Source of the DNA: Paragordius varius | Lineage: Eukaryota > Animalia > Nematomorpha | DNA length: 64,000 nucleotides | Assembly: GCA_964247055.1 (NCBI GenBank) | Contig: OZ176050.1 | Coordinates: 13,144,001-13,208,000 of the forward strand | Direction: 5' to 3' | In this document: one piece after another, positions 1 through 64,000 of the stretch | Layout: each line of letters starts with the position of its first letter | Numbering within the stretch: the stretch's first letter is position 1 | Notes under the pieces: generated by a model | Database searches by the model: none | What the model was told of the DNA's origin: nothing | What the model saw: the letters and a program-made list of their open reading frames with translations, nothing else | Translations under genes and position numbers: made by a program

Positions 1-300
1 AGATTGTTACAGGTGAATGCGCGGCATAAAATCCGTTGTTTAAAGATTATTTTTTGAAAAAAAGCCATTTTGATCACTTAATTATTTAATGGTAATATCT
101 TTTTACTTATATACACCAATAATAAACATAGTTTATGAAATTTGTTAATAATAGATTTGCTTGTTTTTTCTTAAAACACCGAAAGACTAATTACAAACCA
201 TTTACCTTTCCTAGGGTTTATATACAGTTTAAACGGTCAGCGCTCGCTTAATCCATAATAATCAACACAAAAGATGAAATCAAGTTTTATCATTTAAAGC

Positions 301-550
301 GCTGGGATGTTCAACATACGGCCCTCCAAAATATAAATGCAGTTTGCGAGAAATTTCATATAGAAAATTATACACGAAATTTAAATAAAATTCATTTTAT
401 TAAAAATAAAAGTATTTCCGAATTTTAGCAATAAACTAGGAAAGATTTTTTTTTAGTTTTATGTTTGAAATCTAAAATATTTATTAAGGCTTCCTGTTGG
501 ATTTTTGATGCGAAAATGCGGCCCACGAAGCCATTAGTGTGATACCCCTG
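301..550. mobile_element. hAT-like MITE, degenerate copy
   Basis: GGGATGTTCAACATACGGCCC..GCGGCCCACGAAGCCATTAGTGTGATACCCCTG; ends match the 54574-54887 family. Confidence 0.5.
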
Positions 551-1015
551 ATTTAGAGAGTTATTTTATCAATACAAAGTGGATACTGTAAAAATGTTTG
601 TTTTACAAAAATATTAACTTATTTTAATTTGGATGAAAATAAAAAGTTTACGGAGTCAATATAAAGAGTTAAAGGCTAATTTTTTTCATAAAATGGCGTT
701 AGCTATTTTCTATATAATCTATATAATTATAGTTAAAAAAAATTGACTCTGTTTGCTAACTATTTACAACCTAATCATATTGAATGAAAAACAAAACTCA
801 CATAATCATCTGTTTTATGTTAATGCTTTGAATAAACCATAAAAATTGAAATTACAATGTGGTTGTTTGGATTTATATTGATAGAAGGCAAAGCTTACCT
901 AGTCGATGTGCCTGTTTTAAAATTGAACCAAACGATTGAAATGGTAATAACGGTTTTATCGTTTTTAGTGTTTGTGATATGTGTTTCAGTTAGTGTACAA
1001 ATCTATTATTATTTA

Positions 1016-1162
1016 CAGTAAAAATGATATACAAACAAACGTAAAAATGTAAACAATTTTTTTCAAAAGACAACCATACTTCATACCTTAATATGGTTGT
1101 TTTTAGAAAAAATTATTGTTTTTATAATTTTACGTTTTGTCCGTATATTTCAAGTTTTACTG
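1016..1162. mobile_element. CAGTAAAAA-type MITE, short copy
   Basis: TA|CAGTAAAAATG..TTTTACTG|TA; homologous to 41475-41646. Confidence 0.78.
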
Positions 1163-1498
1163 TAATAGACAACAAAACATATCATTTGCACGATTCTATG
1201 TGCTACCTCTCTCTCTGAATCATTTAAAAATATACTGTTATGTCTCAAATTCATAATGTTGTAAAAAATCGTATTTCGAACGGTGGGGGGACTTTAAATG
1301 ATTCATGCACCAATAAGATAAATGACCATACTTTACGGTAAAAATTTCAGAGTTAGCAATACTTAATTTAGTTGGCCAAAAAAGCCTCTTTTGAAATTTA
1401 CAGTATTCTCTTGACTTTTTAACCCATAGACATTAAACATACGCAAAAATTATCATAAAAGCTAGTTAAACTGTTTTAGAAGTTAATTGGATTTTTGA

Positions 1499-1500
<2 letters not shown>

Positions 1501-1549
<49 letters not shown>
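1501..1549. repeat. (AT)n microsatellite
   Basis: About 24 perfect AT units. Shorter (AT)n tracts near 3923, 27083, 39540, 41066, 47795. Confidence 0.95.
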
Positions 1550-1552
<3 letters not shown>

Positions 1553-1737
1553 TATGAATAAGTATACATTGCTATAAAAGTTATTAATTATTGCCAAGTT
1601 GCTTCTACAACAAAGGGAAGTATTATTGGTTTACAGTTATTTTTTCCCTTTTTACTATTATTAGCCAATAATAATTCTCTTTGTTGCATATACTATTTGG
1701 TAATAATTAGTAACTTTCTATCATTATATATACTTAC

Positions 1738-2525
1738 TCATGCTGTAAAAGGGGTAATCCTGTTTCCTATATATTTATGGGTAAATAAAATTTATAAGCT
1801 TTTTGCAAAATTGTAAGCATTTTATCTATACAACATTTCCAATCCTTAGCCTATATTTTGATGCAACGTGTATGTTATCTATAATAATAATACACAAAAG
1901 GTTTTTTTACAAACACTAAAAATCAATTTAATTAAAAAAACGTAATTAAATGAAATACTGAGGCACAGAAGCGCTCAAATTTTAAATTTATTTTTTTGTG
2001 CTGTTTAAAATTAATGGGTGTTTTTATTTCATGATCATTTTACCGGAAAAAATATTTTCAGTTTGCCTTGTGCATTCTGTGTTCCAGTGATCTTGACATA
2101 TATAAAGGGGGGGAGATAGATGTTTTATAAGGACGGCACAGCGCGCCAGATAATAACCTAGCAAAACTAAAATTAATTAATAATGATAAATTGTACTTTT
2201 TTTCAAAAAACAAATAAGTCGTAGTATCTCTTTTTCCATTATCATCACACTACTGATTTTAACCTTAGATAAGGATAGATCATATACTCTGAAAAATTTT
2301 TGTTAAAATATGGCACATAGATGTATCATACTTTTTATACCCGTTTAAATGTAAAATAATGGGTATTTAGAATCTTTGATTGACTTAAAATTGGGAAAAT
2401 TTAAATTTTTACATATATAACCGTAATTGTTTTTTTTACATTTAGGGCCATGTAAATAACCTTTGCACCAGGTATTTTGGCAAAGAAACCGCGGCATAAA
2501 AGTTGAAGCAAAATTTAAAAACCAT
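1738..2525 (-). CDS. Putative orphan multi-exon gene (candidate exons 2525-2461, 2288-2197, 2157-2044, 1878-1832, 1766-1738; ends uncertain)
   Basis: Five segments chain in frame through GT-AG junctions (MVFKFCFNFYAAVSLPKYLVQRVYDLSLSKVKISSVMIMEKEILRLICFLKKSYYLARCAVLIKHLSPPLYICQDHWNTECTRQTENIFSDNIHVASKYRLRIGNVETGLPLLQH). No family recognised; could be a chance chain. Confidence 0.3.
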
Positions 2526-4116
2526 CTAAACCTCAAAAAGTAGGAGAAAGATATAAATATATGTTTTATACTCTTATATTTATAAAGAATTTAAATTAAG
2601 TTTCTATAGTTTTTATGACTATAAACAGAAAGAAAGATTATTTGTCTGTTTTCAACTTGGAGATTTTTTAGAAAAGACGGAAGTTACTAATTTACTCTAT
2701 TTATTACAAAAACTACTCAGTCGATTGACAGCATAAAAAATCCTTAGATAAAAAAATAAGCAAAAAACGATACCATTATTAAGTTCAGAACTTTTTAATT
2801 AAAATTTATTTAAATGTTTTTCCCAACATCCCGATAACCGTTTGACATTTTACCACAACAGGTGTTTTTTTTAATTGACTAGTATATGACCGTCAAAACA
2901 TTTTCAAATAGCACATATTAACTGAATATAGAAACCATTTACATACTAGGGTTTTTTGAAATATGTATTAAGGCAGTCGTTAACGAAGCCTAGAATATTA
3001 ATATTTAGGATATTAGTTTGATCTGCCTTTTAAAATTATCAAAAATTTGTTCAGCAATAATTATTAAAGCTATACATGAAAAACGAACATTTAATAGGAC
3101 AAATATATGTATGTAAACGAGTGGCATTTTAAAAAATAAATTGATTTAAGAAATGTCCTCCGATTGCCGATACTTAATATGTTTTATGCATCTTCTACGT
3201 ATTGATAAATCAATTTAAATCATCGCTTGAATTCGAATTATATATTAAAACAAGTCGTGTCTTTGCGGCAATTTTCCCCAGAAAAAAGCCTATTTAAAGT
3301 TCATCAAGTTTTTCAATTTGCCTCCGTAATTAGCTTCCTTAACTGTAACAATAGGGTTTTCAAACAAGTCTCGAAATATCATACAAATTTAACAACATCA
3401 ATTATATCTCTTTGTAAATTTTCATGGCCACCCACTTTTTAGATTTGCCTCGATCTTTAATAGCAACATGTGTAACATTGTTATTTAAAAAATACAATTG
3501 TCGCAATCATCAGTCAAAATAAAAATCGCCCTCCGGGAAATTAGAAAGAGAGAAATCTTTCAAGTTTTTATTACCCACTTGAATCTATATTTAAATCAAT
3601 TATCCTTTTTCGTAAATGTAGGTATCTTAATTTTATCGTTGTATTAGTATTAATGTATCCCTTAGCTAATTTACTTATTCCGTAAGTTTATCCCCCCCCA
3701 AAAAAAAACACAGAAATCAATAAATTACATCTATAAATCAGTTTTCCGAGAAGCAATTTTGAATTATTTAAATCTAATTACAATGGACCCCTTGTAAACA
3801 CGCCCCACCCCCTCTATCATAATGAGATTTACAAAATCTACTATAAATTAAGAAGCTCATGCTGATGATTATAAACAACCTCGATTTTAAAATCAGGACC
3901 TAGTTTTTAGTTAATCGTTTGGTTATATATATATATATATATATATACCTTCCCACATACATACTAGTTTGTAGGTATTTTGCATCATGAATTTTTTAAA
4001 AAAAACTTAATTTAATGGAAATACATTCAAAAAAATATAATTTTTATTAAAAAGTGTCATGAATCACATATCGAGCCATGTATTTTTTTACCAGAATCGG
4101 AGTCAATATGAATCCA

Positions 4117-4120
<4 letters not shown>

Positions 4121-4152
<32 letters not shown>
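4121..4152. repeat. (AT)n microsatellite
   Basis: Perfect AT run; explains the YIYIYI ORFs in the track. Confidence 0.95.
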
Positions 4153-4155
<3 letters not shown>

Positions 4156-5364
4156 TTTCCTTTTTGGCATCCATGTTCCAGTTTTGTAAAAAACCTCTTG
4201 CCAGCCTATAAAAAAAGTTTTCCCCAAAAACTATTTTTAAAGAATTTACAGAACCTAGCATTAATAAAATTATAAGAGAATATAAGTTTAAATAAAGAAA
4301 AACGGTATTGAGCACTTTTGTGTAGTGAGTAAAAAAAAATTTAATTGAATGAAAACGATATTAAGCGATGGATATAAAACTTAGTTTGGATTATAAATTT
4401 TATATTTATCAGTTTATTGTGGAAAAAGTAAGCCCGATTGTATGAGCCTTGGAATAATGATGAATGAGCCAGCGTCTTGGGTAAAATTTCTTAAAAAACT
4501 TTGGCTTAGAAAATATTTAGTCACCATTGTGTCTTAAGAGTTTAAAAAACCTTATATGAAGAAATATATGTATAAAAGTTTTAGTCGGCTTATCACATGG
4601 CTAAAAAGGACAAATTAACCAGCAGTTTATTCCGGCGAAAAGTCACTTAGATGCCTGAAAAGTCAGATTAAGTTTCTTTTATATGTTTATAATTAATCGT
4701 TCGTCACACCAGACGATTTTTTGATTTTTAACATAAATAGTACGCACACCTTTTACTTTTTTTATGTTTTTGCATTTAAATATAAAATATTGTTTAAAAT
4801 AAATAATGTCATTACTACTAAAACGAATCAATTTGAATCAACTTGGTGAAATAGCTTTTTATTGCAACAATCTAATTATGTTCCGATTTTAATATAAGTA
4901 ACAATTTTAGGAACTAAATATAAAATGATTTATTAGTTGTATTCAAATAAATGCAGCCAATTTGAGTTGTTTTGATTTTTGGTGAATATAATTGAACATT
5001 TTACATAAATTAGTATTTCACAATGATTTAAATGATCAGATAATATTTATACAGGATAATGCAAGGTATTATTATAAATATATTAAGTAAAAACATATTA
5101 TAAAGCACAAGTATAAATGAGATCCGTCTACGACAAAATTACAATAATAAACTAATGATTAAATGCAAATTTGGGCAAATAAAAATATGATGTAATTTTG
5201 GTTCCCTCAAAAATTTAACGAATTTTGATTATATTGCACACAGAATGGAGAGGAGTTGGGTTTGTATTTGACGATATTGATTCGTAAAGCATTAAATTTG
5301 AGAATTCTTAACTGATGGAATGGAAGCCACATATTATAAATTTCATTCGGAATTTATTTTGAGG

Positions 5365-8300
5365 TTATGTGTCTGTAAGTGCCTGATACATAACTTGTTC
5401 GCACCAATCCATTAGAATTAACCACCAATAAACGTATACGCTGTAAGAGTATGCACCCGCCATATTCCCACGGCGTATATTCTCATGTATCAAATGATTT
5501 TCTGATACCCACAACAATCGGGGTGTATTTCTTTGGTTAGGGTTTGATGATAAACTATGTTCTCTGGATATATTATGTAAAGTTCCAGTTGTCGAATTAC
5601 TATATTGGACATTAGATTCTTGTATAGTATTGAAATTATTCCTATTATTATAAATTGATGTTCTCGTCTGTTTTGTTCGATTGCGACATTTACCTCGTAA
5701 CATTCGGTCAAAATCGTCACCAAGCGATTTTAAACTGGCCCCTATACCATCACACACTGCTTGAGCCTCGGGGTTCAGTTTGAGAATATTGGGAAAGAGA
5801 ACTTTATCTCTATTATTGCTGTTATTATTGATGTTTAAACTGTGGGGGGAATGGGTATGGACGTTATTTTTTGGCTGAGCAAATATTCTTTGTTCCTTTT
5901 TTATCGCTTCTTTATTTGATGGAGCAGACGGAAAATATGGACACAAGGGGGGTGTTTTATACAAATCAAAATTTAGTTGACAATTTTGATGAAGTTTAAA
6001 TAATGGATCTCTGAATCTATGGAATTTGTTTTGACAATTATTCCCGCAGCTATTTGCCTTACCTATACTTTTATGATTGGGCAACCTTAAACTAGGTATT
6101 GCGTTTTGGTAAGAATTTCTTTTCAATATATATTCTGGACGACTGTGTGAGCATTTATTAGGGCCATATCCAATGTAATTTGTGTCATTGTTATAAATTA
6201 AACTGGAAGCTGATTTTGACTTGGGTGAAGGGATAAAAGCATTTGGAGGATCTCTATTTTGATTATTACAGCATGGGAAGAAAGGAAGTTTTTCATTTTT
6301 CTTTAACAGGGTTCTTCCGTGCTGAACGTTGTAAGGGTTAAGCAAACGTGCATTTCCAACATTATTTTTATTTTTGGCGTGGTTAATGCAACAATTTTTA
6401 CATTTTGTAATTGATTTCATTGTCCTAGTTTTTTTACCAGTCAAAACGGACGATGGATATGTTTGAAGGCAGCCTTTAATTAATTTACTTTTATTTTTAC
6501 ATTGTGTTTCCTGCGTAGGGTTGACCTGGTGACACACTAAAGTAGATATATCATTGGACAATGATTCATCAAAATTTGTTGCTCTTGTTTTCGTTTCAAG
6601 GCTACTACTATTAGGGACATTTTTGACATTTAGTATCGTGTTGTCTTTTCCTTTCTTATCTTTAGTGCCATAGACATTTTGGCTTACATGTCCTACGATG
6701 CGGGGCAATGATACCAATGAAGATGTGAGTGAAATCGTTTTATTTAGATTATAATTGTTTGTTTCCTTTTCATCGTAATTGATGTTTTCGTTTTCTACAC
6801 AAGTATGTTTCAATTGTTTCAACAATCCATTTCCCCCCATCATATTTTTGTGTTGTTTCCTACGAGCATATAGTCTTGATTCCGACACATTTGACAAATT
6901 TAGACACGAGGGCAAAGTATTTTGATATGAAAGATTAACATTGTTGTAGGATATATCACATGTGGTACTAACCGTATTAGTAAATGAGGAATTAGTAGGA
7001 TAAAGCGAATTATTAATATTACAATTTGATGATCCATGGATTAAAGGTAATTCAGACACCACTGGTTGAAGAGTTTCATTGTCAAGGGGCATTTTTCCAG
7101 TCATAAAAACTGGGGGTGGTGTTTTTAGGGTTAATTCACCTTGCTGTTGATTAATTACATTTACCTCATGTCCTAAGAATTTATTGATATTCTTATTTTC
7201 ATTATTAACATTGTTATTGGTATTGCTATCTTGACAATTCAAAAAGGAGGTCACATTACGAATTTGAGTGTCATTATTATCGTGATGTGATGGTTCCCAA
7301 GTATTTGGGCAGTTTTGTAAATCCCTTTGATAGGTGATGGGGTTATGTGTCACAGTATCTAATATAAAAATTAATTTAAGACAATGTATAATAGATAGAC
7401 ATAATCAATATATATTACATAATAACATTACTTGTAAATAAGTCTCACAAAATTCAAATTATGATTATTTGAGAAACATCATAATATTTCACAATCATGT
7501 GCATTTTTAAAAATATTAATAGGGTATGATATAAAAAAATTAATTAATATAAAAGAACAACAACAAACCATTAAGCGTTAACCCACCATGTAAACCTATG
7601 TTATAAAACTTTTTGTCATTATTTATATATTTTTAAAGGAAAGGGGAAAACGAAAGGATTACATAGGTAGGCGATAGCTGATTTGAGCGCGGTAGATTAA
7701 ATGTCGTTTTTTAATGCAAAATGCAAATGCAATGCAATACTCAGCAATAAAAAAGAGACATTTTTCTCGTTAAAACAATGTGCATAAATCTTTGTTTTGA
7801 AAACATATGAAGGTGTATGTATATCCATATATATCCATATGTATATATGTGAGTGTAATTAGAGAAGTTTGCGGAGATTAATTAATATTACTACTAGCAG
7901 TTTTTCGAATTTTTAATCTGTTAATATGTTTGTTTGCGGATAAAACGTTAATTTTTCTTTGACAGAAAAAATAGTTATGGAATATATATTACCATGACTA
8001 ATCGTTTTTTTTGCTATAAATTTTTGAAAGCAAAAAAAGACTTCAAATCCGCTAAACAACATTCTAATTATTTTAGCATTGAAACGGGATAAATAACCTT
8101 AAAGGGTATTAAAAATTTTAACAGTTAAATTTTTGGTAATGTGTGAATCATATCGTATGATTGAATCAAACTAATTACACCTTATTTTCACACAAGGTTT
8201 TTTACGCGAAAATTCCAATTATTATTTTTTTGGTAGAATCACTTAAACGATTTGAGGAGGCGATAATATAAATAAATGATTGAGATTTGAATCAAATCGG

Positions 8301-11300
8301 ATTACGTTATATTTTTGGCATATAACAAAAGGGCGAATAGGTATTAAAAAAATTAAACTAAAAATATAAAAATAAATCTCGGAGAATTTTAGTAAATAAA
8401 ATTTAAACAAAACGGTTAAAAGGTTATTACTATATGTAATATTTACACACTAATTATGTCAATTTTGCTAGAAGATTGAAGCATGAATTATATTTTTCCC
8501 CTAAATATAAAAATGTTTAGTAGGGAAAGCCTGTGAATATCATCGTATCACAAAATTATGCTTGCTATTGTGCCCTAATTATTACCACCTATGTTATTGA
8601 ATGGCCTACATCCTAAATATACATAATAGAATTCTCAATCCCTATTTTATAAAATTGATGTCAGAAATGATTTATATATCAAGGATGTAGTTGTTACTGA
8701 AAGATGGTATTTCATTTTGGTATTTTAGAAAAAAAAATAGTAAATTAATTAATAAAAATTGAGAAGTTACCCGTCATAACAAGCACATAAACACTCTATT
8801 AGAGTGTTTTACCCTACTGATGGTGTAAATTTTGAGCGAGATTCGTATATCAAATCGTTATGGAACATTTTTAAAAATTTAGGCGTTTAGATTTGTAATG
8901 GTTAGGGTAAGATCCAAAACACTAGGTTACAAGTTGGAGAACAGGAAATTTTTGAAACTTACCCTGAAGAGCACTTACTGAGATATTCAGAGTGTTTTTA
9001 GACGGAGAGGTATTGTAAATTATATTTTACAGCTCATGAACATCACAAATCAATGTCAGACGATTAAGAAAAATTTGAGATCTAAGTGCACCATCTAATA
9101 ATTTCCTAGGTAATTGGTATGATAAGTGAAGTGTATTATTGAAAAATTAAAGGTAGTCAATCATCAGAAAGATTTTAGGAAATAACTTACGTAATACTAG
9201 CTTTTTATAAATTGATAGAATATGTATTAGGGGTATATTACAACCAAGGAAGTTAAGATCAAAAATGAATTATTTTGGCGTGTTAACATAAGTATTCTTC
9301 ACTTCCTTACCTTTTGGGGTTATATATTCCAGAGTAATTTTAAATCTCACCATCTCAAAAAGTATTTAAGAAATTGGGTCAAATCTAAAAATATGCATTC
9401 TTTAGCCTAGGCGCATGATAAAAATAATAAATAAATATAAAATTTTTAAAAAATCTCACCTAAAACTTCTTCGTCGCCATTTTTTCTTAAAATCGCTAAT
9501 ACTAGGAACAAATAATTGTCCAATATGGTTTCAAATATAAGTAAAATTGACTTATAATAAATTTTAGCAGCTAATTATAAAATCATTTGCCTGTTTCAAT
9601 TAAGTTTTGAAGCTACCTTTATTTAAAAAACCGTAAAAAATATAATTATTATGAACAGTGGAATTTTGATAATTAATATAAAACATATTTCAAACTTTCA
9701 AGACAGCGGTCGGGGCAAAACTACCCAAAAGAGTTAAAAATCTCCTCCATAATCATTTTGTAGCTTCTAAACTTTGGTTACTAAACCGAGGAAAAGCAGC
9801 TGATATATTGAAACCAATATTAAATGTCTTGTTTTTTATTATAATGCATACATTAAGAAAATACCATTATAGTTTTAGGTTCTACTCAACCCTGAAAATG
9901 CTGTTTTTTACAATTTCTGAGAATATTTCTTTGTGAAAATGGCCGTAAAATACAAATTCTGAATTATAAGCCAAAGCTTGAGTTTTAAATAATTTTAAAT
10001 AATCTTGATGCAATATATAACAAAAAATATATATATTATCCGTTCTTTAGTAGCAATATATGGTTTATTTTCTCTGAATGTGGGGACTACTGTGTTTATT
10101 TACCTGAAAATATACTATACACATTAGGCATGATTCATAATTGGCTAGTGTATTTTTCCAATAACCAATTATGCTTTATTTTAAATCTAAAGGTAAATAA
10201 GTGGGTTATATAAGGAATGATATGACTAATTCCAAATTCTATTAAAAATAATTTTCGAATAATATTGACTTCATTTATTGTATTAATCCAATTATAGCCA
10301 AAATGACTCATAGCTTAATTATTTGCACTAGAAATACCTTTTGATTTATTTTAATATATTGCTACAGGTTGTGTTAATTTTTTTCGAATATTTGTTCATT
10401 ATACAGTAACAATCCCTCGTAATTTGGACTCTATGGGTTGTTTTTGAATGGCGAATTATATCAAAAAAATGGGAAAAATTCAAAATCTTATAGAGCTAAT
10501 GATTATGCCATCATAATTTTATTATTTATAAGAGTTATGAAAGTTTTGGAGTTTTTTCACAATAATGATTCTTTATATTTTAAAGCCGAACAACAGAATA
10601 TAATATAAATTGTTTTTTATTTTGCCTCCAACCGTATTTTAAGTACGATTGGGCTTATAAAGTAAAAAATTTCCTTTTTCAGGATCTCGTTTATGATTCC
10701 CTTTTAAATAGTTTTGAAAATATTTTTTGTAAAAAACTATAATATAAAACCGATTGAACATTTTTTATAGAATTATTATGAACATTTAAAAGGAATAACT
10801 GGTGAAAATTGTTGATGAAATAAAAATCAAATATATGATTCCATTAAACTATTATAATTTTATTTAAATCATATTTACGAGTATTTATCGTCGTAGTACA
10901 TTTTTGGTGTTTATATTTTATCAGTTATGTTTTGAAACACAATTTCCAAATTTTTTGAATATAAAATTTTTTTATGCCATCCCTTGATAGTTTATTTAAA
11001 ACGACGCTTTTCATAAAGAGGTTTGTTAACTGTTTTAAAGAAGTTTCAAATTAGTTATTTGATTAAATATTTTTGATGTTGATATAAACTCGTAAAATTA
11101 TGAATTTAAATGATGCTCTCAATATTTATTTGTGCAATCTTGCCTTCGAAATAAATCCTTTTGTAAAACAAACATTTAATATTTTAAAGAGATTATATAT
11201 ATATATTGAATGTTCCATTGATTCATTGACCTATTTTATTTCTTGTGCATTGATTACAATTATTTTAAGTCAATTTACAAAACCAACACACAATTAACCA

Positions 11301-14300
11301 AAATACCTTTCTATCTATTTAACGAAGAAAAAAAATCATTCAATATTGTGGATTGCAAAAAACGGCATCTTATAATTATGTAGCATTGGTGATTAAAAAC
11401 GATTTAGGATTACTATTTTATTATGAGGTGAATTTTTAACCCGCTTTCAGACAATGCTGAATGAAAAATACTCAATAAGAAATATTATTTACAATCATAA
11501 TAGAGATAGAGGTTAATTTTGTGTTAAACAATACAAATTATGGAAAAATATGAAGAGAATCCCCCTTTACCAGAATCTCACGTTTAGGCTTCTTTCATAA
11601 ACTGGGTTTTAAACATCATTCTTTTTAATATTGACATTTTTAGGTTATGTGTCGGGAACATAAATATATAATATGTATGTTATTCCAATTTGACATACAA
11701 AAATTATATATTTTCTTTTCCTTACCTTTCTCGTTTTTGGCTTTAGTTATATTAACCCATATATACTATACTAACTTGTAGGATTATCTTGATTTCATTT
11801 GTTTGAATAAATACATGTCTTAACATCAAACACTTTAATAATAATAAGGTCATCTTAAAATATAATAATTAAGTAGTATGGTTAAATTAGCAGTGGATTA
11901 AAATGGTGGAATGGGCGTTATATAAATAGTAGGTTAATTTAGTTGAACAATTTTTTGATGATTTTATATTTAATTTTTTACAATCGCTTGCGCGCCTTCT
12001 ATTGTTCTTTCCTCCCATTACAAGTACATTATAACCTTTATTTGTACTTGAGTTTATTTTTGCGTCTAAAGTCAAACATTAAGATGGTAGTTTTTATGGT
12101 TAGCGCTAAATAATGATAGAGAGCAAAATAAGGTAAACCAAGTTTAATCTCAAATGATCATCTCCCCCTTACGGAAATTAATTTGGTTTAGGTTAGGTAT
12201 AACAACTAAATTAAATTTGATGGATTACGTTAATTCGGTTACACAAAATTGGCCAATGTTAAAATAGATTGGGAAAAAAAGTATAATAATTATAAAAATT
12301 GAAAGAGAAATATTATTGCTTGTAAAGATGTTTTAATTGGTGAAAGTATGCGGGTGTGCGTATAAAATTTATTTCTATTCACCAATTAAAAGACCCTATA
12401 ATCAACAATTTTCCTGCTCATTGTATAGTGTTTTATAATTTCGACTGTTATGTATGTAAAATTTTTAAGTTTGAAAGATATTGAAAAGCAAGAAGGGTCA
12501 TTGTACCTAATAAGCAAGCAAGCAAGCAAACAAACAAACAATTTGCTCTAACTTTTTAGATTCAAAATTTGAATCATATTGTTTGATGCAAGGAAAATCA
12601 TAGCTAACATTTTAATAGGTTTGGATACATTTTAAAAATTTTATACCCCTATATTTTTCCTACAGGTTTATTGGCTTGTTATTTTGTAACAGATAGTGAT
12701 CTCCCGTAGAGTTTTAACCTTTGCACTCAAATTATTTTATATTTTGCTTAGAGGCTGTTTTCTATCTTATTTTTTATTAATTTAATTTTTGCAAAAAAAC
12801 ATATAACGATATTAGTGTCTGAAAACTCCTTCACAGATAAGAGTTCATGAATGATTCATTTTGATTGTCTAAAAAAAACTCGTTTTTTTAATCCAGGTAC
12901 AATGGTAAAATGCAATATATGTTTTCAAAGACCAGCGTAATATTAATGTACAAATTTAAGTCTCCTTAAAAGTAAAATATCCAAAGGGTTGACATAATTG
13001 AATATATGTTTTTATTTCGATTAATATCCCATCCCCCTAAACATATTCTAGGTGAAAAAACCTTTAGATTTGAACTTTAAGTTATAGGGTCATCAGACAT
13101 TGAAAAAACTTTTGCCATGGTATAAAGTCAAAACGTGTTTTCCATCTTTTTTCTCAAAGTACAAATATAATTATTATGACATTGAACTGCTAGTTTTTTC
13201 GCTCAAAGACGTTAAGTGTAGGTAGGATATAAAATTTTGCATAATATTATTCAATAATAATATTACTAACTGTATGTTTTAATAAAATTTATTAATTTGC
13301 CAGTAAAATTAAGAGTAAATATATAAATCATTATTAGTAACATAAATGTAAGGATGGGAAAGAAAAGATAATTTTTCGCGCACTACAAGCAAACAACACC
13401 TGTTTAAGAATGATTTATTTTATTTTATGAGTTATTAGAGATTAAGAATTACCTTTTAAAAGTGAAAGCACTTCATACCATTTAATATTCTTAATAATGA
13501 TATTTCGCGTCTAATTTTAAGGTTAATGGACATTTTCAAGTTTTTACCAATATTTTAGCAATAATTTAATTTAACATTAAATAAATGTTTGGGAAAATAA
13601 AAGCCATCTCTAACTATCTATATAATATTATGGTAGTGTACTAATTATTTTAAAATTTTTTAATTTTTATTCATATTTTGGCAACAATATTTACTTAAAT
13701 AAGAAGGCTTCTCCTGATCATTAACAATATTAATCAAACCTGTTGATTTGTAGACAGAGATTAAAAAAGTTAAGAGCGGGAAAAGCGTGTTTATTTAATT
13801 ATATTTTATTTTTAAGGGATATTTCCCATGACACCAATAAAATACATTATCTTTACGTAATAATTGAAATTAAAACACTTGAAAATAAGTAATAAATGTT
13901 GTTAAACTCTGCTAAAGTTAATTAATGTATAAAATGATATTAATATTATATGAAAAATTAATATATAAAAATTTATGCATACCATTTTCGTGGGCTTGTG
14001 ACCATGTTAATGAGCCAATCTCGTTTGATTCATTTGAATTTAAAGAAATTTGAGGGCTATAATATGCATTAATAATTGCGGTGTTTAATAAGTCGCGTTC
14101 ACTATTTGTGTCAGAGTCTCCATAGGAGGAAGTTGACAAACTTTCGCTATTTAATTCAATGGTGCGATAATTTTTTTTAGAAGTCCATAGGGTAGATGAT
14201 GTATTAGAGTCCGTATCAGATGAATTACAAATATCATTATCAAATGAAAAAAGATTTTTTCCAGATTTGTTGGGCTTAATACGATTTGAGTTCCCGTTTA

Positions 14301-14634
14301 AACTCTTGTTTTCCAAATCTAAATTTTCGGTTCCAATATTTTTTAAAGTGTCACACTTACAATATGGTTCAAATGAGATTTGATTTGTCGGGCTTTGGGC
14401 ATAAACCGTAGATCCATTTTGATGTGGACTAAAGGATGCGTAACACGTAGCACACATGAAAGGGCTAAAATATCCACTGTCTAAATTCCCTGATATTGCC
14501 AGCTGTTTTCTTCGGTTATTTTGAGTCCTTACACAGTTATTAATTTTGCAATTAATGTTTTTGGGCATTTCTTGTAGAATTACATTTTCTACGTTTTCTT
14601 CTAATTTAGCGGTTGTCGGATTATTAGAATTCAT
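5365..14634 (-). CDS. BH3-only-like protein A (881 aa), 2 exons: 14634-13983, 7358-5365
   Basis: Exon 1 ends AAT G|gtatgc and exon 2 starts tttatattag|AT ACT GTG (phase 1, frame consistent, 2646 nt total). Contains DSGYFS (14481-14464), CATC..CKC, BH3 core IGASLKSLGDDF (5745-5710) and C-terminal YVYWWLILMDWCEQV. Motif blocks are shared with paralogue B. Gene model is well supported; function is inferred from motifs. Confidence 0.8.
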
Positions 14635-17600
14635 TAGGAGCAAATGTTGAAATGAATATATTTTAATTTTATAAGTAGAAAATTAATATTTCATCCGAAA
14701 ATCAAATAATGTTCAGGGGTCCACATTTCTAAATTAATTGAAAGGTACTTTAAAAAATATTTTTTATGAGGCAAGCAAACACATATAATGATCATTTGTA
14801 AATTAAAAGATCATTTTGTAAGCGAGAATCGGAAAAAAGGATAAAAACGTACAATAGTGTTGTGTGTAACAAAAGATCAAAATGGTTTGATCATAAGAAT
14901 TTGTAATATTTTTTTATTGAATATGTGACATTAAATAATTTTGAATTAAAAAATTATTAAAAAATAATATGGTTATTAAATATAAATTAGGAATAAAATT
15001 CTACATGAATAAAAAGTATTAACAAAATTATTGCTGATCTAATTAAAATTATTATTTGATATCAAAAAATGAGGTTGTTTATTTAGGGTAAGTGGATTTT
15101 TATTGTGCAGTTTAATTGACTGAACCATTTTTTTATTGTTCTGACCCATTATTAAAATTAAACATTTTTACAAATCGAAAAAATTATTAAACAAATATCA
15201 TTCTTGAATGCAAACATAAAAGTGTGATCAAGTAATATGATATACCCGATTATAAATATTGGCCATTAATTAATTATATTTTTAATTAATCCATTAAACA
15301 AACAAAAATGGTGATTCGATTAAATAAAAAAATTGATATATTATTAGGAAAAAATTGTTTTGATAATCAATCTTGTGCAAAGTTTATTGGCACCTAGATT
15401 TGGCGCTTAAATCGAATCAAATTAAATTTAATTTAATTCAATATTTTGGTTCATAAATATAAATATTGACCTCTCTTTCTAGCAATTATAATATATTCAA
15501 TAGTATTTTGTCTCCTGACACAATAAATTGGTGACAAAATTCGATTTTAATTTATAATTAAATTTTTGACAAATATATGTTTTAAATATAAGTTAATCCC
15601 TCTTTTACAAGACATCGGATGGTTGGTGTGTTAATTCCTACAATTATTAATTACATAGAAAGGAAAAAGGCCAACAAATATATGTCAATTTGAAGATGAT
15701 ATTATTGCATTAATTATATCAATACATATTATTTATATTTCAAAAAATAGCGAAAAAATCAAGATAATTCTTATGCAATAAGATTATTACTCAATATTCA
15801 AATTTAATGTAATAACAGATACATAATAGAGTGTTTAATAAAATAATTCAGGTATTTAATACTTATATTAACTTGACATATATTATTGTGCATGTTATAA
15901 TCATTATTATATTAATAAAAATTTGAATGATGAATATTTGATCATTTTACGATGTGTTAATGATTAATTTGCATAATCTTATAAAAAAACGTATTGTAAT
16001 TGATTTGAAAGTTTTGCATAAAGCACTCTCATTCTCTCTCTCTTATCTTGGATTGAGATCAAGTTTGACCGTACATAAATTGTTATAAATATAAATGCAA
16101 TTATGATTTACATATATATTTAATATTACATAATATAGTAATAATAAAATTAACAATATAATAACATTTATTATTACATTATTTCAATTTTGTGAAATAT
16201 GAATATATATTATATCATACTAATTTGCACACTAATCAGACAGAAAGGTCTTTTAAATCGAAACAACTTGATTGAGTGATTGATGGATAGATAGTTTTAT
16301 TACATAATTTGAATCGTATTAAATATCAGATATAATATTGCAAAATATAAGTTAGCATTTAACAGAATTATTTACTTAAGAACTGTATAGGACAATATAG
16401 GTTAACAACACAATTATTTTATCTGTTTTTTTTTCGAAAAAAAAACTTTATAAATTTTTTTGCAATATTGTATATTTAAAGAAGAGAGGGATATTTATTG
16501 CGCGTGTCAAACCTCTGAAACCTGATAATTTCCAGATAAAAAGTAGCAAAAGTAATTGTGATTAAAATGGCCTATGTTATAGACATGCGCTCGTGTCACC
16601 TATTTTTCGCTTGATTAATTTTAAGTTTTTTTTATAACAGGACAGAAAATTTTGATTTTTCTTTTATCCAATGTAATTTTTATTAACAATCCATAATTTT
16701 ACGGCAAATACAATAATCATGTTAGATAACTACCTTCTTTAAGATTGGATCTTTGGAGTTTTCATGTTATTTTTATAGTTTTATAGATAAAATATTTTTT
16801 ATACGCATGACTAATAGTATATACGCATAGTACACATAAAAATAGGTTACTTGACGCGTGTCTAATTTAAGGTAGTATAAGAATGGACAATTATAAACAT
16901 ATATGATAATGGTTAACAATAAATCTACCATGTAAAATGTATGATTTAAAGATTTTTAAAAAAGTTTTGATTTGACACCTAAAAAAACAATGTTAGTGTT
17001 AAAACAATGTTACATTAAATCAAATCTTTAATATTTTGCAAATGACTACTATATCATACTACCTAAGTAGTATGTCTCCGTTATCATATCAATACAGTAT
17101 TTGTTTGTTAAATAATATGAGACATAGTTTATTGACGCTTAGGGATGATGCAAGAAAATATTATTTAGTTATATTAAATTATTTTAACTGAATTAATAAA
17201 TGATAAAGAAATGATGTTTTGAAATAGCGCAAAAATTTCTGTTTTAAAAGCAATTTTCTGACTAACAGCTCTTAATTAGGGTTTGCTCTAAAATATTTTA
17301 TTTTCAATTTTTACAATTTTAAAAAAATCAAAAATTTATAAGCTGCACAAAAGTTATTTATCAAAATTTTGTAATCTATCGGTAGTTACACCTTATAAAT
17401 AATTAAATTCATAAAGCAATCCTTTTAGTTAAACATACATAGAATTAAATGACTCTCCAATAAAATATTTATGATTATTAATTATTAATTTACAATGATA
17501 ACCGGTAAATTGCTTAAATGTTTACAAGTATGATACATTACGGAAAAATAAACGTTGGAAACCTGCGATAAAGTTGCTCATAAAGATTGGCTTAACAATC

Positions 17601-20600
17601 GGATTATATAATAAACAGGAATATAAGTATTAAAAAATGGCAGAATTAATTATCAAAAAGACATATTTTAAAATATCAATAGACATAATTAATCGATGTA
17701 AACAGTAAACTCATATGGTTAAATGGGTTTAAAATGTTCAAAATTTGTGCCAAATATATTTTTTAGTTAATATTATGTACAATTCAGACGGAAACCAAAG
17801 AATATAAAACTTGCTAAAACACAATTAATTATTAAAGCGCTAAATAACGAATATGGGTTAATTTTAAAAATAAATAAACTTTTATCCTGGACTTATTGAA
17901 AATGATATTATATTATTTTTACAAGTATAGCTATTTTAAAAATCGACTATTTATTTTGGATTTAAAACTAAAAAATAACAGTTGTAAAACTCCATAACGT
18001 TCTTATTTTTTTTGTACACGATTACATTTCAGAGCTTATAGTCGTAAACGCACTCTTTTGAAAATTATTTAAATTATTATTTAATTATCAACCTTTTCTC
18101 CTGGATTAGCAAAATTACTATAATTTTTACAGTTTATTAAGGTTATAGTCCCGAATTCGGATAGCTCCAAAACACGATTGAAGCAAACAATTTATATTAA
18201 AATCTATAAATATCAAAAATTTGCTGGTAGAATGTATTTAAAAGCTTTCTAAAGTTAATTGTTTACAACAAACCATAAAATACAACTTATTTGCATGTTG
18301 TATTAGCGATTTAAATAAATCGTAGAAAAAAATGGAGACGAACAAGTTTTAAGACTTTTTTACAATGAATTTTTTTAAAGAAATATTTTATTAATCATGC
18401 AACCAAAAGAAAGAGTGCAAATTTTAAATTTGGCCCCATAAACATAATTTTTTAAAATATTTAATAAATAGGTATGCGGAATAAAACTACCCTAGGTCGT
18501 GAAGTGTTAAAAGTTGCAAAATGATTCTAAATATTTAATCAATCACGTCAAATATTTAGTTAGAAAGAACATTTGGCTCAAAGGTTTTATAATCAGGTAA
18601 AAACAAGAAATTTTAACATTTAATCAGAAATTAAATCAAAGCTTTCATGTAAAATAAAATTGGTAAATTTTAAATAAAGTAAAATTCACTTTTTTATAAC
18701 ATTTGAAATTAATAATTAGCCAATCTCCAGCTACACTATTTATTTAATTGTGTCATAAATTATCCAAAACTGGTGTCTGAATTTCTTCAAAAAATATTTA
18801 TTATAAATACTTCATTTTAGGATTTAAGTGCTATTATTATCCAATCTTTCGTTGTTAAATTTTGAAAAAATCAATAAAGACAAATAAATTGCATGAAGTA
18901 TTAATTACCGTTTTATCGGAAACAATAATAATTATGTGCAAGAGCACATTCAAGCGCGCACACCATCAAAAATTTGAGCCATAAAAATATTTTTTTAAAA
19001 AAAATGAAACAAAAACAAAAAGAGGCGTCTTGTCATTTTTTGTGAAAGCAATGGGTAATTGGTTTCAAAACGACGGTAAAAAAAAATATTTTTTGATAAA
19101 ATCACCATAGCGACTTTTTACGGAATACTCTACCTTTAAAAAAGCAAATTTTCTCTTAATTCACCGTTACCTTGTCTTGTGTTAGTTTTAGATTTTGTTT
19201 TCACTGAGGTACCTGATACGGGCATGCTATATAGCGCTATCTTTGCTACTTATTCACAACAATGTATATTATCCACGATACAATTATTTAAATTTATGCT
19301 AATTAGGAAGGGGACTGGACCTGAAAATTTGCTATTGTATATGCAACGCTTGTCATTTTCTATCCAAACGAAGAAAGAACCAATATTAATTAGGTTTAAA
19401 TTTGTTTATTTAAAACGTATTATTATAATTTATACCTATGCATATATGCTCTTTATAAAAGTTAAATTTATTTTTGGCGTGTGACATTTCAAGAGACAAC
19501 TTTTTAAAAATGGTTTTAAACCAAAATTAATTAATAATATTTTGACTTATGATGATGTCAATGGTAAAAACGCGTCGAAATGGAAACTATCCTTATTTAT
19601 GAGTTATAAATTTTTTAAACCAATATTCAAATTACAACTAATTAATATAAAAATATTTTTTGTGAATAATCAACGAGATGTGTCAAAAAATTACATTTTA
19701 GAAGAAAGAAAGAAAGAAAAATGATAATAAATTATTTTATACATTAAGTAGCTTGCTTAATGGGATTTTAAATAAGAGTGAAAGAAATTTAGACTTGTAC
19801 ATAATTTAATTGATTCCATTACATAATTAAATTTGTAGTATATTCTATTATTTGACTCAAAAATTTTGTAATGGCCTCCCTCTATCTAATTTGCATAAAT
19901 TTAAATATTACACATTCTGTTTTTTAAACTTATAAAAATTAATATATTGTTGTTGGGTAAAAATTACATATGTGTAAAAGTTTTAATACCATAAATGTCA
20001 TTTTGATAAAAGTTAGAGAGTGAGAGAGAGTACATGCGATTATTTTTACCATTAACTAATTTTCCATTAATTTGTTATACATTGGTTTTAATTTTTAAGT
20101 TTTTAAAAATGGGCTTAATTTTAAAAAACCAACTTTTTGAGATTATTTAATAAAATTCTTAAAAATGACCGTATTGTAAAAGAATATGTTTTACCTCATA
20201 ATATATTACAAAATCGGTAGCGATATTTGATATCATTCTACTAATAAAAAAAACTGAAGGTGAGATTGAAAGTTAGTTGTTAGAACTCAAAATGCTTTAA
20301 TTTTAATCTATATATCTGCATATTTGATTTTACGGATAAACGAATATTTTACAAGTTAAAGCACAAACCAACATATATCACAAAAAATATAATAAGGCCT
20401 TACAACTAATAAATTCCAAAACTAAGATCAACTAAGACGAGAACCGATATTTCTCAAGATTGGCCCTTCTTTGTTAAACGATTCCACAAATTTAACTTTT
20501 GTCCTTCGTTTAAAAACATTGTAAGATTCTTGCTAATCCATTATATTATGCATATGGTGGAATTTCGGCACCTTGGTTGAAATTTCATCCACAAGTCAAT

Positions 20601-20943
20601 AATTGTGACGATATCTGTTTTTTATCCTGTCTCCATATAAGTTTTTAAAACATTGTTATATGTATAATAAATATGGACATGTATATCTATATCAAAAACA
20701 TCTTAATGCGCATAAACTAAAATTAATACCTCTTAAAATATTGTGCACTTTAAAAAGTGTAAAAAAAGCAAAACAAACACTTTTATTGTTTTCTCATACA
20801 TAATTAAATACAAAACTTTTATATATCTCAAAAACGTGTTTCGATTACATAACATATAAATACCCACACTTTATTCAAATGAATTAATTTTAACCACATT
20901 TCTCTGTCTAAATCTTTTATTTTATTAAATACAAATTTGTCAA

Positions 20944-23900
20944 ATGGATCAAACTTACCAAGATTCCGAAGAAACAAGTTTTTCCTCCAATTCCAGAAGA
21001 AGAAAACGCATGATTTCAGGCAATCTCGATAGTGGATATTTTAGTCCCTACATATGTACAAAATGTTTTGGAACTTTTAATTTCTCTCAATCCGGCTCCC
21101 ATTCCAAAAGATACTGTGATTGTAACAACGAAGGGGAAGGAGATGTTTCGTCAAATCTTTTACATCAAATGTCAATTGTTTCTTCTTCTTCGGATGACAG
21201 TGAAGAGTCAAATGCTTCCCTCAAAGTACAAAAATGTAGGAGAAACCTTTTCAATTTTGATAATATTATACCTTGTTCAAACGAAACTGACATAAGCAAT
21301 ACCCTTTCCCCATCCCTAACCAGTGAAGATGAAACAACCGATGAACTAATTATTCACGAATCAACAATACCCCAATCGGATATATGTGATGGCAAACAGC
21401 AGACGACAAATAGTCACGTGCCTACCGACAAACGATCAAATTACCCAATCAAATTGAATCAAAAAACTATTACAACTAATAGAAATTTTGTCTTTAATTA
21501 TTCACAAAACGGCACAAAAAATGCCAATTTCTCTAATTTACAACCTTGTTTCTCCAATTATTTCCCCAGTAACTCATCAGGTAATTACAGTTTATTATTG
21601 AGAAAGTTTTCACAAAATTTCCCACAACTTTTCTCATACCCATGCCCATGTTTTTTATGATAAATACTTAACAAATATTGTTATCTATAATTTTCTCATT
21701 CATTAACATATTATATATTGTTATGATGCAATATAGGGAAAAACTAATTACAAAAAAATACAATATTGCTAATTTGCGCGCGAATAAGTTTTGAAAGGTA
21801 TACATTATTGTTGAAACGTGTTTTCTAGTGTCCTGTGTAATGGTCATTGTTATAAGGTATCAGAAATAAGTTTTTGCAAAGATTGATATCTAAACCTTAA
21901 TAAATCTATTGTTTGAATAATATTGAATACACCAACACTTGTTAACAAATTTTTTTAATTAATAATCATCATTAAAATCTAGTATTTTTGTGGGGTGTCT
22001 TGCGTTTACTTTTTCTCAATGTCATACCACGATGATAACACTTAAAAAGTTATTACTCTTTCGAATTTCGCTTTAGAAATATTATTTTATAATTGTGTGT
22101 ACTTTATAAATTCTCAGGGAAAAATGTTTCAATTTAAAAATTTAATGGCACAATACCCATTAAAAATGCTCCGAACATTTTTACGATTTATATGTTTTTT
22201 AATTTAATGTTGGTAAATTGGGTTGTTTAGCCACACCATATTTAATGCACAATACAATTTTCCGCAAAAATAATTCTAAATTTTTATTCAACCAACTTCT
22301 TCTTAAACGTATAAAATATTAAAACAATAACGCTCATTAATCATAAAAGTTTCCTAAAAGTCTATTTGTGATATAGTAAGTTCAATTGTTTTTATAAACT
22401 TCAAATTATTAAAGGGGTTAAATTTGAGATACGGTAAAATGAACTTTTTAAATTTTATTTTTTCTTTCGTAAATTAGAAAATAAAATTACAACAAAGATA
22501 TTATTTATATAGAGAAAAAAGTTTATGTATGTAAGCGAGAATAAAAATTGGCCTTTTTAATCTTTCATTATTCCCAATTTTTACGGTTTATTTTTTGTTT
22601 TAAACACATATTTAAAAAATCTCCATTCACCAAATATAAAACCCATATAAGCATTATCTATCAGTTAACTATAAATATAAATAATGTTATATACAAAAGT
22701 AAATTATTTAAAGTTTAAATTTTTATGAATGTCAACAAATCATATTACAATATATATACAACAATTAATCATTTTTCTCGTATAGATAGTATTAGTCATT
22801 AGCCAAATAGTATGTAAATGTTAATCCGATTATATAAATTATAATTGAATTATCTATATATGATGAATGCTCTTTCCAACCCTTAATCCTTTATATCTTT
22901 TGATTACTGATGATGACCTACAAAAATCAAATAATATGGCATTTTAAATTGGTAAAACAAAGGCTTTCTTGTACACTTCAAACAAGATAGATTTAATCTT
23001 CTTAATCTTTCTTTTAATGAATAGTCCCCTCTCCCCCCTTCCCCTCTAACCTTGTTGTCGTTCGTTATGTCCCCCTTATATTATAAGATTTTGATTTTTT
23101 ATTATAGCGAAAAAATATTGTGTATAATTCCAAATTGGGTCAAGGATGAGAAAATGATTAAGGTACTGATATACCATTTTTCCAAGCATGAGAGAATTAA
23201 TGAATGTTGTGGACACGTGCCGATATGAAACTTGTCCCTCTAATAAATATCCTATTAAACTTTTTCATCATGACCCTCTTATACTTCTTAAAAATGTTAA
23301 CGTTTTTTAAATCTGTTTGTGTGCCAATTTTAGGCAAAAATGGTTGATTAAATCCTGACTAATATATTATGAAAGGTTCAAACGGTATAAACTTATATAT
23401 ATATATATATATATATATATAACGCTGATTTTATCTAACTTACTTATAATTGCATTTTTTTATTCATTTAGATTTTCGAAATGATGACGACGGTCCCTGT
23501 AGTTCGGCAAGGTTCTTTTTTACCGAACATTTTAATCCAAACGAAAATTCCGATAAAAATATTGAGCCCGACAGAGGCTCACAAAGTTCGATAGATTCAT
23601 CACAATCGGTAGCTTTGCACAAAACATTGAATACGACACCTTCATTAAACCTATCTTCCAATTTGAATGAATCCAAATTATATTCGAGGAGACATGGAAA
23701 AACCCGTAAATTGACTTTAAAAATCTCAAACACTACCAGCCTTCAGAATAAATCAATTTCAAATATTGAAAGTATTAATCAAAAGCAAACTATTACGAAT
23801 ACACATCTTGAAGATGTTGAATCTCAAGTATTTGCTCAACCCAAATGTTTTGGGCCCAAAAACATTTCCACACCTAAAACTCATAATCATATTGGTAGTT

Positions 23901-24190
23901 CAAAAGAAGTATATGAACAAATTGGTAGTCAACTCCAATCTCTGGGTGATATTTTCCACGAAAGTCTGATAACCAATACTTCTACCCACGTTCCCCAACA
24001 AAATAATCCCCCTAAAAGATCTAGAATTTCAGTAGGGGTTTCAACCTATCAAACAACTGATATGATGTCAAATTCATACAATCAAAATCCTTCAGCTATA
24101 AACTCTGTTGATTTTACTAAATACATTTGGTGCCTGTTGGTTTTAGGGTGGTGCGAAAAAATTTGGCTTCATTCTATCCAAAACAGCTGA
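20944..24190 (+). CDS. BH3-only-like protein B (451 aa), 2 exons: 20944-21580, 23472-24190
   Basis: TCA G|gtaatt donor and cattTAG|AT TTT CGA acceptor (phase 1, 1356 nt total). Contains DSGYFS (21028-21045), CTKC..CDC, BH3 core IGSQLQSLGDIF (23921-23956) and tail KYIWCLLVLGWCEKIW. Same intron phase and following Asp codon as paralogue A. Confidence 0.8.
23394..23420. repeat. (AT)n microsatellite ~50 nt upstream of the gene B splice acceptor
   Basis: Perfect AT run. Confidence 0.9.
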
Positions 24191-27075
24191 TGATAGATAA
24201 TGAAAAAAACACTGTTTTTTATCAAATTTTGAATATTCTTATTCCTACTATTATTATATGTTGTAATTTTTTTCACAAAGCGATCTCTGCCCCATCTGCT
24301 ATGTGGCCATAAAAATTACATAATTTCAATCTCAACATTTAGCTTATCTATCAAATATTATTTTCAATGTACATATACATTTGTTAAAAATATTTTTTAG
24401 ATCTAAATATAATCTAGTGATATATGTAAAATTGGTATTTATAAATTTATAATTATGCATTTACTCACCAATTTTATAGTACATATGATATATATATCTA
24501 TAAATAATTATATTTATAACATATTATCCAAATTCATTCATTATGTTTATCAATCAAAAAATAAATTTTAATATTAAATTATAATAACTTTTTAACTTAG
24601 CGATCGATTTATGATTTTTCCGTAAAACATTTTGTAAAATTTAGCCAATCAGGTGATTTGCGTGAGGTTAAAATAGATATAATAAATATTAAAAATGGCC
24701 ACATGGTAAATAACGTTATTATCAGACGATAAAGTATTTTTAAATTGAATAATTATAGTTCTTTAAATGTGGTCTAGGATGTGATTTTGTAATCGGAAAA
24801 TTAATGAACGAATAATATATATTTTCAGTACCTAAAATAAGCGGGAACTGAAATTATGGTTATCTAAAACATAAATACACATCAATCAATATACCGTTTA
24901 TCTGAATCTATGATGTTTTAAATTAGGGGCGTCCAACACTAATCCCTTCGCGAGCCGCATTTGAAATATATATATGCATTCATAAATAAATTATTAGATT
25001 TCAAACATAAGCTCAGAGGGCGGCATCTTGGTCACTCCTGTTTTAACTCCGAAATGCTAATCTACGTCAAATTATAAACTTAAATAAATTTTTATCCTAT
25101 TTTCTCAAAATAATGTTTTATATTTTAATGTATTTTATATAGTTTTAGAATCAGTTTAATGTTGAACGTTCCACATAATTTCCATATATTCTATAATTAT
25201 ATTCTGCAATCCAAAATCCTTAATCTGGTTTCCTTTAATAATCGATTTTGCTTCCACTAGTTTGAGACCAATCGATTCACTGTAACTCATATATGGATGT
25301 AAGCTACGATTTTTAGCATTTTTGGTAATACTTTTTAACACCGTCAATAACGCAGAAGCTAATTAGTCAGCTTTAACGATAGTGGTTCGCTAACTATTGC
25401 AACATATCTATAAATACAGTATTAAAGGCATTTAGTTTGACATTTATACTTATGAAATTCTAAGCCGTACTTATTAAAAAATCGATTTAATTAATTCTTT
25501 GTGCTTTTGGACAATTGACTGTCGGGACACTTCTCTTATCTGTTATCGGGAACTATAAATTAATTATAAAATACGACGGGCCAGCGGAAACACTAGGTAT
25601 GTAATGATTGTAAGGTTAAAAAACCAATGTAAAGTTAAAAATAAATGATATATGAAATTTGTAAATAACTAATTTAGTGAAAAACCCGGGCATCATAATA
25701 TATCGTAAACGTATAAAGTATGGTTCTTCATAGAAATTTGAATATGCAATGTCTAAAACAAATGGCTTAAGACTAACGCTTAAAAGCGCATATTGAACAA
25801 ATTAATATTTTTAACAATCAATCGATTTTCAAGCCCAAAAGGTTTATCATAAAATGGCATCGAATCTTTTAGTTTTGGGCACATGTTCAAACATATCTGC
25901 GGATATTTTACACAGTCGTATGACAGTAAATGTATATAATCTGTAGCATCTTTATTCTATATGTTTTCCGAGATATTGTTTTTACATCAACATTTAGACC
26001 TTATGTCTGATTTTAATTACAAGATTTCTTTTTTTAAATAAATTGGGAGTATTTGTAAAATTTATATAATAACCACTGCAATAACGAGAGTTGTTATTGG
26101 CCTTATTGATATTTTAATGTTTGTTTATATAAGTTACATATTTAAAAATTTGTGGAGACGGTTAAATTAAATATTTAAACAATATGAGTTGAATGTGTAA
26201 ATAATAAAATCAAAACATCCTTATAAACATATAAATGCCCTTTTAACCAATTAATAACTAAGATCACCAACAATAGCTCGTTCTTCTAACAATAGATTGA
26301 CTATAATTAATATAAAAACCAATTTATCTACTTTTTTCCCAAACATCTAGGCTGTAGAGTCTTATTTAAGTTTAATTAATTCAAAATGCTATCTAAGCCT
26401 TTTCAAAAACATCACATATAAATTAATGTATGAATGGCAACCGCTTGAGTCTCCGGATAGTTTCAAGTACTTTTATTTTATTAATCATCCGTTTGACAAA
26501 TTTAGTAGTATCATTTCCACCTTTGCAATCCATTAGAAAAAATATTTATAATATATAGTTATATAATTCCTGCTTTTATCCAATTAATTTTAAATTGTTA
26601 TATGCAAATATTAACGGCTATTTAGATTATTCTGACCAATTGCTTTAGATGATATCTTTATAGTAAACTGACAATTTTTTATTGGGGAATTTAGTAATTT
26701 ATTTGGTAACAGAACTTTAGGCCCCGATAAAAACCGCCTACCATGATATGTTTCTCAGGATTAAATCATTATCGAGTTAAAAAAGAAACTTTGATATTTA
26801 ACACCAATGAATGTATAAAAAACATTGCATTGGTAAATTTTCGAGTCAATTGCTATACATAAAATTTTTAATATATACACAAATTATTCTTCAATTTAAT
26901 GATAGCTTTAAATTGTTTAAAGATATTGTTAAATAAAATTGTTTGTTAAAATTTATCCAAAGTTAGTAAGTACTTTTAAATAAATCATTGGAAATTTATA
27001 AAGTTGTACTAATATCAGCTAATATGAAACTTTAGCAATATTTAAAATTCAAACATTTTGACAGTTTCATATTGT

Positions 27076-27113
<38 letters not shown>

Positions 27114-28007
27114 CATTATGTAATATATCAATCAATCAATCATTCAATTAATCAAACACATTTAATTTATTCAAGATCATAATCAAATAATAACCATTAA
27201 ATTATAAAAATATATGTTGACTTGGACAAAGGAGGGGATTACATTAGGTTTTAGTTTACATAACATACAAACTTTACTATTCTAAACAAATAATTTAAAT
27301 TTGAAAATATGATATATATATTTTTTTATGTGAGTTTTTAAACTTTATATGTATATTTACAAGTTACATAATAATAATGTATTTGTAAGTATAATTGTTT
27401 ATAAACTTATGATATAAATTTAAATTATTTATTGATTTCGTAATAATTAAAGTCAATTTATGATTGATTGATAGATATATAGATTTGTATAAAAATTTCA
27501 AGTGTTGAAAAAGGGAGCATATCTCAGGATTCATTTTTAATCTCCTGTGGGAATATTATGCAATAATAAAAAATTATATTACACCTGTTTAATGGTGATT
27601 TGAGAGAATTTATAACCATGTGAAAAAAAATTTAATTGCTCAAATTTTATATTATTTGTACATAAACTGTATTTGGGATGAATAAAAGTTAAAGTGACAG
27701 AGGATGAAAATGTTAATTATTAATGTTTATGAATATATAACGGCCTTTAAATACAAAAGGATTTAAATAGTTAGGAACATAAAATTTTAAAAATTTGTTT
27801 TAATGAAACATTGCATTATATTTCGTTTGAAATATTTTCGTTTAATTTTAATGGGAGGAGTGGTAGTTTTTATGAAGAACTTATAATCAATATAAATTGA
27901 TGTTAGGAATCAAATATATGTATATTAACATATAATTTCTTTTTATATAAACGATTGTTTTTGGACCCCTTTTTAATCATGTCTATAAAAGATTGTTGTA
28001 CCTTAAG

Positions 28008-28187
28008 TCGTCATGATTTAGTAGGTAGGGCGCCGGATTCTTACACTGCGTGCCATTCGAACGCCGAATCTAACCAATTTTTTTTAATCATCACTGTCAG
28101 CAGGGGAATGTCAAAGCCTTTACATGTCTCGATACAATTTAAGTCCTTACCCTTTTATAAAAAAAGAAAAAAGACTCAAAACTGTAT
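28008..28187 (+). mobile_element. tRNA-derived SINE, copy 2 (more decayed)
   Basis: GGTAGGGCGCCGGATTCTTACACTGC..ATCATCACTGTCAG..GATACAATTTAAGTCCT..CCCTTT is collinear with 58151-58340. Confidence 0.72.
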
Positions 28188-30518
28188 ATTTACTTTAAAG
28201 GATTGTTGCACCCACTATGTTCTGTTATTTTCCGGATATAATTAAAACATTTTTATTTCAACAAATAAGTTGATTATGAAATAAAACACAGGTGCCAGTT
28301 TTTTCTCACTGACTTCCAAACCATATTTGATAAGCGTATTCACAAAATATACGATGAAATGTGTTAAAACATTTATCATTGCATTAAAATCCGTTAATGG
28401 TACACGTAAAAGGGGCCGAAGAAGGATAAGGTGGATGGACAATATTATATAAAAACCCAATGCAACCTTGGCAGAACTTAAAAAAATCGTAATCTATGGA
28501 GAAGTTTATTTTACAATGTTGCAAAAAGTCGACCTCGACTATAGTAATACCCAAACACAATATATGTATTTAAACAATATTTTCGCCTTTTATTTAATTA
28601 TGTATATTTAATAACTGTCTGTCACGCGTCATTCTGACTTAATCAAAACAATTATCAGTGATTCGGCGGAACTTCATATATTTTTTAACTAAGGATAAAA
28701 TTATAAGATAAATATTGCAGTATTTTAACTAATAAAAGTAACCTCGAAACCCCCCTTTCATTCTTTTATTTGCCTTCATCCGGGATCTATTATTTGTCTC
28801 AGTTAAAAAAATATATAGTAAAGCTCTTAATCTTATTTTAATCGTACAACTTTTATTCTCAAAAATAGATTTCATAAAATATGGTTATTAAAATTGATGA
28901 TTATTATTTTAACTTGCATGATTTTGACTGCTGAAACGTTTTAAATGTTAGACAGTTTTAATATCCCTATACTACAGTGGTTCCCAAAAGAGGGGCAACG
29001 CCATCTTGTGCTGTGTAGAAAAATCTAGGAGGGGCGCGAAAAATTTGGAAAATTAAATTATAAAATATAACTAGAAACAAATTATCGTGTAAAAAAGGTG
29101 CAAATTATCAATATTTGTCCCAGATATGCAGAAAATATTTCAGCAATCGCAGGTAAAAGGATCTCATTGATTAGGATTTTTATCATATAATTTTGCATTT
29201 TTGTTTAAGAGTATATTTTTTTGGTGGGGCGTGAATAAAAAAAGGTTGCGAGCTAGTGAAAACAGGGGCCAATTTGAAAATGACACCTAATACATTGTAG
29301 ATAAAAATAGAGATAATATGGCACGAATTTATTGATTCCAATGCCTAATTTCGTGAACCTTGATATATTGGAAAAGTTATTATACTTCTATCTGATCAGT
29401 TATCAAATATATTTTTTGCAAAATTTCAATGAGAAGGCTACATGTTGCCTAGAAAATGACAAAAGACAATTTATAACTTTTTTAAGTAAATCAGGCTAAA
29501 AATAAGGACATTTGCAAAATTGGCTAGACTATGCGGAGAATTAAAAAATGTTTAATAAATACCGTTGTTAAATTATAAACGACCTGCACATTATCATTGT
29601 AATTTTTTTTATGAATTTTAATTTTCTTAATATAACTTTATTTCATTCCAACTCACCAATCGTCCATAACTCAACATTTACCTAATCAAACTCTACTCCT
29701 TTCCCAACATGAGTCAACACTTTTTCAAGCAAAGGCAATGTTTTAAAATTAAACCTAACGCTTAACTTATAATTTTCAAGCATTTGAAAGTTTAGTAAGC
29801 AAGTATAGTCGCTTAATCTTAAATTTTTTAGTTATCTTAATTGTTTAAGCGTTTAATTAAAATATTTTAATATAAACCAAAGCTTGAACCAAACTTTAAC
29901 AGTTTTGCAATTTAAATTAGCAATAAAAACTTCAAAATTTATTATTCATACATGTATTTAACATTTGAATGATAAAATAAAAGTTATTAAGGTTTAAATC
30001 AAAAATAAGTGTAGAGTTTCATGAAAAAAATGTTGTATGGTTGTAAAAAGGTATATATGGGCTGTGTACCATATAATAACAATTTGATGACTGCTTAAAA
30101 CATAAGATATTCTAAAATAAATACATAAAAAATTTGAGAAATTCAGAGCCATAAAAACATTTAAGGCCGCGTTTGACTACCACTGATATAATCAGAGACC
30201 ATATTAAATATTTTAATTATACAAAGGGGTTCTGTAAAAAATTAATATAAGTAAACTTTTTTTGATGAAGGTTATATTACCTAACAACCGCGCCAAACGT
30301 TCGAACTCTCCTATTAATAATCAAAAAATTTTCTGTATATTTTTTAGATATGCGCGAATCAGATTTGCAGCATTGATGATCGTATTATCTATATTTTTCA
30401 AACTCCCCGTTAAAATATTTGCTTTATTCGTGTGCAAGTTATTACATTTTTAAGGCATTCGTTACCATCTCATAATTTTGAATTTAACTTACGACCAACA
30501 GTGCTCTCATATGATAAA

Positions 30519-33500
30519 ATGGGCCGTAGATCAAAATCACGATCAAGGAGTAAGGAGCGTAAAAAGGAAAAGTTATAATACTTTGTAAATTATAGGAAGC
30601 ACAAAGATCACAGAAAGACTTCAGATAAAGATTATCATCATAAATCGTCAAAATCGTCTCATGCAGATAAAGAACGCACATCTGAAAAATCGAAACATAT
30701 GCCCGCCAAAATAACAAAAGGTTTTATTGTATAATAATTTTAGATATCAAATTAGCTTCAAATCCAGATAACCCATTAGAAAAAGTGAAAATAATGGATT
30801 CATTAAATTCCACAGGATTTAGCTCTCAAAGCTTTGTATCTTCCAAGGTATTGATATTTTAAATTAAATTATTTTTCAAAATTGCATAATTTTCTCGAAT
30901 CACTAAGTATATTGCACTCTTGACAAGATTTAGAAATGAAATTTTACCGAGCGTTTATTAATATATATACAAATTGAAATAATTAATTAAAAATTTTGAA
31001 GAATCAATATTTTTCGTTGATATGCATATAATTGTTCTTCTATTATCCCTTAAACAGCAGGGGTGGTTTGACTTACATTATATTTTTAATTTAACCATTT
31101 TTTTCCGTCAACTATGTATAACTATCCTAAAATATTTACTTACATGTGCAATAAATTGATTAATATGCCGTTGGTCTCCTAATCATATAAATTAAAACCT
31201 TATATTCTGTGGTCCGTATCATTTCATTTAATTACAACTTAAATAATGGGTTATCATAGTGGCCAACTATTACAAAATATTATTTCCTGACATCAAACCC
31301 AGGTATATCGAGATGTATCAAATAGCAGACCAAGGTCGCCACTGTCCACAAAAGATGTCCCTTGCTGCACTTCCATACACCATTCAATGGTGGTTCAAAA
31401 ACAACCACCTAGTTGCGTCCGGGCTGAGGTTAGGTTTAAGGATATAATGATACGTTATAAATGAATAAATTAATGTTGTTTCATTTTTGATGAGAATTAA
31501 TGTTTAAATTGCCTAGCTTTCCTATGTTGGTAAGTTAGGCCAACACATGAAATAATTAGGTAAAACCTTATTTTCTATATGTTGCACCCTATTTGCACAT
31601 TAATACCTGTAATGATATAGCATTGTTATACAAGCTGTGAGTAATGTCATTATTGTGTTATTCATCCAGATATTTTTACCATATCTGGGTGCTGATATTC
31701 CACTGTTTATAGGCCTATCCGTTGGGTCGGTACCTGTGCATATGGAAAATTATCTGGATTCTCTGTCCGTTGCCCTCCATCTGGCCTCACGTCTTTGCGC
31801 TCTGCTCGCTACCAGGCGACGCAGGCGCTTTTGTAATCTTTTGCCTTTATATAACTCGATTTCCTCGATGAGTTCATTTCGTATTTTATCGCTTAGAGAT
31901 TTTATGTACTTAAGACTGCATCAATGATTCTATCGTGCAATTCTACCATACTATGATCGTTTATATTTCCATTGATCTTTACCCATATTCCATTCCAGTG
32001 CCTTTAAAGGCAAATGTTTACATGTGTGATAAAGAATGAGTGTTTAGGTTGCTTAGCTATACCATTTGCACTTCAAGAGTGTCCTTGAACACTTCAAGTT
32101 GGTCCTTGAACAATTCAAGTTGGTTCTTGAAAACTTCAAGTTGGTCCTTAAAATTTATAAATTTTAATTTAACCATAATTTTTGCATTTATTTTTTTATT
32201 TTATTATTTATTAACCTAATTTTCTTTATTTATTATATTTATTCATTTAAAAATAAAATTTTTAATTTAAAAAACTATTTTGTTTCAAACTATTTTTTTT
32301 CAATTAAACAAAATTGTTGACGTTTAAATGTTTTTAATGAAAAATATTAATTAACCCAGAAAACTTATATATTTTTTCATTTCGTGGTAAAATATTATAA
32401 ATATCCAAAATTATTTAAAAAATTAATAAAGATATACGGTTTCTCAAAGATTAAAAGTTGATATCGATTAAAAATTCATGTTATAAAAGAAAATAGGTTA
32501 ACAATAAAATAGATGAAATATTTACGATTTGAATGATAAAAGTTAAAAACTAAACAAAAAAGTCAAAGGACCAGCTTGAAGTGTTCAAGGACCAACTTGA
32601 AATGTTCAAGAACCAACTTGAATTGTTCAAGGTCCAACTTGAATTGTTCAAGGACCAACTTGAATTGTTCAAGGACCAACTTGAATTGTTTAAGGGCCAA
32701 CTTGAACTGTTCAAATTCCAAATTGAAGTGTTCAAGGACACTCTTGAAGTGCAAATGGTATATCTCAGGCCGGTAACTTCTTAGCCCAATACAAAACCTA
32801 TTTATGATTCACACATAGCCATATCCAAAAATAATAAGAGTAAGTCCTACATTCTATATGTTAAACCCTGTGCGTATTAATACGTGTAATGATAGCATAA
32901 TTGTTCAAGGGGGTAAATAATGTCATTAGTGTCCTAGTCATCCAAATATTATCATTATATCTGGTTGTAGGTGTGTCATTAGGGTCAGTGTTTGGGGCTA
33001 TGGGTAATAGTCGGGAATCCCTGTTGGTTGACCTTCTTCTAGCCTCCCGTGTTCGCGCTCTAGCTCGCTCTAGGCGACGCAAGCGCTTTCGTTCTCTTTT
33101 GTCTTTATATGACACGATTTCTTCTTCGATAAGTTCCTTCTTTACTTTCCCGCTCAGGTGTTTCCAGGTCCCATTCACCACTGCATCAACGAATCTCTTA
33201 TCGGATAATCCTACGCGGTTCATGAATAGCGCAATTCTTCCATACCATGATCGTTTGTATTTCCAGTGCGCGTTATCCAACTTCCATTCCAATGTGTCTC
33301 GCAGGGGGCTCCTAAAATTATGACTAATTCGATGGGCCATTATGTTCAGACCAGCTAGGGGAATAGCTAGGCGTATGGGTAGCATCATTGTTTTTTTGTG
33401 GAGGTAGCAAGTGGGTAGTTGTGAGTTTTTTGACGGCGCGTATGTTTCGCCAGTGATGCGTCGGAGGCATTTATTTATGAAAACCTGTATTTTTCGGGTG

Positions 33501-36500
33501 TGTTTATGGGTGGTGCGCCATATTGAAATGCCATGTGTTATGCGGGGAATAATTAAGCATTTGAAGATTTTAAGTTTCAGTTTAAGCCCTACCATTTTCG
33601 ATTGCCACAAGCTGCCAAGTGCCTTAACACACCATGAAAGGTCTTAAACACGAATGTCCGCTCTTTCTCAAACTGTTTAACTTAGCAATGTATAAAATCA
33701 TCCATAAGCTATATGCTCTATTCAATAATGAATTCTTCCACATCCTATGTATCCGGATTACCTTTGCATCATTACGGACTCACAGGATCTGCTACAATCT
33801 GTACTCAACAGTTAACAGAACCATCTACATAAGATAAATTTATTTATCAACTTTTCCAAAACCAAATCAATGGTTACGGGAGAATACAACAGACCGTTAT
33901 CCCTAGACGATGGCACCATTGAGGTTGTTAGCAAGTTTCGCTACCTAGGCATTGAGATAGACAATCAAGCCGTGGAATGTTGCTCTAAGAGAAACATGGC
34001 GAACCTGATCTTTAACGGTCTTGGTGGCTTATGGCAATCGAAAAAGGTAGGGCTCAAACTGAAACTCAGAGTCTTTAAATGCTTAATTATTCTCCGCATA
34101 ACATATAGTATTTCAATATGGCGCATCACCCATAAACACACCCGAAAAATACAGGTTTTCATAAATAAATGTTTCCGACGCATTACTGGCGACACATACA
34201 CTCCGTCGAAAAGCTCTCAACTACCCACCTGCTATCTCCACAAAAAACAACAACGATGCTTCCCATACGCCTGGCTATCCCTCTAGCTGATCTGAACATA
34301 TTGGTCCATCAAATTCGGCATAATTCTAGGAGCCCCCTGGGAGACGCATTGGAATAGAAGTTGAATAACGCGCACTGGAAATACAAACAATCATGGTATG
34401 GAAGAATTGGGCTATTCGTAAACCGCGTGGGATTATCCGATAATAGATTCGTTGATGCAGTGGTGAATGGGACCTGGAAATACCTGAGCGGGAAAGTAAA
34501 GAAGGAACTTATCGAAGAAGAAATCGTGTTATATAAGGATAATGGAGAACGAAAGCGCCTGCGGCGTCTGGAGCTAGCTAGAGCGCGAAGACGGGAGGCT
34601 AGAAGAAGTGCAACCAACAGGGATTCCCGGCAATTACCCATAGCCCCAAACGCCGACCCTAAGGACATGCCTACAAGCATTAACATACCTACAACCATGT
34701 ATAATGATAATATCTGGATGACCAGGACACTAATGGCATTATTTACCCCTTGAACAACTATGCTATCATTACAGGTATTAATACGTACATAGGTTCAGCA
34801 TATAGAATATAGGACTTACTCTTTTTATTTTTGGATATAGCTAGGATGATTTGAATTATAAATAGGTTTTGTATTGAATTAAGAAGTTACCAGCCTAAGA
34901 TAGCTAAGCAACCTAAACACTCATTCTTTATCACACATAAACTTTTATCTTTAAAGGCACTGTGAAAGTTGGGTAAAGATCACTGGAATTTTAAACGATC
35001 ATAAAATGAAATTGCACGATAAATTCATTGATGTAGTCTCGAGTACCTAAAATCTCTAAGCGGTAAACTAAGGAATGAATTCATCGAGGAAATCGATATC
35101 AAGGCAAAAGAAGACAAAAGCGCCTGCGTCGCCTGGTAGCGAGCCAGATCGCAAAGACATGAGGCCAGATAGAGGGCAACCAGCAGAGAACCAGATAAAT
35201 CTTCATAAGCACAGATACCGACCCACCCATATCCGATGAAAATATCTGACAATAATGACATTACTCACAGCTTGAATTATTTTGCTATCATTACAGGTAT
35301 TAGTGTGCTAATAGAGTACAACATATAGAAAAATAGGGCTTAACCTATTTATTTCATGTGTTGGACCAACCTAGGATAGCTGGGCAACATAAACATTTAT
35401 ACTTAATGAAACAACATCAGTTAGACATGGCGACATTTATAACGTATCATTATATCCTTAGACGTAACCCCGAAGCCAATAGGTAGGTGTCACTGAACCA
35501 CCATTGACTGGTGTATGAAAGTGCAGCAAGAGACATCTTTTGTGGACAGTCCTAGGTCTGCCACACCTTTTTCTTGATACATACACCTTAATACTTTATT
35601 ACCTTTTCACTTTTTTGTCTTAGTTTCGGGTAGTTTTATATCTCAGAGCTTAATTTTGTAAATAAACTACATTTTGGAAGTTATTGGTAAAATTTAATTA
35701 TCAAACATTTTTCTCATGTATTAGATAAAAAAGCTTGTCTTTCAGTTTTGTCACTTCTAGAGTTTAAAATTGGGTCCAAATTACGACTGAAACTTACAGC
35801 TGATATTAAAATCAAAATGTATAAAGTTATTGCTGGTAAAATGTATCCTGAAAGATTTTTGAAGTTAATTATTTACATTCTAACATAATAGACATTTATT
35901 TGCCTGTTCCATTAATAATTTAAAAAAACCATAGGATGAGGTTTTTTTACAATTTTACTTTTTTTTCGCATAAAAAAATGCGAATTAACAACTTAAGAAA
36001 GCATATTTTCAAATTTGGCATACTCTGGGATATAAAACTACCCCAAAAGGCGATGGAGTGTTAATGTTTATCAATATTATAAATAATACAGTGCGATAAA
36101 TACACTATACAACAATTTTTCCCGTCATTCAAGTTTTCAGCATTTCCTGATATTTATTATCATTCTAACAGTAAATTTGAATAAAAAATTATAATTCCAT
36201 TTAAGAATTTTGTATAATTTGATTTTTATGATTATGCACCATTTTTAACAAAATTTTAGGAATGTTTTTTATTAAAAATATACCGCAAATGCCCATGTAA
36301 TATATCATACGAAAGAGGGATAGAACTCTATATAATACATATTAATATGTTTTACATCGATAATTAATATTGGACATAAGAAGCGACAAACCCGCGAAGC
36401 TAGAGCGTTTTTTATTAATATAATTTTAAAATTAATGGATGAAAATAAAAAAGATAACAGAAGAAAGTTTTTTTAAATTAAAGCACTATTGCCTTTATGA

Positions 36501-39143
36501 CATTCAAAACAGCTATTAAGTTTTTTGTTTTTAAAAAATTTACATTTCATCAATATAAATTTATTTTCTTTAGGAGGCTTATAATATTAAAATTTTAATG
36601 ACTAAAAACAAAGTTAGAGGTATTTTTAATTTTGTTAACGATTATATAATAAATTACAATTATAACTAGCATTTTAGTATCCACTAGAAAATAATTTAAA
36701 TAATTAAAAAGGCAAACCAAGCTTTTTCATAGATTTTTTTAACTTTGTTACTAATGTAACCCTAATAATTATATTAAAATAATTTATATGATTTTTAAAT
36801 TTGTATGTCTGTAAAAATTTAGGACTTTTTTAAAGGTTTCAAATTGGCCATCCCAAATAACTTTTACATCAGATTGATTTAAATGACCAACCATTCGAAA
36901 GATACAGTATTTTGCGCTCTCGAATGATATAAAATACATGGCTAAATATCTAAAACTTTCAATTTTGAATTTTGAGTTTATTGTTAAATCTGGGCCAAAA
37001 GTTTCTGTAACTAATAAAATAAATTCTTAAATATTAAACCAATTTTTTTTAGATATTACTATTTATGTATTTATATAAAATAAATTTTGTATATACTAGC
37101 ATGGCACTTATAAACAGTCAAAATTTGTTGTCTAATGATTTATATATTAAAATTTTAATTATTAATATTTTAACTTATATAATGTTAAACCAGCGGTGTT
37201 TAACACAAACGGCTTCGCGGGCTGCATTTTTAGAGCTCGAAAAATTCGGCAGGCCGCATTTAAAAATAAATAAAAATGGAGATCAAATATTTTATTATAT
37301 TTCAATCATATAACTGACCACGATATATCTGCTAAGCTTTTTAATTTTTGTTTAATCGATATATTTGGATTTGCCTTCATTTTTAATTAAGTATTAAGTT
37401 TATTTTCAATATAGAAAATTGAATCTAGTGATTTTTATTACGGTTAAAGTAAATATTGTAAATTTTTTGATTTTATTAAGATAATATCTTAAATTATCAA
37501 TACAACATTTGTTTTTTTTAGTTCGCGTCCTGTAAAAGTTTTAGATGTTGATACCACTTTGATAATCAAAGAATAATTAATCGAAAAAGGTCATTAAAAA
37601 TTTAATAAAATACACAATTAGAAATTTACAGCGGGCTAAGTACCAAAATATTTTTGGATTAAAAAATGCTATTTTTATTCAAAGTGTTTTTTTTTAAATT
37701 ATTCAATCAATCGAATTTATTTAAGTTAAATAACCATTTGACCTCACATTATAAATACAAAATAAACAAATTTAATAAGACAAAACGTTAAAACTAAAAT
37801 AAAAAACATCCATATTTTTCCAACCTTATATTTTCTAACCTAATATAAGCTATCGTTTGGGGGTGTAAAATAAATAAATAAATAACTTAAATTGATAACA
37901 GACCTGATTATATATTTCGCAATTTTTTTTATTTAAAATATTAAAGTTCTAAAATACATTGATGATTTTTTAAAAAAATTTGTCTCTAACTTTTACGTTT
38001 AATTTTATTTTTACGGTAAATTTATTCAAGAACTATTTTACTATTTTTTCTCATCAGAAAAACAAAAATTCTGCTACAAACTTTTCTTCTATTGACGCAT
38101 TGAATACAATAACAGCATCTCATGACACGGCCATGTTTGCACCCTACAAAGCTGCTTTAAAAGTTAAAGAACCCAAGGAAAATCTTGCTGTTACCACAAT
38201 AGATTTGAATTCAATTCAATTACCAAGCCTTACACCTAAATCATTTACCCTTTCAAACAACAGTGACGCTAAATGGCTTATTCATAAAAAGGTGGCGCTA
38301 TTTTATCCTTTTTATACAGATCACTCTTTAGATCAGGGGGTGTTCAACACCTGACCATCCAAAAATATTTCTGATTACAATACGAAATCTTAATTGGTTT
38401 TGTTAAATAGGCTTTCTGAATAAATCTCAATGAACTGGCAAAATATCTCAAAAAAAGAATAATTTAATTATATATTTTACGAATGCCGCCCGTTAAGCTT
38501 AGTTGTGTTAAAGATCCCTTCTTAAGAACGAATGTGCTCATCAAAAAATTTCAAAGGCCAAAAATAAAATATTTTTCTTGTCTTCGAAAGGGCTATGCAC
38601 CGCAAATACTGTAGAGTTGTTTGGCACATTTGCAGATATTTATATTTTACATATGACTGAATGAATGAGACAGCGTAGTTAATTTTTCAAATTTTTACTG
38701 GACTTTATGGACAAATTTTCTGTAGACTGATCTGTCTGAGGATAAATTGATAAGATTGGAGAAGTGTAAGGTGGGTGTCATCTGTTGTTAATTGTTTTGA
38801 TTACAGAAAATTTGTCCATGAAGTCGAACAAAAAGTTGATACGCTGTCTTTCATTATCTTATAAAAAAGAAACCAATATTGAAAATTATTAATCAGACAA
38901 AAATTAAACCCCAGAATTGAAATTTTTGCCAATTTATTTTCGCCTATAGAATCATATATGTAATTATAGTTTCTAGGTATTCAATCACGTTAATTATCTC
39001 TTTTGCAATTTATGAACCATTTTTATTTTGTTATGCATATGATATCTAATTTTTTTAACATATAGTTTCACGTATCTGAGGAAGAAAAATTGAAACAATG
39101 GCAAGACACATTCACACAAATGTTGCAAAGTGTAAAATCTTGA
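30519..39143 (+). CDS. RSRC1: RSRC1/SRrp53-like arginine/serine-rich protein (197 aa), 5 exons: 30519-30571, 30596-30720, 30744-30847, 38058-38291, 39066-39143
   Basis: N-terminus MGRRSKSRSRSKERKKEKKHKDHRK. EKVKIMDSLNSTGFSSQSFVSSK resembles the recalled human RSRC1 segment [22 protein letters not shown], and WLIHKKFHVSEEEKLKQWQDTF resembles [21 protein letters not shown]. All four junctions are GT-AG and in frame (594 nt). Orthology is from memory, not a search. Confidence 0.72.
32060..32760. mobile_element. 701-bp MITE with TA target duplication and subterminal 21-bp tandem arrays
   Basis: Termini TACCATTTGCACTTCAAGAGTGTCCTTGAACACTTCAA and its reverse complement, flanked by TA (32058-59, 32761-62). 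The empty site is visible in the other palindrome arm. About 4 repeat units on the left and 9 on the right (aaggaccaacttgaattgttc). Confidence 0.88.
32861..33610 (-). pseudogene. RTE-like RT C-terminal fragment, open 249-codon frame in the left palindrome arm
   Basis: WQSKMVGLKLKLKIFKCLIIPRITHGISIWRTTHKHTRKIQVFINKCLRRI matches the RTE post-thumb region. It has no catalytic core and no true ATG start. Confidence 0.75.
33635..34753 (+). pseudogene. Degenerate RTE-clade reverse transcriptase C-terminal half
   Basis: GLKHECPLFLKLFNL (cf. GVRQGCPLSPLLFN); decayed catalytic motif YPDY at 33750-33761 (cf. YADD); NFSKTKSM; KFRYLG; WQSKKVGLKLKLRVFKC..KIQVFINKCFRRI. Frameshifts and stops are present. 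Confidence 0.8.
36103..37137. mobile_element. ~1-kb Tc1/mariner-like MITE (CACTAGACAAC TIR family), copy 1
   Basis: TA+CACTATACAAC..GTTGTCTAATG ends; collinear with 45133-46158 along its length. Confidence 0.75.
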
Positions 39144-41064
39144 TATCCTGTTTTTATTATACAAAAACTTTGTAAATTAAAATTTTTTATATTTATTGGT
39201 ATATGTATATGTATAAATGACAAATCATCAAAAAATTAAACATTTTATGATTGATCATTATTGACTGCAGGAATCAATTGATTGAGTCTTTGTCGAAGTA
39301 CCTGCATATAAAATACAATCATTTATTTGATGCTAACTGTTTTTTGTGTTTAAAAGCTAAATTTTTATTAGACAATGATGGTTAAGAATGATTTTATGGG
39401 TGGACATATCATATATTTAAACTGGAACGCTTTCCTTCATCTTGTCACCGATTTTGAGAATACGATTTGCATCATGACCCTTTTTGAGAGAGTTAGAATT
39501 ATTTTTTGAATAAATTACGAATTCAATTCTTTCTCAATTATATATATATATATATATATGATCAATATACTCCATTTCACTTCTAATTAACCCTTAAATG
39601 ATTCAAATTCACCCTCGAATTCAAATTCAGCCTAAAATAAATTATGTATTTTTTAGATTAAAAATGACCTATAATTTTTATATAAAAGATTAAATTTTGC
39701 TTGAAATTATACTAATACTTAAAAGTTAAACTATGCCATAAAGATATATTTTATATTGAGTTATATTAGCTTTTTAGGGGAAATTTGATTTCTACAAGGG
39801 TGAATTTGAATTGCAATGAAATTTTTGGGTGCACAAGAAGTGTTCTGGTCTTTTGGACATGTCAAACTTCTTTGCAAACTATATATTGATTTAAAACTTA
39901 TTCAAAATAACCATTTATTCGCAACCCCAATGCAATTAAAACAGTAGATTTTATATACCTCAGCGCGTAATACCGCGGAAGGATGTATAGAAAATGCAAT
40001 ATAAATATATATATATTTAAAACCATGCTTAATAATTCAATATTGCATTTATAATATGAACTAAATAGTTTATATGCACTGTTTCTATCAAGCTTTTTTT
40101 TAAGGGCGTATCGTATATTTGTTAAATAAGCCCGCAAAATAATATTTCTCTAATTATGTATTGTTTTTCTCGTAAGGTTTTGCTAAAAAGTTTCAAATGA
40201 TTATTATATATCAGCGTTATATCTTTTTTAATAACATTTTTCCATCTTTAGCCTCAACTAAATATATTAGTTAACTATTAAAATTTATAAATGTAAATTT
40301 GAAATATGAGAAATAACTTTATAATTATTATTAAAGCTGAGAAAGCAATGCTAAGTTTGCTTATTGCTCATACATAGAGAACCCATTTTTATCTTAAACA
40401 AATCCTTAATATTAAACGATATCTTTTTCTACAAATTCATATAGCTTTAATATAATTATCATACACCGTCAGTAAATTTATTTAATTACATTTCATTAGC
40501 TTTAAAGGTGTTTGTCAAAAATTTTATCGGTATATTTAATTTTAATATATAATGTTTTTTACCTTTTGTCATATTTTAATAATATTTTTAAAATGATGGT
40601 TTTTTATATGACATATTTGTTGGTTAATAAAAATTCTATGGATTTATTAAAATACGCCAATGTAAATAGCTATATATATACATCCAAAACGCTTCAAAAC
40701 ATTAGAGAATCGTAAACGTTTAATTTTTTTCAAGGACAGTCGTGAATGTTTTTTGTCAACTTAGTTGTCTAAAATGATTCGCTTTTTTGACAATATGAAA
40801 AAAAAAGCCATTTTGTTTTTAATTTGTTGACCTACATCATTCTTGAATATATACGTTTTATGATATTGTGCAAATTTTTACATTAAAAAATACGATATGC
40901 CAAATAAATGTTTGATATGGTATAAAAATGTTACTTAAATTCAAATTGTAAATAAGCTTATTTTCATTAAATTTTTTAATGAAGCTTACAATAATCATGG
41001 ACAGTTTTTATTTGGATATTATGATGATATCTTTAACACAAACAATGGTATTTTTTGTAGTCTA

Positions 41065-41101
<37 letters not shown>

Positions 41102-41175
41102 CTAAAATATTCAGTAAATATAGGAATACTAATCTGGTCAGTTTTTCATATAAAAGCCTCTCCGTCGAGGAGCAT

Positions 41176-44100
41176 TTAGAGCCATTTATGTTCATAAAAA
41201 CAATAAATAAACCGAGGATTAAGTACACGATCAAACACAAAAAGGATATATTTTAAGGCGTTTAAAACAATTAAACCTGTTTTCAATGTAAAATTGTCAG
41301 TCAATTTAATAATAAAGCTGAATATAACGGGGTATATTATAGGGGTAAACTTATCCAAAAATCATTATAGCGCTATAATTTACTCATGTGCCGTTTACCT
41401 TATTCTTAAAAAATCGCTACCAGAGAATTTTTTTATTAATTAAAAATTTTGTCATTACATTTAAGCCCTATATACAGTAAAAATTGAAATTATACGGACA
41501 AAACGTAAAAATATAAAGACGAAATTTTTTTTTAAAAGACAACCATACTTTTTCAAACCATAATTTATCATAATGGTCGTATTTTTGAAAAAAAATATTT
41601 GTCCTTATATTTTTACCTTTTGTCCGTATAATTTCAATTTTTACTGTAAATTTAAAGTACATGCCTTTCTAAATTTCCCATGAGTCACAATATATATGAA
41701 TGGATTGTATACACTTGAGCATTTGGCAAATAAGGCGGGAAATATTGAGACATTTGGAGTTATCATGCTCTGATAATTAAAAAGTCCTAAGGCAAAAACG
41801 CACGCATACGGTGTCCATGCCAATAAAAAGCTAGATCAGATATAGGAAACTGTATAACACAAGGTAAGCAAATAATGTGAATAAAATATTTTTAGTGGCA
41901 ATTATATAAATGATGTTGATTTTTCTATAGCAACTAATTTTGTCATTAATGTAGTGAGTACACACACAATTATAAATCTGTTACAATTTTCTCAAAGTTT
42001 TTAATTTTAAAGCTTATTATTTTAGATAATTTGCTTGAAGCAAAAAATTTCAAATTCGGCGCATAATGAGAAAAATAAATTTTGATAGAAGCTAAATGTT
42101 TAATTCTAAAAAACTATGTGTACAAATATTTTATACAAAACTAAACAACTTTTATATTTTTGATAATTTTGTCTGGTCAAAAGTTACCCATAAATAAATG
42201 CAAAAAGCCGGGATCAAGCGATAATTTTTTCTGATATATGCTGTATTATTGTATAAAAATTAAATTTTATAATTGGAATTATTTTGATTCAAGAATAATT
42301 GAATTTATTTAAAAAGGAATTTTCGATTAATACTAGTAGTCTTTATAAGTAAAATTGGTGAAGAACATTTATATCGTCTGAGGTATATTACAAGTTTTAT
42401 CATCGAAATATGTAGGAAAAGTTTTTTTACAATATTAAATTTTTTATATTATTTTATCTATGCCTCCGAATACCTTTAATTACGTTTCCGAAAATTTAGC
42501 TAAAATTTGATTTTTTAAAAAAAGTGTGATTTTTGGAAAAAGGATTTTTTAAAAATTTAGCTTATATTAAATAAACCTCACTCCTTTTTTTGCGTTAAAA
42601 CCAGCTAAAGAGTTCATGAATATTCTTATTCAATTGGTAATATATTAAACTTTTATCGTATCCAAAACACCATTTTTATCACGAATGTATGTATTTTATT
42701 TAGATGTTTTTTAACACCAATTTTATGCCCTGCATAATAAATATTATTATTAAAATTTAAAAATTATAATAATAATAGGGAATCGTAAAAATATTTTAAA
42801 ACTATTATAAAAATTACCCAATAGTTAAAAACCAAGCTATTCTAAACACCTTTTTGACCGGATTGATCCGTTCAACAAGATGATTATGCCTTTGATAATC
42901 CATGTTTTGAGGCGTTATAATTTGAACATTAGGGTGTGTAAAAAATATTTGTAAATAAAATCGATAAATTATTTCATAGCATGTCAATTGACGTTCCAAT
43001 GGGTTATTTTGAGCGGGAATATTATTAGCGTTGTCATGGTGATGCTGATTGATATTAGTGAAATTTGTAGATATTATTGGTTCTGAGCTTCCATTTTCAT
43101 TTGTGTGACAACATTTACCTTCATGGTTTATTGTATTGTTGTTCATTGAACTTAATTGATGTTCATTTAATTGATTTTGCTGACGGTGTCTGTATCGTTC
43201 ATCCAATTTCATTAGCAACTTTGTGTAAGATGCAATTATGAATACTAATGGTATGAGGAAACATCCAATGAATAATCCAATATTGTACCATTTGTCTAGA
43301 TTTTTCTATAAACGAAACATACAGTAAACAGGAAAATTATAAAAGAGAATATATTGTTTAAAGGTAAATTAATTATAAAGAAAAATGTATTCATCAAATA
43401 ATTATGTTGACAATTAAAATATTGTATTACGACGATATATGGCTAACATAATATAAAAAACTAGTTTTCGGAATAAAATTTAAAGCCCTTTCTCCGGCTT
43501 TTGACAAAAACACAGAAATGGGTCGAACACCCATATAAAAAGGCGTTTTAAAAAATTTATTATGACGATGTGGTGGTCAGCACCTAATTTTTTTTATAAA
43601 CAACTTCCCATCATTTGAATTTTGCATTTTCAATATGCTCTTTTTATAAAATATTAACTTGCGAAAATACAATTTTGTGCAATATAATTGAATGTGATCT
43701 TTAGAAAACAGTTGTCTCATAAAATAATTTTTTTATATTAAGGATGGTTACAAATAATTTGATGATACTTATGGTCAAATATCACTACATTTTTTCGGAA
43801 ATTTACCCATTTTTTTGAGTTGCGAAAATGTTTAAATTTAATTTATAACTTACTTACCATAGAAATATAATTGATTGTACAGGCTGTCCCAAAACCTTCC
43901 AAAACAAAAGAACTTATCCCAAAGAATGGCAAAAGGCTCCAAGCTAAACAATACATCCACACAAAATATATCCTTGTAACAGCTTGTTTGTTTGACATGA
44001 TTGCCTATGTGAATAGAAAAATTATTGGTTAAAATGGTATTTAAATTTGTGAATAGCGAAGAAAATTTGATTTTTTTTTCTAGCAAATTAAATTCTTACA

Positions 44101-47100
44101 TTCTAACACATATAAATCTGTTCTTCAATTACAGTAAGAATTGAAATTATACGGACCAAACCTAAAAATATAAAAACAAATGTTTTTTTCTAAAAAACAA
44201 CCATACTTTTTTAACATCCTTTTTAAAAACATAATTCATTGGCAAAGTATAATGAAATATTGGTTACACAATCGATTTTATACTTTATTGTAATTATATA
44301 ATTTATATGAGAAAAAAGGTTTATAAAAGTTAGGTTGGCTTAAAAAATATGCAATGTATACTTTTTCAAATCAAAATTAATACTTGAACTAGTTTTAATC
44401 AATAAAATATTTTTGCATTTGTTTGATTTTTTCTTATAAATTCCTTATTTGTCAAAAAAGATAAAGCGCACAAAGAGTATTGCACCACAGATGCTTGAAT
44501 TCCATTTAAATTATAATTGGAACTATAATAAAAAACGCATCTAATTTTGTTTATCAACCAAAAATGTAGTTGGATTGATGAGGATATCACCTTAATTTAG
44601 GAAACAAAATTAATTATTTAATTGAAAATTTTTAAATAAATAGATAGTTACATTATTTTATAACACATTAATATAATTTATCGCTGTTTTTTTACTTCTT
44701 TTGGGATAAGTATAGCACAATTTAATCTGTCCCAAGCTATTAGTGCTATCGTGTTCAAGGAAACCAAACCAAAAAGGCATCCGGAAAAGGCATATAATTG
44801 ACATCCTAGTGAAAAAAAACAATAATAATACAGTAAAGAAAATTATTATTAGCCATTTCGGTTTTTTATTTGGCTAAAATGGGATGTTTTTATTCAAATG
44901 TGTGTTGCTATAATGAGATTTTTCGCTTTTATTAAACTTGAATTTTTAAAATGTTGGAGGAAAAATTACAGTGTTCGATAAAATAGCGACAAATAAAATG
45001 AAAAATCGCATGACAAACTTATTTTCACCAATTATAACCAAAATAGCCAATAATAGCTCTTGTTACTGTATAATGGGTTGTTGGCCTTCATAAAATGTTT
45101 TCCAAACAAAGTGTTTGTTTATCAAAAGATTACACTAGACAACAAATTTTTCTGCCTCTCGAGTTTCTTGCATTTTCTGATATTTATCCTTTTAACAGTA
45201 AACTGAAATAAAAATTATATTGATTTCTTAACAAAATTTTACTAAAAAATGTTTTTCATCGAAATACATAAGCCCATTTGTAATATATTATTCGAAAGAG
45301 TAATGAAAACTCTATTGGATGCATACTAGTATGCTTTACAATAGTTATCATATTGGACATAGGAAGCGACGAACCCTCGAAGCGAGAGCGTTTTTCGTAA
45401 TTATTGTATTTTTAAAAAAGGATGAAAATAGCTTAAACTTTGCCTAGATGGCACTGAATGTCAAAATAGATAACACAAGGTTTTTTTGATTAAAAAACTT
45501 TTTATTTTTTATGTCATTCATAAAAGCTATTTTTAAGTTTGTTTTTTAACAATTACCATCTCATTAATATTAATTTATTTTCTTTAAATAACTATAATTT
45601 CAAAGGCTAAAAACAAAGATTAAGGTATTTTTGATCTTTTGTAACCATTATGTAATAATATATAATTTAAACTATGCATTTAAGTATCCACGAGGTAAAA
45701 TAATTTTGATAATAATAATTATTATAAAAAAAGCAAACCAAAAGCTTTTTCAAAGATTTTTTCATTCTAATGTAACCCTAATAATTATATTACAATTTAT
45801 ATTATTTTTAAATTAGTTTGTCTGTGAAAATTTTTGACTTATTTACGGGTTGAAATTTTCGACCATATAAACCTAAATAACTTTTACGTCCAATTGATTT
45901 AAATGACCAACTACCACTCGAAAGATTTCGCCTCTTTCAAATAATATAAAATACGTGGCTCTATATCTAAAACTTTTAATTTTGAATTTCGAGTTTAATA
46001 TTAAATCGGAGCCAAAAATTATCGATAAACCCTAATGGAATAAAATTCTTAGCTGTTAGACCAATTTTCTTTCCAGATATACTATTTATGTACTTATGAA
46101 ATAAAATTTAAGTTTACAAAAATGGCAGTTAAAAAAAGTCGAAATTGGTTGTCTAGTGTAATCAAGATCACTCAATAATCCGAAACATTGACTTTTAATG
46201 TCAAATCATTAATTAATCATAAAGATTTCGGGATAATACCCAATAAGGTCCAAACTATTTTGCGATTATTAAAAAGTAGCTTCATTTATCACATATCACA
46301 AATTTCCATTTACCTTATAGCTTATCTTTAATTTTTTTGATAATTTGATATTTGTTTTCATGCCATAGCGCATTTGGTTATTTATTTATAGTTTAAAAAA
46401 TATATTACTAATCGGAAAAATTTGCGTTTTTTTAGTCGAAAAAATTTTAAAATTACATCTAGTAAAAAATATTAAATAATATGGATATTAATATCCTCAT
46501 TATTATTATAAACTTTGAATTAGCTAATCCGCTTGGCTCTGCACTTTATATGCATCTGCAAAACTTCGTTTTAATATCGATTTTAAATATAAAGACTGAA
46601 AACATAAAATCTCCATATTTTAGGTTAAAAGGATTTTGTTTAGACACAAATAATAAGACCCGGCATTTGCTATTTAAAATTTAAACCAATGCTAAATTTT
46701 ATTAAAATTAAAAGATTTATGTCCGAATTTAACCCAATGTCACATAATAAACTTAAACTGAAACTAAAAATAATTTTTTGAAAACAGCGGCATTTCAAAA
46801 AAAACTTTTGTGTTTAGTTGGTATTATTGATATTTATATAAATTAAGTATTATAGTTTATATACCAAGTTTTCCAAAAACCCATCTTTGATACAGACTTG
46901 AAATGAAGTATTGCGGACAATTGCTTACCAATATGCACAAATCAGAGATTGCCAAATTCATCAAGTATATGTTTGATGAAGTAACCAAACTTTTTTCCCT
47001 GTACAAACAAATGATAAATAAATTTAAAACAAACTAAATTAAATTTTATATAAAAAATATAACAAAAAAATTTACGTGCAAAACAGATAAATGGTGAGAC

Positions 47101-47317
47101 TATTGATGGGGATCCCTATTATACCCAACAAAAATGTTAAAATTGCCATAAGCTGGTGTTTATAAATCCAGTTTAAGGACTGAATTTCAAAATCGTTTTG
47201 CACAGCCATCTTGAAATCGGGAATCATGAAAGGTACATCGAATTTTAAAGCTTCAGTATTTGCTATAATATCATCATCCATGACGGAGGAGGAATTGGTA
47301 TAATTGTTAATATTCAT
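41176..47317 (-). CDS. Opsin (class A GPCR, r-opsin-like, divergent; 463 aa), 7 exons: 47317-47076, 46998-46865, 44805-44696, 44004-43858, 43305-42818, 41830-41661, 41276-41176
   Basis: TM1 GIPINSL, TM2 NLAISD, TM3 GCQLYA..AWDRL, ECL2 LEGFGTACT (Glu181 equivalent), TM6 AWTPY, TM7 FAKCSSVYNPFIY (Lys296 equivalent), then HGKFRKA. Junctions are frame consistent (1392 nt). The last exon is the least certain. Confidence 0.9.
41475..41646. mobile_element. CAGTAAAAATTGAAATTATACGGAC-type MITE (Tc1/mariner-like, ~75-bp TIRs, TA TSD), opsin intron 6
   Basis: TA|CAGT..ACTG|TA with long inverted arms. Related copies at ~1016-1162, 44132-44390, 49207-49498, 50144-50424, 50853-51105, 51364-51625, 53010-53308, 55618-55871. 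Confidence 0.85.
45133..46158. mobile_element. ~1-kb Tc1/mariner-like MITE, copy 2 (opsin intron 2)
   Basis: TA|CACTAGACAAC..GTTGTCTAGTG|TA: perfect TIR with TA duplication. Confidence 0.82.
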
Positions 47318-48324
47318 AATAATTTAAAAAATGTTTAGCTAAGACGAAAAATTAAGGAATGGAAAAAAACCCGGTAAAATTTCAGAAGCATAATACAGGT
47401 TAGTTTAAGTGATTATCATATATTCCGTCTTTATGGTGTACAAAAAATGTGTTGTAGGCAGCAATTTATGCCATACATACCTTTTTCCCGTATAAACAAT
47501 TAATTTTTGTGCAAAAAATTAATCTCTATTTTTGACTAAAAGGTTTTTTTTGGCTATAATAATGTATAATAATGGCCAAAAGGAAAGGGGAAAACATTAA
47601 TTTTTGGATGTTATTAACATTATTTACAAAATGATGGTGCCTGAACAGAAAACATAAAAAATTTAAGTAAGATCTTACAGGATTTCCACCTAAAGAGATA
47701 ATGGTTTAAGGTTTTTTCTTAGTAAATATATAACGCTTTAATAGACAAAAAATATATACTTAATTATGATAATTGACCCTCTAATCGTATAATGTATATA
47801 TATATATATATATATATAGATTTAGATTTAGAGGTCTAGACTATACCCTTTTATAGAAATTAGAAAAAGCAAAATAAAAAAATACGGTCCAACATTATTA
47901 GTATGTATTCTTTATAATGAATGAAAAAGCTAAAGGTTAATTAATCACTTGAGAGATATAAAGATATGGATATCCATTTTTTAAATGATGATTTGAAATG
48001 TCAAAAACATGCCAATAGAATAGTTGAAACTCCCTAAATATAAATCTAGAAAACAATGAAAATATTGGTTGAGGCATAACTCTACAAAATTTGAGTAGCT
48101 ATTTGGAAACAAAAATGGAATATTTTTTATTTTATTTATAAATGATCAAAGAATATTAAACATATAATCTCAAGTTTTAACCTATTCATGTGAAAAAGAT
48201 TTTGTAGAATTAATTTTTCCAATATGTTTTCCTAAAATTTTAGGAAAACATATTAGAACACACGAACTTAATAAAAATACTCATTGGCTCCTTATAAAGA
48301 TAGGTAAGGGTATATTAAAAAAAG

Positions 48325-48578
48325 CAGTAGCTAGGGGGGGGGGGAAGGAAATGTTGATGCACATGGCGTCATTGTTGAAAGGACGCCGAATTTTTTTAAA
48401 AAAATTAATTTTATTTCAAAAAAGTACTAATTTAAAAGTTTATACTTTAAAAATACCTTAAAAATCACCCATTTATGAGTGGTCATGACTACGGTTTAAA
48501 TTTGATTCTCTTTTTTAAATACAAGGGGTCGCCCTCACGGATTCTTGCTCCGGGCGCCAGAAATGCAAGCTACGCCTC
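48325..48578. mobile_element. Degenerate CAG-GGCGTAGC-type MITE
   Basis: GC-rich right end GCAAGCTACGCCTCTG and decayed left end CAGTAGCTAGGGG. Confidence 0.4.
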
Positions 48579-49206
48579 TGTATTACAATGCTTTTTTGGG
48601 ATTCCATATAGACGCGACCCTATATAAAATACCCCGCCAGAAAACGTAATTATCGATTCCATATAAAATTACTGTTCATAGTAAGAATACGCCATCGTAT
48701 TAAGATGCATGCGTAGTTTAGCTTACCAATTTCAGATTAAATGTTATACTATATCTTTCAACATTTAAGGTCTTGAAATCGAAACACTAAATATGGATAT
48801 CTGTGTGTTATGAGTCTAGGAGAACAAGAACGATTTTAAAATTGAAATCTTGGGAAGAGTTATTTCCTTAGATGATAAAATTTCAGCAAGTGTAAGTTGT
48901 AAAATGAAAAGTAACATTTTGCAATTTGGGTAAAAGTTTAATTCGTGGATTTTATTTAAGAACTAACTATACATTTACAATATGAATACCAGTTGAACGT
49001 TAAAACTTTTACGAATTTATATCTCCATCTTTAACATAGAGTAAATTTGAAGAGTAAATAGTACATAATTATTGTGTTACAGGTTAAATCCCATTATTTA
49101 CTAAAACTATGCAATCAAATTTCAAACTGGGTTTGGAAACATGGGAACCGACCACATTCTGGACTTGTTACAATCTGTGAACTTAGAATGAAAATTTACC
49201 TATATC

Positions 49207-49498
49207 CAGTAAAAACTGAAATTATACGGATAAGGCGTAAAAAATATAAAGACAAATATTCTTTTCTAAAAGACAACTATAACTTTTGAAATCTAGATTT
49301 TTATTTATATAACTCATTGTTTAAATGCCAAAGTGTGAAATAGAGTTATAATACCAACACAATCAATTCCATATTTTACAATAGTAACTAAGTAACTAAG
49401 ATGGGAAACAGTAAGGTTTTAAAAAGTTTGGTTGTTTCTTAAAAAAATATTTGTCTTTATATTTTTACGTTTTTTCCGTATAATTTCAATTTTTACTG
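49207..49498. mobile_element. CAGTAAAAA-type MITE between peroxidase and opsin genes
   Basis: CAGTAAAAACTGAAATTATACGGA..TCCGTATAATTTCAATTTTTACTG|TA. Confidence 0.82.
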
Positions 49499-49859
49499 TA
49501 ATTACAATAGGTTTTATTGCGAAAGGGAATTTTATTCATACAAGATTTTACAGTTAAGATTATCCTTTAATATAATTTAAATGGTATGGTAAGATAAAAA
49601 AACAAATGTAAATAGCAGAAAAACCTTTAAACATTTTTAAAATAATGATACATCTCTGAAAAGTTGGATTGCCTCATAAGACATATTAATAAACTCTAAC
49701 TAACACAATACATATAATGGAAAAAACAATTTTTGATTAAATGTTGGGTGTATATTTTTAATATGTGATCGATATATATTTATGGTAAAATAAAATTTAT
49801 TTTTATCGCATAAATGTATCACAATAAAATGGTGATGATTATAGGTATAAAGAGCGAAG

Positions 49860-52800
49860 CTATGACCACAAAGTAATATTGATATCTGGTAAATCATTGC
49901 ATCTCACCATTTGATTCCTAAGTATACCAGATAAAATAAATATAAATGAAAGTTTTGGATAAATTTAAACTATGGTCCTTTTAGTTTTTATTTAAAATAT
50001 CAAACAGATAATATCTTAAAAAGAATACTTTAGGCTAGGTTTACGGAAAACATCCCTCTGTAAAAATTTCAAATTGTCCGTATTTTCACACAGAACTTTG
50101 GCTAAAGTCATTTTTCTGATTTCTCCCAATTGCTCTATATATACAGTAAAAATTTGAAATTATACGGACAAATTATAAATATATAAAGACAAAATTTTTT
50201 TCAAAAGACAACATACTATTTTAATTTTAAATACAACTCATTGTTTTAAACTGCAGAGTAAAAAATAGAGATGTACATTGGTAACACAATCAATGACACT
50301 TTTTACGATTGTTATTAAATGCTTTTAATAGGATAAATTAAGCTTTGCAAAAGTATGGTTGTCTTTTGAAAAAAAATTATCCTTATATTTTTACGTTTTG
50401 TCCGTATACTTCCAATTTTTACTATATATAAATAAATTTATTATAGAAGTAACCAAGTTGAGTCCTTTCAAAAATCCAATTTTGCCCAAATATCTTAAAT
50501 TCGCATATTTGCTCAGGGCGAAAAAACTGTTGAAATCGCAAAAATCAATCATTTTATTATTAAATTTCACATCTTACAATATATGTAAGTTTTAAACATA
50601 CCAAGGGTGAATGGATTAGGTTGACAACACCCAGGGTTCTCATACCAATATCGATCGCCTTTGCGAAATTTATTGAATTGTCTTGCCAGGATACAAGTGA
50701 ATACTGGTCCTAATAAGCTTCCGTTCTTAGCTTTTTCCGATACTCCAGCGGGGAAAATATCCATATCATCTGGATGTCTAAATTAATAATTTTAATATAT
50801 AAGCCCCCCTTAAATTATAGTAGATACAAGCATCAAAATCATAAAAAATTTACAGTAACAGATGTAATTATACAAGCAAAACGCTAAAACTAAAATGCAA
50901 TTTTTTTTCAAAAGACAACTACTTTTATAAAACTTTATTTTTAGCATATAAACTATATACTAATTTTAAATATAGGTGAATGAGTGAATAACAATTTACA
51001 TGAATAATGTGTTTCATTAAAAATCAAAATTTTAAAAATATAGTGACATCTTTAAAAAATATTCTTTAGTTTTTATAAGTTTTATCTGTAATTTCAATTT
51101 TATTGTATTAATTTTTGAATATAATCCAATAGTTGAATATTAAATGCATGAAAATCAAAGAAAATTTGGAAATCTTATAAAATTACTTACTCATAAACGC
51201 TTTTCATGGCCTCTATGACCGTGGGTGGAAAATCTTCGGTTGTTACATCTTTCCAACTTTTGTAGACTTTAAGGCCACACCATTTTCTCCATGCATTGAA
51301 ACCGGGTACTCCGTGTTCCCGAGCCCGCATAATGTTTAAAACCATAAGATCCATACCTATTTTTACAATTTAAAATTTAACAATAAAAAAACTAAAAAAC
51401 TAATATTTTGTTTTTAGACAATTATATTTTTTAACTTTTGTTTTTTTATGTTTTGGGTTCGCAAAATAAGATATGTAAATTAGTAACATAATCTATCCTA
51501 TATTTCAAAACTGTAATCATTTAGGTTATTTAAATTCAAGGATTAAAAATATTGTTTGTTAGTTACCTTTAAAATATTGGTCTTATAGTTTTTACCTTTC
51601 TTTGCTTAAATTTAATTTTTTACTGTAAAACCAAATTACCAAGTATATATCAAAATTATAAACAATGATTTTTGATACACAATATACGAATAATATAAAA
51701 TTTTTGTAAAATTAAAATCTAACCGTTATAAAATGCGAATATTCCGAATATATTTTCGATATACAGATTATATCATCTTCTGGGGAAAAAAACATAAAAT
51801 TATAAAATATCACTTAATTGATCATATTAAAACCATCACAATTTAATAAAATAAATTTTATATTGCATATACCGAATTTCTCATGATCTAAACGAAACAA
51901 ATGATTTTTGACATCGTCTGCTATGTTGCTATCCATTTTCTGCGCCGGTTGATTTATAACACCAATAATTAATTCATCTATTCCTCCGTCTGGCATGACT
52001 TTTGGTCGCAAAATTATTTTGGGTTCTTTAACATTACTCCCATTGATGGCCTCATAATTGAGGATTTGTTCTTCTGCCATACGATATACGTGTTGAGGAT
52101 GGAAAAAATCTTTTTTCAGTTGCAGAATTGTGTGGGGTGATCTCATGTTTTTCATCTTAAACATATCTTTGCTAAATGGAATCGTATTTTTATAAAACTT
52201 ATTATCATATTTTCATTTTAAATTACCATTTCAATATTTAGCTTTATAAGGAGAAGAAAAATTTAAAAAAAATAAATTACTTTATCAAACTATGTCCAAA
52301 ACGGAATGCAGCCGTTATGAAACCCTGGTCTACGGCCGCATTGACGTTTGAATCATAGCCATTGTAATAGCCTTGTTTGTTGAGTAAAAGCTTATTTTCT
52401 GCCATAACTTGTGGCCCCAAAACTATGGGGAGAAATTCGTTATACGTTATGTGTTGTATCATAGCAATGATTATTCTTCTTGCCTCTTGATACCTAAAAA
52501 TATGAGATTTATTAATTTTTCCAATTTTTTACATTTAAACGGATTTAAGTGAATAGGCGTTTTTAACCAGTCATACAACAAGTCTGGCTGATATTATACG
52601 CAGTTATTGAAGTCATAACCAGTCAATAATTTATCACAATAATATCATTTACTATGAGTTATAATGTCCAAAAATTAGACACATATTTAAAAATATTATC
52701 ATTTTTTGTGACATAGAATCAGTCTTTTATTAAATTTAAGTTTTAAACATATGTTCAATAATTTGTGACTAGTTAATTTTTATAAAGTAGTAACAGTCAC

Positions 52801-55800
52801 GGTCATAATTGCATTCCTAACCGGTTTAATCAACCTTATAATTATAAATTATTAATACTATACAATGTTTCATCGTTCCAATCTAAATGAATGCCGGCTA
52901 ATTTTTCCGCTATGCGATTATGTTCTCGGACCCAGATAGTATGCATGCTTGATAACAGGGAGTTTTCATTGGCTCGTTTATCACCTACAGCAAAAACAAA
53001 ATGTGACATAAATGTACGTTATTAAATTCAATTTTAAAACCCTAGCGTAAAAAATTCAAACATAAATTAAAAAAAGACAAATATTCTCAAAAAAGTCAAC
53101 CATATATTTTTTAATAGTTTTATTTAATAATAACTTATTGTATGAGTTGTAAAATAAGCAAAAGAAAGTAATTGGTTCCACACCAATTATATATTTTATT
53201 TTAAGATCACAAAGGTTTTTTAAATACCAATTAAAAAGTATGGCTGTCTATACATTTTAAATTGTCATTGTTTACGTTTTTAGTCAGTATAATTTAAATT
53301 TTTACTTTATATATAGGTAGAAAAGAAATTACCCGCTCCAAAGCATCTAAATTTTCCCACAATGTTAGCGCAGGCTTCAGAAGTTGGTTTAGGACTTAGG
53401 GGCATTAATCTTTGCATCCTTCTGTTTAGAGGGTTAACTTGCGTTTTCAATAAACCTACAAACAATGTTTTAATAAGTGAAAGTATATGGCAAATATAAC
53501 TAATAAATTCAGTACCTCCGACATGATCTCGCAACCTATTGGCAACTTCTACTGTGGATCCATATAAAAAGGAACCGTCAATAAAGGATGTAATTTCATT
53601 TACTGTTTCTTTTTGTCCTACAAAATATATATGATAATACAAGGTAAATTATCAATTTAAAAATCTTTTTTAAACTGTAAAATGTTTGATTAAAATCAAT
53701 ATTGGATTTCTTAGGAATTATACCAATTTTGCAGTCCAAGTCAACGGCAGGAATAGATCTTACAAATTCCATACACGTGCTATTGAATTTACTGTAAAAT
53801 TTATCGGTTTTTGGGATATCGATAGCTAAACATTGATAGTGTTGTACGGGCTTCTTGGCGATGCGCTCGAGATCGCAACATTTAACGTCACCCATTTCAA
53901 ATCCTAAAATGATGATTATTATATTAATTTTGTTAGTTTGTTTCAAAAAATTATCATTGTAAAAACATTGTATGAATAAACGGAAAAAATAGGGTTGGTT
54001 GTGGGAAAGGTCTATTAGAAGGTTTAGAAAATTGTTTTCTTTTGTACATTTTGCCAAATATGTAAATAAAGTTCAGGCATGGATCAACACATTAATTTTT
54101 AAACGTTTTAACAGATTTATGTATCGATTTGGGTTGTTCTCTGGATTAATAGTAAGAAAATTCGGAAAGTATAATAAATATTTAATTGCGATCCCGGTCA
54201 TCCATATACCCCTTATATTATCACTACAAGTCAACGTTAACAAATACTTATTATCAATTTTTAGTATAATAGTGAAGCACATTAATTATATTTTAGCTAT
54301 AAAATTTAACACAAATATTTATGTCCGAATAATAAATGGAATAAAAAGTTACCCGTTGGACTAGATCCCAAAGCGAATTCATGGTCCATGATTTGCCCAA
54401 AGGTCATTAATACGTGCGTTAATTCGGGGTGATCATCAACTTTAGTTTCGAGAATCGAAGTGCTCACCACACGTGGGTTCGGAAGAGTTTGTCCAGATTT
54501 CGATTTTCGTAAATCACTAACACCTGAAAAGAGCAAAAATTGGTGAAACATTTTTTTAGGTTACACTTTACATTAGGGATGTCCAACATGCCATCCGCAA
54601 AAATTTTGGAAAATTATACCAAATTAATACGAAATCCACAATTTTCAATAATATACTCATAAAATATTAGAAAAATTGATATTATTTAAACAGATTTTTG
54701 AGAATAAGTGTTTCAGATTGGCATTAACCAACAGAAATCGGTAAAATAAGTGCAACATATTTTCTACGTTTTATTTGTGAATCTAATAAAATATTTATTA
54801 ATCCCCATATATTTTTCTCAATGCCGCTCATCGATTTTTTTAAATCCAAAAAGCGACTCGCGAAGCCATTTGTGTAAAACACCCCTGTTTGACATTTTTT
54901 TACATAAAAGTTATTTAGGTGAATAAAATATATTGATATTTACCATCGCCATAATCCGAAGGTATAAATCGTTGAACAGGTGTGCCGGTAGCGCCATAAA
55001 GCGGATTTTTGACATTATTACAATATCCATCGATTTCTCGGTATTTTGCTTTTGTGTCACATTGTCGATACTTTTTAATATAGTGATAGGGACAAATTTG
55101 TTGTAAAGATGTCCCGTCCCATGTTAAATTGCTTAAAACATTCTTCAAAGCTTTGCGATTACCATCCAATCTAACGAAATAAAAAACAGCGCATGTTATT
55201 GCTATAGATATTGAGTTCCTAAATTCACACAAGATGTAGAGAATGACATGGAAAATTTCGGAAAGAAAAAATTATTTTATATAATTAAATTACAATTTTG
55301 TCTAAAATTAATTTACTGGTAGAGAGGTGGTGTAGTTGGTTAAATCACGTTTTAAACTAAAAAATGTTTATTCAAAGGAATCGCTTTAAAAAATTAACTG
55401 TATCATGTCGAAAGGGGCTAATATAAATAAAAATCCGTTAATTTTGTTAAAAAAAATTTCTATTATAATTGCAATACCTCAATTGGTTTTTAACTTTTTG
55501 GGTAACTAGGGCATTGACATAGCCAAATTTGGTAAGTAGCGAACTTATAAGGGTTTGATTCAATAAGCCTTGATCCTTTTTTATAATAGCATCCGAATCT
55601 GTGTGTAAGGATGTATACAGTAAAAATTGAAATTATACGGACAAAACGTAAAAATATAAAGACAAATTTATTTTTTCAAGGACCGCTTTTAATACTTTTT
55701 GATTTTTTTTAACATACCTATCTCATTGTTTTGAGATCTATTATACTATTTACAATGGTAATTACATATTTTAATTTGTCAAAATTAAAGTTGAAAAAAT

Positions 55801-56383
55801 GTGTTTGTCTTTTGAAAAAAATTTTGTCTTTATATTTTAACTTTTTGTCTGTATATTTTCAATTACAACTGTATTTTAATAAATATACCCATGTTTACCA
55901 CAAAATTGTAATAGACAAATTATATAAACCATAAATTGGTAAGATAATCTTTAAATCATTTCTCTGAAGTTTTTCTATAGTTTGAAGTGAATCGTCCACT
56001 ATTTCTAAGAATTTTTGATGGGTCAGTCGTTTGGATTTATCAGTTTTTAATTTATTTCCGAGTAAGTTTGTGCGCTTCAATGCAAAATTCAATTGATTAA
56101 TTTGGGTTTTGTAAGCAAAAGGATTGGTAAAACCTTTAATTGTTTCATTTGCAGGTAGCGTTAAAAGATATTTGACATAATGTGCCAATTTAAGGTATGG
56201 ATCCGTTTTTTCCCAATCAGATTCTGAATAAATCCATGGTTTATGATCTTTTTCTTCTAAATTTTGTTTTGAGGGATAAAAGGAAGATTTTACCTCATAA
56301 TTTAATCCGAAAATCCCTTGAGGTTCAAACAAAATTTGGAATAATAAAATCCAACATATTGGCAATATACTATTTGTAGACAT
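49860..56383 (-). CDS. Secreted animal heme peroxidase (peroxidase-cyclooxygenase superfamily, chorion peroxidase/peroxinectin-like; 854 aa), 14 exons: 56383-55930, 55598-55478, 55218-54944, 54523-54353, 53903-53724, 53617-53516, 53455-53333, 52984-52864, 52493-52281, 52171-51873, 51356-51191, 50777-50602, 50134-50029, 49917-49860
   Basis: Signal-peptide-like N-terminus; YREIDGYCNN; distal His FGQIMDHE; Ca-loop NEITSFIDGSFLYGS; distal Arg/Glu GDKRANE; REHNRIA; proximal His FRFGHS; RAREHGVP; GDRYWYEN; ends LPDINITLWS*. All 13 introns are GT-AG and frame consistent (2565 nt). Confidence 0.93.
50144..50424. mobile_element. CAGTAAAAA-type MITE in peroxidase intron 12
   Basis: Both TIRs are recognisable; one end lies 9 nt from the splice acceptor. 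Confidence 0.78.
54574..54887. mobile_element. hAT-like MITE (YAGGGxTGTxCAAC termini) in peroxidase intron 3
   Basis: TAGGGATGTCCAAC..AAAACACCCCTG. Related copies at ~301-550 and ~37191-37558 (inverted), with partial ends near 24924 and 38335. The 8-bp TSD was not confirmed. Confidence 0.55.
55618..55871. mobile_element. CAGTAAAAA-type MITE filling most of peroxidase intron 1
   Basis: TA|CAGTAAAAATTGAAATTATACGGACAAAACG..TTTCAATTACAACTG|TA. Confidence 0.8.
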
Positions 56384-58150
56384 GTTTTGAATATATAACT
56401 TATAAGGACTAATTAATAACAAGTACTATAATAATAGATAGTGGGATATAAATTTGAGATCAAAAAATATTTAAAAATGGTCAAATTTTAAAGGGAGAGT
56501 GTTTTTATATATAAAGCCTGAACCAATAAGGAGATTACGATAAAATATGTTTATATTTATGATTGATTCTTAGAATACGGTAACATATATTTGCATTGTT
56601 AAAATTGTTTTTCGATTACCTTTTTAAATGATGATTTCTGAGAATTTCTTTGTTTAACCACAAAAGATTAAAAAGTAAGTTTATAAGTGATTGATTTAAA
56701 ATTATATATATCACTTTATAATGTCCCTTTGTATACGTATAAAAAATGTAGGCAACTTTAAGTAAAAATATAATAATAAGTCAATCATGTAATAATTGTT
56801 TATCGTAAAGAAAGATGATGTTTAATATAATACTTTTTATTGGTTTAATAACTGAAAAAAAATATGTAACTTATAAAAAACAAAAATTAAATAATTATTA
56901 GTTAAGAGAGTTTCAAAGATTGTAAAGTTTGGATGTGAGTAATCTTGTTAACCTATTAAGTTATCTTAGTCAATAATGAAGTATTGATTAGTCCCTCCAA
57001 AATCGAAGTTAATCACCTTTCTATAAGCTGCTCCCCGAAATTATTTCAATAATGGCTTGATTGAAAATTATGAAAAATAATATTATGTAATTTTCTTTAA
57101 TTTCGTTTTTTTATTTTTATTTGTTTAGACTTTAATATAATATTTTCCATTTTTTTTTCACCAAATCTTGTAAAAAAATGGAAAGATCGGCGCATTCGTT
57201 TTTATAATTTAGTAATAAATTACAACTGGAAATTACTAAATACAGATGTACCATTTTAAAATTTAATAGACCCCTGAAGTTGAATTAAATTAGGTTATTG
57301 TGTAGCACTCTTAAAATTTTAATCCTAGTTAATTGTCTCCTATTTATTAAAAATATTATGGAAAAATTTTAATCGTATATAAGAATTAGATAGTTAAAAT
57401 TACTTAATAAAGGGGGCGTGAATGTAGTTTAGTTATTGGATTATGTATCGCTGAATGAAAAATTTTTAAATATTCGGTTGAGGTCGTGATACTTTGATGT
57501 GTTGGCTTTCGTTTTAATTTTAATATCTTGATGAAAATATTATACCAGATTTTTACGGTCCTTTTAAGTTTTAGCCTCGTGTCATTAAATGGAAAAAATA
57601 GATAAAATTGCTTTTGATTTTAAATGTGGGCTCTTAAAATTTTAACTTGTTAAAATACTAAAAATGGGATAGTTTTTTCAAATAAATTCCTTTCTTTTGT
57701 ATGATAGATTACGACATTAATAATTTAATTTATTAATGAAAAATATTTGCTTAAAAAATTGAATTTATGGTATTTTCAATCAAGTTGGAAACGGCATAAA
57801 AACACTTGAATGTAATTACACTTTTTCCAATATGCTGTTGTAGATATCTATCACCTCCATCTTTGATCGAAAAATTCATTCGCCTTAAAATATATGTTTA
57901 GAACATATTAAGTTTTCTCGAAAAATCCAAATATAAAAATAAGCTTTTAATCAACTTGAATTGATGAAAATTTTCAGATTTTATAATAAATTGTTTTTAT
58001 AATATCTTTGAATGTTATTTACCCTTTGCCCATGTTTCAAAATACCATTACTTTCAATTGAATGCATTGTATGTATCAATAGAAATCACATATTTAATGA
58101 AATATTAAATGGATTGACGATTTGAGTTTGCACTTCTTTATGTGCCCAGA

Positions 58151-58340
58151 GGCGTGATGGTATAATAGGTAGGGCGCCGGACTCTTACACTGCATGCCAG
58201 AGTTCGAACCCCGAAACTACGCAATTTTTCCATCATCACTGTCAGCCCTGGGCAGGCGAGTGCTAAAGCCTTCACATGTCCGGATACAATTTAAGTCCTG
58301 ACCCTTTAATAAAAAGGGGAAAAGAGACTATAAACTGTCA
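58151..58340 (+). mobile_element. tRNA-derived SINE, copy 1
   Basis: A-box-like TGGTATAATAGG, tRNA-Lys(CTT)-like GACTCTTA and B-box GAGTTCGAACCCC, followed by a ~120-nt non-tRNA body shared with 28008-28187. Confidence 0.75.
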
Positions 58341-58649
58341 TTTTTATTTTTTATCTAAGATCGATGCACCATAATATAAAAAAATTACAATGACTTGCTA
58401 TTTCTTCTTTATGGTTTAAATTTAATACAAAATTTGTCGAACATTAAATGATTGGATTAGGTAAAGCAAAAAAGATTGCTAATTTAACCATTTTTCTGTT
58501 TTTATTATTATTTCTAGATTAATTTTATTTTGACTATAAAATTCTGAAATTATGATAAAAAGTTTTTTGACAAATATCTAAATATTCCAGTTTATTTAAA
58601 ACAATGGACAAAATCGGGGGTGATAAAAAATATCTTGATGAAATAAATA

Positions 58650-60770
58650 TATTTTGATGGAAAAATGTATCAGGATTATAATGGTGCTTTTGGTTTTATC
58701 CCTTACGAGTGTTGTAAGAAAAAAGTTATTTACACTTTTGTGCTAAGTGGTCCATATCAGAAAATGGCAAAAGTTGAACACATTTTTGGTAATATTTTAT
58801 TTAAGAGCTAAATGCTTCATTTTAAAAAATATCACTAAAAAATATCATAACTACTTTTAAAAGCAAAACACTATTTTTATAATATTTTAATTTTTAGATG
58901 TGGGCTCCAAAGGTCCCAAATTTTTTGCACCTCTAAAATGAGCTGGTCTTAGAATAAACACATGATATGCGAAATAAAGTCTTTAAATATATGCTGAATT
59001 TTGACATCAAAAAAATATTTTTAAAAAATGCATATCTTTAGAAAATTTTAATTTTCAGCGAATTTGTTGAAGCGTACTTCCTACTATTTTTAGGCATGAT
59101 AGAAACGGTATAAAAACGCTCTTAATAATTTGATGAAACTGAACGTTTCTATCAGAATCTTAAGTTAAAGTTTCGATTACTTTCATATTTTGGTTTATTT
59201 TTATATAACAACAAATTATATTTGACATAAATTTAAGGCAAACGTTAATCAAAATCTGAGTTTATAGAAATGTTCAACATTATATAGAAAAAGTCTTTAT
59301 ACTAGCGTAAATCTCGTGCTGCTACGCAGCGCGAGGAAGTCCTTCTGACTTCTGGGGGGGGGGGGGGGGGTTATTTGAAAAAAGGGACAATAAAATGATC
59401 TACATATGTGGATTATTTCGAAAAATTATTTAATAGCTATGATCTCATAGGAATCTTAAAACGGTGCATTCATACTAATTTATTGTTTACTTGGGGGAAA
59501 AATAGATTTAAAAAATTATTTTTGTGGACTTTGTTTTTTTTGAAAAAAATGGCATTTTACGGGGGTAGCGGGTAAAAAGAGGGCCTAAATCAAAAAAGTG
59601 AGTCGACTATGTTCAGCGCGATCAAAAATAAGTAAACAAAAATGATATTTGAAATTGAATGGTCCAGCAAGTTCTCCAAAAAATTGACTTAACCCATTTT
59701 TCACACGGGGTGGGCCCAACTGGGGACCTAATTCCAAAAAAGGGCGAAGCTATTGTCGGGGCATTCATTAATGATTATATTTTTTCGATATTTGAATTTG
59801 ATTGCGTTCACCGGTTTTCCGGAAACAGATCACAAAGTTACATGAGAAATCAGTTTTTCGCTGGTAGCTCCTTATCCAGCAGCTATCATCAAAGAAACGC
59901 CTGACTAAAATTTTTACGTAGAATCCATATTGAATTTTTACGGTCTCATACCTAGGGCGACAAATCGATTTTAAAAATTATTTTTGTGGACTTTGTTTTT
60001 TTAAAAAGGTGGCATTTTACGGGGGGAGCGGGTAAAAAGAGGGCCTAAATCAAAAAAGTGACTCGACTATGTTTGGCGCAATCGAAAATAAGTAAACAAA
60101 AATCATATATGAAATTGAATGGTCCAACACGTTCTCCATTCACACGGGTTGGGCCCGAACTGGGGGCCTATTTTAAAAAAAGGGCGAAGCTATTGTCGGG
60201 GTATTTATAATGATTATATTTTTTCGAAGTTTGGATTTGAATGGGTCTACCGTTTTTCCTGTACCAGATCACAAAGCCAGCATTTTTTATTTTTATAAAT
60301 ATATAGATAAAAGCGTTTTTATCGTTTTCATCACACCTAAAAAGGAATAAGTGCAGTCCAACCATGCTAAAAATTAATTGCAAAAAGTGCATTTTGAAAA
60401 AGTATTTTTTTTATGTCAAAATTTAACATTTTAAATAATTTATTGCGCAATCCTAGCATTTTTGCGTTTATTTTAAAAGAACTACCCCATTTGAGAAGAG
60501 CAAAATTTTGGGAATTTCGGAGCTCACATCTAAAAAATGAAATGTTATAAATATAATGTTTTGATTTTTATAGTTAGTTTATGATATATTTTAGTGATAT
60601 TTTTAGAAAGCACTTGACTTTCATGAAAAAATTTAATTACAAAAAAATGTTTTTTTGCCATTTTCTGAGATGAAGCAATTATCAAGTGATTACTTTTTGA
60701 TACCTAAGCCCAAAATTCAAAAGCACCATGAGATTTTTGATACATTTTTCTACCGGAATATGTGCATTTC
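58650..60770. mobile_element. Old foldback/long-TIR element interrupted by the Helitron
   Basis: ~58650-59122 is a diverged reverse complement of ~60310-60770 (e.g. AAAAATGTATC..TGGTGCTTTTG, CAGAAAATGGCAAAA, TTTAGATGTGrGCTCC, AATTTTGACAT). Termini not resolved. Confidence 0.65.
59302..60307 (-). mobile_element. Non-autonomous Helitron (1006 bp) with internal ~460-bp tandem duplication
   Basis: On the minus strand: A|TC 5' end at 60307, CTAG|T 3' end at 59302, and a GC-rich hairpin CTCGCGCTGC-GTA-GCAGCACGAG (59313-59335) 7 nt before CTAG. No TSD. Direct repeats at ~59500-59840 and ~59960-60275. Confidence 0.85.
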
Positions 60771-61230
60771 ATTGTGATATTTTTGTGAGCACTGTGTAAA
60801 TTAATGGTACTCAAACAGCGGACCATGGGCTGGGCTCCCCTAAGAGTGCTTTGTATTGCATTGAATTATTTATTAACATTGACAAATCATCAAATACAAT
60901 CCTTTGAGTCCCAGGCCTGTTTAAAATTAACTTTAAAAATTATGGAAGGAATTGAAATGCAAAATGCACTTATAACATTATAAGGGTCGTCATGTGAGTA
61001 CAGTGACGGTAAGGAGCAAGCCTGTCACACCCTTTTGTGAATACCTAGATGTCCGAAATATAAAAATAATTTATCCAAAAATACTCGATATTTATTATTT
61101 TAAGGTAAACCAAAAGTATAATTTAGTCACCATGACATGTGTGCATTAGCAAAACCACCTTTTCTGTTTCTATCAATTATTATAAGTGATTTTTTGTTTT
61201 AAAATTTAGCTTTTTTCGATTAGAAATTAA

Positions 61231-61809
61231 CACTTCGATTCAAATTGGGGTATCTTAATACCCCAGACTAAATTTGAGTTAGGATTTAAAAAAAAAACTA
61301 CTGAAGGAAACGGTCCCATTTAAATTTATGCTTCTACTCTAATAAAAATTATATAAATATGCCAAAATATCTAAATTAAATATTGTTTTGAAAAAAAAGT
61401 TCCATGTGAAACTACTTCGACGCCATTTTTATTTTTCAAAATTCTCGCAAAATATCGTCTTCATGTAATTTTAAGGGTAAAATTAAAGCTAAATTTGTAT
61501 TTGAATTACATCTAACATTGATAGAAAAAAAGCGGTTTATTTTGTATTATTTTTCAATTTTACCATTGCACACAAGTCACTTTGACGGAATTTTTACCTC
61601 TCGCTTTTAGCTAAAAATAAGTAATACCAAGTATTTTTAAATAAATTTTTTTATATATTTCGGTTTATTAATGTTATATAAGTGCAAAATTTTGCCATGA
61701 TTTTGATTCTTTTTATATTTTTTAAAGAATTTAATTTTAAACAGGCCTGGGGTATCCAACTACCCCAATTTGAATCGAAGGACTGAAATGAATGTGTTGT
61801 ATCCAAGTG
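61231..61809 (+). mobile_element. piggyBac-like MITE, 579 bp, copy 1
   Basis: TTAA|CACTT..AAGTG|TTAA with asymmetric subterminal IR CGATTCAAATTGGGGTA / TACCCCAATTTGAATCG. Confidence 0.85.
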
Positions 61810-61941
61810 TTAAATAAATATTTTGCAAGAATCTCGTAAAATAAAAATGGCGTCGTAGTTTGATATGTTTTCAAAACTAGTTTTATTTAGATATTTTTAC
61901 TTATTTATATAGTTTATATCAGGATAGAAGCATTAAATTAA

Positions 61942-62520
61942 CACTTCGATTCAAATTGGGGTATCTAAATACCCCATACAAAATTTGAGTTAGGATTTTT
62001 AAAAAACTACTGAAGGAAACGGTCCCAATTTAAATTTATGCTTCTATCCTAATAAAAATTATATAAATATGCCAAAATATCTAAATAAAATTTTGTTTTG
62101 AAAAAAAAGCTCCACGTCAAACTACTTGGCCGCCATTTTTATTTTACAAATATTTTACAAAATATCGTCTTCATTTAATTTTAAGAGTAAAACTAAAGCT
62201 AATTATTTAAATAAATTACATTTAACATTGATAGAAATAGAAAAAGCGGTTTATTTTGCATTATTTTTCAATTTTACTATTGTACACATGTCATGTATAC
62301 GAAATTTTTATCTTTCGGTTTTAACTAAAAATAAGTAATATCAAGTATTTTTGAATTAAATTTATATATTTCGGTTTATTTATGATATATAAGTGCAAAA
62401 TTTTGTCATGGTTTCGATTCCTTCCATACTTCTTTAAGTATTTGATATTTAACAGGCCTGGGGTATCCAACTACCACAATTAGAATCGAAGGACAAAAAT
62501 GAGTGTGTTGTATCCAAGTG
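61942..62520 (+). mobile_element. piggyBac-like MITE, 579 bp, copy 2
   Basis: Same termini, TTAA duplication and length as 61231-61809. Confidence 0.85.
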
Positions 62521-63425
62521 TTAAAATGGGACAGTTTCATTCTGTATTTTTTAATAAATATTAACAATATGATTCATAGTTTCCCCTGAATCAGAGTGTT
62601 AATATTTGATTTATGACTAAAAATATCTGTAAATATTACAAACAGCTCAAATATTTTTTGTTTATATGGTGACGGCCCTTGAAACAAATAAATATTTTTA
62701 GCGACCCTTTAAATTTTTTTGGCGAGTACATGATCTAAATTTGGAAGGATTCGAAGCACCAATTTGAAATGGGGCGGCCTGTTTTGGAATATCAATTTTA
62801 TAAGTTGCTTGGGTGACCACGTTACCCTAATTTTTTTATTTTCATGTCCAATTTATATTCTATAAATATATATCGCACAAGATCACAATTTTTGCTTTTA
62901 TTTTAGGGAAGTTCGACACTCTGAAAGGGAACTTAAAAATTTGACTTTCGGAGACCCAACTCTATAATAAAAATTTATAAAATAATATTTATTTATGATA
63001 TAAAAACTTTACCTTTATAAAATTTGAATACTCATACGGTTATTTATATGGAAAAAAAATTCGACTTGCTTTGAATTACTATGAGATCATGATGTATTTT
63101 AAATATATTTTTGAACATGATATTTCTTTCAGACTTCGAATTTGGTTAAATATTTATATAAAATATATAATAAATGTAGAGAATTAAATCATAACTTTAG
63201 TACTTACTATAAACAATATTGGATTTAGAATTCCAATTATTAAGTTAATATAAATGTTTTATATCAATTTAATTAACAAATTTTTAGGATATTTTAGCAA
63301 AACAATTAAATACTTAGCTGATATTAACATGTTTATTTTATATTAACCCAAAAATTAACTGTATACATTTTTTCTGACATATAACCGATTCTAAAACTTT
63401 ATATTCTAAAACCGCAAGTGTTTTA

Positions 63426-63884
63426 ATGTTTGAATTTATACCATATGCTTTTTCTTTAATAATTATTTCGGTGTTAGCGTTATATGAAAAGCCTGTAGAA
63501 AATGACAAGGGGGTAAAAGATGCCACACCTTGTGAAGGTTTGATACTCTTTTAATATAAAAGTTTGTAAATGTATCGCCAACGAGCTTCAAGAACGTATT
63601 GATTTGACTGGAAAAGTTAAAGAAACATTAAAAATTGGTTATAATTTAATGGAAGACTCGACGCATCGCAAACAAAAATATGATACATCGTAAAATGATT
63701 TTGATTTTTCTTTCTTTATATCAATAATTAATGTATTTTTTTGTTTTAGAGAATTACGATATATCGAAATTATGGATGGTGTTTGTAACAAAATCCTAGA
63801 ATACAACGTGCATAAAGAACGGCTTGGGAGTTTGCGATACGCCAAAGGTCAAAGTGAAACCATGAGTACTCTTCATGGATTAAA
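63426..63884 (+). CDS. CNPY4: Canopy family protein, CNPY4-like (5' partial), exons 63426-63537, 63563-63689, 63750-63884; continues beyond window
   Basis: Spliced product MFEFIPYAFSLIIISVLALYEKPVENDKGVKDATPCEVCKCIANELQERIDLTGKVKETLKIGY..SELRYIEIMDGVCNKILEYNVHKERLGSLRYAKGQSETMSTLHGL. It has a signal peptide and the canopy motifs CEVCK and HxERxGSLRYAKGQSxTMxTLxGL as recalled for CNPY3/4. Confidence 0.88.
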
Positions 63885-64000
63885 GTAACACAATCATTTG
63901 TAGTAATTCACATCTGCAATTTATTTTTTATATCTCATGCTAATATATCTTAAGGAAACAATTATAACTCGTTTTAGACATGAATTTTGATCTGATACTA

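Follow-up and report, generated by a model that had tools for sequence, protein, structure and literature searches.

A head-to-head pair of candidate BH3-only-type genes with a Bim-like layout in Paragordius varius

EGL-1 and CED-13 of Caenorhabditis are BH3-only proteins of ecdysozoans; EGL-1 is about 100 aa long, is not known to have a C-terminal hydrophobic helix or a degron module, and its BH3 core, which we take to be IGSKLAAMCDDF, is similar to the cores described below. Published searches with EGL-1 recovered nothing outside nematodes (PMC8998228). Among the remaining ecdysozoans only one further BH3-only protein is reported, Sayonara (CG14044) of Drosophila. It is a coiled-coil protein (Panther PTHR21974) with two coiled-coil domains flanking a BH3 that occurs in Muscomorpha only and is regarded as a lineage-specific convergent linear motif (PMC10107002). 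The vertebrate BimEL (BCL2L11) is a disordered protein in which an SGYFS degron precedes the BH3, I-[AG]-x-x-L-x-x-[IL]-G-D-x-F, and a C-terminal hydrophobic helix; the consensus of beta-TrCP degrons is DpSGXX(X)pS and the Bim degron reads 90-SRSSSGYFSF-99 (PMC10317156). The C-terminal sequences of Bim and Bmf are not predicted transmembrane segments in published tables (PMC11346437). The published Bim/Bmf BH3s, IAQELRRIGDEF and IARKLQCIADQF (PMC5691656, PMC9171138), confirm the BIM string and the BMF string, the latter quoted in a first-pass annotation of the DNA studied here. In echinoderms, predicted-disordered BH3-only candidates of 350-373 aa with the BH3 on a single exon were proposed on motif grounds alone (PMC8998228).

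Here we describe two paralogous genes, A and B, from a window of 64,000 nucleotides of Paragordius varius (contig OZ176050.1, positions 13,144,001 to 13,208,000). We consider it plausible, with the chances about evenly balanced, that they are lineage-specific apoptosis initiators of the BH3-only type, an old paralogous pair with a Bim-like layout. If this is true, BH3-only death initiators exist in an animal group with almost none known. The divergent gene pair claimed in the first-pass annotation was indeed found, as head-to-head paralogues on opposite strands that encode proteins of 881 aa and 451 aa:

14634..13983 + 7358..5365, minus strand: gene A, 881 aa, two exons
13983..14634, minus strand: gene A exon 1, aa 1-217 and the first base of codon 218, ATG at 14634, donor G/GTATGC
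7359..13982, minus strand: gene A intron, 6.6 kb, GT..AG, phase 1
5365..7358, minus strand: gene A exon 2, aa 218-881 and stop codon
20944..21580 + 23472..24190, plus strand: gene B, 451 aa, two exons
20944..21580, plus strand: gene B exon 1, aa 1-212 and the first base of codon 213, ATG at 20944, donor CAG/GTAATT
21581..23471, plus strand: gene B intron, 1.9 kb, GT..AG, phase 1
23472..24190, plus strand: gene B exon 2, aa 213-451 and stop codon
14635..20943, no strand: region between the divergent start codons, common to both genes, 6.3 kb

A single GT-AG intron interrupts each gene in phase 1, within an Asp codon (G/AT). The intron of gene A is free of ORFs of at least 70 aa, and that of gene B contains a (TA)n run at ~23396-23421. 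Neither a conserved non-coding block nor a further sizeable ORF was found between the two starts. The BH3-bearing ORFs (662 aa, 5365..7353, minus strand, and 246 aa, 23450..24190, plus strand) correspond to the second exons, and the ORF lengths at the loci are 662, 246, 241 and 238 codons in DNA of 27% G+C. The first exons are clearly paralogous (BLASTP E 9e-15) and form the best-conserved part of the proteins, and the second exons are weakly similar (E 0.002-0.003). Among the differences listed in four public data sets, all of them DNA contigs, the length changes in exon 1 are in frame (+3; +1 and +2 two bases apart), and 9 of 10 non-coding length changes are not multiples of three. The listed exon variants comprise 4 synonymous and 7 non-synonymous ones, and therefore most of the protein evolves freely; the gene B variant at 21045, which falls in the block ISGNLDSGYFSP, is synonymous. 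Within the blocks shared by A and B, 18 of the 38 identical residues are encoded by different codons, which implies that the duplication is old and that the blocks are held at the protein level. A and B are almost certainly real genes.

The two proteins share just short colinear blocks, namely ISGNLDSGYFSP, CxxC..CxC, NLFxFDN, LNLS..ES.LY.RR, FAQPK, IG..L.SLGD.F and W.L....WCE, and the following features were located:

14461..14496, minus strand: gene A block ISGNLDSGYFSP, including DSGYFS, a match to the beta-TrCP phosphodegron consensus DSGxxS
21013..21048, plus strand: gene B block ISGNLDSGYFSP, with the DSGYFS degron-like motif
14236..14256, minus strand: gene A block NLFSFDN (FxF)
21244..21264, plus strand: gene B block NLFNFDN
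6859..6903, minus strand: gene A block LNLSNVSESRLYARR
23645..23692, plus strand: gene B block LNLSSNLNESKLYSRR
5869..5883, minus strand: gene A block FAQPK
23831..23845, plus strand: gene B block FAQPK
5710..5745, minus strand: gene A BH3-like core IGASLKSLGDDF, aa 756-767, 18.7 bits
23921..23956, plus strand: gene B BH3-like core IGSQLQSLGDIF, aa 363-374, 14.2 bits
5368..5463, minus strand: gene A C-terminal hydrophobic Trp-rich helix, aa 850-881, including WWLILMDWCE
24113..24187, plus strand: gene B C-terminal hydrophobic helix, aa 427-451, including WCLLVLGWCE

The 12-residue cores lie where the first-pass annotation had placed a BH3 pattern in both proteins. Their block, IG..L.SLGD.F, is the best conserved of the C-terminal halves and fits the published BH3 definition phi-sigma-x-x-phi-x-x-phi-sigma-D-Z-phi-gamma (PMC10107002): h1-h4 stand at i, i+4, i+7 and i+11, Leu occupies h2, and small residues follow h1 and precede the invariant Asp. 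Gene B has Ile in D-I-F, where an acidic or polar residue sits in most BH3s. Each protein matches the strict pattern once, the six-frame translation of the whole window (127,996 residues) holds no match besides these two cores, and only 0.09-0.15% of shuffles carry one; for a single protein, the match therefore goes beyond what chance would give. Ten validated BH3 peptides (PMC5691656) served to build a scoring matrix, on which real BH3s reached 10.3-32.4 bits when left out one at a time, a range that includes both A (18.7) and B (14.2). The next-best score was 8.6 in the window, and -1.4 and 3.0 inside the two proteins, which leaves the BH3-like block far ahead; the observed scores were reached by 0/3000 shuffles for 18.7 bits and 1/3000 for 14.2 bits.

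The low complexity and disorder proposed earlier for both proteins were borne out by an N+S+T content of 33-35% and by single-sequence AlphaFold models of modest confidence, in which residues 1-354 of protein B have pLDDT <50. Protein B has only two predicted helices, 356-380, which spans the BH3-like motif, and 427-450 (pLDDT 71-81). In the C-terminal 174 aa of protein A, a helix is predicted at 40-81 over the BH3-like core (pLDDT 68-73) and a second one at 143-172. Outside the two helices pLDDT is <50 in B and in this piece of A, and neither a coiled coil nor a further long helix is predicted there. The earlier statement that no other BH motif is present also held, since Pfam revealed neither another BH motif nor a Bcl-2 domain. 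Thus both proteins display the in-silico marks of BH3-only proteins: a canonical BH3, disorder, no BH1, BH2 or BH4 and no Bcl-2 bundle, the motif in one of two helices, and a hydrophobic C-terminal helix.

The claimed C-terminal W..L....WCE segment was present as a block, but its proposed role as a membrane tail did not stand as far as a canonical transmembrane anchor is meant. The best 19-residue Kyte-Doolittle means of the tails are 0.8 (A) and 1.16 (B), and the conserved Asp/Glu of WCE sits within the hydrophobic segment; such an anchor is ruled out by this hydropathy of 0.8-1.2 together with the Asp/Glu interruptions. Both tails fall short of the ~18-22 hydrophobic residues of transmembrane-grade hydropathy that define tail-anchored proteins.

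Sequence searches returned no relative of A or B: Pfam profiles up to E 10 gave no match to any domain, Bcl-2 included, PDB chains gave none, word-indexed protein searches in three query designs found no homologue, and exhaustive phmmer against 1.84 billion representatives found nothing at E <=0.001. The ESM-Atlas neighbours were identical for both C-terminal halves, with two arthropod hypothetical clusters first and BMF, Bclx_interact/BIM, PUMA, BIK and PXT1 clusters as the nearest named ones, among which BMF was the best (0.85-0.86). All these scores (0.77-0.87) are below 0.9, the tool's cut-off for more than a lead, and the BH3-like motif itself may account for them. A control search with the N-terminal exon gave no BMF, BIM, PUMA, BIK or PXT1 neighbours.

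As the sole predicted helices of these floppy proteins are a textbook BH3 and a greasy tail, we regard A and B as credible candidate triggers of cell suicide. The amphipathic helix I-G-x-x-L-x-S-L-G-D-x-F would dock in the hydrophobic groove of the animal's Bcl-2-family proteins, with Ile, Leu, Leu and Phe in pockets h1-h4 and the Asp paired with the conserved groove Arg. Such docking would either disable a survival protein or switch on a Bax/Bak-like one. The Trp-rich helix at the C-terminus would keep the protein on membranes or provide a second contact, as the C-termini of Bim and Puma do. The DSGYFS motif (aa 52-57 of A, aa 29-34 of B), a putative degron that fits DpSGXX(X)pS and has SGYFS in common with Bim, would serve as a phosphorylation-dependent beta-TrCP site that keeps protein levels low in healthy cells, comparable to SSGYFS in BimEL. 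From the motifs and models we infer that A and B would bind, associate with membranes, undergo regulated turnover and kill.

One could argue that A and B are lineage-specific disordered regulators with another job, whose helix and tail bind a different partner or anchor to another organelle and resemble a BH3 by chance; the DSG degron and the Cys cluster would then suit a protein of rapid turnover in signalling or the cell cycle. We hold this to be possible, though rather doubtful. It agrees with the lack of homology to any BH3-only family, with a tail that is not a transmembrane segment, and with the best-conserved N-terminal module (E 9e-15) having no counterpart in known BH3-only proteins save the 5-residue SGYFS. 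BH3 patterns on their own have little predictive value (PMC9171138) and many human peptides from outside the BH3-only group bind survival proteins (PMC4072508), so that false positives are frequent; a proteome of several million residues could contain some chance windows at 14-19 bits, and some are expected somewhere, as the candidates originated from a genome-wide scan. However, the motif is the most conserved C-terminal block, lies in one of two predicted helices and is followed by the hydrophobic helix, its matrix scores are within the range of validated motifs, and BH3-only families are the nearest named neighbours of both C-terminal halves and not of the control half. It is far less probable, indeed barely conceivable, that the loci are chance ORFs, decayed pseudogenes or transposable-element fragments, as the missing database matches and the low-complexity sequence might suggest: chance does not credibly produce a 662-codon open frame at 27% G+C, both copies have retained the blocks, the phase of the intron and the splice signals despite saturated synonymous sites, the listed length differences of exon 1 preserve the frame across populations, and the window has no third gene copy and no transposon domain.

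A stronger form of the BH3-only explanation is that A and B are true orthologues of vertebrate Bim/Bmf, descended from an ancestral bilaterian gene in which the SGYFS degron was already joined to a BH3 and a hydrophobic C-terminus, and diverged beyond the reach of sequence searches, which we judge unlikely. The order of elements is that of BimEL, BIM and BMF clusters are among the nearest ESM-Atlas neighbours, and Bim/Bad/Bmf-like candidates of 350-373 aa are reported in echinoderms (PMC8998228). The Bmf BH3, I-A-x-x-L-Q-x-I-A-D-x-F-H, resembles that of gene B, I-G-x-x-L-Q-x-L-G-D-x-F-H, and the Trp-rich tail of gene A, VYWWLILM, recalls VWWQILLF of Bmf (PMC11346437). Contrastingly, neither protein matches PF06773 Bim_N, PF08945 Bclx_interact or PF15185 of Bmf, and both lack the TQT dynein-light-chain motif by which Bim binds DYNLL1 (K-x-T-Q-T) and Bmf binds DLC2. 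A and B are 2-4 times longer than Bim and much longer than Bmf, their BH3-to-tail linkers of 53-90 aa exceed those of Bim (about 20 aa) and Bmf, and a single exon carries BH3 and tail, unlike in Bim. Bim lacks their N-terminal Cys cluster, and no degron module is known in Bmf. The elements in common are, without exception, short linear motifs, which arise convergently, and most BH3-only proteins are regarded as unrelated in the literature (PMC10107002). Therefore, of the initial label "Bim/Bmf/EGL-1-type BH3-only", the checkable BH3-only features and the ESM-Atlas neighbours remain, but homology to these families does not, given the absence of Pfam and phmmer matches and of TQT.

A and B also differ from the other known systems. 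EGL-1 is set apart by its size and by having no known C-terminal helix or degron module, and A and B have no match to PF11430 or by phmmer. Unlike Sayonara, they are disordered, have no coiled-coil prediction and carry a C-terminal hydrophobic helix. BLAST with human Bim/Bad/Bmf uncovered the echinoderm candidates, whereas A and B were matched in no sequence search, but they are likewise long, predicted-disordered invertebrate proteins proposed from their motifs.

The window holds a pair of paralogous genes whose products each combine a BH3-like core with a hydrophobic C-terminal segment, and in this respect our analysis confirms what the first-pass annotation had described. The two 12-residue cores (IG..L.SLGD.F, hereafter the BH3-like block) lie exactly where it had placed them, in open reading frames of 662 aa on the minus strand (5365..7353) and 246 aa on the plus strand (23450..24190). 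A clear relationship (BLASTP E 9e-15) also links two further ORFs, at 13918..14643 on the minus strand and 20944..21660 on the plus strand, which represent the first exons of the same genes, here called gene A and gene B.

Predicted gene models (a slash marks the splice junction)
Gene A, minus strand, 881 aa: ATG at 14634; donor G/GTATGC after 13983; acceptor TTATATTAG/ before 7358; stop codon 5365-5367
Gene B, plus strand, 451 aa: ATG at 20944; donor CAG/GTAATT after 21580; acceptor TTCATTTAG/ before 23472; stop codon 24188-24190

The single intron occupies the same place in both genes, in phase 1, where it splits an Asp codon as G/AT, and the frame is restored at both predicted joins; its length differs more than three-fold, being 6.6 kb in A (13982 to 7359) and 1.9 kb in B (21581 to 23471). 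The genes are arranged head to head. The 6.3 kb that separate the two start codons contain no other sizeable ORF, and a search of the window for a third paralogue found none. A (TA)n microsatellite lies at 23396-23421, about 50 bases upstream of the gene B acceptor; contigs break there, and 23385-23429 was skipped as a repeat in the comparison of contigs.

Several lines of evidence imply that A and B are genuine genes. A 662-codon open frame is not a chance event at the base composition of the window (27% G+C). Moreover, the proteins have seven short colinear blocks in common: ISGNLDSGYFSP, CxxC...CxC, NLF(S/N)FDN, LNLS..ES(R/K)LY(A/S)RR, FAQPK, IG..L.SLGD.F and W.L....WCE. Different codons are used at 18 of the 38 identical residues in the shared blocks, and comparison of the promoters and introns of the two genes returned AT-rich noise only, with no non-coding similarity left. 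Therefore, the duplication is old and the blocks have been kept at the protein level. At 90-100% identity, the locus is covered by public DNA contigs, which come from three samples of two labelled organisms; no RNA run was among those listed for the locus, and the contigs of the four runs compared contain no spliced joints. Among the differences listed, those in the length of exon 1 preserve the frame (+AAC, and a +T lying two bases from a +AA), and 9 of the 10 non-coding length differences are not multiples of three. The listed exon substitutions comprise 4 synonymous and 7 non-synonymous changes, too few (n=11) for dN/dS; the non-synonymous ones group in an unconserved stretch and the substitution within the DSGYFS codons is synonymous. 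As a separate observation, the contigs of runs X4 and X5 (sample S3) over 20000-24800 are 90-99% identical to the window despite the same labelled organism, with many substitutions and indels, and they stop just past the BH3-like block, at a loose end at 23979. Such divergence between assembled contigs points to a divergent population or a cryptic species.

Asparagine, serine and threonine together make up 33-35% of the residues of both proteins, and AlphaFold2 run without an alignment gave models of mean pLDDT 36-48. In the gene B model residues 1-354 stay below pLDDT 50 and only two helices are formed: 356-380, which spans the BH3-like block (363-374), and 427-450 (pLDDT 71-81). The C-terminal 174 aa of gene A were modeled with a helix at 40-81, whose top confidence (68-73) falls over the block (49-60), and a second, terminal one at 143-172. 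Neither a Bcl-2 domain nor any other Pfam family was found in the exon products or in the C- and N-terminal pieces. Because the Trp-rich tails are of low hydropathy (best 19-residue means of 0.8-1.16) and the conserved WCE places an acidic residue within the segment, the tail is, as judged from its sequence, not a canonical membrane anchor. By prediction the same holds for Bim and Bmf: the Bim tail, which binds peripherally, and likewise the Bmf tail NQNRVWWQILLFLHNLALNGEENRNGAGPR are predicted neither as transmembrane nor as tail-anchor segments (PMC11346437).

The BH3-like block itself was evaluated in two ways. Both copies fit the definition phi1-sigma-x-x-phi2-x-x-phi3-sigma'-D-Z-phi4-gamma, quoted in the paper on sayonara, a Drosophila BH3-only protein (PMC10107002), with Ile at position Z in gene B as the sole exception. 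The strict regular expression matches once per protein, is matched by 0.09-0.15% of shuffles and finds nothing elsewhere in the six-frame translation of the window (127,996 residues). A matrix of 16 columns, derived from the ten BH3 peptides printed in PMC5691656, scores A at 18.7 bits and B at 14.2 bits; the ten real motifs score 10.3-32.4 bits when each is left out in turn, and the next-best windows of the two proteins reach -1.4 (A) and 3.0 (B). The observed score was equalled by 0 of 3000 shuffles for A and by 1 of 3000 for B. When all open six-frame pieces of the window are scored (28,432 positions), the two blocks rank first and second, with 8.6 in third place.

One could argue that the resemblance is a coincidence and that A and B have another role. 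BH3 patterns are poor predictors (PMC9171138), and survival proteins are bound by many unrelated human peptides (PMC4072508). The matrix match is strong for one protein and undecisive at proteome scale, where 14-19-bit windows can arise by chance. Against coincidence speak the matrix scores, which lie within the range of the real motifs, the preservation of the block in both paralogues and its place in one of the only two predicted helices, and we regard this explanation as a serious one, though somewhat short of an even chance.

The best-conserved part of the two proteins is an N-terminal module (14236-14496, minus; 21013-21264, plus), made up of RRK..ISGNLDSGYFSP, a CxxC followed 16-27 residues on by CxC, and NLF(S/N)FDN. 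The module is without a Pfam match and without informative language-model neighbours. The ISGNLDSGYFSP block holds a canonical DSGxxS: its DSGYFS agrees, at the level of the motif, with DpSGXX(X)pS, the consensus for beta-TrCP. The FSF adjoining the degron of BimEL reportedly serves ERK as a docking site of the DEF type (Ley et al. in 2005), and the NLF(S/N)FDN block may recall this arrangement by analogy. The SGYFS core of A and B is identical to that of BimEL, whose published degron is 90-SRSSSGYFSF-99, and of DEPTOR (PMC10317156). With SGYFS in common, the order of elements in A and B (degron-like motif, BH3-like block, hydrophobic C-terminus) mirrors BimEL, all of these being short linear motifs. 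Neither protein has a dynein-light-chain (LC8) TQT motif, and the window has no full p53 response element; the one FOXO core in the interval between the genes is meaningless in AT-rich DNA.

The proposal that the genes are of Bim, Bmf or EGL-1 type did not hold in the sense of sequence-family membership: Pfam is blank, and an exhaustive phmmer search with the gene B protein against 1.84 billion representatives found nothing. A word-indexed database was likewise blank for A residues 470-662, for full-length B and for the alignment of both C-terminal modules, three query designs that span different length windows. No homologue was found among PDB chains with a 48-residue profile or a single sequence, the sole match, ribosomal protein S27, being rejected at E 1.9, and an exact-match query with the first-exon ORF of gene B came back blank. 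With these searches blank, the family is, at the level of primary sequence, an orphan. In the ESM-Atlas feature search, the C-terminal ends of both proteins (238 aa of B, 250 aa of A) retrieved an identical list of neighbours. At its top stand two unnamed arthropod clusters of 247 aa (119 members) and 246 aa (61 members) at 0.83-0.87, followed at 0.77-0.86 by PF15185 BMF, PF08945 Bclx_interact (Bim), PF15826 PUMA, PF12201 (BIK) and PXT1 clusters; scores below 0.9 are leads only and may be due to the BH3-like motif itself. As a control, the N-terminal exon of B retrieved unrelated unnamed and zinc-finger clusters. The two arthropod clusters brought to light here might represent an arthropod family of BH3-only-like proteins that has gone unrecognised, and are worth examining.

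True orthology of A and B to Bim or Bmf would agree with the shared SGYFS and with the BMF and Bim clusters among the feature neighbours; in view of the blank family searches we consider it improbable. The best available explanation is that A and B are BH3-only initiators of apoptosis, a reading on which we stand evenly divided and which asserts that they work like such proteins, with no claim to family membership. Within Ecdysozoa, BH3-only proteins were known to reviewers only from C. elegans (PMC8998228) and have been described only in Caenorhabditis (EGL-1, CED-13) and, since 2023, in higher flies (sayonara); reviews report none from other nematodes or from insects (PMC8998228; PMC10107002). 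Sayonara, a coiled-coil protein, has its BH3 only in Muscomorpha (PMC10107002), and as a member of a coiled-coil family it was ruled out as a relative of A and B. Echinoderms have long disordered Bim/Bad/Bmf-like candidates, which await experiments (PMC8998228). If true, the horsehair-worm pair, with its canonical motif, tail and Bim-like degron, would add a third ecdysozoan lineage with BH3-only proteins, and its peptides would be directly usable in tests of the evolution of the upstream trigger of mitochondrial apoptosis among moulting animals. It also shows that genes of this type are missed by every homology search, yet are recognisable through motif, architecture and language-model features. 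A bolder scenario, which we regard as a long shot, is that a Bim-type initiator with BH3 helix, C-terminal hydrophobic sequence and beta-TrCP SGYFS phosphodegron was present in the ecdysozoan ancestor and survives in horsehair worms and perhaps in arthropods (the two clusters of about 247 aa placed above BMF), the sparse sets of Caenorhabditis and Drosophila being secondary losses and replacements.

Two other features of the window were recorded. ORF fragments at 51814-54057 (minus) match animal haem peroxidase PF03098 (E 5e-07 and 1.5e-09) and belong to a multi-exon peroxidase gene. A G+C-rich island at 32861-34753 (35-37% vs about 26% around it) contains duplicated ORFs on both strands, without a Pfam match, which share WQSK.VGLKLKL..FKCLI..RIT..ISIWR.THKHTRKIQVFINKC.RRITG; they resemble rearranged copies of a repeat or of the tail of a retroelement.

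Follow-up and report, generated by a model that had tools for sequence, protein, structure and literature searches.

The window, that is, the whole 64,000-nt stretch of Paragordius varius DNA that was analysed, ends within a gene on the forward strand. Judged from the protein that it encodes, the gene at 63426-64000 is a canopy-4-like (CNPY4-like) gene, and only its 5' part is contained in the window. The features of this gene are listed in Table 1, together with those of a second gene.

Table 1. Features of the canopy-4-like gene and of a second, RS-rich gene in the window.
Feature	Positions	Strand	Description
Exon 1	63426..63537	+	ATG; hydrophobic, signal-peptide-like N-terminus; ends ..TPCE plus G of a Val codon
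Intron 1	63538..63562	+	25 nt; GT..AG; phase 1; GTTTGA...AAAAG; full sequence GTTTGATACTCTTTTAATATAAAAG, between ...TGT GAA G and TT TGT AAA...
Predicted exon 1/exon 2 junction			after removal of the 25 nt, ..TGTGAAG joined to TTTGTAAA
Exon 2	63563..63689	+	127 nt; TT of the Val codon, CKCIANELQ...KYDT, TC of a Ser codon
Intron 2	63690..63749	+	60 nt; GTAAAA..TTTTAG; phase 2
Exon 3	63750..63884	+	135 nt; A of the Ser codon, ELRYIEIMDGVC...STLHGL, AA of the next codon
Start of intron 3	63885..64000	+	GTAACA...; >116 nt; gene continues beyond the window end (64000)
Start of RS-rich (putative RSRC1-like) gene	30519-30848	+	ATG at 30519; 94-aa frame
Candidate tiny intron, RS-rich gene	30572-30595	+	24 nt; GT..AG; after 53 coding bases
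Candidate tiny intron, RS-rich gene	30721-30743	+	23 nt; GT..AG; after 178 coding bases

The open reading frame that begins at the ATG at 63426 runs for 37 residues, ending in ..TPCE, before it reaches intron 1, which is the first intron of the gene and lies 112 nt from the ATG. The mean hydropathy of residues 4-20 of exon 1 was 2.0-2.4, as obtained from simple hydropathy only. When intron 1 was read through, the translation continued as ...PCEGLILF and then met an in-frame TAA at 63552-63554, five codons in; the 25 nt are not divisible by 3. When the 25 nt were taken out, the frame was open (...TPCEVCKCIANELQ...) and continued through exon 2, across intron 2 and on through exon 3. Because read-through stops after five codons and the spliced frame is open, the 25 nt would need to be removed for the protein to be made. 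An earlier note on this DNA had described a 25-nt GT-AG segment at 63538-63562 which splits TGT GAA G from TT TGT AAA, and had claimed that its removal restores the motif CEVCK and the frame, and that read-through meets a TAA within five codons. The sequence is as stated there, and both effects were seen in the translation. The end of exon 3 was placed at 63884, one base before the end that a naive reading would give, because a donor GT follows at 63885-63886. This donor lies at the position of intron 3 of the Gordionus orthologue (phase 2, after ..HGL), and a search for exon 4 within 63885-64000 found no frame there that extends the family sequence. The intron sizes climb along the part of the gene in the window, from 25 to 60 to >116 nt.

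The identity of the gene was examined with the Pfam profile PF11938 (DUF3456, canopy), which was run on the separate exon pieces. Exon 2 matched profile positions 5-45 with 19.6 bits, and exon 3 matched positions 49-83 with 30.3 bits, relative to a curated cut-off of 21.1. Exon 3 was also searched against 1.84 billion representative proteins, which returned 164 matches, and all those checked by name were canopy or DUF3456 proteins. The top match, with 82% identity, was a 'protein canopy 4-like' of 245 aa from the horsehair worm Gordionus sp. m RMFG-2023 (XP_065318262.1 / CAK9300784.1). This protein, whose C-terminus is KTEL, in line with the ER-retention signal of the family (K/H-D/T-E-L), is also the best full-length relative, with 79 of the 124 window-encoded residues identical. 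When it was used as the query, the next relatives, which came from molluscs, tunicates and insects, were ~50% identical to it. Exon 1 shares the pattern VEN[DE][KR]GVK..CE with the Gordionus orthologue and aligns to the family up to CE. All homologues line up at the CEVC motif and at the third Cys (..GVC..), and the later Cys lie beyond the window. The naming of the gene as CNPY4-like in the earlier note is therefore supported by the DUF3456 matches and by the Gordionus canopy 4-like protein as the best relative. The host gene would thus encode a canopy-4-like (DUF3456, saposin-like ER) protein, and splicing of intron 1 would fuse its signal-peptide exon to its domain exon.

All GT/GC..AG pairs in 63440-63660 that leave the frame open were enumerated and scored by a profile made from 24 canopy proteins, among which no nematomorphs were included. 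The 25-nt splice (63538-63562) obtained 152.5 bits, followed by a 31-nt alternative (63532-63562) with 134.8 bits, and all remaining frame-keeping pairs obtained at most 117 bits. Exons 2 and 3 without exon 1 scored 126.7 bits, and the joining of exon 1 via the 25-nt splice added 25.8 bits to this value. No other frame-keeping donor/acceptor pair, the use of which the earlier note had counted against its reading, reached the score of the 25-nt pair. Among these pairs, CEVCK was restored by 63538-63562 only, and all eight aligned homologues read CEVC[KR] at the motif. In the alignment of the canopy family, exons 1-3 tile exactly, and the sole missing column is the split Val codon.

The 31-nt pair also keeps the frame and shares its acceptor with the 25-nt splice, which gives one form of a rival in which a different splice is used. 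In the other form, the acceptor at 63562 would be joined across a longer intron to some exon further upstream that escaped recognition, which would place 63426-63537 outside the mRNA coding sequence. We consider this rival, in either form, to be very unlikely. The 31-nt splice would remove the first Cys of CEVC, which is kept in all eight aligned homologues, and this is reflected in a loss of 17.7 bits. Against an unseen upstream exon, exon 1 has an ATG, a signal-peptide-like core and the pattern that it has in common with exon 1 of Gordionus, which itself ends at the matching codon position, and the 1.5 kb upstream consist of repeats. Taken as a whole, 63538-63562 is very probably a genuine GT-AG spliceosomal intron of the canopy-4-like gene, and we infer that the 25 nt would be removed by the spliceosome in vivo. 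Two features count against this reading: the donor, GTTTGA, matches the animal consensus weakly and bears little likeness to the common GTAAGT, and no polypyrimidine tract is present in the 25-nt intron. A TTAAT or CTAA-like motif, which may act as a branch site, was recognised by eye 5-9 nt upstream of the AG in all three alleles.

The position of an intron within a gene can be compared between species through the codon and phase at which it falls. In the Gordionus canopy 4-like gene (L001 3001-6832), intron 1 is an AT-rich GT..AG intron of 39 nt and phase 1, located after ..KCE in the Val codon of CEVCK. Exact protein-to-gene mapping showed that the position and phase of the 25-nt intron are those of this Gordionus intron. 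An intron 1 at equal position and phase was identified in the rotifer Didymodactylos carnosus (59 nt), in the CNPY3 gene of the fish Clinocottus analis (771 nt) and in the mollusc Elysia marginata (1547 nt). For the fish and mollusc genes only intron 1 was used; the exon mapper gave spurious 2-nt exons at their intron 2. Two further invertebrate contigs presented acceptors at the intron 1 site, namely ...tttcag before TT TGC AAG (L002) and ...ttttcag before TC TGC AAG (L003). The check on CNPY orthologues that had been proposed earlier thus found an intron of equal position and phase in Gordionus, rotifer, fish and mollusc. By sequence comparison, the position of intron 1 is an ancient one, and the 25 nt fall exactly on it. 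The 25-nt intron would then have arisen through the shrinkage of an old bilaterian intron that interrupts the Val codon of CEVCK in phase 1.

The agreement extends to the rest of the gene. The position and phase 2 of intron 2 in the window are common to Gordionus (41 nt, before SELRY) and the rotifer (439 nt); the codon position of its donor was also found in L002 and L003, and a matching acceptor in L003. Exons 2 and 3 have equal lengths in the window gene and in Gordionus (127 and 135 nt, respectively). The exons of the two genes are 68-69% identical in DNA (exon 2: 68%), and the introns are unalignable. The Gordionus introns grow along the gene (39, 41, 89, 2302 and 623 nt), and each of the five agrees in position and phase with an intron of the rotifer orthologue (L006). 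The canopy 4 gene of the butterfly Bicyclus anynana (L004 301-1179) differs from its rotifer, fish, mollusc and nematomorph counterparts in having no introns, which could be due to intron loss or to a retrogene.

Sequencing runs were used to observe how the locus varies. The locus was contained in runs X1 and X3 (both of sample S1), X2 (S2) and X9 (S7). In these four runs the depth was even over intergenic DNA, exons and introns, paired contigs were of similar depth and no joints were observed. Given the even depth across intergenic DNA and introns and the lack of joints, the runs represent DNA. In the RNA-labelled runs of the species, none of the sampled sequence words from the locus was found. 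A transcript-derived protein of Paragordius varius was sought in protein collections with the Gordionus orthologue as the query, and none was found, with nothing closer than 50% identity. One contig identical to the window covers 63494-63696, and contigs from S1, S2 and S7 all span intron 1.

A longer intron that had been collapsed in the assembly, which the earlier note had named as a way in which its reading could fail, was ruled out, because the contigs of these three DNA samples span the site and carry the segment.

No other part of the locus varied as much as intron 1, where 5 sites are variable. One allele differs by substitutions at 63554, 63557 and 63558 and is present in X1, X2 and X9, and another, in X9, has two substitutions and an AT insertion after 63560, which extends the intron to 27 nt; GT..AG is kept in both. 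The occurrence of 25-nt and 27-nt forms suggests that a length difference of at least 2 nt is tolerated. The 2-nt insertion was present at about half the sample depth and would be a frameshift if the segment were coding. Intron 2 also varied between alleles, with 7 substitutions and one deletion of 1 nt. In the exons, 12 of the 17 allele differences were synonymous, relative to the 20% expected for random changes (binomial P 1.1e-5), which indicates that the frames on either side of intron 1 are under purifying selection. Exon 1 taken alone tells less: only one of its four differences was synonymous. The remaining three lie in the signal peptide, where each of two Ile codons was read as changed to Val, and the two changes in a single Ile codon occurred together on one contig. 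The variation in intron 1 is that of a non-coding segment flanked by constrained exons.

The stop that is met after five codons of read-through is also what would be expected of a pseudogene or a sequence error, with the 25 nt as an insertion or an assembly or polishing artefact in a dead or mis-assembled canopy gene. We regard this as highly improbable, and as marginally less probable than a different splice. An error is opposed by the presence of the segment in contigs of S1, S2 and S7, and a dead gene by the purifying selection on the flanking exons. The Gordionus orthologue, moreover, is annotated as an intact protein and has its own intron at the site. The chance of a GT and an AG at two fixed sites in the window is ~0.0017, so that an arbitrary insertion would have needed both ends at a chance of ~0.002 and, in addition, would have had to match the old intron exactly in position and phase. 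An insertion of this kind is therefore very unlikely.

Several further observations were made on the alleles. In the 27-nt allele of X9, an internal AG (..TTAAGC..) is located at intron positions 17-18 (window 63554-63556). Its use would give an out-of-frame 18-nt splice, and it must be ignored if the allele is functional. In sample S1, pairs of contigs with similar depth diverge strongly: 9 of 111 positions differ over 63494-63604, and 12 of 171 over 63667-63837. Run X2, which is labelled as another organism (organism B), carries one of these S1 alleles. The strong divergence of the alleles at 63494-63837 could be due to high heterozygosity, pooled individuals, or a mislabelled or cryptic species.

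The size of the segment, which is under the classic spliceosomal minimum, is the reason for listing a third rival, in which the 25 nt are removed or skipped without the spliceosome through programmed DNA elimination, translational bypassing or IRE1-type cytoplasmic splicing. Nothing direct speaks for it, and we consider it extremely unlikely, the least probable of the readings weighed here. The segment ends in GT..AG rather than TA..TA, and its site is homologous to ordinary spliceosomal introns of other animals. An Rfam scan of 62900-64000 matched no structured RNA family. DNA elimination is further opposed by the lack of a joined form in the DNA contigs, which can miss rare forms. The preferred reading of 63538-63562 is that of a spliceosomal intron, which would be spliced by intron definition near the 5' end of the transcript.

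Two further candidate tiny introns were located in the RS-rich gene of the window (Table 1). Its 94-aa frame is open only when both GT..AG stretches are left out, and read-through meets stops. The three short introns of the window (25, 24 and 23 nt) all begin with GTT, which is anecdotal at n=3. The G+C content of the window is 24-36%, which resembles that of the Gordionus assembly, with a G+C content of 26.9% and a repeat content of 63.8% (Gordionus genome paper). Together with the Gordionus protein as the best relative and an exon DNA identity of only 68-69%, this agrees with a nematomorph other than Gordionus as the source of the window. The 6 kb upstream of the canopy gene contain tandem and inverted repeats. 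The description of the genome as not compact in the earlier note is in agreement with the 60-nt and >116-nt introns of the same gene, the 2302-nt and 623-nt introns of the Gordionus orthologue and the repeat-rich surroundings.

Among the repeats, 59490-60276 and 61224-62525 are tandem duplications with units of ~460 nt and ~710 nt that are 84-93% identical. They hold internal inverted repeats of 42-74 nt and look like MITE-like or other transposon debris.

A lower limit of ~30 nt was long assumed for animal introns (PMC13644364). The 25 nt fall below this limit, which counts against the preferred reading. In a 2026 survey of 51 animal genomes, myxobolid myxozoans and Dicyema are given as the sole animals with introns <30 bp, with medians of 22-27 bp in the dicyemid Dicyema japonicum and the myxobolids Henneguya, Thelohanellus and Myxobolus, and such introns were tentatively tied to parasitism, to small bodies and to genome reduction (PMC13644364). 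The list of lineages with introns in the low-20s range that was given in the earlier note is therefore right in including the dicyemids, but it is incomplete, as the myxobolid cnidarians were left out (PMC13644364). The single 25-nt intron adds to the ultra-short animal introns, which are already known as a type. It resembles those of dicyemids and myxobolids in being a GT-AG intron <30 nt at a conserved position between conserved exons, with weak splice motifs and no polypyrimidine tract, in a parasitic lineage (PMC13644364). In dicyemids and myxobolids, however, most introns are tiny and the genomes are described as compact (PMC13644364), whereas the canopy gene here has 60-nt and >116-nt introns and a repeat-rich flank. 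The reported intron start in those lineages is GTa (PMC13644364), whereas the three short introns here start with GTT, again at n=3.

Flatworm microintrons provide a second comparison. These introns have a peak of 37 bp in Opisthorchis felineus and a mode of ~32 bp in Gyrodactylus salaris, and are also found in tapeworms (PMC6530080, PMC4040987). In large, non-compact genomes they form a distinct class beside introns of ~3 kb, are clustered with ordinal positions 1-2 favoured, and are easily missed under default annotation settings (PMC6530080, PMC4040987). As in the flatworms, the tiny intron here comes first, sizes rise along the gene and long introns coexist, a likeness that is based on two window genes only. 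The differences are that the introns of the window measure 25, 24 and 23 nt rather than 32-37 nt, that the phylum is another one (Ecdysozoa), and that the splice sites of flatworm microintrons are reported to be closer to consensus, whereas the donor found here is GTTTGA. In layout, flatworm microintrons are a closer analogue than the introns of dicyemids and myxobolids.

The orthologous intron 1 of Gordionus is alike in codon, phase, AT-richness, GT..AG ends and flanking exon lengths, but it differs in length (39 vs 25 nt) and its sequence cannot be aligned. The ~25 bp introns of the ciliates Paramecium and Nyctotherus are similar in length, in their GT-AG ends and in read-through stops that make splicing obligatory (PMC5014332). 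These ciliates, unlike the animal studied here, are unicellular and have essentially only tiny introns, and the trait is shared without homology or shared ancestry. We found no report of introns <30 nt in Nematomorpha in the literature searched, and the word intron is absent from the Gordionus genome paper.

By analogy with the flatworms, a class of short introns beside long introns in this genome is plausible, and the earlier note, which had suggested a second intron class, can be followed to that extent. As a kind of arrangement it is not new, since the flatworm microintrons precede it (PMC6530080, PMC4040987). The unusual spliceosome that the earlier note had also put forward gains no support from the present results. 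The 25-nt intron would be a member of a genome-wide class of 21-32-nt, 5'-proximal introns. We consider it likely that Nematomorpha are the third animal lineage to splice introns <30 nt, and the first with a repeat-rich genome that keeps kb introns in the same genes. The tiny introns would be shrunken ancient introns (39 nt in Gordionus and 25-27 nt here, relative to 59-1547 nt in other phyla) that are concentrated at the 5' ends of genes. What is new here is the deep conservation of the intron 1 position over four phyla, together with the 25-nt and 27-nt allele forms.

For the canopy gene itself, the results describe an ordinary canopy-4 orthologue with a very small first intron. The wider meaning lies in the introns. 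A minimum intron length of more than ~20 nt in aligners and gene finders would leave such genes broken or their first exons missed, and missed tiny introns could skew the apparent gene-loss and completeness figures of these genomes. A bilaterian with 21-32-nt introns beside kb-sized ones in a repeat-rich genome would weaken the link to parasitism, small body size and genome reduction (PMC13644364), and would lower the working minimum for the animal spliceosome in a non-compact genome. If this reading of the Nematomorpha is true, extreme intron shortening would not be bound to genome compaction, and would instead point to a position-dependent (co-transcriptional, intron-definition) constraint held in common with the flatworm microintrons.
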